64,000 nucleotides of DNA from Nemertoderma westbladi (taxonomy: Eukaryota; Animalia; Xenacoelomorpha): NCBI GenBank assembly GCA_032718475.1, contig JAUCBJ010009156.1:1-64000 (forward strand), in the 5' to 3' direction. Below are positions 1 to 64,000 of the stretch, piece after piece. The stretch's first letter is position 1. Every line of letters begins with the position of its first letter. Under the pieces are notes generated by a model, which ran no database searches, was not told where the DNA came from, and worked only from the letters and a program-made list of their open reading frames with translations. The position numbers and the translations under genes were made by a program.

Positions 1-735
1 CGTGGAAATCATAATGGGTTCCGCAAAGGTCGTGGGACCATGGAGCCCATTTTGGCAATTAGAAAGATAATTGAAGAGTTATCAAAAAAGAAAGACAGAC
101 AACAGGCTATTTTCCTTGTTGACTTCTTCAAGGCCTTTGATTCAGTCTCTCGCTCATGTATGTTCAGCACACTTTCATTATATGGGATTCCTGATGAAAT
201 TATTGCAACAATCAGATAAGTATACGATGGTTCGACTACATTTGTGTCTACTGTTGACGGTGACACAGAACCATTTGAAGTGTTATGGGGCGTCCTCCAG
301 GGACACACTTGCACCATTCTTGTTCATAATTGTGGTTGACTATGTTCTATGCATGTCCTTAGATCATCATAATGATGATGTGGTGATGATAACTCCACCT
401 ACTAGCTCCAGAAGTACCTAACTGATCTAGACTTGCTGATGATTTAGGAGTACTCTCAGAATCACTAGATGGAGCCCAACGGCTTGGCTCCTCAACCCAT
501 TATAACAGGATGCTTCTAGTGTTGGTCTTTTTTGTTAACTCCAAGAAGACCAACATTTTGACAGTTAACTTTGAAAGTTCCCAGGACAGGTCTTATCGGA
601 TGAGCATAGGGTGCCTACAGTAAGTTCAAAAGATGGTATGCTTGAGCATGTGGACGACTTCTGTTACCTGGGATCATGGATCCGGAAGTCAGGTGAGGAC
701 CTTCGAATACGTAAGGGAAAGGGATGAGGATTTGG
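1..735 (+). mobile_element. Degenerate non-LTR retrotransposon (RTE-like LINE) reverse transcriptase fragment
   Basis: Frameshifted translation gives NGFRKGRGT..ILAIRKIIE, FLVDFFKAFDSVSR, GVLQG(D)TLAPFLFIIVVDYV and a later FCYLGSWI, all typical LINE RT motifs; multiple stops and frameshifts. Confidence 0.8.
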
Positions 736-748
736 AAGTCACACTGGT

Positions 749-797
749 TAGCGCTACTGATAAGGCCTGATAGGCCGAAACGTACGTATAGCGCTGG
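749..797 (+). ncRNA. Minimal type I hammerhead ribozyme-like motif (Penelope-type) with a core variant
   Basis: tagcgcta-CTGATAA-ggcct gat aggcc-GAA-acgtacgt-A-tagcgctg: stem I agcgcta/tagcgct, stem II ggcct/aggcc, palindromic stem III ACGTACGT, GUA cleavage triplet; core reads CUGAUAA instead of CUGAUGA. Confidence 0.6.
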
Positions 798-1721
798 TTC
801 AACCCCCGTTGATGTGCTTTTTCATTTTTTCCACTTCTGAACAAAACTATTATATTACATCATTAATTACAGTTACATTAACAGCTCACCCAGTGAACAA
901 CAAGCGTGCTAGGCGAATGTGTGGCGAACGACATGTTCGCCAGACGCTCTGGTACATTTCATGAGGTGCGGAATAGATTCGCCAATGATTCTTGTCTGGG
1001 AATATTTTTCAGGTAAGCGCCAGGAGTGCGTGGCGCATACTAAGAATTTCATTAACAGGAATGATTTATCCATCGAATTCCAAGCATGCGTGGTGAATGG
1101 GTTAGGAATGCTTGTCTGCGTATAATATTGGTCAGGATCATTTTCACGGAATTCTTAGATAGACTGTACTATATAAATGTTGGGTTAACAGTCTGGCCAC
1201 TCATCACTCACTGTGTTATACACAGGACTAAACTTAGATATATTTAAATTTGGGCGCAATTTTTTTTAAATCAATGTACTCCATGTTATGAGATGGTAAT
1301 ATTGTTTCTCGTTATTTCTGTAGTTTTGATAATTTATTAATTATTATCGCCTTATTATTTGTGGTACAACTGATGCTGCAGTTTAAATTAATAATTTGAA
1401 TTTATCAATGTAGGAGGTACAATACTGTATACATTATTAGGAGCCCGCTCGACAGAGCCCTGCCTGAGCTGCATCAGCTAGCTGTGGAGTAGGAATGGTG
1501 GAGTGCAGGGCTGTCTGAGATAGAATTCCGGTGCAAATTTGTCGACAATCCGAGGCATACTGTAGTATTGCACGCCGCATCACATCAAGCAAATTGTGGA
1601 TTTCATGGTGGTGGCACCAATTACAAAAACAAAAAATATGTGCAATATTTTATTGAGCCCAACGGCGCCTCATACATGCTATGTAGCGAGCCGATTAAAG
1701 ATCGAGCGCATGGGTAGCCAA

Positions 1722-1791
1722 GCCAGCTGTCCCAGTAGTCCCTAGCCAGCTGTCCCAGTAGTCCCTAGCCAGCTGTCCCGGTAGTCCCTAG
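1722..1791. repeat. Three copies of a 23-bp tandem repeat upstream of SMU1
   Basis: gccagctgtcc(c/g)agtagtcccta-type unit repeated three times. Confidence 0.8.
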
Positions 1792-1965
1792 CAGCAATCA
1801 GCAGCAGTTTTTGGTATAGGCCTATTTCGTATTTATTGGTCCGTATACTGATACTGGTATACTCTATACTGGGTTGCAGTTTCTTCATTAGGCTAAATTT
1901 GTTACTTTTTGTGTAGGCCCCCTATTCATTTTAGTATAACCAATATTTATTAAATTAGTACCGGT

Positions 1966-3507
1966 ATGGCGGCCGTTGAGATAGAATCAGCCGACGTTAT
2001 TCGACTTATTTTACAATACATGAAGGAAAACAATCTCGCTCGATCCATGCAAATTCTTCAGGAGGAAAGTACAGTTTCCCTAAACACGGTGGATTCAGCC
2101 GATAGCTTCATACAAGAAATCCTACAGGGTCATTGGGACACAGTACTGCAGGCTATACAGCACCTAAAACTTCCTGATAAAACTCTCATAGACTTATATG
2201 AACAAGTAGTTCTAGAACTAATAGAACTGCGAGAGTTAGGAGCTGCAAGATCGTTATTGAGACAAACAGATCCGATGATCTGTCTGAAACAACAAAGTCC
2301 GGACCGCTACATTCATCTGGAGAACCTACTGGCTCGCTCCTACTTCGATCCTCGCGAGGCCTACCCGGAAGGGCAGAGTAAGGAGAGGCGCAGACAGGCG
2401 ATAGCGTCTAGTCTCTCCGGGGAGGTGAGTGTAGTCCCTCCCAGCAGGTTGATGGCGTTAGTAGGACAGGCGATTAAATGGCAGCAGCATCAAGGTCTCC
2501 TCCCCCCTGGAGTTCAAATCGACGTGTTTCGAGGTAAGGCCGCGATACGCGACCAAGAGGACGAGAAATACCCGGGAATTATTCACAAAACCATAAAGTT
2601 CGGCTCGAAAACCCACATCGAGTGCTGCGCATTCTCACCGGACGGACAATACCTAGTTAGCGGCTCGGTGGACGGATTTATAGAAGTTTGGAACTTCCAA
2701 ACAGGGAAAATTCGTACCGATTTGAAGTACCAAGGAGCGGATAACTTTATGTTAATGGAGACAGCGGTTCTCTGTCTGGGTTTCAGTGGCGACTCCGAGA
2801 TGCTAGCCACGGGTTCGCAGGATGGGAAGGTAAAGGTGTGGAAGATCGTAACAGGTCAATGTTTGCGAAGGTTGGAGCGCGCGCATACCAAGGGGGTCAC
2901 CTCGGTGGCCTTCTCTAGGGATAACTCACAGATCCTAACCGCATCATTCGACGCCACAATCCGAATCCACGGTCTAAAGTCCGGCAAAACCTTAAAGGAA
3001 CTGCGAGGACATTCCTCGTTCGTTAACCAGGCCGTTTTCCTCCCAGACGGACACCACATAGTGTCGGCTTCAAGCGACGGAACGGTACGAGTCTGGAGTA
3101 TAAAAACCTCAGAGTGTATAAACACGCACAAATCGTTGGGCGGCTCCGGCGTGGATGTTACTGTGCATTCGGTAGCGGGACTCCCTAAACATCCAGACCA
3201 GTTCCTCGTATGTAACCGGAGTAACACGGTAGTCGTGATGAACGTTCAGGGTCAGATCGTTCGCAGTTTCAACTCAGGGAAACGCGAGGGCGGGGATTTC
3301 ATATGTTTTTGTGTTTCCCCCCGCGGCGAGTGGATTTACTGCGTAGGGGAGGATCGCGTCATGTATTGTTTCAGTACAACTAGTGGGAAGTTAGAACGAA
3401 CCCTTACAGTTCACGACTCAGCTGTTATAGGAATTTCTCATCATCCCCATCAGAATATTGTAGCTACTTTCGCTGAGGATGGATTACTTAAACTATGGAA
3501 ACCTTAA
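1966..3507 (+). CDS. SMU1: WD40 repeat-containing splicing factor SMU1 (intronless, 513 aa)
   Basis: N-terminus [19 protein letters not shown] (LisH/CTLH), [59 protein letters not shown]40 repeats, C-terminal [10 protein letters not shown]; length matches known SMU1. Confidence 0.97.
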
Positions 3508-4582
3508 CTATATTATATGACGCCAATATTTACTCAGGCCGTTACCTTGTGTTTTTTATTTATGTTTGATTTATGTTTCAACAACAAAAAACTAAAGTAA
3601 AAATGATTTGTTTTCTTCATCAATGAAGTTGAGAGTTTAAGTAAAATATCAAATTCTCCGAATAGTATTCTATTCAGGTTGGACATTTTTATATGTGACA
3701 GGGATCATGGAATGTATGGGATCATGCTATATCACTAGCATTCCATTCAGGGATTACACTTTGATTGTTATGTTAATATCTCATAATATCTGTGTATGTC
3801 ATAGTATATGATGCTTAGGATTAACTATTTTAACTTATACTTTGAATTTGAATTTGAATTGTCGTCACCTGGTCATTTGTAAGTTTGAATTTTAATGCTT
3901 GTAAATGTTGCTTTGTATACACCATCTCCCTTAATACAACAACCATTTTTAGGGGGTCGGAGCCCCCCCCCCCCCTAATTTTTTCAAATTTCAATAAAAT
4001 ACAAGGAAATTTGATATGATGATAGTTTAACAACTTTTCTTACTGCTGGCAGAGCCGTATTTTTTAATTTATGCGCTATTTCTATTCAACAAGCCGTTAA
4101 AAATCGTCTATTGGACAAGATTTTACCATCTTTGCGCTGCCTTTATTTTTCGTCTTTGGAACATAATCTAGATATCATTAGAATCACCTTCATCTGCAGA
4201 TTCCGAATCTGAAAACCGCTTAAAAAAATTGCCAATGATATTATTAAAATACTAAGGTGTAAATTTAGAGTCGTAAATCGCTATAACTATAATTTTCGAC
4301 TTATTATTCTAGAATAACATTATTATGTTTGATTTTGTTATTTTCTTAAGAGACATTGAAGGTGCATATGACTAACATGCTGATAGTAGATCATTAATAG
4401 AGAGATTATCAGTAAAAACTTACTATATTACTGCAGCACCTGTTACACCAATAGAGTTATTCAGGGTCCTATTAACAAGTTTGAAACTGAAAGTTATTTT
4501 ATATTTCTTTATACGTGAACCTGCGTCTGGACGTCTTCAGCCCTCCAGGGAAGGATTACGTCATGGATTTTCGGTCCCCAGG

Positions 4583-5780
4583 TGTTTGCGCTTTTGAAGA
4601 CCTTTGACAGTTTAACCTGCCAAATTAGGATGTCTTTTAGATGATATATAGTCTTTAGCCTATGACGAGTATTTGATACACTACATTAGCCGAAGTCAGT
4701 CTATGCGCAATCATTCACCCGCTGGATATACCCGGGAGACGGAATTCGGAGCTTAATGATTGATGGTGTAAGCCTACCGTATTATTCGACTGATCGTAAT
4801 ATATAATCTCTGACAAATATTATTCACTTTCGGGAAATATTAACAGTTCCTTTAGGACGTGGCGCTCTAATTATGTAAACAGAGTTATGACTTAAACCAG
4901 ACGCAATGAGATGGCTATAGATTCACGTATATGGCGCATTCTTTAGGAGATGCTTTGTTATCAGTTACAATCATACACAATGCTGCACAATGCTGCACAC
5001 CAATCTGCCGACCTTCACTAATTTTAGTCACATACAAAGAGAATAACAGACAATACATGTAGGGCCTATAAAATAGCATTAGATTCACTTCAAACCACTT
5101 AACATAGGTCGCAATCGTTTATCTGTAACCGGTCTCTCTAACCTTTAGTATATCAAGAAGGTTGGGTGTCTGACTATTGATCAGTATTCCAAATATAATC
5201 TTCCATCAACAAATATAATGAATAATCGACAGCAAAAGCAGTAATGTTAAGTAAGATATGCATGATATGTTTAGTAAGCATTGAATTGCATTGATAAGGT
5301 AACTCGATTTGCATTGGTATGGTTAGGTTAGTAGTTTGATAACAGATATACGTTCTATAATTAAGCCTACTAATGTAAGACTAAAGACTGAAACACGGAG
5401 GTGCCAAAAGCCGGTGTTCTTAGGCTCTGGGCAAAAACATAACACTGAACTACTGAGTTCTGTATACACCTCCAACACAGAGACAAAAAACGCTCTGATT
5501 GGTCAACCGAACAACGAGAGAACAAAGAAACAAAGAAATGTCGACGTGGCAATATCAGCTGCTAGCCGTCGTCATGGTAGCGACACTGTTTTCAAGAGTA
5601 TCTAGCTTATCGCGTCACGAGATTGCGGATTATGTCCTCTAAAGTACAAATACAGAAGAAATGACGTTTATGTCCTCTAAAACACCAGTACAGCAAGGAC
5701 ACGGCCTTTTTATGCCTGGTAAACCAACTACAGAGTACTTTAAGGGGAAATAACCGGTTAATTACGCAAAAGCTTTTACA
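4583..5780 (-). repeat. 3' LTR of element A
   Basis: tgtttg...cttttaca, near-identical to 15791-16988; a short purine-rich tract (ctgggagcgg on minus) abuts it at 5781-5790. Confidence 0.93.
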
Positions 5781-5806
5781 CCGCTCCCAGAAAATGGGAT
5801 TTAAGT

Positions 5807-7365
5807 CTATAAAATATAACAAATCACAGTTTCTAAAATATAGAAATACTCTAAACAGTTAGTCTTTCTTACGCGGACGGCGTTTACGCAGCCTTTTGAG
5901 GCTAGCAAGAGTCCTTTTCTCTTTGGGGCGAGCCACTTTACTAGGAGGGCTATAAATCCTGGGTGAAGGGTGCAATATGATTGCATCAGAAGGTGTAGGA
6001 TTATGGTCGGGGTATCCGCCGTTTCGATATGCTTCTCCTCGAGCTGATTTTCCTCCGCTCGTAGCTGGATACGTTCATCCAAAAACTCTCGCAGAGAATG
6101 GGGTTGTCTAAGTTCGATATCTTCTTAGAGATTCTGGATTTCATAATCGAACTGAGATAAAGACAATTCGTTTATCGCTTGGACTTGCTGTTACAACTTA
6201 CGTTTATCTGAACAAATGCAGGTTTCCTTTCTGATCTTTGTAGAATAGCGTTTGACTCGTTTGGTACAACGTTCTCCGCCACTTTGGTGACAGGTTATAT
6301 CGTGTTAAGCCGGGACGATGGTAAGGGTTAAACGGCGATATAAAAAGTCCGCGTCCCAATCCGGCTAGGTAGAATGGGCTAATATCTAGGAAGCCCACAA
6401 CTGGGGTGCCACCGACTAATTGTTCAGGTAACACTAGATCTTTGAGCAGTGAGTACAACTCGGGAGGATCCGTCATACTAATAGGATCAAGAGTCTGAAG
6501 TCTCACTAGGGAATGAGGAGTTCTGATCGAGTATTCCGAAACTCTGATCATTGGTTTATTTAAGGATCGTCTGAGTCGAACGAGCGTAGGTGATACATCG
6601 AACAAGTTTCGCTCGAAACTCCCGTAAGTATAGCGAGTAAAACCGTGTTTAAAGCAATGTCTCCGCGGATGTTTATGTCTTTCCGTTTGTTGGTGGGGTC
6701 TTGGGCATTCATCGCAATAATACCAAAAACGCACGTCTTGTAGGGGAAACGCGAGTGATCTTTCTCCAGCTTACAATATTCCTCCATCCGGTACAACAGG
6801 TAGCGATCGATCGGCGGTAAGATACACCATAGTGTAATAGAGCCGTTTGAGTTCCACCAGGCGGTCATGAGGTGTACCTTGAGGATATCGAGTTTCTAGA
6901 TTCTGTTGACTGGTAATATCGAGATAGGTTTCTCTCAAGAATTCCAGGTATTTGGTGGAGTCGCTGCGTTTATCCGGCTCTTCGACATCTGCACTTTCGA
7001 GTCGGTTTCGAATAGAATTTTCGTGTTCGAGTCTCAATTTATCGTTCCGCTTCCACTGGGTATGATATTTAAATAAACCATTTCCCTTTGGTGTCTATAT
7101 CGTTCGTATCGTGTAGGTCGATAGGATGACCAGTAGTTAAGAAGTCCATATACATACCATTACGATGCGTATAGCGAGCGGTGAATTTTCTACAGTCTAA
7201 CCCACGCGCAAGTTGCTCCCGGGACATTGGCGGTTAGATATAACGACCATCGTCCTCCGTAGTAGTTGGACCAGCGTCGCCGCGTATCAAGCTATCAACA
7301 AACGCTTGTAAAGGTAGAGTATATCTTTCCCTGATACCAAGATCATCTTCTATCAACTCAATCAT
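5807..7365 (-). pseudogene. Decayed extra ORF of element A (env position), product unknown
   Basis: A chain of overlapping minus-strand ORFs (6771-7037, 6560-6868, 6204-6734, 5807-6082) plus an upstream frame starting MIELIEDDLGIRERY at about 7365 with in-frame TAA stops; lies between pol and the 3' LTR. Confidence 0.5.
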
Positions 7366-9011
7366 ATCTGCTATATAAGTTTATCCATATTATAATGAGT
7401 TTATATTTAGGCGAGCGGGCGTCGCTGCCTACCCCTCTCTGCCCCCGGACAGTGCGAGATCCTCAGCGCTGGTGTACTTTCGCCGATGTGCCTATCGCCA
7501 ACGTCGTAGCTGCACAACGACTACAACAACCAGCACGAGCCACTCCACCGTCCTTCCCAAAGGCTTAGATATACTTCAGGTTCTTACTGGAGAGTTAGGG
7601 TTACTTTCACAATTGCGACTCGCTACTGTAAACACACCTTAGTAGTAACATTCACCTACAAACGCACAAATTCCACGTAACAGTCACAAATGGTACACAT
7701 TCTATCACACATTCGGGTCATTTGTCCGTTAGTCAAGTGCCTTCCAGAATGTCACGTTGTTATTATGTATTCTTGGATACTAGCGGTGTGCTATTTATTC
7801 CGTATGCTATTCAATACGCAAGCTCTTTATTGTTCTTTTAATTCACTTCTAATTCTAGCGTGGTTGTTGCCATGGTGACATTATGGAAAGCTAGCGGTAG
7901 AATTAGGGTAATTCTCATGCATACAGATCTGGGATGCTATTTAATAGTAAGTCTTTAATGGTCAATATCCCCTTTATACATGATTCTATGAATTTTATCG
8001 GCTATTGACTATACATTGGAGATTCTCGCACACAAATACACTTAATAGAGTGAATCTCCGCTCCCATGATCTATTAATTAATGGAATTTTGGGAATGTTA
8101 TAAATTGTACAAAATGACAATTTATTAAATTCATTGAAATATCTGAATTTAAATTTATTCCCGTAAATTTTATTATTTAATGTTAAATAGACACAATTTT
8201 ATTCCAGAAAGTGTCTGGGGACTGGGATCCTTGATTCTAGGAATTTTGTCCTTTTAAGAGTATCGGTAAGTGCTACGATATCTTAATCGACTAGAATTTT
8301 AAAGGATCTGATATTTGACAGATTTTTGTAAATATTAATAATTAATATTTAGGATGGGCACCAGTTTATTCCAGAACTTGTCTGGGGACGTTAACCATTG
8401 ATTCTAGAAATTTGTCTTTCAAGTATATCGATGGGTGCCGCGATATCTTAATTGACTAGAATTACAGATGGTCAAAGGGTTTAACAGATTTATTTCGCGT
8501 TATACGCTACTGTTAGAGGGACATCACGCTACTATATGTATTATTTAATATACGGTATGAGAGCAATATCGCACGAAGCAATGTCAGTGTGAAGAGGCAA
8601 GTCGTTTCCAAGGTCTACCCAGAGCTTGATTTAGCCGAGACACGAGGATCTGAACTTTGCATTCCTAATACTCTGCCTACCAATAATACTTAAATATAGT
8701 AGTGGCTTTATTGTACTTTAATAAGTACGGATATTTCATCTTACTGTAGTCACGTATTTATAATATGATACGGGCAGTAAGGAAAGAGAAAAAGAATTAT
8801 TTCTCGCCGTCGCACTAAATATATAATATACGTAATTAAATAATAAACGCGAATATATATTGCACTAATCTACTAAATAATCTCTAAAATACCATACTAC
8901 TAAATAAAATTAAATAAAACGATTAAAATAAAATTACATAATAATACATACATAAATATAAAAATAAAACAAATACAAAATAATAGAGTCACACACCCCC
9001 TCCATATGTTG

Positions 9012-10124
9012 TTACGTTATGGAGTCCCTAGATGTTTGAAGGATTAGGGAGGTGGTCGTGGGAAGAGAATCTTGCCTTCCACAGTTTCCGGAGAGTCCTC
9101 CATTCCCTTCCGGTAAACACAAACGACCGACTGGGTGATTGAGTCGCTGCATCCCGAATACAATTCCAGGTTTTCTCTTCGTCCTGGAATAGTGACGATA
9201 GAAACATCGCTCTAGGTACACGACGGCCTTACAAAGCCGATTCCAGGAGCTATAGTGGTCCGTCGCTCCCTGTAGGAGAGGTGAGAGTCCCTGCAAGACG
9301 TCTGATGTTCCAGAGCTCCAATCGCTCTCTCTGATCTTCATGAAGGATCCACTCGCGGTGGGGAGGTCCAGATCCACGGCGTCGTCCCTGGCAATATGTA
9401 ATACTGACAGATCTATCCCGGGTTCAAATAACTCCGATCCACCCGTCCGGGTTTTAGGTTTGACTTTCTCCGCTCCCTTGGCTGGTCTAATCTCAGTCGG
9501 AGTAAGATGGGGAGGCCATTCATCCTCCTTACTCAGGAAGTCGGGTTCACCTAACCGGTCTGTAGTATCTGTCAGTTCTTGAGGAGTTGCTCCTCTGGAA
9601 GCGATGTCAGTTGGATTAAACTTCTTGGGGCAATATCTCCATTGATCTACATTGGAGCTAATATCGTCATTATCTGAGGAGTATGGTGTTCCCTCAGTTG
9701 GGTCGTCTCCCTCACTAGTATCATCTTCCCATTCACTCACCTGGCAGACGCGATCTTGAAGCAGTCTTTCTCTGAGCGTTCTTCGGGAAGGTCCAGTAAG
9801 GTACCAACCTACTCTAGTTCTTACCGCATAGGTCTGAAGTGGTTGCGGTTGAGCAGGTCGTTTCTCCAATGTCTCCAGCGCCTCATGCGCGTTTTGACCG
9901 ATTAATATTTGTACTCCAGGATAATCGGTGTCGAATCTAGGAATGTTAAGTTGTTGGGCATGATCATCTTCGTCCCAATTATAAGGTTCCACTTGGGTGG
10001 TAGCGAAGTTCTTTATTGCCACCATTTTGACTGACCTTATACTGTGTTCTCCTAGTTTATCCTGTGGAGTGGACAACTCACCTATATAATAGTCGGCAGC
10101 CACAGCAGATTTCCAAACCTGCAT
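9012..10124 (-). pseudogene. Element A pol remnant lacking RT, most of RNase H and integrase
   Basis: ILIGQN and AVRTRVGWYLTGP (post-protease) are joined after a short acidic linker to QWRYCPKKFNPTDIASRG and YSSWNRL (post-RNase H); no YVDD or DDE motifs. Confidence 0.8.
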
Positions 10125-10130
10125 GATCCC

Positions 10131-13100
10131 TTACATGTTTAGCTTGGTTCGGAACTTGGGTTGTCCAGCAAAGATGTCTTCGGCTAGTTCTTTATCGATG
10201 AATGTTCCTGTGCTGCCGGAGTCCAGGAGGGCGTTCACTATATAGCTCTTCTGAGGTCCGTGGACCCGTAACTGGACTACAGGAAATTCTCGGATTCCTA
10301 TATTTGAAGTTGGCGCTTTCCAAGATTGTTGTTGATCTGAAGTAGTTAGGGTGAGGTCGCTGTCTGTGTCTTTCTCATACATGAGTGCTCGATACACTGC
10401 GGTGGTGTTTATTAAGTAACAGGATTCGTTTTGGTCGGAGAATTCGTCCGTATAGAATCCTTCCATCTCAGAACTTTGGTCAGTGTCGTTCACATCACTG
10501 AATTGGACATGTAGTTGTTCGGACTCACTTACCTGACTCGGGCTGCTTCGTTCGAATTCAGTGTGCAACAAGATATGATGTTTTGCACCGCACTTTGCAC
10601 ACCTTGCGTCGGAGTAACAGGTTCGCCGTTGGTGTCCTCGTCTGAGGCAATTATAACACAACCGCTTATCCCACATGACTTCCCGTCTCTCTTTTAATGA
10701 TTTCTTTAAGAATTCATCGCACATATTCAAGCGGTGGGGCCCGTCGCACAGCACACATTTGGGTTTGATGTTACTTACTTTAACCTGTGCTGTGTGGTGC
10801 ACACTTGTTCTTTCCTCGGGCTTTCTTACATGAATTCTCTTGGGAGACGTAGGAGGGGTTTTTCTTACCGGTTCTCTTCTGTCATTGGGTCGAGACTTGA
10901 ATTTACTTACCTGTTCTATAGGCGCTTTATTGCCATAATAAGATCTTTCAGTGTCTTTTCCGCTGTCCTCTCCTTGAGAAGTCTGGCTTTCGCCGTCGTC
11001 TGTATAACACACTGGTGTTACCCTTCTCCTAGAAACGGGTTTCTCACTTACCTTGTTTTCCAGTGTCTTCTCTCTGGACTGCCTTAGGAGCTGTAATTTC
11101 ACTTCTCCATCTAAGAATGACATGAGATCAGCCATGGTAGGGTCTTGTCGTTGTTGTTCCATCATATATAACACCTTCTTGTCCCAGCGTGTACCTACTC
11201 CACCCTTGGGCAAAGTAGATGCTAAGGCTCCTACAACCATAGAATTCTGGTATTCATGAGACTTACCTAGCCAATCTAATTGTCTACAGATCTCCTGAAT
11301 CTCATCGGAAAACTCTATAATCCCGCTGCTAAGAAACTTTCGGGGCGCCATTAACTTTGCATACAAATACCTAGCTATGTTATTCCTATTACCATACCTG
11401 ATGTTTAGTGTATCCCAAACTTGTCTTAATCCGTCTGGATGTCCAATAAACTTTAACGCCATTAACTTGGGAGATCCTTCCAAGCACTCGATGAGGAATC
11501 TAAGTTTCTCTCCATTAGATAGTACAGAGTTCTGTATGTTATCTTTGTAATATTCATTAAAAGGTAACCATTTCATCTCATCTCCATTGAACTTGACGAT
11601 CTCTCCCACCTTTACTGCTTGCCGGGCTTCGGTTCTAGCCATTTGACGCGTAAAACTTTCTTGGGCCATCGTGTTATTTAATATCGAGTTATCGGTATAT
11701 AAATTTCTCGGATTATGATCAGGTCTATATGGAATATTATTATCAACAGGTTTATAATCACCCTGAATAGGGTTTACTATAGGAGTTTCTACTTCACTAG
11801 CAGTATAGATGCGTGTAGGCTCCACACCTTGCGCATGAGATACTTCAGACCTAACGGGTTGACACATTGTTACAGGGGGTGGTGGTATACCCTTTTGTAA
11901 ATTGACTAATTTATCGCGTTCTAACGCGATACTTTGCTGCACCTTTTGCAACTCTAACCTACTTTCCCTTACTGTTCCCTTGAGCTGCTGAACAGTCTCT
12001 TCCATTTCCCGGACCTGCTGAGAGGAGCACAAACAGTGTTCCCTCAGCTGCTCGAGCAGGAGACCCATCTCCCGTCGTCCCTCAGCTACCCACTCAACCG
12101 CCGAAGCGGGATTCGCCAACGTAGTAGCGGGCGAGCGAGAGACGACGGGCGATAAATTCTTGATATCTCGCTCGGCGTCCAGGACGGGTTCGGACTCGGG
12201 AACAGTCCTACTGGGCACAGGTAGTTTCGTGCTGTGTAAAGGGAATTTAGAGGTAGGTTCGGGGAGTACAGATGTCTCTATCACCGAAAGGGTGGCTTCG
12301 AGAACAGGCCTAATTATTTCAGGCTCATCTACTACAGTAGGGAGTCTTTCTACTGTAATAATTTGGTCTGTGGGTTCTGTACTACCTAAGTCTGTGCTAG
12401 CTAGTTGCCTTCTCCCAGCTGGGGGCAGATTAGGCAATTTCTGACAGTGAGGCATTCTTCTACGTCCGTTGGAACGAGATCTATTTCCTCCGCCTTCAGG
12501 ATCAGTGGTATCGCCTTCATCAGATGACGTAACGCTTGCGTCCTTCTTCTGAGGTTTCTCTGCCGTCGCTTCGCCTTCCACTTGAGAAAAGACAGCGTCT
12601 GTTGATTCTCCTTGGGTCATGTGCTCGGTTAGCAGAGCTTTCCATTGAGTCGTTTCTTGGACTTTAAGACTCACTCGCCAGAACCAAGTCTTTACGGCGA
12701 CCCGCAACGACGTATCTTGGCTTATCCTTGAGACTTTCTTATAGGCTGAAAGAATTAGTCTGATCCACAGAACTCGTTCGCGAACTTGATAAAACAGCTC
12801 TTCCTGCTCCCGAGGTCCGTGAGGCCGCTGAAACATCTGCTCCTCCAATAGCAACAGAGAGCTGAAGAATCTCTGTACATATCCTGCTGCCGACTCCTTC
12901 CACCTAGCCGAATCCCTAGTGTACCATACCACTCCCATCCTGTATAAGTCCTCCCAGCCAGCTTTCGATAAGTTAAACGGGAGTCTGAATTCCATTGAAA
13001 TTCCATTGCGTCTCGACAATAGACTTCAGTTCCTCCTTCGTGTATCCCGCATAACTGACCTTGGTCGATCGCTTACTTCTCGCCCAATCGCTTTGGTGTT

Positions 13101-13506
13101 CCTCCACCGCAATCAATACCCTTTTGAGTACGGCTACAGGAAGGATGAGAAGGGGATCCGAATAAACTGCATCTGCCATCTTTGCTCCGCGCTCGGGTGT
13201 CAGCTCTACAGTATCCGCACTACTGGAGCTGTCGGGCCGCTGAGAAATAAGTTCTTGGCTCGCGGGTTGTTGCTGTTCCGCTGCTTCTTGGTCCCGCTTG
13301 ACCTGAGCTCGAGTGCCTATGATAGACCTACGATGTTGGACCAGCCTAGGTTCTGATATTACTACTGGAGGGATGACCTTCCTCACAGTGGGAGGTGAAC
13401 TGAACTTAGGTGTAGACGGTTCTACACCCTTATCTGAGTCGCAGATAGTTACATCTAATAAACTGTCTGACAGGTTCTGCTTAGTATCAGACATGTTTGT
13501 TTGCAC
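10131..13506 (-). CDS. gag: Element A gag-protease polyprotein (frameshifted between 12973-13506 and 10131-13019)
   Basis: DUF1759-like KFNGDEMKWLPF...EKLRFLIECLEG, BEL triple Cys/His box CVLCDGPHRLNMC / CYNCLRRGHQRRTC / CAKCGAKHHILLH, aspartic protease ALLDSGST. Confidence 0.88.
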
Positions 13507-14859
13507 AGTTGAATGCCTACTGCTATATTACAGTCTAAGCAAGTCTAGTAATTCAGCATTAACTGCTAGCCTAGTAACTAATTACCGATACTGCTACTCA
13601 GTGTAGCGTGATATATATAATATTAGAATACCGGTATACTTATGGTATATATAAGTATTATTACAGACTAGGTTTTCACAGAAACCGGTATATAATTTTA
13701 GCACAAATATATATAAATATATAATAGGCCTATCGTGGATACCGGTATGCAGTTTACACTTATAGGATATATAAGTATAATATGATATATGTATAATTAT
13801 AATTATTAACTAGAATTAATTACAGAATACCGGTATGATTTCGGCTTATATTTATAAAATAAAAATAATAAGCCTATTGTAAATACCGGTATATCAATTA
13901 TTTTAAATAATTGAATTTCTGAATTTTAAGGGTTACTTGGTTACTTTAACTTACTTTATTACCGTTATTTAAGCAGTAGTCCAACTGATATTGAGACCTA
14001 ATTGTTGTATGGCAGGCCTACTATTTATAAATCGTTTGAGTTGATTTATAATATATATATACCCGTTTAAATGGGTTTTTGTCAATGTTTGAAATAAATG
14101 TTATTATTTCTGGGGGAGTCACTACACATAAGCTGTGCGCTCTCAGTGGAGTGCTACTTGTTAGACACTAAAACAAATAATTCTAATTTACCTAAGTTAC
14201 TTAATACTACAAATTACGTACAATTCTGGTTGAGATTACAATCTCTAAATAAACACAAAAATTTAATTACAAATACACAAATACGAATTTTTAGGGTAAT
14301 TTTACAAGAAGACTACTAACCAGCCTAATAAAGGGTTAGAATATCTGGTTATTACAACGGACAGGTTACTACGGTATTTGAAAATAATAAGTAGTAGTAA
14401 ATATACTGCGTTGTCCAGATAGGAAAAATACCACCGTCTGACGACCTATAGCCGTATCGCTATAGGTACTACGTTATGTATCACGGAGTGTTCCTACCCA
14501 GAAGTTAATTACCGCAGTCTACCAGAACCAACGTGCCTATTAACCACTTTACAACACAAATATACTGCCTACACACTAATTGCTTTCGGAAAGCACTGTA
14601 CACTAAACCCTAAATTAGGTACAAGTACTTGTACAACAAATAATTAGTAGTTAAAAATACTTGAACAGCTAAAAGAACCACGGTATCTGCCGGAGTGACC
14701 AAAGCATAAAATCTCCAGTCTTTACCTACGCCGAGCAGCCCTGATGTAGTACCGGGGTTAGTTCAACTATAACGGTATGTATAACAAACACAATTACTGT
14801 AGGAATAAACTTGGGGAATGAATGTTGCGAATAATAGCATAAACTCTGAATAATAAATA

Positions 14860-15430
14860 TTACGCTACGCATACAAACTACTCAAACAAAATGCAGACCA
14901 AATACTGACAGACTACTATCAAGCCTAAACAAACTACGGTATATGCAGACTCCGAAATGGTTAAGTAGTATGCGTTCTAACCCAGTAGTACGACTTATTC
15001 TTTAGATGGGGGTTTACCTTACAGCGATGGCTGCCCCTACTTCCTAACCGTTCTTTATCGGACAGATGCTTTACACACACCGAAATTTCCTCAAACCCAA
15101 CAGCAGCCAGACAACTATCCAGCCTACAAATTATCTAAATAAAATTATACGCTACCCGTACAGACTACACAAACAAAGTACAGACCAAACGATGGCAGAC
15201 TACTATCAAGCCTAAATAAACCACAGGACATGCAGACTCCGAAATGGTTAAGTAGTATGCGTTCTAACCCAGTAGTACGACTTATTCTTTAGATGGGGGT
15301 TTACCTTACAGCGATGGCTGCCCCTACTTCCTAACCGTTCTTTATCGGACATACACTCTACATGCACTTCAATCCGTTCAGACCTAATCAACAGTCAGCC
15401 AACAGTCAAGCCTACAAATTATCTGTACAA
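14860..15430. repeat. About 287-bp tandem duplication in the 5' leader of element A, with a 122-bp identical core
   Basis: atgcagactccgaaatgg...ctttatcggaca is identical at 14943-15064 and 15230-15351; flanks are more diverged. Confidence 0.85.
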
Positions 15431-15790
15431 TCTGAGCAGGCTTACACGCCTTCTGCTCAATACTGGCCTACAAATAAATAAAACTGGCAGAAATAAGTAA
15501 ACTATACAAAAGAATGAGGGGTGATCAATCCCTATTCCCCTGGCAGCCTACAGTATACAATAGATCACAATCGAATAATACTGCTGTACTTATACTAGAA
15601 GTACCGGTTAGGACAGTTGGACCTACAGACCTACTGAAGTACCGATTCTGGCAGTTGGACCTACGGGCCTACAGCAGTACCGGTTCTGGCAGTTGGGCCT
15701 ACTGACCTACAGATGTACCGTTCAGGTTTACCGGTTGACCGGTACTTTCAACTTTATTGCTTACTGCAATAAAGAAGCGATATCTGTTAT

Positions 15791-16988
15791 TGTTTGTGCT
15801 TTTGAAGACCTTTGACAGTTTAACCTGCCAAATTAGGATGTCTTTTAGATGATATATAGTCTTTAGCCTATGACGAGTATTTGATACACTACATTAGCCG
15901 AAGTCAGTCTATGCGCAATCATTCACCCGCTGGATATACCCGGGAGACGGAATTCGGAGCTTAATGATTGATGGTGTAAGCCTACCGTATTATTCGACTG
16001 ATCGTAATATATAATCTCTGACAAATATTATTCACTTTCGGGAAATATTAACAGTTCCTTTAGGACGTGGCGCTCTAATTATGTAAACAGAGTTATGACT
16101 TAAACCAGACGCAATGAGATGGCTATAGATTCACATATATGGCGCATTCTTTAGGAGATGCTTTGTTATCAGTTACAATCATACACAATGCTGCACAATG
16201 CTGCACACCAATCTGCCGACCTTCACTAATTTTAGTCACATACAAAGAGAATAACAGACAATACATGTAGGGCCTATAAAATAGCATCAGATTCACTTCA
16301 AACCACTTAACATAGGTCGCAATCGTTTATCTGTAACCGGTCTCTCTAACCTTTAGTATATCAAGAAGGTTGGGTGCTTGACTATTGATCAGTATTCCAA
16401 ATATAATCTTCCATCAACAAATATAATGAATAATCGACAGCAAAAGCAGTAATTTTAAGTAAGATATGCATGATATGTTTAGTAAGCATTGAATTGCATT
16501 GATAAGGTAACTCGATTTGCATTGGTATGGTTAGGTTAGTAGTTTGATAACAGATATACGTTCTATAATTAAGCCTACTAATGTAAGACTAAAGACTGAA
16601 ACACGGAGGTGCCAAAAGCCGGTGTTCTTAGGCTCTGGGCAAAAACATAACACTGAACTACTGAGTTCTGTATACACCTCCAACACAGAGACAAAAAACG
16701 CTCTGATTGGTCAACCGAACAACGAGAGAACAAAGAAACAAAGAAATGTCGACGTGGCAATATCAGCTGCTAGCCGTCGTCATGGTAGCGACACTGTTTT
16801 CAAGAGTATCTAGCTTATCGCGTCACGAGATTGCGGATTATGTCCTCTAAAGTACAAATACAGAAGAAATGACGTTTATGTCCTCTAAAACACCAGTACA
16901 GCAAGGACACGGCCTTTTTATGCCTGGTAAACCAACTACAGAGTACTTTAAGGGGAAATAACCGGTTAATTACGCAAAAGCTTTTACA
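15791..16988 (-). repeat. 5' LTR of element A
   Basis: Direct repeat of 4583-5780; I could spot only about 6 substitutions. Confidence 0.93.
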
Positions 16989-17143
16989 CCAGGAAGTCAA
17001 AACCTTAGGGACCCTAGACCCACCCAGACCAATATAGGGACCCTAGACCCACCCAGACCAATAGCAAAATACATTTTAAACTCTATTGGTAAAAAATAAA
17101 TATTATATAATAATAAACATTAATATTTTACGAAAATCCATAT

Positions 17144-18977
17144 CATCGCTGATCTGGCAGAAAGGCCAAAGTGCAAATTTTTCAAAAATGGGGTTTTTGT
17201 TGAATATACAATCTTGGGACATTGCGGAGGTGTGGTAGAAACCTCAAAGTGAGATCGGCTGGAAATCCTACCTGGCAGAAAGGCCAAAGTGCAGAATATT
17301 TACCATATTATCACTTTGCATCTTCTGCCAAACCTCATTATAACCATTTTAAGTTTAAATACATGTGGCAAAAAAGCCAAAGTGATTTTTCAGCCTACCC
17401 CTATTACTTAAGCTGTAGTGCTAAACTGAAAGTTTACTGTATGTACTTTTCTTCTGCTCTTTCTACGATTGTTGCTAGAACTATTTAAATTCATAGGCCA
17501 ATAATAATTATTCTTTCCTTCATAACTGTATATATTGTCAATGATAAACTGCTTCAGGGATCGGTTATGTTACTGAATATAGTTTGTTGTTACAATACTT
17601 TAATGTTATTTATTTAACTTCTGCTAGCAATATTTTATTATTATCATATTAATTAGTAATTAATCATTAAGGGTTCAAACGGATCATAGATTGGTTGTAC
17701 GTTATAGGAAAACTGATTTGGCTTTATTTTGGCCCCTTACTTTTTATTAATATTACTAATTAATACTGAATGTTATTTATAGGCCTATAATTAATACAAA
17801 TTACTATAGGAAATACGAATAAATCTATTTGTAATATCATAAACTATGAGTACAGAGGACTTTTACCCAATGAGTTGCTAGAAATTCTAGAACCAACAAG
17901 CATGATAGACCTATATTAACAATATAGTTATCACAACTACAATTATTACAAACTAATATCACAATAATGTTGTGATGTCTCCAGTGCGAGTTGACAATAT
18001 CTCAATGAACGAGATTGTTGACAATGGCTATTTACCTGAAGAAGTGTTCGAAGGATTTGATACTATTACGGAGGTTGTCTCCAACATGAAACGTGCTGAG
18101 ACTATGTTAAAACAAAATGTTTGTAACAAAACCCAAAAGGGGTTCAAAAGGTGAATCTCTAGAAAATCGTCAAATTAGAACTAAAGCAATAGCCGCAAGG
18201 GATATTCTTATACCAGTAATAGGGAGAGAAAAGGTATTGATACTGTAGTAAGTAACCAACACGAGTCGAATGTGGCTGTCGTTATAAATGTTTCAATAAC
18301 TTTACGTTTGATGATCAAAATCGTATTTTTAATGATTTTCGCTCTTAATAACATCGTCTGCTACCACATTGGACAAACCCAGTTTATTGCAAACTAATAA
18401 TGTCAAAAGAAATTATAAATATAATGTTTCTGTTCCACTTCACGGTTTAAAAAAATCCATTATTAATGGAACTTTAACATAAAAATTCATTATCACGATT
18501 TTCAAGGTAAATTTATTATCCCTTTTTAACCGCTTGTAGCAAAAGATTAAAAGCGAAAATTCCGACTCAACCGCTAAACAGTTGGAAGGTGAAAGTATTT
18601 CTGTTTCAAATTTCATACAATCTCATGAAGATTTATAGAAAAATGGGAAGAGTGGGTGGTGTCACTCAGTGAATCATGTATCATTGTATACAATATCATC
18701 TATACAATTAACAATAATCATCACTTTGACTTTTTTGCCAGACATATTGTAATATATTTTAGAAAATTATTGGTGCCAAAAGGTCAAAGTGACCCAGAAA
18801 CCAGCTAAATATATTTTTTACAAAAAAAGTAATGTTTGCACGTATGGGGAATTATTTAATTAGTATACGTTCCAAAATTCAGCGTAATTCATTTATTTTT
18901 TAAAAAGTTATAAATAAAAACTCGATTATTTCAGAATTTCATTTTTACACTTTGTCTTTTCTGCCAGATCAGCGACG
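17144..18977 (+). mobile_element. Sola1-like DNA transposon, degenerate
   Basis: About 30-bp TIRs catcgctgatctggcagaaaggccaaagtg / cactttgtcttttctgccagatcagcgacg, ATAT (AWWT) 4-bp TSD at 17140-17143 and 18978-18981, internal broken ORF ECGCRYKCFNNFTFDDQNRIFNDF resembling a Sola transposase N-terminus. Confidence 0.7.
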
Positions 18978-20279
18978 ATATCAACGGACCCATATAATTA
19001 CCGCCCTGTTTCTCTGTATCGTGCAAACTTATGGAACTTTGTATAAAAAACTAACAAGCTGATTATTTACTCATAAATAAAACTAGAAACGGGCCTAGCG
19101 GCCCGTTAAGGTACCGACTTTTTCTTTCAAATAAAACAGACATGATAAATAGTATAGAACTAATTATGTAAAAATACAATCATATTTCATACAATAATTA
19201 TTAAAATTCGATCTATTATTAGTTGCTTAATTCTAGAACAAAATCGACATGCAAATAATCAAGACCTCGTTTTGGAATTTCGAAATCATGCTGGTCCGAT
19301 GCGCGATATCGAGTTTAGTTTATAAAATGAAAACTCTATCAACTCATGTGCAACCAGTAATAAGAAATCGTGATAAATGTAATTAAATACAAATTATTGA
19401 AAACCCCATCGAATTCCGTAAAGGCGTTAATAAAATATTGCAACTTTTTTGAAATTCGTAAAATTTCAGAACTAGAAAAAATTAATTTTTGAACGGCGAT
19501 GTTTGGGGTTTCGAAACATGGATAGGCTGAAAGAGGACATCGAACTAAGTTGAAAAATAAAAACCCCATTGAATTTGGACCAAGCGTTCCGGAGATACTG
19601 TATAGCAGATGGAAAATAATTTACCAGTCGCCAAAAAATTAGGCAAATTTAAAATAAATTTTTTGCGTTATTTTTCATTGGGAATTGATTGGCAGTACTG
19701 GCTACAAAATTATTTTTGTTTTATTTTTGGTGGGAAAATTATTTTATTATTTTGCATTGAGTATTATGTAGGTAGGGGAGGACTCTTATATATTCTGAGC
19801 GGTACCCTACATGGTTAACGGTACACCAGGCATTTCTGATCGGTATTCTAGGATGGCTAACGGTTTCTACCGATAAAATTTACCTCCATGGCGAGCAATT
19901 GATCGGCACGAGGCGTTCAGGATCGATAGCAAAGCTTATACTCATCGGCATAGTAGAACAGCATACCTACTGTACTGTTTAAACACCGTAGCAGTTGGGA
20001 TCAAACCTTGGATGGCATCGGGACCTTTGGATTAACTAAAGCAGACCGTTCAAAGGCTACCATCCTAAGGCAACTAACGGCGTAGAGTATCGTTCAGCAT
20101 CGTAGATTACGGTTCTGAATGGGTGTCAAACTCTCCCTCCCCTTGGATACATTTTCAAGTAATTGCGTATATAAGTTAATGAAATGTTATCGCATTCGGT
20201 TTGTTGTTTTGGTTAAAACTTTTGGAACCTTCTTTGAAAGTTCATTATGAAAAATTGAAACAAAAATAAAATTGTATCG

Positions 20280-21180
20280 AAGGCGCAGCAAGGTTTTGTG
20301 AAATGTAGATTGATATGTACTCAACTTTTGGAATGTTCAAATGAATGGTACAAGGTTTTAGATTTAGACAAACGCTATACAGTTGATGTTGTATAAATAT
20401 GTCGATTTAGCCAAGGCATTCGATTCAGTTGTTCACCGGAAGTTGATACATAAATTGGCCAGTTATGGGGTAACCGGTGATTTGTTATGTTGGATTGAAG
20501 CTTTTCTCTGTAATCGTATTCTGAATGTAATTATTGGTAATAGGATTATTGTAGAGATTAAGGGATTACTTTTTCTGTGAACTTGAAATTTGATTTGCAT
20601 TGTAAATTGCAAAGCTGCAAAAACTTTCAAAATTGCAAACTTAATTTTCAGGTGCTTTCAGACTAGTAACTTGAGTGCATTATTAACGGCTTACAAATCC
20701 TATGTGAGACCGCTTGTAGAATATTGTACACCGGTGGTCCCCTTTCCATCTGAGTTCTATACTGTAGATTTAATAGAAAGAGTGCAACGTTACTTTACAC
20801 GTACATTAGACTATTTGCTCGATGTGGACTCAGTAGCCGAAGTTATCTGGAACGTTTGCAATACTTTTACGTTTGCAGTACGTAGGATTGTTTACGATTT
20901 AAAGATGACTTATTGCATAATTAACAATGTTGTTGATTTAGACTATGATATATTTTTCAAAAGTGCTAGTAGGCCAGGGTCGAGAGGTCATAATTACAAA
21001 CTGTTTCGACAACGTTCCAGGCTCCAGTTTAGTAAATTCTCCTTTGGTAATCGAATAGTTAATATATAGAATAATTTACCGGTTGAGGTCATAAACTCGA
21101 CGAACAAAGATATATTTTATTCGATGGTAAAAAATGTTAATCTACTGAGGTATTGTAAATTTAATAGAGCTTTGTAAATA
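20280..21180 (+). mobile_element. CR1/L2-like LINE RT 3' fragment, degenerate
   Basis: DLAKAFDSVVHRKLIHKLASYG, YKSYVRPLVEYC, IERVQRYFTR, RGHNYKL, FGNRIVN.*NNLP. Confidence 0.85.
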
Positions 21181-21435
21181 CAGTATATTCAACTGAATCA
21201 CTAGTAGACCCTATTGTATTTTATTGGTGTGTTTTAAATTAGGAAATATTCACCTGATCCTGTTAGTGTTCGCTACGCGAACGTATCATACATATCACCT
21301 GAACTACGTACTGACGTAACCTTGGTGCTTTTCTCCCTCTCTTAATATTATATGAGGTGTTTAATAATAATAATGTATTATGCTTTGGCACTTAATCTTA
21401 ATGTCAAATCTTTAATATTCGGTTCCAAATTTGCC

Positions 21436-21773
21436 TACTACTACTACTAAGTCGAGCGAACTCGGATAGGGGAAATGAGATCCTTCCAGGCTTCCCGATT
21501 CTCCATACTGTAGTTGTCGCAATTTCGTTTCTCCCAAGTTCAGTATCCCTTTCAAGTTGATCTATATATGTTATGGCCGCATTGCCAGAAAAGTGCATCT
21601 GGTATGACCTCGTCTTTACTTCGCCAGCAGTGCCCACTGAATCTTAATCTACGTTCACGGAGGGTGGTTGATACAGGTGGTATTGTACCATAAAGCTCGG
21701 CATTTGTCATGTGTTGTCTCCAGCTGATGTTTAGGGCTGCCCTTAGTAGTCTTGTGTAGCAACCATCAATCAA
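21436..21773 (-). mobile_element. RTE-like LINE 3' end with (TAG)n tail
   Basis: DGCYTRLLRAALNISWRQHMTNAELYG...RERRLRFSGHCWR; ctactactacta on + marks the microsatellite tail. Confidence 0.75.
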
Positions 21774-22536
21774 ATTTGCCTAATTTTTCTTAATTCGGTT
21801 CGGTTCCGTTTCGGCAAATTCAATTCGGTCGATCAATACCTGGTACTGTACCCTACTGCACTAAACTGTATTATCCATCACGTACACACTACATGTACCT
21901 GTCAGCGGGTGTTTGAAAAAGGTGGACTGGACACTGGAAGCATGGACAATGGGCAGACCAATCACGGGCGATTAGCGTCACACAGCATGTCCACCTTTTT
22001 CAGCTTTGTTGTCCACCTTTTTCAAATTTGAATAAGGTGGACTGGGTTGAGAAAGAACAGGCTGAATTGACCAATCAGATTGATTTGCACATTATAGCAG
22101 CTCTGTCCACGTTTTTCAAAAAAATTCAGAAGATTTTTATGGATTTTTATTGTTGTTACTAGAAAGCCAGCAAGCTGGCTTTAAACGAACCTGACCCTCA
22201 AACCAGTACCCTGAGTGAGTGAAAATGAAAACACGAAAATTGCCATCAATTCAACGATAGAAACACCAGTTGCTGGTACTCATGAGGGCCTAATAAGCTA
22301 CTACTATTTATTGAATGGATAGCCCAAACTGCAGAGAAGTATTACTTGCCAAATTTATTACTATCTTACTCTAACCCAGACAGTAATCAAACATCAACTG
22401 TTATTTTGTATAATGTATTACCCCCCAGCTGAATAGCTCTTCCCAGTGAATCCTATAGGAATATCATTGTAAGCACTGGGCCGTTCAAATGTTTTATAGG
22501 TTGATAATAATGAATGAGTAGGGACCCAACTAAAAC

Positions 22537-23080
22537 TGTTAGCTTATTCAATCCCGCTAACACCCCATAAAGTTATAAGCCGATAAGCAATATTGGGAGC
22601 CACGAGATTGGGTAATTAACCAACTCGTGCCATCCCAATAAGAATGGGAAGGAGAAGCACACAATGAGGGTCAGGGGCCAAACCCCTAACCCAGAGAGAA
22701 TAGGTGGAGTGAACGGGAACACTCCAAAGGGCGCCAACAAGGGTATCAACCAATCAGAGGGGGGAAAGGCATCGATTAGGTAGAGTAACAAGGCCAACCG
22801 TGCAATATAGCCACTTGGCAGTAATCATACCAATTCAGTTATCTCAGTGCAATACCGGTGCTAGATTAAGTTACATAGTTTAGCTAGGGAAGGACCGGGA
22901 CTTTAGTTACCGTATCCCGCCTTCCGTATACGACAATATTATCTCATATCTATATCTATATCTATATCTGCATATCATATTATATACGACAAACAGCACA
23001 AACTCATTCACTCCTTATACACGGCGGGGACGCGTGAACTAACAACGGATAAACCGGGATCCCTCTTGGATCCCGTCACA
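22537..23080 (+). repeat. 5' LTR of element B (3' end at 23044 ..ctaaca or 23080 ..gtcaca)
   Basis: Near-identical to 36010-36556; starts with TG and both candidate ends finish in CA. Confidence 0.85.
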
Positions 23081-23147
23081 GTAACTAAACCAGCTGCCGC
23101 CCTAGATAAACTCAGTAACCACCAGCCACCAAATCTGCAGAAGAAAG

Positions 23148-26100
23148 ATGAGTCAGTCGGGTGAGATAACACCGACGCGGACCCCGGACGAAGAGCTAAC
23201 GATCCGCGAGGCCGCAACCAGGCGATACAGGCCCACAACGCCGGACCCATCGGTAACGGGTCATCCGGCAGTTCAGGACGAGGGGGGCCTGGAACCCGAG
23301 GTCGAGCCGAGAGGAAGAGAGAGCGAGACGGAGGGAGACGGAGACGAGTCGACACAAGGCGGGGGTCGACGCACCGGTGTCGCCGGCCAGCCACAGGCCG
23401 AGGGCGACGAACGGGCCACCGAAACGGCGACGGTGGGGCCGACGGTGCGGCCCCGGACGCAGAGAGACGAAGGAGATATCGGTACCGATGTCGCCGGCCA
23501 GCCACAGGCCGAGGGCGACGGACGGCCCGCCGGAACGGCGACGGTGGGGCCGCCGGTACGACGTCGGACCCGGAGAGACGGAAGAGAGATCGGCGACGAG
23601 GACGTCGGGGTTTCTGATCGACTTCGACGGGCCTACAACGCGACCCAGAGACTACTAAAGGACGCTAAGAAGGAAGGGGCGAAGATAGACGAGGTGAGAC
23701 TGAGGAAACGACTAGGTGAGTCGGATAGACACTTTAATTACCTAATGCGTTTTGGGCAGAGAGAACTAGCCGAGGAGAGAGCGAAAGGGATTGCCAGTGA
23801 ACTGTTCGAACTATGGGAATGTGGGAGTATGGAACCTAGCGTAGCGTCAGTGTACATAGGGCCATACTTGGTCGATGCCCGGGGAGTAAAATTAGTGGGT
23901 TGGAGGGGACCAGAAGGGGGCGAATCCGAGGTTAACCCCGAGGATTCGGCCTCATCGGTCGGAGGAAGTTCCGGGAAGCGGGGGAAAGTTAGTAGATCGG
24001 GAAGGCGGAGGGAGTCCGTCGTAACCGATAAGTCTGCTACATCCTCCGCGAAAGAAAGACTGGTGAGAGAGGCAGGTGCCGCGTACCGTCTCGAGCTGAT
24101 AGAGCAAGGTCAGAGGGAAATGGATAAACGGCTAGAGGAGGGGAGAATGCGGCTAGAGAGGGAAGCGGCATTGATTAGAGAAACCGGAGAGAAGGCCGAA
24201 AGGGCTTTGAGAAGCCTTAGGGAGTATGATGAAATAGAGTTGAAGGAACAAGAGGAGCGTGTGGCGAGAGAGAAAAGTGAACGCGAGAAACGTGAGGTGA
24301 GAGAGAAAAGTGAACGCAAGGAGCGTGAGGCGAAGTGGGAAAGTGAACGAAAGGAACGTGAGGCGGAACGCGAGAAACGTGAGGCGAGGGAGGAAAGTGA
24401 ACGCAGAGAGCGTGAAGCGAGACGAAGGGAGAGCGCTAGGAGAGTAGCAGAGTTGGCTGGCCAGGACGCGCGGGAGTGTGAGAGGAGAATGGCAGAAGCT
24501 GAGCGAGAGCAAAAGGAATTAGAGAGACGCCAAAGTGAGCTTTCGGGACACAGGATTAGACGCGCGCACGAGTTGCAAATGGTGCGGGCGGGGGCGTCTG
24601 AGAGCGAGACTGGCTCGAGTATTTTAGAGGAGCCAGGGGCCGTGGATACATTTATTAATACCCCACTTACAGGGACCGCACGACAGACCCAAAACTGGTG
24701 TGACCGTACGGGCGGGGGGGGGGGGGTAATAATGATAATGGTACAGTAGACGTGGTTAATATTAATAGTACCGTATGGGATAATTCTAATCAAACCTTTA
24801 TTGCAGGAAATACTTTGCCTAGTGGTAGTAATTTAAATTTAAATCAGAATAATCCTAATATTAATGTAGAAAATAATTCTAATATTAACGTAGTTACACA
24901 AAATAATTCAAATAATTTAAATAATGATCCAAGCCCGAATTTACAAAATAATTCAAATGATTTTATTTCGAACGAACAAATTAATTCCGTTTCCAATATG
25001 GGTGCTATTAATGTAAACACGTCGGGCGTGTATGGCCAGACAGATGGGGCCCTGGTAGGCCACGTAGTTAGTAGGCCGGAAGTAGCTGGGTTAGGTAGAC
25101 CCGGCGAGGGCCTGGTAGGCCACGTAGTTGGTAGGCAGGAAGTGGCTGGGTTAGGTAAACCCGGCGAGGGCCTGGTAGGCCACGTAGTTGGTAGGCAGGG
25201 AGTGGCTGGGTTGGGTAGACCCGGCGAGGGCCTGGTAGGCCACGTAGTTGGTAGGCAGGGAGTGGCTGGGTTGGATGGACCCAGCGAGGGCCTGGTAGGC
25301 CACATAGTCGGTAGGCAGGGAGCAGAGGGCCTGGTAGGCCACGCAATAGCAGAGAGAGAGGCGGGGGTGAATAGACCCGACCATGATAGGGTTGATGTGT
25401 CGACTAGAGAGGGATATAGTAGCGGGATGAGAGATAGCGAAGTTAGATGTGGCGAGGGGGTGGGGGGCTATGAGAGCCCCACAACAGCGAGTTAGCGGCG
25501 AAAGGGGGGGGGGCAGAGAGTGTCCCACAGCCGTCAGCGGATAATGCGCGGGCCGAAATAGGTAAACCGCAACAACCGGCGACGGAAAGTAATAGGGGGA
25601 TTGCGAGTATCCCCAGCGGCGTGCGACCCAGCAGACCATACTGAGCCATAGGCCATACTGAGAGAGGCAATGTAGGCGATGGGATAGCGTGGACAACGGG
25701 ATTAAACCCGGAAGTCGCGGAATACATACCGGCGGGTAGGCCAGAAGCTGATAGGCCTATACCGGTACCAGTACAGCAGTATGACTACAGCATGCAGGGA
25801 CATAACATATACCCAGGGGAGGGGGGAATTATTGCGGATAGGTGCATGGGCCCCAACATATTAACATCAACCCCAGTACCAAACATACCGGTGGGGGGGG
25901 GACAGGGTGACATTCCCCCATCACAATATCAACAATATAACCCGATAGGAGCAAGAACAACGAGACCCTTGGATGAGAATAGGTCGTGTGACACAGAAAT
26001 ATGGAGGGGGCCGCTACCCCCGATGACATACCCAAGTCAGAGAAGATCGAGAAATAGGACGGACGAACCGCACCAGACAGGAGAAACTATACAGCACCCG

Positions 26101-29100
26101 TCGAATCCATTGGAAGCGCAGGCGATGGGGATGGCCATGTTGATCGATGCGTTGAAAACGAGGATCGAGCTACCACCCGTGGAACCATTCAAATTCGATG
26201 GGAGCAGGCCGGAAGAATATCTACAGTTTCGGCGCATGTATAGTAACGAAATACTAACAAAAAACTTGACGCAGGCGGAGTGCCTAAAGTATCTGCAAGT
26301 GTACACGGGAGGCCCAGCATACGATATCGTGAGGCAATATCAAGGAATAGAGGGCGGCTTCACGACAGCATGGCGGGCACTGGATAGGGAATACGGGCAC
26401 CCGGCCAAGATCATCAGGCAGACGCTGAGAGGCATAACATCGGGTGGCCTACAGGATAATCCCGTTAGCATTAAGACGTTCGCTCACAAAGTCGAAAAGG
26501 CGCTAATCGTGCTGAAGACGCTAGACGCGCCGTACGAGCTCAATGCGTCCAACAACATCACCACGATAGCGCAGGCACTACCAAACTGGCTGCGCAACAA
26601 GTGGAGGAAAATCGCCTTCTCCACTCGAGATAAGAAGGGCGCGGAACCGGGTTTAGAAGAAATGTCAAACTTCTTAAACTACGAGGCTGAACTAATAACT
26701 GACCCAGTCTATAGTGAAGATAGCCTGGGAAAGGGACCGAAGACAGACTACCATAAACCGAAACCAGAGCACAACACATCAAACGCATTACCGAGACTTA
26801 GGCAATCACTGCCATATGCAGCGACGCAGGGGACTGCAAGTCCACAGCTAGCCGAGGATAAGACAACACCATGGAACAGACAGGGAAACAATAACAACAT
26901 GAATAAACATAACCCCAGTACGTCCAGTAGGCTAAATCCAAACAATAAGAATAGTAGGGACTTTGGTACAAACGCAACTGTGATACGCAATGCACTGTAT
27001 AAAGAGGGCTACGACCCAAAGAGCAAATGCCAGCTACACGCAAATGCGCTTCATCAAACCATGAACTGCAGGTACTGGCAGGCGCTACCTAGGCAAGATC
27101 AGATAGATTATGCGTTCAGCAATAAAATCTGCTCACGATGTGTAATGAGTGGACATAGAGCAAGGGAGTGCAAGGAGAAGCCAATAAAATTTGGTCAAAG
27201 GAGAGGCCAAACGATGGCGACGAGCACAGTAGGGGCGAAGAAGAGGGGAACGGTGTTACTTGGAGTAGTACCAGTGCGAGTGATCGGGGAAGGCAATCGA
27301 TCAGTAACAACACTAATGCTGGTTGATAGTGGAGCTGCCTTCACATTAGTCGAGGAATGGGTGGCCGAGGAGATAGGATTGAGAACGAGGCCAAGCAGGA
27401 TGGCGGTAACAACCATCTCTAGCAAAGATTAGATCCTGGAGATGAGAACAGGACGGTGCGCAATTGCAGCAGTGGCACCAGGATGCGACTATGGGGCAAC
27501 CATCGACCCCATCCAAGTGATAGAGTCAATTAATATTAATGCCAGGCGACCAACCAACATCGAGGTCGAGCAGTATAAATTCCTGGACGACATTGACTTC
27601 TCAATCCCAGACGTGGACGTTAGGAAGGTGTCCATCATAGTAGGCATGGACTGCCCAACGGCCCATGAAAGAATGCAAACGGTCTTCGGCGAAGACAAGC
27701 AGAGTGACCCGGTGGCCATATTAACACCATTCGGGTGGACGCTGAGTGGTCCAATTAAGAGCAAGATACCATTTAGGATGTCGGAGACATCAGGATGCAT
27801 GTTCGCGGGAACAATGCAGGAAATGGGTGACGAGGGAGCAGAGGAGCAGCTTAAAAGACTGCTCAGACAGGATTTCGAGGGACTGAAAGAAACCGGAGTC
27901 GGGACCTCAGTAGAAGACAAGCAGGCTTTACAAAGCGTGGAGGAATCGATGACATGCGATGAGGGGCGGTATACTATAGGAATGGTATGGAAACTACCGA
28001 AGATACCGCTGCCCGACAATAGGGGGATGGTACTCACGAGACTCCGCAAGCTGAAACAAACACTAAAACGGAGCCCCGAGAAGAATGAGTACATCCACAG
28101 AACGATTAAGAAGTACGTCGAGAAAGGATGGGCCGTGGAGTTACCGGTCGACGAGCCGAACACGGACAGGACATATTACCTGCCACTACACGTGGCTTTA
28201 GATCCAAAAAAAGGTAAACTACGGATGGTAGTCGACGCATCGGCAAAGACCGACGGAAAGTGCTTAAACGACTACCTGTTAGAAGGCCCAAACATATACA
28301 ATTCGGGCATAGAGGTGTGACTTAGATTTAGAAATGGGAAACACGCCTTCACGTGTGACATAGAAGGCATGTTCAACCAAGTCCGTGTAACGGAAGAAGA
28401 TAGCGACAGTCAACACTTCTTATGGTATAACGGCGAGGAAGAACCGTCGATAATACCGGCATATAAGATGGTAGTACAAAACATGGGGGCCAAGTCGTCT
28501 TCATTTACGACGACTATGGCAGTGAGAGACACAGTGAAGGGGAAGGAAGATAGATACAGCAGTAGGGCCGTCGATATGATTCGACGCGGCTTCTACGTAG
28601 ACGACGGAATGGAGTCTGGAAATACGGTTAAGGAGATACTGGACACAGGGCGCGAGGTTCGCGACATCCTAAAAGGATCCGGCTTTAACCTGACCAAATT
28701 CCAATCCAGTTCGGAAGAATTTATTAAGGCGATAGAGGACAGGAGACCAGAATCGACCATGGACAATCCCACAACAGCCAAAGGGCAGGACATGGCGATT
28801 AAGAGAACAGAATCTCAACAGAAGGCATTGGGAATCGTGTGGGATAGAGAGACAGATGAACTGAAGTATCAGCTGAGCCAGGAGGGCGCAGACATCCATA
28901 CGAAGAGGGGCTATGTATCGTATATAGCAAGGATATACGATCCCCTAGGCCTAGCATCCCCATTATTAGTCACGGGAAAACAGATACTCAAGAGAGTATA
29001 CAAATTGAAAGATGAGTGAGACGTAGAGGTACCAGAGGAAATCAAGAAACAGTGGAGCAAGTGGACAGGAGACTTGGAAAAGATGGGAACATACAACATT

Positions 29101-31233
29101 CCACGGGTGTATTTCCCGGATGGGAACATGACGAATCTGGACCTACACATGTTCTCCGACGCGTCGTTGGAAGCGTACGGAGCGGCACTCTACTTAGTAC
29201 AACGAGCGGGGGCTCATAAGCCAAGACTAGCCTTTAGCAAAGCAAAGTCAACGCCACCAGATTCAGCATCAGTTCCTAAGTTAGAATTGACAGCCGCAAG
29301 ACTAGGAGTAAGAGCCACAGCCTACCTAGTGGATACTATTCCCAACATAGTAGAGACACACTACTGGACGGACTCCATGGTAGTGCTTGGTTGGCTACAC
29401 AACGAAAGAACGAGATACCCGATATTCGTCGCGAATAGAGTGGACGAAATAAGGGCGAGTACAGAACTGGAAAGGTGGCACTACTGCCCAACAGACGATA
29501 ACCCAGCGGACTTGTTGTCGAGGGGCGTGGTACGCCACACTTTCTTGAAGAAGGAAGTATTGTGGCAACATGGGCCACAATTTCTGAGCGATAAGGAAGC
29601 CTGGCCGCCGATGAGGAAGGTGGACCCGGGCTCGGAAGTAGTATCAGAAGGAGAAGAGGGAGATTCAGAGGGAGAAGAGATATACTCCCAGATGGTGAGG
29701 GAGATTAGGGACGTGCAACCAGGATGGGAACTGTGCGATAACCCGACGGATAAACTCCTCAGCTACAGTTCTAGTTGGTATAAGACCAAGAAACTAGTGG
29801 CGTACTGGAGAGCCTTCGGGAATTTCCTTGCGGGAGTTGGCAAGGACAAGAAGATCAGGACAACCATAGATCTGGAAGGAGCGGCCAAGGCAGTGATCCG
29901 CTATGAACAACGGAAGAACTATGGCGACGAGGTGGAATGCGTCGGTAACCAACAGCTCCTCCGACGGGACAGTGAGCTGATTACGCTGTCGCCACAACTC
30001 AATGACGACGGGATTCTAGTAATGAATTCTAGGGTGGGATACAACAACAGCATAGTCGTACCACCGAAACCCATCATCATTCCTACAGAATCGCCAATAG
30101 TCCACCAGATTATATGGGACTCCCACAAATCGATATTGCATGGGGGCACCAACCGAACCCTCACAGAAATAAGGAGGACCTATTGGGTCAAACAATTAAG
30201 GAAGAAGGTAAAAGCGGTAGTGGGGCAGTGCCAGACCTGCCGACGAGCGAAGAAGGAGCGAGCCATACAGGAGATGGCGCCACTACCGGCGAGTAGGGTA
30301 AGACAGCACGACCCGCCATTTACGCATTGCGGTGTGGACATGTTCAGGCCGATAAAGATCAAAGTGATGCGACACACGGAGAAACGCTACGGCATTATCT
30401 TCGTATGCAACAATACACGGGCGGTAGGGATAGAACTCGCCCAAGATGCAACCGCATCAGCGTTCATTAACGCCTTAGAAAGGTTTAGGGACCGCAAAGG
30501 TGGGACGATCGCAGTGATATACAGCAACAACGGCACCAACTTTGTGGGCGCAGAGAGTGAGATGGCAGAGGCCTTGGACATCTTGGAGGGGGAAGAAGTC
30601 AGGGCAGCCATGAGGCGACGACAAGTAAAGTGGGAGAGAAGGACGCCGTATGCACCACATACACTAGGGTGCGTCGAGAGACTGGTGGGCAGTTCAAAGC
30701 GTCTAATGACGAAGCTAATGAACACCCACATGGTCACAGAGGACGTCTTACGGACAGTACTTGCGAAGTGCGAGGGGATTATTAATAGCAGACCGCTATA
30801 TCCGGAGAATGATGACCCTGAGTCATTAGACGTGCTGACGCCTAGCCATTTTCTGATGGAAAGGCCAGCGACCATCGATATGCGGGGTGTAGACCCAGAT
30901 GACATACACTCCCGCCAAAGTTGGAAAGTCGCTAAAGCAATAAGCGCAGAGTATTGGAGGAGGTGGGTCGAGGAATACCTACCCACACTCCATAAACGAA
31001 GCAAGTGGAGGAAGTCAAACAGGGAGTTAAGAGAGGGAGATCTCGTAATCGTTACGGATGATACTATCATCAACAACCAATGGCGGTTGGCGAGAGTTGT
31101 AGGCACCTACTCCGATGAGGACGGAAGAGTCCGATCGGTAGAAGTGCGGATAGGTGGAAAGATAGGTGTGAAGGACAGAAAAACCTACAGGAGAGCTGTA
31201 GGCAAATGCTGTCTGTTAGAAGGCGCACCTTAG
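23148..31233 (+). pseudogene. Element B gag-pol polyprotein, disrupted
   Basis: Frameshifts at G-runs (about 24720 and 25505); then one frame 25792-31233 with in-frame stops at 27430, 28318 and 29017. Motifs: KFDGSRPEEY (gag), LVDSGA (protease), YYLPLH/KLRMVVDASAK/FYVDD (RT), FSDAS/VPKLEL/YWTDS/NPADLLSRG (RNase H), H-H-C-C and PSHFL/W..EYL (integrase). Confidence 0.92.
25045..25345 (+). repeat. 60-bp coding tandem repeat in the gag region (GLVGHVVGRQGVAGLGRPGE, about 5 copies)
   Basis: gggcctggtaggccacgtagt recurs every 60 bp. Confidence 0.85.
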
Positions 31234-31374
31234 TAGAGTTAGAGAAAAGTTTAGTCGTCCAAGTTTTGGACTGAGGGGGGTGGGATTGAGGGCGAGACGC
31301 CCTTCCCACGCAAAAAAATAAAATAAAATAAAATAATAGTACATGGTAGGTACGCAGTTAGTAGGCAGGAGTTA

Positions 31375-32255
31375 GTTAAGAGGTACGTAGTACCTAGTTA
31401 GTCAGTTAGTTAGAAGGTACGTAGTACCGCCAGTTAGAGAGTTAGAAGGTACGTAGTACCGCTAGTTAGTTAGAGTTAGAGGGTACGTAGTACCGCTAGT
31501 TAGTTAGAGAGTTAGAAGGTACGTAGTACCGATAGTTAATTAGAGAGTTAGAAGGTACGTAGTACCGATAGTTAGTTAGAGAGTTAGAGGGTACGTAGTA
31601 CCGCTAGTTAGTTAGAGTTAGAGGGTACGTAGCACCGCTAGTTAGTTAGAGAGTTAGAGGGTACTTAGTACCGCTAGTTAGTTAGAGTTAGAGGGTACGT
31701 AGTACCGCTAGTTAGTTAGAGAGTTAGAGGGTACGTAGTACCGCTAGTTAGTTAGAGTTAGAGGGTACGTAGTACCGCTAGTTAGTTAGAGAGTTAGAGG
31801 GTACGTAGTACCGCTAGTTAGTTAGAGTTAGAGGGTACGTAAGTACCGCTAGTTAGTTAGAGAGTTAGAAGGTACGTAGTACCACTAGTTAGTTAGAGAG
31901 TTAGAGGGTAGGTAGTACCGCTAGTTAGTTAGAGTTAGAGGGTACGTAAGTACCGCTAGTTAGTTAGAGAGTTAGAAGGTACGTAGTACCGCTAGTTAGT
32001 TAGAGTTAGAGGGTACGTAGTACCGCTAGTTAGTTAGAGAGTTAGAAGGTACGTAGTACCGATAGTTAGTTAGAGAGTTAGAAGGTACGTAGTACCGATA
32101 GTTAGTTAGAGAGTTAGAGGGTACGTAAGTACCGCTAGTTAGTTAGAGAGTTAGAGGGTACGTAAGTACGCTAGTTAGTTAGAGAGTTAGAGGGTACGTA
32201 AGTACCGTTAGTTAGTTAGAATTAGAGTTAGAGGGTACGTAGTACCGTTAGTTAG
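31375..32255. repeat. 34-37-bp minisatellite between pol and the extra ORF of element B
   Basis: gtacgtagtaccgctagttagttag(ag)agttagagg, roughly 25 copies. Confidence 0.92.
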
Positions 32256-32749
32256 AAGAGAGAGAGTAAGAGGTAAAAGGGGATATAGATATAGATATTA
32301 GTTAGCAGTTAGTAGAGAGAGGGGGGCATATGAGTACAGCTGGGTAAATCGTGTGGCCACACGACGCATACTGCTGTACTGCATAGGCCAGAATACAGAG
32401 TAGGCCAGAATGTGGATTAGAGAATAGAATAATCCATAGGCAATAGTAAGTAGTAGGACAGTAGAATCAAAGTTAAAATAGATAAATAAATAGAATAGGG
32501 CTGAAAGTTACAAAATAATGGCAACACAAGGAAAGTTATTCTAGAACATAATAAAAGTAACGGACAGAAATTGTAAATTACGCCCATTTACTAGCTTCAA
32601 AATTAATTAGTGATAATTTAGGTTAAAAAGGCGCAGTTAAGTAGGAAATAGGCCATTATCGAACCGTACAGAACATCTTAGATACATCACTCATCTGTAT
32701 TGCGCCTTGGTAAGGCACCACCTTGCAGGTGAGCGAGTGAACGTTCGGA

Positions 32750-35110
32750 ATGGCGAGTAAGTTGATCAGGAAGAGAAAGGCGAAGTCAGGAGGAAAGGAG
32801 ATACTGGTGGATTTCACCGAGAGGCATCCGGAAGAGAAGACGAGAGGATACTACGAGAGGTTGGAAAGGGGTCACGCGGCGCGAGCGCTGCAGGATCACT
32901 TCAGGGAGATGCACGAACAGCGGCTGGTCGGGACCTACGGGACGCCGTCGCTGGACAACGCGATCTTCCAACACTTCCACTACGTAGTGAAAGGGGACGA
33001 GGCGAAGTTCGGGATTCCGAAGTACCCGAGGGAATCACCGAGGAAGGACTGGAAGAGATTCATAGAGTCCGTCAACAGAGGAGGATATATGATCCTAGAC
33101 GACGAGGGAACCGTGGAAGACGAGGCGGGTTCGAGACGAGGAACGGCGGGGTCGGCCAGGACCATACTCCTACATTTGGCCGCGCCAAATGGGGACATCT
33201 TCTTATTCGATCTAGGAACGTATGGGAAGAAGGACAGGCCGAAATTAAACCGGTTACCGAAAGCGGTACAAGTCTTAGTAAGAGAGAAGTCGACGATGAA
33301 AGTGGGATCGGCGATTCGCGAGGACGCGGAGAGGATCATCGGTCCGGACGCCGCCAACCTCCTGGATATGCAGAAAGTCTTTATGGCTATGACGGCACCG
33401 GATGGGTTGGGGGTAGTCGAAAACACAGGCCAATGCGGGGCGGTGGCGATGGGCCAATTATTGGGGCTCGTATGCCACAAACCGATGGACTGGGGGAAGT
33501 TTAGGGAAGAATACGGAGCAGAACTAGCGAACTCGCTAAAGTGGGGAGCGAGACCGGGAAAGCAGGAGGTATATCAGTTCCGCAGGGGAGCGATAAAGGT
33601 ATATCAGAAGCGATATATCCTGCAGGAGGACTGGATGATGATAAGTTTGCTTAACTTATTCATGACCGTGGTTATCGAGAGGGAACCAGGGGCATTTCTG
33701 TTATCGGGATCACCCCTAAGCTACCGGAGAGCCTTTAAGACGGCCTTTGACGGTCTGGTAGACCACCCGGGGCTGAAGGGCGAGTCGGTGTACTACAACA
33801 GCCGGCATCTGGTAGACGGGGAGACAGATACACCGTATCAGAGATGGGAGCAGCTAGAGACGGATAGACGAGAAGCAAAGCGACTGGAGGAAGTCGCTAG
33901 ACGGGAGAGGATAGAAGCAGAGGAGAGGGAAGAGGAGGCCAGGACACAGAGTTACGGCTTCGAGGAACAGGCAGGCCTAGACGAACTTCATTGGACTTCA
34001 TCAGGGAGTTCGGGGGAGTCTCTAGGGCGAGAATTGGGATGGACGGTGGGATCGCCGAAACAGTCGACGTCGGGGTTGCAAACGATGCCCATACCAGCGG
34101 GCGCCGAGGGCGACCAACCGCCAAGGAAGTTAAGGGAGCTAGAGGGATGGAGAGCTACGGGCGAGAGCCAAGGCGGGAAGGGACATAGTGGATCCATCGG
34201 GATACCGGGGTTGGAGACACTGCCAGAAGAGGAGGACGACGACGACGAGTTCGGAGAGATGCCGCCCATCGAGAGGATAGGCCACTCGGACACGGACTGG
34301 GTTGGCGGAAGGGTGGTGACGGCCAGTGGGGCGAGGGCCTTCTGGAACAGATCCGGCAAGCGGACCTGGGTGCACGAGGAGCCGGCGATGGATTTCGCGG
34401 GGAGCACCATCAGGTTGGGCGAGCAACCGGGGACGGCACCACGGGTAGTATTCGGGGAGACGATGCCCGAGAGGGGCGGAGAGATCGACGTAGATAGAGA
34501 GACCAACGTAGAGAAGTTCGCCTACCAGCGACTCCACAGACCGCGGAGATCGCTTGGGACGAAAGACGAGGTGGGACGGGAGACATTGGTACTCGGCTGC
34601 GACTACTGTGGGAGACAGACCCATCGGGAAAGGAGCTGCCTATACCGGTTCCAAAAGGGAACCTTTTGTCTCTACTGCCGAGAACCAAGCCACAGGATGG
34701 GGGCGTGTCCACGGTTGCATAATCGATGTACAAAGTGCCACTTTCGGGGACACTACGGACGCGAGTGCGACTGGATGAACGACGAGGAGAAGTTCACAAG
34801 ATTCGAGGAGTGGGCCGACGTCGGGGCCATGACGCGCCAGCGCATGAAGGCCCAGGAGTTCAAGTGGGGTTTCTTCCTTATCAATCAGGAGACTCACATG
34901 GAGATCATAAAGCGGAGGCTACCGTTTACCTACCAAGAGGTAGCAACGGCGGCGTCGTACGCCGGAGTGATGAACACGCAAAGGTATTTGGACAGGTGGA
35001 CGCCAGAGAACCGAAGGGAGTTTAGGGATTTCTTGGCGGAGCACGTACCACAAGGCAATGAAAATGATCCTATGGGACGCCACCAGAGGGAGACAACCGG
35101 GCCACTCTGA
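32750..35110 (+). CDS. Element B extra ORF: DEDD 3'-5' exonuclease-like (WRN/EXD/MUT-7 type) domain plus three CCHC zinc knuckles, 786 aa
   Basis: ILDDEG (ExoI-like), LLHLA..IFLFDL, LPKAVQVLV..KVGSAIRED (ExoII-like), LLDMQ, YQKRYILQED (ExoIII-like); CDYCGRQTHRERSC, CLYCREPSHRMGAC, CTKCHFRGHYGREC; lies inside the LTR pair. Confidence 0.75.
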   Translation: MASKLIRKRKAKSGGKEILVDFTERHPEEKTRGYYERLERGHAARALQDHFREMHEQRLVGTYGTPSLDNAIFQHFHYVVKGDEAKFGIPKYPRESPRKDWKRFIESVNRGGYMILDDEGTVEDEAGSRRGTAGSARTILLHLAAPNGDIFLFDLGTYGKKDRPKLNRLPKAVQVLVREKSTMKVGSAIREDAERIIGPDAANLLDMQKVFMAMTAPDGLGVVENTGQCGAVAMGQLLGLVCHKPMDWGKFREEYGAELANSLKWGARPGKQEVYQFRRGAIKVYQKRYILQEDWMMISLLNLFMTVVIEREPGAFLLSGSPLSYRRAFKTAFDGLVDHPGLKGESVYYNSRHLVDGETDTPYQRWEQLETDRREAKRLEEVARRERIEAEEREEEARTQSYGFEEQAGLDELHWTSSGSSGESLGRELGWTVGSPKQSTSGLQTMPIPAGAEGDQPPRKLRELEGWRATGESQGGKGHSGSIGIPGLETLPEEEDDDDEFGEMPPIERIGHSDTDWVGGRVVTASGARAFWNRSGKRTWVHEEPAMDFAGSTIRLGEQPGTAPRVVFGETMPERGGEIDVDRETNVEKFAYQRLHRPRRSLGTKDEVGRETLVLGCDYCGRQTHRERSCLYRFQKGTFCLYCREPSHRMGACPRLHNRCTKCHFRGHYGRECDWMNDEEKFTRFEEWADVGAMTRQRMKAQEFKWGFFLINQETHMEIIKRRLPFTYQEVATAASYAGVMNTQRYLDRWTPENRREFRDFLAEHVPQGNENDPMGRHQRETTGPL

Positions 35111-36009
35111 GGGGCCACCGGCGAAGCGATATCGGGCACTAATAACACCAGCGCCCAAGGAGCCAACGACCGGGATCAGCAAGGAGGTGGCGGCGAAGGT
35201 CCGAAAGCAGAAAGCGGATCCCAGAGGAACGGTGGTAACCAAGAAACGACCCAGGGAAGAGGACGCCAGGGGGAACTATCCCCAGAGGAACAGATAGGTT
35301 CCCAGAGCCGAGGGAGAGAGACTGAGACTTGGACGTGGTGCGCCTGGAAGGCGCCGCGTGGGACGTACGAACTATTAAGTACAAATTTAATTAATGCAAA
35401 TAATCATATAAGTGCAATTTGTATGTACGTACGTAGTAATTAGTAATCTACGAATATATACGCTCGAGTAAGTACTATAGTCATACAACCTTTCTCAATT
35501 AGCTACTGGGACTGGGGGATAACTGACTATGGCACTATGGACGAGACACCAGACAATTTCACACTTCTTGAGTGCGACGGCACAAGAGGGGGGGGGGGAG
35601 ATTCGTCAGAAGGGATGAGGTAGTCAGAGTAGGGTTGAGGGACAGAGTAGTAGGTGCGAAGTGCGGAGAGAGTGCGGACGCAATTCTAGTGTGGGGGGGG
35701 AGAATAAGAGGCTGAGTGAGGGACGAGGAGGTCCGAGTGTATGAGAGAGTTAGGATGAGAGTGAAGAAGAGATAGGGCGGAAGTGTTGGGGAAACAAAAG
35801 TTGCGTGAGAGGTGAGCGCGATCGGCCCGACATGAGACGCCAGGCACACAGGGTAGCGTTATCATACCCATAGGGAGCGGCCTGGAAAGCCGGCTCCGAG
35901 AGAAAAGAATTCCACCCCACACCCGATACTAGATCGGGATCCAGCGGGATTGTAGCGCACTTTTTTGGTTGATGCTATCTTCTTACCGGGAAGATAGCAT
36001 GGGGGGGAG

Positions 36010-36556
36010 TGTTAGCTTATTCAATCCCGCTAACACCCCATAAAGTTATAAGCCGATAAGCAATATTGGGAGCCACGAGATTGGGTAATTAACCAACTCG
36101 TGCCATCCCAATAAGAATGGGAAGGAGAAGCACACAATGAGGGTCAGGGGCCAAACCCCTAACCCAGAGAGAATAGGTGGAGTGAACGGGAACACTCCAA
36201 AGGGCGCCAACAAGGGTATCAACCAATCAGAGGGGGGAAAGGCATCGATTAGGTAGAGTAACAAGGCCAACCGTGCAATATAGCCACTTGGCAGTAATCA
36301 TACCAATTCAGTTATCTCAGTGCAATACCGGTGCTAGATTAGGTTACATAGTTTAGCTAGGGAAGGACCGGGACTTTAGTTACCGTATCCCGCCTTCCGT
36401 ATACGACAATATTATCTCATATCTATATCTATATCTATATCTGCATATCCAAATATTATATACGACAAACAGCACAAACTCATTCACTCCTTATACACGG
36501 CGGGGACGCGTGAACTAACAACGGATAAACCGGGATCCCTCTTGGATCCCGTCACA
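36010..36556 (+). repeat. Second (shared) LTR of element B
   Basis: Preceded by the PPT and followed by a leader and gag rather than flanking DNA. Confidence 0.85.
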
Positions 36557-36638
36557 GTAACTAAATCGAGCTGCTGCCCTAGTTAAACTGTAACAACTGC
36601 TGCCCTAGCTAGCTGAACTCCACCGATCACCAACCGAG

Positions 36639-37510
36639 ATGAGTCAGTCGGGAGAGATAACACCGACGCGGACCCCGGACGAAGAGCTAACGATCCGCGA
36701 GGCCGCAACCAGGCGATATAGGCCCACGACGCCGGACCCATCGGTAACGGGTCATCCGGCAGTTCAGGACGAGGGGGGCCTGGAACCCGAGGTCGAGCCG
36801 AGAGGAAGAGAGAGCGAGACGGAGGGAGACGGAGACGAGTCGACACAAGGCGGGGGTCGACGCACCGGTGTCGCCGGCCAGCCACAGGCCGAGGGCGACG
36901 AACGGGCCACCGAAACGGCGACGGTGGGGCCGACGGTGCGGCCCCGGACGCAGAGAGACGAAGGAGATATCGGTACCGATGTCGCCGGCCAGCCACAGGC
37001 CGAGGGCGACGGACGGCCCGCCGGAACGGCGACGGTGGGGCCGCCGGTACGACGTCGGACCCGGAGAGACGGAAGAGAGATCGGCGACGAGGACGTCGGG
37101 GTTTCTGATCGACTTCGACGGGCCTACAACGCGACCCAGAGACTACTAAAGGACGCTAAGAAGGAAGGGGCGAAGATAGACGAGGTGAGACTGAGGAAAC
37201 GACTAGGTGAGTCGGATAGACACTTTAATTACCTAATGCGTTTTGGGCAGAGAGAACTAGCCGAGGAGAGAGCGAAAGGGATTGCCAGTGAACTGTTCGA
37301 ACTATGGGAATGTGGGAGTATGGAACCTAGCGTAGCGTCAGTGTACATAGGGCCATACTTGGTCGATGCCCGGGGAGTAAAATTAGTGGGTTGGAGGGGA
37401 CCAGAAGGGGGCGAATCCGAGGTTAACCCCGAGGATTCGGCCTCATCGGTCGGAGAAAGTTCCGGGAAGCGGGGGAAAGTTAGTAGGTCGGGAAGGCGGA
37501 GGGAGTCCAT
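36639..37510 (+). pseudogene. Truncated second copy of the element B gag N-terminus
   Basis: Nearly identical to 23148-24019, breaking off at ...RRRES. Confidence 0.9.
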
Positions 37511-38457
37511 CGAAACCCTAATTCAAAGTGGAAATGGAGGCCCAAAACCTTAAGTAAAACTGTCATGTAACCCCAACCTTAAATATTTTGGATCCTAAAT
37601 TCCACAAAATTTCTTAGATTAGAGCATGGGACTTTAAGGTTATAGGGTTACTAATGACTGTTTTAATTAGGGTTTGGGCCTGACCAACTAACCCAACCAC
37701 AAAAATAAACGCCTAGGACACCGGCAGCGTTCTTAATGCAGCTGCTTCCAGCATGTCCATTATAGATAGATAATTGAAACCTGAAAAAGGTGGACAGTCC
37801 AATCACTAATAAATAGCATTGCTTTAATACGTTTCTGATTGGTCAGGCTATTATCTATGTTTTTTGTGCATGTGTCCAGTCCACCTTTCACCTTTTTCAA
37901 ACACACATCTTATTCCCAATTATGTAACTAAGAAAGCGAAAACTTGAAAAAGGTGGACAGACCAATTGCTACAAACTGCTTTACATAATACGTTTCTGAT
38001 TGGTCTGTCCGTTGTCCATGTTTTCTGTACATAGTCCACCTTTTTCAAACACCCCCTGTCAGCCTGTATACACCCTGTACACTCTGGACTACAAACCCGC
38101 CAGCTGACAAGCAACAGAAGAACCTACTGCAGTAGTGCAGTACTGGCTACTGCTGTACTGCAACTGCACAACTCTGCAACTGTAGTAGTACTGTAGTACA
38201 GTAGTAGGCCTACTGACAGACTGAACTGCTGAACTATGCGATAATGAATAATTAATTTGGAGATAACAGAAAAACAGGATAAACTCGTAACTCTCTAATT
38301 TATGTTCCCAGTTCCAGTTGGCCGTACCGTGCCGGTACAGCGGTACTGTCTGACTGTTATGTAGCAGTCAGACAGCAAGACAATACCGATACAAAATACC
38401 AGCTGAACAGTGCGGCTGGCTTCGATAGCCTAACACCTGAATTCCGCAAGTGGTAAG

Positions 38458-38634
38458 ATGGAGATTTTGTTGCGGATTCTATGTTTGTTACTGTTTAGTA
38501 ATTGCCAATTTAATTGTCAGTCGAACAACAACGCCGTCGCCAATGATTCATCGAGTTTGTATTCGGTTGATATGGGAGGTTTATCTGGCGCTGGTTATTA
38601 TGTCGGAGTATCGATTGGAACGCCACCGCAAAAG
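38458..38634 (+). CDS. BACE1: BACE exon 1
   Basis: MEILLRILCLLLFS...GYYVGVSIGTPPQK|gtaggt, phase 0. Confidence 0.88.
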
Positions 38635-41600
38635 GTAGGTCAGTAGGTAGGCCTACCCAGGGCTGGCAAAGTAGGTTTTTGTAAACCTAGGTTTTTGTAG
38701 GTTTTTGTCAAAAACCTAAAATTTGAAAAAAGCCTAAAACTAGGTTTTTAGGTTTTTGATTTTTCATCTTTAATTTGCCTTTTAATTTCATTTGTACACT
38801 CAAAACAACTGAACAAGTATACTTGCATTGTCAGCTGATGAGTTCGTTCCAGTCCAGTCCAGTTGTCTTGTCACTACTGACAAGCTGACTGTTGCAAGGG
38901 TCCTACTAATTACCCCAACCTACCACAATCTACCCCAACCTACCACAATCTACCGCAATCTACCCCAACAATTCGATAGAGGCATTTAATTACCACAATA
39001 TTATTTTACATTGGTATCTAATTACCACAATATACAGAACTCAAGTGTCTATTTACCACAAGACTACACTGCATCTAATTACCACAATATTATTTTTTAT
39101 TTTACATTGGCATCTAATTACCACAATATATAGAACGCAAGTGTCAGAGTGTCTATTTACCACAAGACTACACTGCATCTAATTACCACAATATTATTTT
39201 ACAATGGCATCTAATTACCACAATATACAGAACTCAAGTGTCTATTTACCACAAGACTACACTGCATCTAATTACCACAATATTATTTTACATTGGCATC
39301 TAATTACCACAATATACAGAACTCAGTGTCTATTTACCACAAGACTACACTGCATCTAATTACCACAATATTATTTTACATTGGCATCTAATTACCACAA
39401 TATACAGAACTCAAGTGTCTATTTACCACAAGACTACACTGCATCTAATTACCACAATATTATTTTACATTGGCATCTAATTACCACAATATACAGAACT
39501 CAAGTGTCTATTTACCACAAGACTACACTGCATCTAATTACCACAATATTATTTTACATTGGCATCTAATTACCACATTATACAGAACTCAAAATAATGT
39601 AAAAATGTAAAATATAAAATGTAAAATAATATTGTGGTAATTAGATGCTGTGTAGTCTTGTGGTAAATAGACACTTGAGTTCTGTATATTGTGGTAATTA
39701 GATGCCAATGTAAAATAATATTGTGGTAATTAGATGCAGTGTAGTCTTGTGGTAAATAGACACTTGCGTTCTGTATATTGTGGTAATTAGACACCAATGT
39801 AAAATAATATTGTGGTAATTAGATGCAGTGTAGTCTTGTGGTAAATAGACACTTGCGTTCTGTATATTGTGGTAATTAGACGCCATTGTAAAATAATATT
39901 GTGGTAATTAGATGCCTCTATCGAATTGTTGGGGTAGATTGCGGTAGATTGTGGTAGGTTGGGGTAGATTGTGGTAGGTTGGGGTAATTAGTAGGACCGA
40001 CAAAAACCTAGCGAAAACCTTCAAAAACCTGCAAAAACCTTCCAAAAACCTACAAAAACCTTGCAAAAACCTAAAACCTAAAAATTTTTCTGAAAAACCT
40101 ATGGTTTTTGCCAGCCCTGGGCCTACCTACAGACAGAGGTGCAGCCAATTGCAGAATTGGTGCAGGCGCAGCCGCAGGACTGCAGCCCTGCAGGGGTGGG
40201 CTCTGGGCTGAGGTGGGGTGGGTTGGCAGGTTGGGTTGATGTTCATGTCCGATTCCGAAATTCCACAAACATTGTCTCATCATTGACCAATACGTGAATT
40301 GTAGTGGTAGATATGACGCGCTGACGCGACGTCTAAGAAGGTGAGTGAATGTTTACTTTGAACTTTATACTGTTATACCGGTAGACAACAATAACTTAGA
40401 TTGGCCTATTAACGCTACGGAAACTGAGTGAAGGAATAAAATCAAAGAGCCTTCCTGCAATGTAGACATTTATCAACTTCAAGAAAGCATTCGTCTGAGA
40501 TTGACTCCATCCATAGCTGCATAGAATTTCCAGCAAAATGCTTGAAATTTTAAGAGCTTAGGCCCTATGAATTATCAGATGCAATCGTTGCTGACATTCG
40601 ATTATTATATTGTGATACAGACAGAAGCTCAGGTACTTTCACCAGATGGTGAAACTAGGTTCTTCTCAATCCTGGCTGGTCTACTGCAACTGCTGCAAGG
40701 CGACACATTGGCTTCGTTACCATTTAGTGTTTATAATTGTAAAGGGTTATGAATGAACCATCAGTCTGCTTTTTAATACGAGTTCAGATGCACAGCTTCT
40801 ACTGAACAAAGTGGAAAGGGCTGCTAAGGAGGTTGGATTGCATAAAGAATACATGACTTTTAATGTTTCATGGAAACTATTTCACCAAACTTTATAATAC
40901 AGTAATAATCCACTAAGTGAAGTTTATGACTTCCAGTACCTTGCTTTATAAATAAAAAAAGAAAACTTTAGTTAGGAAAGCAAAGGCATGGAAGCGAACG
41001 GTTATGAGACCAACTTGAAAGGGATACTGAACTTGGGAGAAAGGAAAGTGCAACTATGGAGAATCGGGAAGCCTGGAAGGATCTCATTTCCACTGAACTA
41101 GATTGCTCGACGTAGTAGTATAGGCCCCCAGATTCCATGAAATTCTGTATAGGTCTATACATTGGATTGGTGCTTGAATTTATATGCAGTTTGGCAAACA
41201 GTGTAAAAATTTATGGTTATTAATTGATTATGTATCCGTTTTTTTTTAATTTAGAGAGATAGCCTGGTTTGTTTGTTTATCATACTGCTTAAAGCAGAAA
41301 ATGTCAACACATTTTTTATGTTAAAAAAGTATCACTAACTTTAAAATCTTATGCACGTTATGCTGATATGTATATTGAAAGATTGAAATATTATATTTGA
41401 AACTCAAATAATGCGATACGTGTTTCGGTTATTGGCGTAGATTAATGGGATATCAATACACTTATACATTACTCAATTAATTTACTCAATTACTGTATTT
41501 ACTTTCATGTACTTTAATTTTTCTATTTCTTCCCTCATCACAACTGTCTGTAATTATTCCAACTATACCGAGAAGGAATAGCGTTATTGCACACAATCCG

Positions 41601-44600
41601 CAAATTATGAACAAAGCCGGAATATGGAGGGATGGAGCTGATTGAGTTTTACTTCGTGGGGGTTCATATTTATTTTCACTCCGAATAATAGATACGTTAA
41701 ACTTAATTGTTGTGTGTCTCTCTCCATCGACGTTCACGATTCGGTCTCCTTTAATTGTTGCTGAGTACACTCCTTCAACCGTAAACTTTCTTTCCAATAC
41801 TCTATTATTGCTCCCATAATTAATTAGTTCACCATCGGGCGCGTACCATAAGAATTGCACCGGACTGGCAGTCATCACGTCATCCAGACTGTTTCCATGG
41901 AAACCCCACTTGATGATGACTTTTGATGTAGTGCTTGCGAATACCTGATTCGATTTACTATCAAGTGATCGTGTTTGAATACCGCGGGCATCCTGAATTA
42001 GTTTCAGTTCTAACTCAGTTACAAGCAGATTTGTTTTTACTACCGGTACTTTAAAATATTGCGTCTCCATCTCACAAACATATTGACCTTTCACTTCTTT
42101 CCTTGTATCTAAGTTAAATACAGATTCGTTACTAACAGATTTCCTTGCGTCATTGATGTAATACCATTTAACTTTTGGTTCCGGATTTGCTCTATCGTAA
42201 TTACATTGTAAAGTGAAAACTCCTGTGATGTTAGATTTCTTAGTTTCATTGCTGTATTGATATGTAACATTATGTGTCATCAGAATAAATATGGCGGAGA
42301 TGAGGTTTCCCTTTGTGTCAGTTATGTTGATGTTGTTTGGGGGAAAGACAGCGGTAACGGTTACAGAGCAGTGTGGAGTTGGTAGAAGAGGTGGGAGAGC
42401 AACATGCTTGGCGACACAAGTAAAGGTTAAATTCCTTCGCAAGGTGATTGAGTCGATGTTATGGGAAGTGTTTGGGATACTGAAATACAATTGGGAAGCT
42501 TTTCCTTCTGGTGTTTTTACATCATGTTTTCTGATTGTAGAGAATTCTATTTGGTCTGTGTTTCCGGTGAATGCATCTTCTATATCGTTTTTATTTAATT
42601 TTGGCAGGATTTTATCCGAATTGTATAAAAAGCAATTCACCGGCCTCCAAGTATCCCTCATGTACGGAACGATACAGGTTGTAACGTTATCCGCAGCACT
42701 TTCTCCGATGTAACTTATAGGACAAATACACCTAAGTTGCCAGGATTGAGGCACGTAATTGAGACAGTCCACACCATTGCTACTATGCTTCATTGTTTGG
42801 ATCGTGCATGGGTCTAGTGTTCTCATTAGTCTTTTTGAAGTCCGCTGAGAATGATTAAAGTAATTTACATAAGATATATCACTAGTGAGGTTTTTGAATA
42901 CACACTTATTATCAGAATGGTAGTATGCTTTAACAATAGATTTCCTTTTTTCAGCAACCTTAGACGGGGCGTTGTACACTATTTCTGCCAGTTCCCGCGT
43001 CACTTCATTGATAAACTCATCAAACGATATAACCCCCCCATTTATGTCTTTATAACCCCTGTTAATTTCTAGAATATTACTTCTCTGCGTTAACGATGCC
43101 TCATCTGGTATAATTTTCCTATGGGACAGCTTGCTGTTGCAAGGGGAAGAACTTTTACCTTCATTACCACCCTGGTCATGAAACTGCCGAGTTATCCAGT
43201 TCAGTTTATCGTCGTACCTGAACAATATCTTCATGCAGAATGTTTCGTTAGTTCCGAATACTGCCAAAGTATAGGAGTCGTTGTTTAGTGCGTCGTCCAG
43301 GCAACTATCATGAACTAAATAGCGAGCCCCTATAGCGAAGCCGAAGGCAGATGTTTCGTATTTAAAATTAGAGTAGTTGGTTGATAACATGATGTTGTTT
43401 ATGTTGTTGATGTAGCTGTCGATCTCATCTCGAACACTCCACCGATTGGATTCATCACCACATTCGGAAAGTCCCTCATCGATAATAAAGTGGTCAAGAA
43501 AGGATTTATCTGCACCCACATGCATTACACATGTCGTTATGTCGTAAGGGTATGTTTTGAACTTTGCTGAGGTGTGATATTGCCTAGTGAGTCCAGATGG
43601 TTGACCTTTGTGTGTGATTTTATCTGTAACGTTTGGACACTTGAATATTATAGGTGATGTTCCATCAGTTCCATCCAAACTAAAATACCAATCCATTCCT
43701 GATAACTTTTCCTCGCAACCATTTTGGATTTTTTCCCCATTTGGTTTCCGTAGACCAGAAATTAATATTATGCTTACTAGCAACTCGTAAATCATTGTAT
43801 ATATATAATTTAGTGTAGGTTTCTGGTTTATATTATAATAATCAATGACTGGAACAATTGTAATCGATATACACCATGTCCCATAATATAGTGTCGTAAT
43901 TCAGTGACACCCCCCCCCCCCCCCCCTCCCCCTAATTTTTCTACAAATCTTAATGAGATTGCATGAAATTTGAAACAGAGATAGTTTCACCTCCCGACCA
44001 CTGACTGGGTGAGCCAGAATTTTTATTTTTAGAATCTTTAGCTACAAGCGTTTAAAAAAGTGTCTCCAGCGATATTACACCAGTTACACCGCAGTTATTC
44101 TTCTACCTTATAGCTGTTTGTTGGTACCAATGAAAAGCTGGCCATGCAAGGATTCCAAATATGTAACACAATTTGAATTTCGTTGAAAAATAGCTGAGAT
44201 ATGGGCGTTCAAATGTTGCATGGTTTTGCAACGACGCGAGGCTATTTTATTCTATTTAATAAATAAACCATGTTCTGGAACATTTTTTAAATGTAGGAAT
44301 AGCTACTTAATAGTATGATTAAAGATGTAATGCATTGTTGCCCAGCTACGTTTTGGATAAACAAAATATTCCAGATTGTGATGTATTTATTAAACAGAAT
44401 AAATAGCCTCGCGTAGGTGCATAACCATGCAAAATTTGAACGCCCATATCTCAGCTATTTTTCAACGAAATTCAAATTGTGTTACATATTTGGAATCCCT
44501 GCACGGCCAGCTTTCCACTAGTACCAACAAATCACTAAAAAAGTTTGAAGAATAACTGCGGTGTAACTGGTGCAATATCGACGAAGACACTTTTTTTAGA

Positions 44601-47600
44601 CGATTGTAGCTAAAGAATGAAAGCAAAAATGAAACTTCTGACTCACCCACTAAGGAGGAGGGAGGTGAAACTAACTCTGTTTCAAATTTCATGCAATCTC
44701 ATTACGATTTGTAGAAAAATTGGCTGGAGTTCCGCCCGTGGCTACATTTTGATCATAATAGTTCCGCCCGTGGCTACATTTTGTTCTTATAGTTCCGACC
44801 GTGGCTACATTATGTTCTTACAGTTCCACCCATGGCCACTTTGTTCTTATAGTTCCGCCCGTGGCTACATTAAGTTCTTATAGTTCCGCCCACGGCTACA
44901 TTTTGTCCTTATAGTTACGCCCGTGGCTACATTTTGTTCTTATAGTTCCGCCCATGGCTACATTATGTTCTTATAGTTCCGCCCGTGGCTACATTAAGTT
45001 CTTATAGTTCCGCCCGTGGCTACATTTTGTCCTTATAGTTCCGCCCGTGGCTACATTTTGTTCTTATAGTTCCGCCCGTAGCTACATTTTGTTCTTATAG
45101 TTCCGCCCGTGGCTACATTTTGTCCTTATAGTTCCGCCCGTGGCTACATTTTGTTCTTATAGTTCCGCCCACGGCTACATTTTGTTCTTATGGTTCCGCC
45201 CGTAGCTACATTTTGTTCTTATAGTTCCGCCCGTGGCTATATTTTGTTCTTATAGTTCCGCCCCTGACTACATTAAGTTCTTATAATTACGCCCGTGGCT
45301 ACATTTTGTTTTTATAGTTACGCCCGTTTCTACATTTTGTTCTTATAGTTCCGCCCATGGCTACATTTTGTTGTTATAGTTCCGCCCGTGGCTACATTTT
45401 GTTCATATAGTTCCGCCCGTGGCTACATTAAATTCTTATATTTCCGCCCGTGGCTACATTTTGTACTTATAGTTCCGCCCACTAAAAATATTTTTTTAGA
45501 ATATTAGCTAATCTGCTGGCTATAATTTCAAAAAATAGAAGCTAAAAAAGTTCCGTACTCCTCCCCACTAGCTACCATAAATAATAATTTTTTTGCAGCG
45601 GGATGTTTTAGAAAATTAATATGTTAGAAAGTGCTTAAATATAGCTAGTACATTTTTTATAAACACCAGCTAACAGTATATTTTAATCAATAACTTACAT
45701 GTTCTAGAACATTTAAGACAACAAAAAATTAAAATACTTGCTAGTATAAAAATACAGTTAAAAACGCTCTACCGCCAATAAGAAAGCATGTGGCCCAGAT
45801 CGTTTATATTATGAACACGCCAAACAAGCACTGCCTCTAATTATCACCATTTTAACTGCACTATTTAACCTTTGTCTCGATGCAGGTAGACTTCCGGCTA
45901 TTTGGAAACAGAACTTTATAAAAATCCTATACAAAGGCAAAGGCTCTATAGCGGACCCAAACAGTAGGGTTGGTGACTCAAAAAAAAATTTATATAAACA
46001 CGATCATAAAATGTAAAAAGGTGTGCTGATCACGAATTTGAAAAAAAACCGTTTTTAAATTCATCGAGTTCCGGCTGACATTGAGGGGTTTATACACAAG
46101 CGCGGGAAAATCTTAGTTTAAACGCTCTGATTTACTCAAGGTGAGGTCATGCAGCGAGCGGATTGTTGAAATTAGCGTGGGCCGATCTTTTCCCTTTTTA
46201 TGGCACTATTTTCATAATATTTCCTTAGAAACTTCTTTTATGCTACTTTTGTTAGGTGGATATGATGACCAGGGTTCACAGAAATGTAATAAAATGTCTC
46301 TGGAATTTTTATCTTGTAGTTGCCAAGGTAACCGGGTGCAAAGTTAAAACTTGCCTGTATTTCAAGGCGACAATGGATTCTTCCCTTGAGATTTGGTAGG
46401 TGATTAAAAGAAATCAAAGTCTATCAAAATATTTTACATTTGAATTTGTTTACATTTCCGTTGCCATGGAAATACGTATAATGAAAAATTTTAAAAATTG
46501 TCTACCAATTCTATAAAACACCATTTTTATTCGGGTTGTCAGTCTAAATAATAAGTTAAAATTGCCAACATTTTATTTTATAATTCGTCAATTGTGAATC
46601 ATATTTTTAAAAGTCAATATTTACCAATAAACTAAACTGTCCAATCAGAGAGCAAGACCTGTGATAGCATGATTTTGACATTCCAGAATATTAAATTTCG
46701 GTTAGCAATTATTAGAAATAAAGGACAGCCACCAGGCATGTTTGTTTAAAATTATATAAGTAGTAAATAGTAGCCCAATTTCTATGTGGCGGTCATAATG
46801 GGAAATTATCGTAATTCCCGTCACCATGGAAACGGGATTGAAAATAAATTTAAATTTACAATATTTTGATAGACTTTTATTCCCTTTACTCATATACCAA
46901 ATCTCAAGAACAGAATCCATTGTCGTCTTGAATTACAGGCGCTCGAAATTTGAACTTTGTACCCGGTTACCTTGGCAACTACAAGATAAAAAATTCCAGA
47001 AAGATATTTTATTACAGTTCTATGAACCCTAGTCATCATATCCACCTAACCAAAGTTGCATAAGAGAGGTTTCTAAGAAAATATTATGAAAATAGTGTCA
47101 TAAATAGGGAAACGATCGGCCTCCGCTAATTTCAGGAATCCGCGCGCTGCATGACCTGTTATGATTTACTGTACCACTTTGTCGCTAGGCAACGCTAACA
47201 ACATTCACTAGCTAACAGCATACAGTTTACTATTGTTGGATGTAGGCTAATTTTATGCTTCTCTCTGCACTTAAAGAAAAAGAAAGAAAAATGTTGCGGT
47301 TTAATTGGATCATTCACCAAGCTACACCTGCTTTCGATTGAAACCTGCATGAAAATATATAACGCGAAGATCGCCACAATGCTTTTCTACGCTTTTTCTT
47401 CATATAGCCGCTTTCTGAAACTCAATCACTTGTAGGAATTAGATAAAGTTAAATCGGGGTGTATTAAACGGGATCTAGGATTGCACATTTCAGCCTCCTC
47501 AACCCTGGCTTATAAACTGGTCGGAGGGGTTCTAGAAGAGCTCATCAGAAGAACGCCTCATCTTATCAAACCTAATGTCCGGGACGCTTTTGCAGCCTAC

Positions 47601-50600
47601 CGACAAGAGCGGGAATTAAACTTCGACAGGGCAGGGTATTTCAACGGACCAGACTTCATAACGAGCACTTGGAAAAAACCGTGTCAGAAGAACCGGCACA
47701 TATTGACACGCACGACCTCACACGGATTCCACCACAAAATATGCACACACTCACGTCCTTTTCACGAGATATCGGTATCGCTCACAACAGTGTTCCTACA
47801 TTTATCACGTCTTGGATTGTCATGAATGCCCCTCGCTATCGGATCTTGCCCGCTCTTAAATTACTTTATTACTGTATTATCAATATTACTAACTTATTTA
47901 TTTACTTAATAATTTTAAATTCTAATTAAGTTCTACTGTATGACCGGATTTCACCATTTACCCCGCGTATATTAAATAATCATCAAAATTCAAAAATAAA
48001 AGACAAAAATGTGTTCCAAAAACTAGCTTGTATAGAAATTATTCTAGAACAAATAATATTTGTTCTAGAACATACATTTTTATTTAATCTATAACTGACA
48101 TGTTCTAGAACATTTAAAACTACAAAAAGCGAAAACACTAGCTAGTATAAAAAAGAAGTACAGTTAAAAATCCAAAAATGTAGCCACGGGCGGAACTGAC
48201 CCTGAAATATTTTCTTTAGGGGGGCGGGCAGGTACCTGAATAACGACACGATATTCCAGGACATGTTGTATAAAATAAGAGTTCCGTATAGCATTACATT
48301 TATAAAACGTATGTCATTGTTACCTTGGCAACTCCTCTCCACCAGTTCCGTACTCCTCCCCACTAATTCCGTACTCTTCCCCACTAGTTCCGTACTCTTC
48401 CCCACTAGTTCCGTACTCCTACCCACTAGTTCCGTACTCCTCCCCACTAGTTCCGTACTCCTCCCCACTAGTTCCGTACTCTTCCCCAATAGTTCCGTAC
48501 TCCTCCCCACTAGTTCCGTACTCTTCCCCACTAGTTCCGTACTCCTACCCACTAGTTCCGTACTCCTCCCCACTAGTTCCGTACTCCTCCCCACTAGTTC
48601 CGTACTCTTCCCCAATAGTTCCGTACTCCTCCCCACTAGTTCCGTACTCTTCCCCACTAGTTCCGTACTCTTCCCCACTAGTTCCGTACTCTTCCCCACT
48701 AGTTCCGTACTCCTACCCACTAGTTCCGTACTCCTCCCCACTAGTTCCGTACTCCTCCCCACTAGTTCCGTACTCTTCCCCAATAGTTCCGTACTCCTCC
48801 CCACTAATTCCGTACTCTTCCCCACTAGTTCCGTACTCTTCCCCACTAGTTCCGTACTCCTACCCACTAGTTCCGTACTCCTCCCCACTAGTTCCGTACT
48901 CCTCCCCACTAGTTCCGTACTCTTCCCCACTAGTTCCGTACTCCTCCCCACTAGTTCCGTACTCTTACCCACTAGTTCCGTACTCCTCCCCACTAGTTCC
49001 GTACTCCTCCCCACTAGTTCCGTACTCTTCCCCAATAGTTCCGTACTCCTCCCCACTAGTTCCGTACTCTTCCCCACTAGTTCCGTACTCTTCCCCACTA
49101 GTTCCGTAGTCTTCCCCACTAGTTCCGTACTCCTCCCCACTAGTTCCGTACTCCTCCCCACTAGTTCCGTACTCCTCCCCACTAGTTCCGTACTCTTCCC
49201 CACTAGTTCCGTACTCCTCCCCACTAGTTCCGTACTCTTCCCCACTAGTTCCGTACTCCTCCCCACTAGTTCCGTGCTCCTCCCCACTAGTTCCGTACTC
49301 TTCCCCAATAGTTCCGTACTCCTCCCCACTAGTTCCGTACTCTTCCCCAATAGTTCCGTACTCCTCCCCACTAGTTCCGTAGTCTTCCCCACTAGTTCCG
49401 TACTCCTCCCCACTAGTTCCGTACTCCTCCCCACTAGTTCCGTACTCCTCCCCACTAGTTCCGTACTCTTCCCCACTAGTTCCGTACTCCTCCCCACTAG
49501 TTCCGTACTCTTCCCCACTAGTTCCGTACTCCTCCCCACTAGTTCCGTGCTCCTCCCCACTAGTTCCGTACTCTTCCCCAATAGTTCCGTACTCCTCCCC
49601 ACTAGTTCCGTACTCCTCCCCACTAGTTCCGTACTCCTCCCCACTAGTTCCGTACTCCTCCCCACTAGTTCCGTACTCCTCTCCACTAGTTCCGTACTCC
49701 TCCCCACTAGTTCCGTGCTCCTCCCCACTAGTTCCGTACTCCTCCCCACTAGTTCCGTACTCTTCCCCAATAGTTCCGTACTCCTCCCCACTAGTTCCGT
49801 ACTCTTCCCCAATAGTTCCGTACTCCTCCCCACTAGTTCCATACTCTTCCCCACTAGTTCCGTAATCCTCCCCACTAGTTCCGTACTCCTCCCCACTAGT
49901 TCCTTACCCCTTTAATGAGTTTATTACTTTTGTTAGAAACTCTTTAAAAAGAATACTACCATTAACAATGTTTTATTGTTTTTTTTAGATCAACGTGTTG
50001 GTGGACACAGGCAGTAGCAACCTCGCAGTAGCTTGTACATCCTTTCCTATAATACAAGGTAGACATTACGATAGAAAACTTAGTTCTACTGACGTGGATG
50101 AGAACGTCTCTGTGGATATTGGTTACACTGAGGGCAACTTGTAAGTAATTTTATAGCGAGGGAAATAACAAAACGAGGGCCGTAAAAGCTTTCTTATTTA
50201 TTTACTTATAAACTATAAAATACTATAAACTATAACTATAAAATGTTGTTTTATTTAAAATATTCACTTTGAATTAGAAGTTTAACGTCACAAAGTTATC
50301 GCAGATTTGAGGTCAATTCTGAAATTTTGTGTAATTAAATAATATTGACCGCTATAATAGATATACATTGTAATTGAAGATGCAATTTCTAGAGTGAAAC
50401 TTCTAGATCATTGATTGGATAATTATTTTATTGTCCGCAGATGCGGACAAATAAAGTCTTTATTGTCCGCACTTTTGCAGGCAATAAAGGAGATATTATA
50501 AAGAAATAATATTTGCCATTGACATAAAACTAAAATTGAGAGAATATAAATATATTATAACAAAATGGTCTCACTTGCCGTTTTCTATTGAAATATTGTC

Positions 50601-53600
50601 AACGGATTTCCTTAATTACATGTCCACAATATGTTTTTATTTGCTGGTCTGTTTGTTTGTCCGTTACGGTAGTATTTTAGTTCCAGTCCATTGGTGTCTG
50701 ACATTAATTACACTTACCTTTAGATCCGGTCCTTTGGTGTCCGACTTGGTTTCGTATTCCAACAACGATGGTACAGAATTCCCCAACGTTCGAGCTAACA
50801 TCGTCTGTATTAACCAAGCTAAGAGTTTCTTTATTAACGGGAGTGGATGGGAAGGGATTATGGGCCTAGCCTACCAACGGTTAGCCAAGGTGCGCTATAT
50901 TTTAATCTACAGAGTTACAATCTTTGATACTTCCTGTAAGTTACTATCTAATTATTTGTGGTACAATCCCGTCTGCATTCCATGCTTCTAGGGGAATAGC
51001 TGACCGAACAGCGGGAATAATGGGAGGGGGGGGGGGGGGGGGGGGAGTGCATTATTAATCTGGAAATTTCACCTAAAGTGGAATAGAGAGGGGCAATTTG
51101 AATAATAAAGTAGTTGAAATAAACTTCTAACGAACTTGTACCTTTAATATTTAGCCAACGCCCAATGTAGAACCTTACTGGGATTCCTTGATAACTAACA
51201 GCGACGTTGCGGATGTGTTCGCGATGCAATTATGCGGTGTAGAAGATCCGGCTTCGTATCAACTCAATGGCGTAATGGTTGGTGAGAAGTGATAGTAGTT
51301 TATGTCAGAGGTTGTTGGTTTATTATAGATTACCGTGAACGGCCGCGGCCAAATAATATGTGATGTAACTAGAAACTTTCTTAATTTACTGTTACATTGT
51401 TTTTCTTCGCCATTATATTTTGCTCCCCAATGAGTCTAATAATACAATATAAAAACTAAAAAAATTAACAATACTAACTAACAGTGAAACTGTTTACTGA
51501 CTGTATGTCACATTTATCGGATTTCTCCCAAACCCTAACGATATAGGCGTATCGAGGTAACAGTACCAACAGTATTAATGTATCACTTTTACATCATCAT
51601 CGTACCATAATTTATTAATACTGAAAGATTTCCCGCCATTAACACTTAAAATGGTATAATAGCTTAACTATAAATTATGTTTGTTTATACTTTGTGAAAT
51701 TTATCGAGCGAGGGCATAGTCAGTGATCTAAACTAAATATAATCTTATGTTTTATTTAGGCCTACCGGTAACCTGTACCACACAATGAATAATTATTAAC
51801 TGGTTTTAGACGTTGGGAGGGGTGTCTGAGAGTCAATACAAAGGGAATATATTGTTTGCCGCAATGTCGAAACAACGATACTACGAAATAATTGTAACTG
51901 ACATCACCGTCGATGGTTCTAGTCTGGAGTTGGATTGCAAAGAATATAACAACGATAGAGCGATAGTCGATAGTGGGACTACCAATTTACTGTGAGTAGT
52001 AGAGCGATAGTCGATATTGGGACTACCAATTTACTGTGAGTAGTAGAGCGATAGTCGATAGTGGGACTACCAATTTACTGTGAGTAGTAGAGCGATAGTC
52101 GATATGGGGACTACAAATTTACTGTGAGTAGTAGAGCGATAGTCGATAGTGGGACTACCAATTTACTGTGAGTAGTAGAGCGATAGTCGATATGGGGACT
52201 ACCAATTTACTGTGAGTAGTAGAGCGATAGTCGATAGTGGGACTACCAATTTACTGTGAGTATGAGTAGTAGAGCGATAGTCGATAGTGGGACTACCGAT
52301 TTACTGTGAGTAGTAGAGCGATAGTCGATATGGGGACTACCAATTTACTGTGAGTAGTAGAGCGATAGTCGATATGGGGACTACCAATTTACTGTGAGTA
52401 GTAGAGCGATAGTCGATATGGGGACTACAAATTTACTGTGAGTAGTAGAGCGATAGTCGATAGTGGGACTACCAATTTACTGTGAGTAGTAGAGCGATAG
52501 TCGATATGGGGACTACCAATTTACTGTGAGTAGTAGAGCGATAGTCGATAGTGGGACTACCAATTTACTGTGAGTATGAGTAGTAGAGCGATAGTCGATA
52601 GTGGGACTACCAATTTACTGTGAGTATGAGTAGTAGAGTGATAGTCCATAGTGGGACTAACAATTTACTGTGAGTAGTAGAGCGATAGTCGATAGTGGGA
52701 CTACCGATTTACTGTGAGTAGTAGAGCGATAGTCGATAGTGGGACTACCAATTTACTGTGAGTAATAGAGCGATAGTCGATAGTGGGACTACCAATTTAC
52801 TGTGAGTAGTAGAGCGATAGTCGATAGTGGGACTACCAATTTACTGTGATTAGTAGAGCGATAGTCGATATGGGGACTACCAATTTACTGTGAGTAGTAG
52901 AGCGATAGTCGATATTGGGACTACCAATTTACTGTGAGTAGTAGAGCGATAGTCGATAGTGGGACTACCAATTTACTGTGAGTAGTAGAGCGATAGTCGA
53001 TAGTGGGACTACCAATTTACTGTGAGTAGTAGAGCGATAGTCGATAGTGGGACTACCGATTTACTGTGAGTAGTAGAGCGATAGTCGATAGTGGGACTAC
53101 CAATTTACTGTGAGTAGTAGAGCGATAGTCGATAGTGGGACTACCAATTTACTGTGAGTAGTAGAGCGATAGTCGATAGTGGGACTGCCAATTTACTGTG
53201 AGTAGTAGAGCGATAGTCGATAGTGGGACTACCAATTTACTGTGGGTAGTAGAGCGATAGTCGATATGGGGACTACCAATTTACTGTGAGTAGTAGAGCG
53301 ATAGTCGATATTGGGACTACCAATTTACTGTGAGTAGTAGAGCGATAGGCGATAGTGGGACTACCAATTTACTGTGAGTAGTAGAGCGATAGTCGATAGT
53401 GGGACTACCAATTTACTGTGAGTAGTAGAGCGATAGTCGATAGTGGGACTACCAATTTACTGTGAGTATGAGTAGTAGAGCGATAGTCGATAGTGGGACT
53501 ACCAATTTACTGTGAGTAGTAGAGCGATAGTCGATAGTGGGACTACCAATTTACTGTGAGTATGGGTAGTAGAGCGATAGTCGATAGTGGGACTACCGAT

Positions 53601-56600
53601 TTACTGTGAGTAGTAGAGCGATAGTCGATAGTGGGACTACCAATTTACTGTGAGTAGTAGAGCGATAGTCGATAGTGGGACTACCAATTTACTGTGAGTA
53701 GTAGAGCGATAGTCGATAGTGGGACTACCAATTTACTGTGAGTAGTAGAGCGATAGTCGATAGTGGGACTACCAATTTCCTTTGAGTATGAGTAGTAGAG
53801 CGATAGTCGATAGTGGGACTACCGATTTACTGTGAGTAGTAGAGCGATAGGCGATAGTGGGACTACCAATTTACTGTGAGTAGTAGAGCGATAGTCGATA
53901 GTGGGACTACCAATTTACTGTGAGTAGTAGAGCGATAGTCGATAGTGGGACTACCAATTTCCTTTGAGTAGTAGAGCGATAGTCGATAGTGGGACTACCA
54001 ATTTACTGTGAGTAGTAGAGCGATAGTCGATAGTGGGACTACCAATTTCCTTTGAGTATGAGTAGTAGAGCGATAGTCGATAGTGGGACTACCGATTTAC
54101 TGTGAGTAGTAGAGCGATAGGCGATAGTGGGACTACCAATTTACTATGAGTAGTAGAGCGATAGTCGATAGTGGGACTACCAATTTACTGTGAGTAGTAG
54201 AGCGATAGTCGATAGTGGGACTACCAATTTCCTTTGAGTATGAGTAGTAGAGCGATAGTCGATAGTGGGACTACCAATTTACTGTGAGTAGTAGAGCGAT
54301 AGTCGATAGTGGGACTACCAATTTCCTTTGAGTATGAGTAGTAGAGCGATAGTCGATAATGGGACTACCGATTTACTGTGAGTAGTAGAGCGATAGGCGA
54401 TAGTGGGACTACCAATTTACTGTGAGTAGTAGAGCGATAGTCGATAGTGGGACTACCATTTTACTGTGAGTATGGGTAGTAGAGCGATAGTCGATAGTGG
54501 GACTACCAATTTACTGTGAGTAGTAGAGCGATAGTCGATAGTGGGACTACCAATTTCCTTTGAGTATGAGTAGTAGAGCGATAGTCGATAGTGGGACTAC
54601 CGATTTACTGTGAGTAGTAGAGCGATAGGCGATAGTGGGACTACCAATTTACTGTGAGTAGTAGAGCGATAGTCGATATTGGGACTACCAATTTACTGTG
54701 AGTAGTAGAGCGATAGGCGATAGTGGGACTACCAATTTACTGTGAGTAGTAGAGCGATAGTCGATAGTGGGACTACCAATTTACTGTAAGTAGTAGAGTG
54801 ATAGTCCATAGTGGGACTACCAATTTACTGTGAGAAGTAGAGCGATAGTCGATAGTGGGACTACCAATTTACTGTGAGTAGTAGAGCGATAGTCGATAGT
54901 GGGACTACCAATTTACTGTGAGTAGTAGAGCGATAGTCGATATTGGGACTACCAATTTACTGTGAGTAGTAGAGCGATAGTCGATATGGGGACTACCAAT
55001 TTACTGTGAGTAGTAGAGCGATAGTCGATAGTGGGACTACCAATTTACTGTGAGTAGTAGAGCGATAGTCGATAGTGGGACTACCAATTTACTGTGAGTA
55101 GTAGAGCGATAGTCGATAGTGGGACTACCAATTTACTGTGAGTATGAGTAGTAGAGCGATAGTCGATAGTGGGACTACCAATTTACTGTGAGTATGAGTA
55201 GTAGAGCGATAGTCGATATGGGGACTACCAATTTACTGTGAGTATGAGTAGTAGAGCGATAGTCGATATGGGGACGACCAATTTACTGTGAGTAGTAGAG
55301 CGATAGTCGATAGTGGGACTACCAATTTACTGTGAGTAGTAGAGCGATAGTCGATATTGGGACTACCAATTTACTGTGAGTAGTAGAGCGATAGTCGATA
55401 TGGGGACTACCAATTTACTGTGAGTAGTAGAGCGATAGTCGATATGGGGACTACCAATTTACTGTGAGTAGTAGAGCGATAGTCGATATGGGGACTACCA
55501 ATTTACTGTGAGTATGAGTAGTAGAGCGATAGTCGATATGGGGACTACCAATTTACTGTGAGTATGAGTAGTAGAGCGATAGTCGATAGTGGGACTACCA
55601 ATTTACTGTGAGTAGTAGAGCGATAGTCGATAGTGGGACTACCAATTTACTGTGAGTAGTAGAGCGATAGTCGATAGTGGGACTACCAATTTACTGTGAG
55701 TATGAGTAGTAGAGCGATAGTCGATAGTGGGACTACCAATTTACTGTGAGTATGAGTAGTAGAGCGATAGTCGATATGGGGACTACCAATTTACTGTGAG
55801 TATGAGTAGTAGAGCGATAGTCGATATGGGGACTACCAATTTACTGTGAGTAGTAGAGCGATAGTCGATAGTGGGACTACCAATTTACTGTGAGTAGTAG
55901 AGCGATAGTCGATAGTGGGACTACCAATTTACTGTGAGTATGAGTAGTAGAGCGATAGTCGATAGTGGGACTACCAATTTACTGTGAGTAGTAGAGCGAT
56001 AGTCGATAGTGGGACTGCCAATTTACTGTGAGTAGTAGAGCGATAGTCGATAGTGGGACTACCAATTTACTGTGAGTAGTAGAGCGATAGTCGATAGTGG
56101 GACTACCAATTTACTGTGAGTATGAGTAGTAGAGCGATAGTCGATAGTGGGACTACCAATTTACTGTGAGTATGAGTAGTAGAGTGATAGTCCATAGTGG
56201 GACTAACAATTTACTGTGAGTAGTAGAGCGATAGTCGATAGTGGGACTACCAATTTACTGTGAGTAGTAGAGCGATAGTCGATAGTGGGACTACCAATTT
56301 ACTGTGAGTAGTAGAGCGATAGTCGATATGGGGACTACCAATTTACTGTGAGTAGTAGAGCGATAGTCGATATTGGGACTACCAATTTACTGTGAGTAGT
56401 AGAGCGATAGGCGATAGTGGGACTACAAATTTGCTGTGAGTAGTAGAGCGATAGTCGATAGTGGGACTACCAATTTACTGTGAGTAGTAGAGAGATAGTC
56501 GATAGTGGGACTACCAATTTACTGTGAGTAGTAGAGCGATAGTCGATAGTGGGACTACCAATTTACTGTGAGTAGTAGAGCGATAGTCGATATGGGGACT

Positions 56601-59600
56601 ACCAATTTACTGTGAGTAGTGGAGCGATAGTCGATATGGGGACTACCAATTTACTGTGAGTAGTGGAGCGATAGTCGATATGGGGACTACCAATTTACTG
56701 TGAGTAGTGGAGCGATAGTCGATATGGGGACTACCAATTTACTGTGAGTAGTGGAGCGATAGTCGATATGGGGACTACCAATTTACTGTGAGTAGTGGAG
56801 CGATAGTCGATATGGGGACTACCAATTTACTGTGAGTAGTGGAGCGATAGTCGATATGGGGACTACCAATTTACTGTGAGTAACAGAGCGATAGTCGATA
56901 TTGGGACTACAAATTTGCTGTGAGTAGTAGAGCGATAGTCGATAGTGGGACTACCAATTTACTGTGAGTAGTGGAGCGATAGTCGATATGGGGACTACCA
57001 ATTTACTGTGAGTAGTACAGCGATAGTCTATATTGGGACTACAAATTTACTGTGAGTAGTAGAGCGATAGTCGATAGTGGGACTACCAATTTACTGTGAG
57101 TAGTAGAGCGATAGTCGATAGTGGGACTACCAATTTACTGTGAGTAGTAGAGCGATAGTCGATAGTGGGACTACCAATTTACTGTGAGTAGTAGAGCGAT
57201 AGTCGATATTGGGACTACCAATTTACTGTGAGTAGTGGAGCGATAGTCGATATGGGGACTACCAATTTACTGTGAGTAGTGGAGCGATAGTCGATAGTGG
57301 GACTACCAATTTACTGTGAGTAGTAGAGCGATAGTCGATATTGGGACTACCAATTTACTGTGAGTAGTAGAGCGATAGTCGATATTGGGACTACAAATTT
57401 ACTGTGAGTAGTAGAGCGATAGTCGATATGGGGACTACCAATTTACTGTGAGTAGTAGAGCGATAGGCGATAGTGGGACTACCAATTTGCTGTGTGTAAA
57501 TTTAGAAAATTTCCACCACAACCCAACCGCCAACCCTTTACTTTTCACATAATTAATTATTTTTCCCAACTTTCCCCGTTATAGACTAACGCCTCGTGTT
57601 TACGAATCAGTTGTTGAATCATTGGCTGCATCCCGTCCGGACATTCCGGATGAGTTCTGGCGTGGCGAGGACCTTAAGTGTTGGAGTAAGAGCAGAGAAC
57701 CTGAATGGGATCGATTCCCTAACATTGAGATCAGTGTAGCCGCCGCTTCCAACTGGACCAACAGTTTAACCCTAACCCTAATCCCCCAGGTGGGTTGTAA
57801 CCCTACTCCCCCAGGTGGGTTGTAATCCTACTCCCCCAGGTGGGTTGTATTGTAACCCTACTCCCCCAGGTGGGTTGTAACCCTAATCCCCCAGGTGGGT
57901 TGTATTGTAACCCTACTCCCCCAGGTGGGTTGTATTGTAACCCTACTCCCCCAGGTGGGTTGTAACCCTAATCCCCCAGGTGGGTTGTATTGTAACCCTA
58001 CTCCCCCAGGTGGGTTGTAACCCTAATCCCCCAGGTGGGTTGTATTGTAACCCTACTCCCGCAGGTGGGTTGTAACCCTACTCCCCCAGGTGGGTTGTAT
58101 TGAACTCCCCCAGGTGGGTTGTATTGTAACCCCACTCCCCCAGGTGGGTTGTAACCCTAATCCCCCAGGTGGGTTGTATTGTAACCCTACTCCCCCAGGT
58201 GGGTTGTAACACTAATCCCCCAGGTGGGTTTTAACCCTACTCCCCCAGGTGGGTTGTATTGTAACCCTACTCCCCCAGGTGGGTTATAACCCTACTCCCC
58301 CAGGTGGGTTGTATTGTAACCCTACTCCCCCAGGTGGGTTGTAACCCTAATCCCCCAGGTGGGTTGTAACCCTACCCCCCCAGGTGGGTTGTATTGTAAC
58401 CCTACTCCCCCAGGTGGGTTGTAACACTAATCTCCCAGGTGGGTTGTAACCGTACTCCCCCAGGTGGGTTGTAACCCTACTACCCCAGGTGGGTTGTATT
58501 GTAACCCTACTCCCCCAGGTGGGTTGTAACCCTACTCCCCCAGGTGGGTTGTATTGTAACCCTACTCCCCCAGGTGGGTTGTAACCCTACTCCCCCAGGT
58601 GGGTTGTATTGTAACCCTACTCCCCCAGGTGGGTTGTAACCCTACTCCCCCAGGTGGGTTGTATTGTAACCCTACTTCCCCAGGTGGGTTGTAACCCTAC
58701 TCCCCCAGGTGGGTTGTAACCCTACTCCCCCAGGTGGATTGTAACCCTACTCCCCCAGGTGGGTTGTAACACTAATCCCCCAGGTGGGTTGTAACACTAC
58801 TCCCCCAGGTGGGTTGTATTGTAACCCTACTCCCCCAGGTGGGTTGTAACCCTACTCCCCCAGGTGGGTTGTAACCCTACTCCCCCAGGTGGGTTGTAAC
58901 ACTAATCCCCCAGGTGGGTTGTAACCCTACTCCCCCAGGTGGGTTGTAACACTAATCCCCCAGGTGGGTTGTAACCCTACTCCCCCAGGTGGGTTGTAAC
59001 CCTAATCCCCCAGGTGGGTTGTAACCCTACCCCCCCAGGTGGGTTGTATTGTAACCCTACTCCCCCAGGTGGGTTGTAACACTAATCTCCCAGGTGGGTT
59101 GTAACCGTACTCCCCCAGGTGGGTTGTAACCCTACTACCCCAGGTGGGTTGTATTTTGTATTGTAACCCTACTCCCCCAGGTGGGTTGTAACCCTACTCC
59201 CCCAGGTGGGTTGTATTGTAACCCTACTCCCCCAGGTGGGTTGTAACCCTACTCCCCCAGGTGGGTTGTATTGTAACCCTACTCCCCCAGGTGGGTTGTA
59301 ACCCTACTCCCCCAGGTGGGTTGTATTGTAACCCTACTTCCCCAGGTGGGTTGTAACCCTACTTCCCCAGGTGGGTTGTAACCCTACTCCCCCAGGTGGG
59401 TTGTAACCCTACTCCCCCAGGTGGATTGTAACCCTACTCCCCCAGGTGGGTTGTAACACTAATCCCCCAGGTGGGTTGTAACACTACTCCCCCAGGTGGG
59501 TTGTATTGTAACCCTACTCCCCCAGGTGGGTTGTAACCCTACTCCCCCAGGTGGGTTGTAACCCTACTCCCCCAGGTGGGTTGTAACACTAATCCCCCAG

Positions 59601-60435
59601 GTGGGTTGTAACCCTACTCCCCCAGGTGGGTTGTAACACTAATCCCCCAGGTGGGTTGTAACCCTACTCCCCCAGGTGGGTTGTATTGTAACCCTACTCC
59701 CCCAGGTGGGTTGTAACCCTACTCCCCCGAGGTGGGTTGAAACCCTACTCCCCCAGGTGGGTTGTATTGTAACCCTACTCCCCCAGGTGGGTTGTATTGT
59801 AACCCTACTCCCCCAGGTGGGTTGTAACCCTACTCCCCCAGGTGGGTTGTAACACTAATCCCCCAGGTGGGTTGTAACCCTACTCCCCCAGGTGGGTTGT
59901 ATTGTAACCCTACTCCCCCAGGTGGGTTGTAACCCTACTCCCCCGAGGTGGGTTGTAACCCTACTCCCCCAGGTGGGTTGTATTGTAACCCTACTCCCCC
60001 AGGTGGGTTGTAACCCTACTCCCCCAGGTGGGTTGTAACCCTACTCCCCCAGGTGGGTTGTAACACTAATCCCCCAGGTGGGTTGTAACACTAATCCCCC
60101 AGGTGGGTTGTAACACTACTCCCTAGGGTCGGTTATGTCGTTAATTTGTTAATTTTACACAATTAAAATATAATAGGTATAATAGTATGAGTTTATAGAA
60201 TTATATTTCAATAATATCATTGATCATGACTACACTTTTCCACAGCAATATTTACGCTTACTTCCGCCATCAGAGATGAAGTTGAACTGGGATGCAAATG
60301 ACCAATACTGTTATAAGATTAGTATCAGCCAATCAGTGCACGGTACGGTATTGGGTGCCATGGCAATGACCGGGTTCACTGTAGTCTTCAACCGAGCCTC
60401 AAAGACAATTGGATTTGCTCACACTACCTGTTCCA
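38458..60435 (+). CDS. BACE1: Beta-secretase (BACE1/2-like) aspartic protease, multi-exon gene span, 3' end incomplete
   Basis: Seven GT-AG-bounded exons join in frame: signal peptide, GYYVGVSIGTPPQ, VLVDTGSSNLAV, FFINGSGWEGIMGLAY, QLCG, DCKEYN..AIVDSGTTNL, LIPQQYLR, CYK..GTVLGA..GFTVVFNR..IGFA. Confidence 0.9.
38658..40119. mobile_element. Non-autonomous hAT element in BACE intron 1
   Basis: TIR cagggctggcaaa / tttgccagccctg; perfect 8-bp TSD GGCCTACC at 38650-38657 and 40120-40127; subterminal aaaaacct repeats. Confidence 0.9.
38899..39998. repeat. Foldback palindrome whose arms are arrays of about 89-bp units, nested in the hAT element
   Basis: ggtcctactaattaccccaacc... is mirrored by ...ggttggggtaattagtaggacc; internal units flip orientation at about 39590-39620. 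Confidence 0.88.
40440..41120 (+). mobile_element. Degenerate RTE-like LINE fragment
   Basis: VLSPDGETRFFSILAG..QGDTLA; the 3' end is similar to the reverse complement of 21436-21560 and ends in gtagtagta. Confidence 0.65.
41486..43795 (-). CDS. Intronless type I membrane glycoprotein with Ig-like domains (769 aa), antisense in BACE intron 1
   Basis: Hydrophobic N-terminus, Cys-rich ectodomain with many NxS/T sites, Ig-like FTCVAKH..VFPP and LQCNYDRANPEPKVKWY...YVCEM, TM segment ALFIICGLCAITLFLLGIVGII, short basic tail. Confidence 0.75.
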   Translation of the reverse strand: MIYELLVSIILISGLRKPNGEKIQNGCEEKLSGMDWYFSLDGTDGTSPIIFKCPNVTDKITHKGQPSGLTRQYHTSAKFKTYPYDITTCVMHVGADKSFLDHFIIDEGLSECGDESNRWSVRDEIDSYINNINNIMLSTNYSNFKYETSAFGFAIGARYLVHDSCLDDALNNDSYTLAVFGTNETFCMKILFRYDDKLNWITRQFHDQGGNEGKSSSPCNSKLSHRKIIPDEASLTQRSNILEINRGYKDINGGVISFDEFINEVTRELAEIVYNAPSKVAEKRKSIVKAYYHSDNKCVFKNLTSDISYVNYFNHSQRTSKRLMRTLDPCTIQTMKHSSNGVDCLNYVPQSWQLRCICPISYIGESAADNVTTCIVPYMRDTWRPVNCFLYNSDKILPKLNKNDIEDAFTGNTDQIEFSTIRKHDVKTPEGKASQLYFSIPNTSHNIDSITLRRNLTFTCVAKHVALPPLLPTPHCSVTVTAVFPPNNINITDTKGNLISAIFILMTHNVTYQYSNETKKSNITGVFTLQCNYDRANPEPKVKWYYINDARKSVSNESVFNLDTRKEVKGQYVCEMETQYFKVPVVKTNLLVTELELKLIQDARGIQTRSLDSKSNQVFASTTSKVIIKWGFHGNSLDDVMTASPVQFLWYAPDGELINYGSNNRVLERKFTVEGVYSATIKGDRIVNVDGERHTTIKFNVSIIRSENKYEPPRSKTQSAPSLHIPALFIICGLCAITLFLLGIVGIITDSCDEGRNRKIKVHESKYSN
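43934..44721. repeat. About 790-bp imperfect palindrome (foldback/MITE-like)
   Basis: aatttttctacaaatcttaatgagattgcatgaaatttgaaacagag... is mirrored at 44660-44721; arms match inward to about 44270/44390. Confidence 0.8.
44728..45481. repeat. 31-bp minisatellite
   Basis: gttccgcccgtggctacattttgttcttata, about 24 copies. Confidence 0.95.
45770..45965 (+). mobile_element. LINE RT N-terminal fragment
   Basis: LTALFNLCLDAGRLPAIWKQNFIKILYKGKGSIADPNS. Confidence 0.7.
46144..47157. mobile_element. Foldback/MITE with long inverted arms
   Basis: aggtcatgcagcgagcggatt... is mirrored by ...aatccgcgcgctgcatgacct; arms of about 330 bp. Confidence 0.8.
48332..49903. repeat. 21-bp minisatellite ending about 85 bp upstream of BACE exon 2
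   Basis: actagttccgtactc(c/t)tcccc, about 75 copies. Confidence 0.95.
49989..50140 (+). CDS. BACE1: BACE exon 2 (first catalytic DTG)
   Basis: ttttag|INVLVDTGSSNLAVAC...GYTEGN tt|gtaagt, phase 2. Confidence 0.9.
50724..50889 (+). CDS. BACE1: BACE exon 3
   Basis: tttag|a SGPLVSDLV...FFINGSGWEGIMGLAYQRLAK|gtgcgc. Confidence 0.9.
51155..51277 (+). CDS. BACE1: BACE exon 4
   Basis: tttag|PTPNVEPYWDSL...FAMQLCG...LNGVM|gttggt, 123 nt. Confidence 0.85.
51810..51991 (+). CDS. BACE1: BACE exon 5 (second catalytic DSG)
   Basis: ttttag|TLGG...YYEIIV...DCKEYNNDRAIVDSGTTNL ct|gtgagt, phase 2. Confidence 0.9.
51957..57495 (+). repeat. 44-bp minisatellite made of the BACE exon 5 end plus its 5' splice site
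   Basis: agagcgatagtcgatagtgggactaccaatttact|gtgagtagt, about 120 copies with 50-bp variants; the first unit is the real exon end. Confidence 0.95.
57585..57789 (+). CDS. BACE1: BACE exon 6
   Basis: ttatag|a LTPRVYESVV...PDEFWRGEDLKCW...FPNIEI...LTLIPQ|gtgggt. Confidence 0.88.
57772..60123 (+). repeat. 25/30-bp minisatellite made of the BACE exon 6 end plus its 5' splice site
   Basis: taacccta(c/a)tcccccag|gtgggttg(tattg), roughly 85-90 copies; the first unit is the real exon end. Confidence 0.95.
60246..60435 (+). CDS. BACE1: BACE exon 7
   Basis: ccacag|QYLR...CYKISIS...GTVLGAMAMTGFTVVFNRASKTIGFAHTTCS a|gtaagt, phase 1. Confidence 0.88.
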
Positions 60436-60667
60436 GTAAGTAATATTAATTGTACGTACCCTATACATTCTACATTATACAATACATTACTTTTAGGAGG
60501 TTATCTTTTAGCAATTAAATGTGTTTCTGTATATTGAGGGGCGAGCCACGAAGTGAGCGCAACCTTAGCATAGGGGTACCATTAACGAGTTGTATGTCGT
60601 CGTCCAATTTTTGATCGCTAATAGTTCGGTCATTCCTTGATGAAATTAAACTAATCTTAGTACGTAT

Positions 60668-60727
60668 TAGTGTTGCAACGGGATCCCGATCCCGAAAATT
60701 GTGGATCCCGATCCCGTTGCAACACTA
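60668..60727. mobile_element. 60-bp hAT-type MITE
   Basis: 18-bp perfect TIR tagtgttgcaacgggatc / gatcccgttgcaacacta; 8-bp TSD GTACGTAT at 60660-60667 and 60728-60735. Confidence 0.85.
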
Positions 60728-61167
60728 GTACGTATCCAGTCCGCCAAAAGTTTAGAAAGAATCTGAAGTTTGGTCAAAAACCAGACAGTGTGTCAGTCGG
60801 TACTGAGTCTAGTGCTGCCTTCGTCTTCGTAGTGTGGGGCCTTCGTCCACGTCCACGTCTACCTACATTTATTATACCAAAGTAAATATTGTTTGTGTAC
60901 AAACACACATGAGCAACAATTGCTGGCTTGTTTCCTATTACTAGCCAGTTTCACATAAACATTTATATTATTCTTTTAACAAATAAATATTTAATTAATC
61001 TAATTTTTATTAATTTAAATTAAATAAACAAACAAACTTTACTTACAATATATTTTCCTTAAATTAAATTAAATATTATTCATTTTATTTAATTATCATT
61101 GAATCTTTTAATAAATACCCGAGTATTTCACCAATCCGTTTCTCTACAAATAGTTAGTTTTCCGTAT

Positions 61168-63666
61168 TCAATGTCGCCTTTTCTTAACAATAAATCGAGG
61201 AATTATCTTAGTTTGTTGCGTTCCGATAATATCAACGGAATTCTTAACGACCGCTATTTGGGTGGCTTTAGCAGGAGATTTAACCTTCTTATTTACAGTT
61301 TCCAACACAACTGAATGACTTTGTTTATCTTTTACCTTTTTGTGGGAAGGCACGGATGGCACCGCCGTGGTTGCCGCTAAACGGGGCGGTTTCCTTGGAG
61401 TTGAAGGAACAACTTGTTCGAAGTCGTCCATTTCATTATCGCTGGTCGTAAAGAAATTCCCACCAAACACTTGTTTACTATTGTCCGGGTCCCCGGACAC
61501 TGTCCGGATATCTTTCTTACCATTTACCTTGGGGGGCCATTTACTTCTACGGTTTATTGATTCTTCTTTCTCTTTTCTCACGGATTTTATTTCCTTCCCT
61601 TTGTATTTATCCCTTCCCACGCTATCTCGCGGTTGGTTATTATCGCTTTCATCTCCCTTTGTATCAACTGCTCCCCCGACATTCGCCTTAGTTTTACTTC
61701 GTTTCGCGGGAGTAAATAATTCCTCGAAGTTATTTTGTCTCTTCTGTTGTACGGGTTTAACGGTCTTGGCAGCCGCAAACAGAGAATCGAAATCCACTCG
61801 CGTACCCTCAGCGCCGTTTCCTCTCCCTTTGGGACCGCGGACATTCGCTTTACTAAACAGCGAATCGAATGTTGCTGATTTTCCTCCGGATTGGTGACTA
61901 TTTCTCACACCGGTTGTGTTACTCGGGGTGGTTGGTGGGTCGGTGTGGGTAGACAGACCCGTCGCTGGGTCGATGTGGGTAGACAGACCCGTCGCTGGGT
62001 CGGTGTGGGTAGACAGACCCGTCGCTGGGTCGGTGTGAGTAGACAGACCCGTCGCTGGGTCGGTGTGGGTAGACAGACCCGTCGTTGGGTCGGTGTGAGT
62101 AGACAGACCCGTCGCTGGATCGGTGTGGGTAGACAGACCCGTCGCTGGGTCGGTGCGGGTTGACAGACCCGTCGCTGGGTCGGTGTGGGTAGACAGACCC
62201 GTCGCTGGGTCGGTGCGGGTTGACAGACACGTCGCTGGGTCGGTGTGAGTAGACAGAACCGTCGCTGGGTCGGTGTGGGTAGACAGACCCGTCGCTGGGT
62301 CGGTGTGGGTAGACAGACCCGTCGCTGGGTCCGTGTAGGTAGACAGACCCTTCGCTGTGGCTGTAACTCTCACCGCTGCGGCGTCTCCTCCACCGTTGCG
62401 GCCCCCCGATTGGCGCCGCTGTGCCGCTATAAAACTTCCCTCTTCGGGTCTACCAACTCTTATTGGTGATAACGTTATTGTGTTTTGGTTTAGCGTTGCA
62501 ACAGGTCGGGCGGTTCTACTCAATATGTACTTGGGGTCCAGAGTGAGCCCCGATCTGACTCCAGCGCCCATGGTAATCTGCCCAACAGCGCCCGTGGCAG
62601 TGTGCACAGCAGCGCCCATGGCAGTCTGCCCAGCAGCGCCCATGGCAGTCTGCCCTGCAGCGCCCATGGCAGTCTGCCCAGCAGCGCCCGTGGCTCCCCC
62701 AGCTCGTTCCAACGACACATGAGTCTGGAACGGTGTCTTAGCGAACCGCAACCTGGCCGAGCACAATGATGGCGACTTGGCGTGGATATCGCCGAGGATT
62801 TCGCCTATAATCGCGAGCGGGTCGCATCGCGGGAGCGGCAACGGGCGGCACTTCCGAACGCAGACCGACGGGTAGGTAAACAGTTTCCCTGGCAACGGGA
62901 GGAACGAGACGTTGAAATAAAACAATCCCTGGTCAGACTCGGGGAGTCTATACCCATAGAGATTCTTCCAATACTTTCTGAGTTCCTTGTACGTTGTTAA
63001 CGGACCCTGTTGGTTCACTGAGTGGGAGATACTGCTAACCAATCCTTTCTTACCTGTAGGGAAGACCACGCACCAGGGATTGCCTATAGCAGACTCCTGG
63101 ATATCAGAGGAGGATGTGCTGGATAGGAACTCCTCAATGTCGGTCGAATTTATGCCGAAATCTTGGAGGTTTATTTGTGGGATGTTGACGTTGTTTGGAA
63201 TTACTTGGAGGCAGATCTCCCCATCTCTTAGATTCAGGCGAATTCTAAGTGATTCGTGTTTTCCTGGGACAGAGAGAAAGTCTCTGCCTTTAACGTAATA
63301 GTCTGAGACGCGGTTCCACTGCGGGGCTAGACGAGACAGTATGGTGTAAGACAGGCAGGCTTCCACCACGTGCTTACTAACAGGTAACTCTTTGGATACT
63401 CCGCTCAAACCAATCTTACTCAAATAGTTGAGCGGTTTATCTCTCTCGTCGTTTCTAACAGCCACGTAGAAACGGCGGTCGCTGGACCAGCACGGCGAGC
63501 AAATTGTACTCGGTACCATGAAGAGCAGCTCCCGGCATCTGATGGTTCGTTGCGTGCAGAGCGGTCGGTCTGCGGTTGAACAGCTTTCCGGTAGATCCAC
63601 GGCGTATGACGCGAGGTCGTCGTGTGTAAACGTAGCAAATAGCAATGCCGTGCAAGTATTTGCCAT
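61168..63666 (-). CDS. C18orf63: C18orf63/DUF4708-like protein (intronless, 832 aa) with low-complexity C-terminus
   Basis: CLSYTILSRLAPQWNRV..Y.KGRDFL, WCVVFPTGKKG.V, YKELRKYWKNLYGYRLP, FTYPSVCVR resemble the DUF4708 N-terminal region; recognised from memory. Confidence 0.7.
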   Translation of the reverse strand: MANTCTALLFATFTHDDLASYAVDLPESCSTADRPLCTQRTIRCRELLFMVPSTICSPCWSSDRRFYVAVRNDERDKPLNYLSKIGLSGVSKELPVSKHVVEACLSYTILSRLAPQWNRVSDYYVKGRDFLSVPGKHESLRIRLNLRDGEICLQVIPNNVNIPQINLQDFGINSTDIEEFLSSTSSSDIQESAIGNPWCVVFPTGKKGLVSSISHSVNQQGPLTTYKELRKYWKNLYGYRLPESDQGLFYFNVSFLPLPGKLFTYPSVCVRKCRPLPLPRCDPLAIIGEILGDIHAKSPSLCSARLRFAKTPFQTHVSLERAGGATGAAGQTAMGAAGQTAMGAAGQTAMGAAVHTATGAVGQITMGAGVRSGLTLDPKYILSRTARPVATLNQNTITLSPIRVGRPEEGSFIAAQRRQSGGRNGGGDAAAVRVTATAKGLSTYTDPATGLSTHTDPATGLSTHTDPATVLSTHTDPATCLSTRTDPATGLSTHTDPATGLSTRTDPATGLSTHTDPATGLSTHTDPTTGLSTHTDPATGLSTHTDPATGLSTHTDPATGLSTHIDPATGLSTHTDPPTTPSNTTGVRNSHQSGGKSATFDSLFSKANVRGPKGRGNGAEGTRVDFDSLFAAAKTVKPVQQKRQNNFEELFTPAKRSKTKANVGGAVDTKGDESDNNQPRDSVGRDKYKGKEIKSVRKEKEESINRRSKWPPKVNGKKDIRTVSGDPDNSKQVFGGNFFTTSDNEMDDFEQVVPSTPRKPPRLAATTAVPSVPSHKKVKDKQSHSVVLETVNKKVKSPAKATQIAVVKNSVDIIGTQQTKIIPRFIVKKRRH
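61930..62352 (-). repeat. 30-bp in-frame coding repeat (GLSTHTDPAT, about 14 copies)
   Basis: agacagacccgtcgctgggtcggtgtgggt repeated within the 832-aa ORF. Confidence 0.9.
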
Positions 63667-64000
63667 TATCTACTGGTTACGGTACCCGTACCGGTAGGCC
63701 TAGCTTACTTCATTTATTAGTGGATAATGAAAGTAACTTAGTTAGAATAGTGAAAACTGCAGTAATGCAGGCTCTTACTGCAGTCTGTAAGACTACATAA
63801 AGCCGATGATATCGGTACCGGTAGTCGAAAATGAAACATTTTAACCGTGATCCCAACTCCATTGTTGGTGTTATCAAGTAAAGGGGGGCACTAAACAAAT
63901 AGTATTCTGTATGGCCTACCAGTTAAATGTAAAAGCAATTCCAATTGCAACCTTGTTGTGTTTGTATTAGTAGCTCTATGGAAAATTTCCATATTAATCT

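What the first reader, a model, noticed from the sequence alone, without database searches (positions are those of the whole stretch)
32750..35110. BEL/Pao retrotransposon carries an intact exonuclease plus zinc-knuckle gene where env would be
Seen: a 786-aa uninterrupted ORF between integrase and the 3' LTR, with no signal peptide or TM segment, so it is not env. A candidate splice acceptor (ccttgcag, 32721-32728) sits just before the ATG. Nucleotides ~33080-33640 encode ILDDEG, LLHLA, IFLFDL, LP..V..LV...KVGSAIRED, LLD and Q..YILQED, in the order and spacing of the DnaQ-fold DEDDy exonucleases of the WRN-exo/EXD1-2/MUT-7(Nibbler) group. Three CX2CX4HX4C knuckles follow at ~34598-34770, closely spaced as in Air1/2 or ZCCHC7-type RNA adaptors. 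Known: MUT-7/Nibbler and EXD1 act in small-RNA and piRNA pathways. Inference: this may be a transposon-encoded RNA-trimming or anti-silencing factor, or a cDNA/RNA processing aid. The ORF is intact while pol has 3 stops, a catalytic mutation and upstream frameshifts, which hints at selection or co-option.
Basis: partly seen in the sequence, partly recalled or inferred. Interest (0 to 1): 0.9.

Follow-up and report, generated by a model that had tools for sequence, protein, structure and literature searches.

The report
BEL/Pao retrotransposon exonuclease-knuckle third gene
A retrovirus-like jumping gene in this animal DNA carries, after its usual genes, an intact third gene for a protein predicted to fold as a nucleic-acid-trimming enzyme joined to three zinc knuckles, and because dozens of distant relatives keep this gene in the same place it likely helps the element handle its own RNA.

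Summary
The 786-aa ORF is real: intact, no membrane segment, three CCHC knuckles, and an N-terminal DEDDy exonuclease fold. A family profile hits EXD2 at E 2e-15; the predicted model matches Nibbler, Egalitarian and TbRND. It is a fixed third gene of a broad BEL/Pao group. Among metagenome loci with at least 3 kb upstream, 29 of 31 have BEL pol sequence before it. Pol and ORF3 trees agree (11 of 11 strong ORF3 splits). It is under purifying selection (30 of 38 listed variants synonymous). Host co-option is not supported: the pol stops are private to this copy. One 13-locus clade has lost the catalytic residues yet keeps the domain, and one lineage lacks the domain. RNA binding may therefore be the core job, though my searches were anchored on the knuckles. 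Best guess: a helper that binds, and where active trims, the element's own RNA (0.45); rival: anti-piRNA factor (0.3). No activity or expression was shown. DEDDy ORF3s are known from bdelloid LTR elements; I found none reported for BEL/Pao or with this knuckle domain. Verdict: new variant, interest 0.62.

The parts
22537..23046 (+). 5' LTR (starts TG; 3' end uncertain, about 23020-23046)
   Evidence: 1 substitution and one 3-nt indel versus the 3' LTR; repeat found
23053..23075 (+). Hairpin containing a TGG-starting PBS-like 9-mer (23067-23075); not directly after a CA LTR end
   Evidence: sequence
23148..27432 (+). gag and protease region, broken across frames in this copy
   Evidence: DUF1759, aspartyl protease
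27433..31233 (+). BEL/Pao pol (RT, RNase H, integrase). Stops at 27430, 28318, 29017 and an altered integrase motif at 30526, all private to this copy
   Evidence: Peptidase_A17, RVT_1, Integrase_H2C2, DUF5641
31374..32262 (+). 36-nt tandem array, 25 copies, in the pol-ORF3 spacer
32721..32734 (+). Candidate splice site (acceptor-like CAG followed by donor-like GTGAG); unverified
   Evidence: not supported
32750..35110 (+). ORF3, 786 aa, intact
32972..33682 (+). DEDDy-fold exonuclease domain (aa about 75-311): D117, E119, D192, Y289, E293
33956..34579 (+). Predicted disordered linker (aa about 403-610), after a long helix at aa 362-402
   Evidence: pLDDT mostly under 50
34598..35044 (+). Triple CCHC knuckle plus helical domain (aa 617-765), predicted compact, with no solved match
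35935..35943 (+). 9-nt exact complement of the PBS-like site, in the 3' UTR about 60 nt before the PPT
36001..36009 (+). Polypurine tract
   Evidence: sequence
36010..36522 (+). 3' LTR, shared with the next unit
36523..37517 (+). Second tandem unit, truncated about 0.9 kb into gag
   Evidence: 97% repeat 22537-24026 / 36010-37517

Best explanation
ORF3 is a long-standing third gene of one group of BEL/Pao retrotransposons, and its protein likely binds the element's own RNA through a triple zinc-knuckle domain and, in lineages that keep the catalytic residues, likely trims nucleic-acid 3' ends during the element's replication. Shown: the gene's position after pol in distant relatives, its co-inheritance with pol, purifying selection, and loss of catalytic residues in one clade that keeps the domain. 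Predicted: the DEDDy fold and a compact knuckle domain. Inferred: that it is expressed from a separate message, binds RNA, is an active nuclease in this family (D-E-D-y-E, with Glu in place of the last Asp), and acts on the element's own RNP. Candidate substrates are genomic RNA ends, primer or RNA-DNA intermediates. The model follows TbRND, where CCHC fingers hold RNA for a DEDD active site.
For: Fold: EXD2 at E 2e-15 to 6e-15; Foldseek hits Egalitarian, Nibbler EXO, TbRND and EXD2 at E under 1e-3, EXD1 at 1.4e-3; 24 of 30 Atlas hits were DNA_pol_A_exo1 clusters. Context: BEL RNase H/integrase sequence upstream on the same strand in 29 of 31 loci with at least 3 kb upstream and 38 of 47 with at least 1 kb; 12 of 12 long polyproteins tested carry Peptidase_A17 and DUF5641. 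Trees of 30 rows share 18 of 27 splits, with no strongly supported conflict; random maximum 4. Selection: 30 of 38 listed ORF variants are synonymous against 0.33 expected, p 1e-8; exo dN/dS 0.08-0.52 in 15 of 18 pairs, the other 3 saturated. Catalysis is dispensable in some lineages: 23 of 78 rows lack both ExoI acids, they include a 13-row pol clade at SH-aLRT 100, and L047/L059 have the knuckle domain with no detected exo domain. TbRND fingers bind RNA and are needed for cleavage (PMC7797062, passages). Tight co-inheritance fits a benefit to the encoding element (inference).
Against: No biochemical or expression evidence: only contigs were laid, and the single possible RNA run is a guess. 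All collection searches were anchored on the knuckle domain (best stretches; pattern), so exo-only ORF3s and close relatives lacking ORF3 could not be seen. Most BEL/Pao elements replicate without such a gene (own knowledge); the second BEL remnant in this window shows no ORF3 hit. The pol RNase H motifs look intact in the translation, so no lost function needs replacing. Nothing here identifies the substrate, and the same data fit a silencing counter-measure. Several loci (e.g. L039, L068, L021, L065) have the two domains in different ORFs.
Confidence: 0.45

Rival explanations
1. ORF3 is an anti-silencing factor. Active forms would trim or destroy piRNAs, siRNAs or tRNA fragments aimed at the element; dead forms would act as decoys for host adaptors such as EXD1.
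For: Structural neighbours include Nibbler and EXD1. EXD1 is an inactive nuclease acting as an RNA adaptor in piRNA biogenesis (PMC4712191, abstract), which parallels the dead clade. ORF3 branches are longer than pol branches for the deep rows. Similar exonuclease-plus-knuckle third genes are noted for Gypsy elements in unchecked earlier findings.
Against: The closest solved sequence is EXD2, not MUT-7 or EXD1. No pair shows dN/dS near or above 1, though whole-domain averages hide site-level selection. A general trans-acting suppressor would be open to free-riders, yet ORF3 tracks pol (inference).
Confidence: 0.3
2. ORF3 acts on DNA: it trims cDNA ends or clears RNA-DNA hybrids or by-products before integration, or hides them from host sensing.
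For: EXD2 digests many substrates including RNA-DNA hybrids, and can also coat and protect them (PMC13425236, abstract). Dada DNA transposons carry a DEDDy domain proposed to process 3' ends (PMC3706591, passages).
Against: CCHC knuckle arrays and most structural neighbours are RNA-directed. A clade with lost catalytic residues still has long intact gag-pol ORFs, so trimming is not universally needed.
Confidence: 0.15
3. This copy's ORF3 has been co-opted by the host while the rest of the element decays.
For: ORF3 is intact while pol has three stops.
Against: The stops are private to this copy; P(no stop in ORF3)=0.28; the LTRs are nearly identical; thousands of divergent contigs cover ORF3; relatives have intact gag-pol plus ORF3.
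Confidence: 0.03
4. ORF3 is a passenger: a host gene fragment or an unrelated nested insertion.
For: No Pfam family, and no named relative beyond 'hypothetical protein'. L012 has about 9 kb and L008/L032/L072 about 1.2-2.2 kb upstream without detected pol.
Against: Fixed position, congruent trees and purifying selection.
Confidence: 0.02

Closest known systems
DEDDy ORF3 of bdelloid rotifer LTR retrotransposons Juno and Vesta, and of Athena/Terminon elements (Rodriguez, Kenefick, Arkhipova 2017, PMC5408684)
   Same: A separate third ORF after pol, DEDDy-type 3'-5' exonuclease, no TM segment; the same roles were proposed (3'-end processing, silencing); no activity shown.
   Different: Here the carrier is BEL/Pao. 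The motif is DEDD or DEDE rather than DEED. A triple-CCHC domain is attached, where the paper notes only a Cys-His-Cys motif in some ORFs. The gene tracks pol over deep divergence, whereas in rotifers it was gained at least twice and swapped between element types. I did not compare the sequences directly.
Trypanosoma brucei RNase D (TbRND; PDB 7c42-7c4c; PMC7797062)
   Same: DEDD exonuclease followed by CCHC fingers and no HRDC domain; both halves hit by the family profile and by Foldseek.
   Different: A cellular mitochondrial guide-RNA trimmer with four extended fingers and a short linker. The exo match is weak (domain E 0.24-2.3), so the likeness is probably convergent architecture. Here there is a long disordered linker and a predicted compact three-knuckle helical domain.
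EXD2 (PDB 6k17) and the WRN-exo/EXD1/Nibbler/Egalitarian group
   Same: Best sequence match to the exo domain, including the strand and helix before ExoI (E 2e-15); same fold.
   Different: ORF3 has no membrane segment, is fused to knuckles and is carried on a retrotransposon. A single solved sequence per family cannot prove which host gene was the donor.
Dada transposases with a DEDDy domain (Kojima and Jurka 2013, PMC3706591)
   Same: Transposon-borne DEDDy exonuclease.
   Different: DNA transposon; the domain is inserted inside the transposase.

Membership tests
BEL/Pao LTR retrotransposons | Pao-type gag-PR-RT-RH-IN with DUF1759, Peptidase_A17, DUF5641 | tested here: met
   (window); 12 of 12 long polyproteins carry Peptidase_A17 and DUF5641
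BEL/Pao LTR retrotransposons | Two LTRs, PPT, PBS | tested here: inconclusive
   LTRs and PPT present; the window's PBS-like site is not next to a CA end, while relatives are canonical; no target-site duplication seen by eye
DEDDy (DnaQ-like) 3'-5' exonucleases | RNase H-like DnaQ fold | tested here: met
   (predicted model and profile)
DEDDy (DnaQ-like) 3'-5' exonucleases | ExoI D-x-E, ExoII D, ExoIII Y-x3-D | tested here: inconclusive
   The window has D117, E119, D192 and Y289 but E293 at the last site; 36 of 78 rows have all four acids and 6 have the Glu variant
DEDDy (DnaQ-like) 3'-5' exonucleases | Metal-dependent 3'-5' exonuclease activity | not testable with these tools
   needs an assay
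Retrotransposon env | Signal peptide and TM anchor | tested here: not met
Rrp6/RNase D with HRDC | HRDC domain after the exonuclease | tested here: inconclusive
   No Pfam HRDC hit; Rrp6 matched only at E 0.23-0.85
Bdelloid Juno/Vesta DEDDy ORF3 pool | Clusters with the rotifer element ORFs in a tree | not tested
   rotifer sequences were not fetched
Air1/2, ZCCHC7-type knuckle adaptors | Homology beyond generic knuckles | tested here: inconclusive
   Atlas hits at or under 0.85 only; no PDB match
Host co-opted TE gene | Single fixed copy outliving its element family | tested here: not met

The most novel reading that the evidence does not exclude
A whole branch of BEL/Pao retrotransposons captured an EXD2-like nuclease, fused it to a triple-knuckle domain of unsolved fold, and uses it against host small-RNA silencing: active versions destroy guide RNAs, and dead versions act as decoys, with a primer-mimic in the 3' UTR shielding the PBS in that clade. 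It would be a protein suppressor of piRNA or tRNA-fragment silencing encoded by an animal retrotransposon.
Probability: 0.25. Interest if true: 0.9.

Novelty: new variant of a known kind. Interest (0 to 1): 0.62.

Why it matters
BEL/Pao third ORFs are usually assumed to be env (own knowledge). Here a conserved non-env gene family, unnamed in Pfam and in the sources checked, has travelled with pol across elements only 25-33% identical. It offers a natural series of intact, catalytically dead and exo-less versions in which to separate nuclease from RNA-binding functions. Together with the rotifer ORF3s it suggests retrotransposons repeatedly recruit DEDD nucleases. It makes directly testable whether animal retrotransposons encode RNA-processing helpers or suppressors of piRNA silencing.

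Tried and rejected
Pfam on the ORF and single-sequence PDB search gave nothing. Word-index homologue searches found 0, 0 and 6 hits. No whole genome is held. In viral contigs the knuckle pattern had 0 matches and the pol query no confirmed relative, so I have no ORF3-less outgroup, the trees are unrooted, and gain versus loss of the exo domain in L047/L059 is unresolved. No RNA holder was listed; X6 is only guessed to be RNA, so it says nothing on expression or splicing. The splice-acceptor scan gave p<0.05 in 6 of 25 loci under a weak mononucleotide shuffle, one being the pol stop codon; I treat it as inconclusive. The knuckle domain has no solved match: Foldseek best E 1.2, VIA best Z 2.9 (rmsd 4.6, 85 aligned) of 48,161 chains; this does not prove a new fold. 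A VIA Z-score for the exo domain was never obtained. Summed contig depth of ORF3 versus pol was 0.71 and 0.93, but the tool states that depth is not copy number, so I do not use it. Each element's own PBS against its 3' UTR was significant in only 2 of 10, and the window test there started one base off (p 0.35). Host taxon was not determined. In one search the ExoII site was mis-indexed; one search corrects it. Co-option and passenger readings were rejected as described.

Full report
OBSERVATION. The ORF at 32750-35110 is an uninterrupted 786 aa, with no hydrophobic segment and three canonical CX2CX4HX4C knuckles. Upstream lie BEL/Pao gag and pol (DUF1759, Peptidase_A17, RVT_1, Integrase_H2C2, DUF5641), then a 1.5-kb spacer holding a 36-nt array. 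Downstream lie a PPT and an LTR that differs from the 5' LTR by one substitution and a 3-nt indel. The repeat continues into a truncated second gag, so this is a young tandem insertion in an animal genome. The host taxon was not determined.

THE PROTEIN. Pfam and single-sequence PDB searches are blank. A phmmer search of 1.84 billion representatives gave 74 hits, all best matched in the knuckle region. Many are 500-1000 aa proteins with the same layout: N-terminal domain, low-complexity linker, triple knuckle followed by a conserved F-E-x-x-A-x-x-G-x-x-T...W-G-F segment. Profiles of these hit the EXD2 exonuclease domain at E 6e-15 and 2e-15; WRN (3e-4 to 3e-3), Egalitarian (7e-4), mut-7 (0.1) and Rrp6 (0.23-0.85) are far weaker. 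The AlphaFold model (mean pLDDT 64.5; mostly 80-90 in the exo core) matches Egalitarian, Nibbler EXO, TbRND and EXD2 by Foldseek at E under 1e-3. With the query left out, the family profile still scores it at 89 bits against 3.5 for shuffles. By alignment the catalytic positions are D117, E119, D192, Y289 and E293. The Glu at the last site is shared with five relatives, so activity is plausible but unproven. The knuckle domain alone folds confidently (pLDDT 84.5, pTM 0.79) and has no solved match.

IT BELONGS TO THE ELEMENT. 117 of 120 hit the knuckle profile. The 109 domains extracted form 96, 67 and 35 clusters at 90, 70 and 50% identity. BEL RNase H/integrase sequence lies upstream on the same strand in 38 of 47 loci with at least 1 kb before the exo domain, and in 29 of 31 with at least 3 kb; the median gap is 677 nt. 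That profile was built from the window and 21 of these loci, first found by BLAST, and one hit (L022) is only a remnant. The exceptions are mostly short contigs or the subfamily with long N-terminal extensions; L012 is a decayed copy with no pol in 9 kb, and L008/L032/L072 (one sequence) show none in up to 2.2 kb. Eleven loci have a gag-pol ORF over 2000 codons followed by a separate ORF3; 12 of 12 long polyproteins scanned are Pao-type. For 30 rows, the pol and ORF3 trees share 18 of 27 splits, all 11 strongly supported ORF3 splits and 13 of 15 strong pol splits, with no strong conflict. These were quick searches, unrooted, and the window copy is a long branch whose position is unsure.

SELECTION, AND WHY NOT CO-OPTION. 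In public DNA runs, 11,127 and 6,298 contigs lay on the 4.3-kb ORF3/LTR stretch at 80-100% identity. Of the 40 best-supported differences listed (575 more not shown), 38 fall in the ORF and 30 are synonymous, p 1e-8 against a transition-only expectation. The 12 indels listed (69 more not shown) all fall outside it. Between families, exo dN/dS is 0.08-0.52 in 15 of 18 pairs, with synonymous sites near saturation. The three pol stops and the integrase change are absent from over 99% of laid depth in three runs from two samples, so this is a damaged copy of a family whose other copies lack these lesions.

CATALYSIS IS OPTIONAL. Of 88 aligned exo rows (four dropped beforehand as duplicates, fragment or ambiguous; some protein and locus rows are near-duplicates), 78 cover all five sites. 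Of these, 36 have all four acids, 6 have the Glu variant, 23 lack both ExoI acids, and 13 are otherwise changed. A 13-row pol clade is uniformly degenerate, yet its exo domain shows dN/dS 0.09-0.49 in 8 pairs. L047 and L059 lack a detectable exo domain. This suggests nucleic-acid binding as the shared function, as in EXD1 (PMC4712191, abstract). The caveat is serious: every search was anchored on the knuckles, so their invariance is partly by construction. The dead clade also carries an anti-PBS copy in its 3' UTR; this is one event and only a lead.

MECHANISM. I favour a helper acting on the element's own RNP (0.45): knuckles bind element RNA, and the exo domain trims 3' ends where active, as in TbRND (PMC7797062, passages). 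Anti-silencing (0.3) and DNA or hybrid processing (0.15; EXD2, PMC13425236, abstract) are live rivals. Position, inheritance and selection are shown; the fold is predicted; expression, binding, activity and substrate are inferred. The splice acceptor is unsupported.

WHAT IS KNOWN. DEDDy ORF3s were described in bdelloid Juno and Vesta elements (PMC5408684; I read parts 1-3 of 5, abstract to discussion, not the figure legends or supplement) and are restated in PMC6431247 and PMC6338049 (passages). Dada transposons carry a DEDDy domain (PMC3706591, passages). PMC10886601 (abstract, passages) describes tRNA-like sequence inside LTRs that is not complementary to the PBS, which is a different arrangement. 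Ten full-text searches (most seen as listings only) showed no BEL/Pao exonuclease ORF3. Repbase, subscription journals and supplements were not seen and could hold such annotations. Unchecked earlier notes describe Gypsy elements with an Rrp6-like exo-HRDC-knuckle ORF3; this is a parallel case, not support, and no look-alike of this protein was found.

VERDICT. Real, selected and element-borne; a new variant of a known kind. Interest 0.62, rising to 0.9 if it proves to be a suppressor of small-RNA silencing (probability about 0.25).

Noticed in passing
3' UTRs of L027, L033, L034, L037, L038, L040, L054, L060, L065, L068, L069, L070, L080; window 35935-35943: A copy of the primer-complementary (anti-PBS) sequence lies 38-133 nt before the PPT. 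14 of 37 UTRs match the reverse complement of L039's 18-nt PBS at p<0.05 (sense control 4 of 37). 13 of the 14 belong to the catalytically dead clade, three of them assigned by 70% clusters. This is one clade, so one event. The window has its own 9-nt complement.
   Followed up: partly
L022:5187-10931: Apparent internally deleted element: two LTR-like repeats around a 396-aa ORF, a short integrase-end remnant and an ORF3 broken by one stop, with no RT.
   Followed up: partly
L047:3341-6529, L059:6880-9648: ORF3s of 923-1063 codons with the knuckle domain but no detected exonuclease domain; sisters in the pol tree.
   Followed up: partly
L043:1226-5476, L051:5002-9657 (-), L005:40-4815 (-): ORF3 variants with N-terminal extensions of about 900 residues before the exo domain.
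   Followed up: no
window 6200-13530 (-): A second, decayed BEL/Pao element (DUF1759 gag, pol remnants) with no ORF3 profile hit.
   Followed up: partly
window 41486-43900 (-): Intronless 804-codon ORF with an Ig-like domain and a hydrophobic C-terminal stretch, next to long inverted repeats at 43926-44729 and 46144-47157.
   Followed up: no
window 1966-3507 (+) and 61168-63669 (-): Intronless host-like genes: a LisH/WD40 protein (SMU1-like by recall) and a DUF4708 protein.
   Followed up: no
window 38460-38640 and 50488-50991 (+): Exon-like pieces that read as an aspartyl protease (BACE-like by recall).
   Followed up: no
window 51810-57000, 48140-49910, 38899-39998: 44-nt satellite of over 100 copies, a second short-unit array, and an 89-nt array in inverted orientation.
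   Followed up: no
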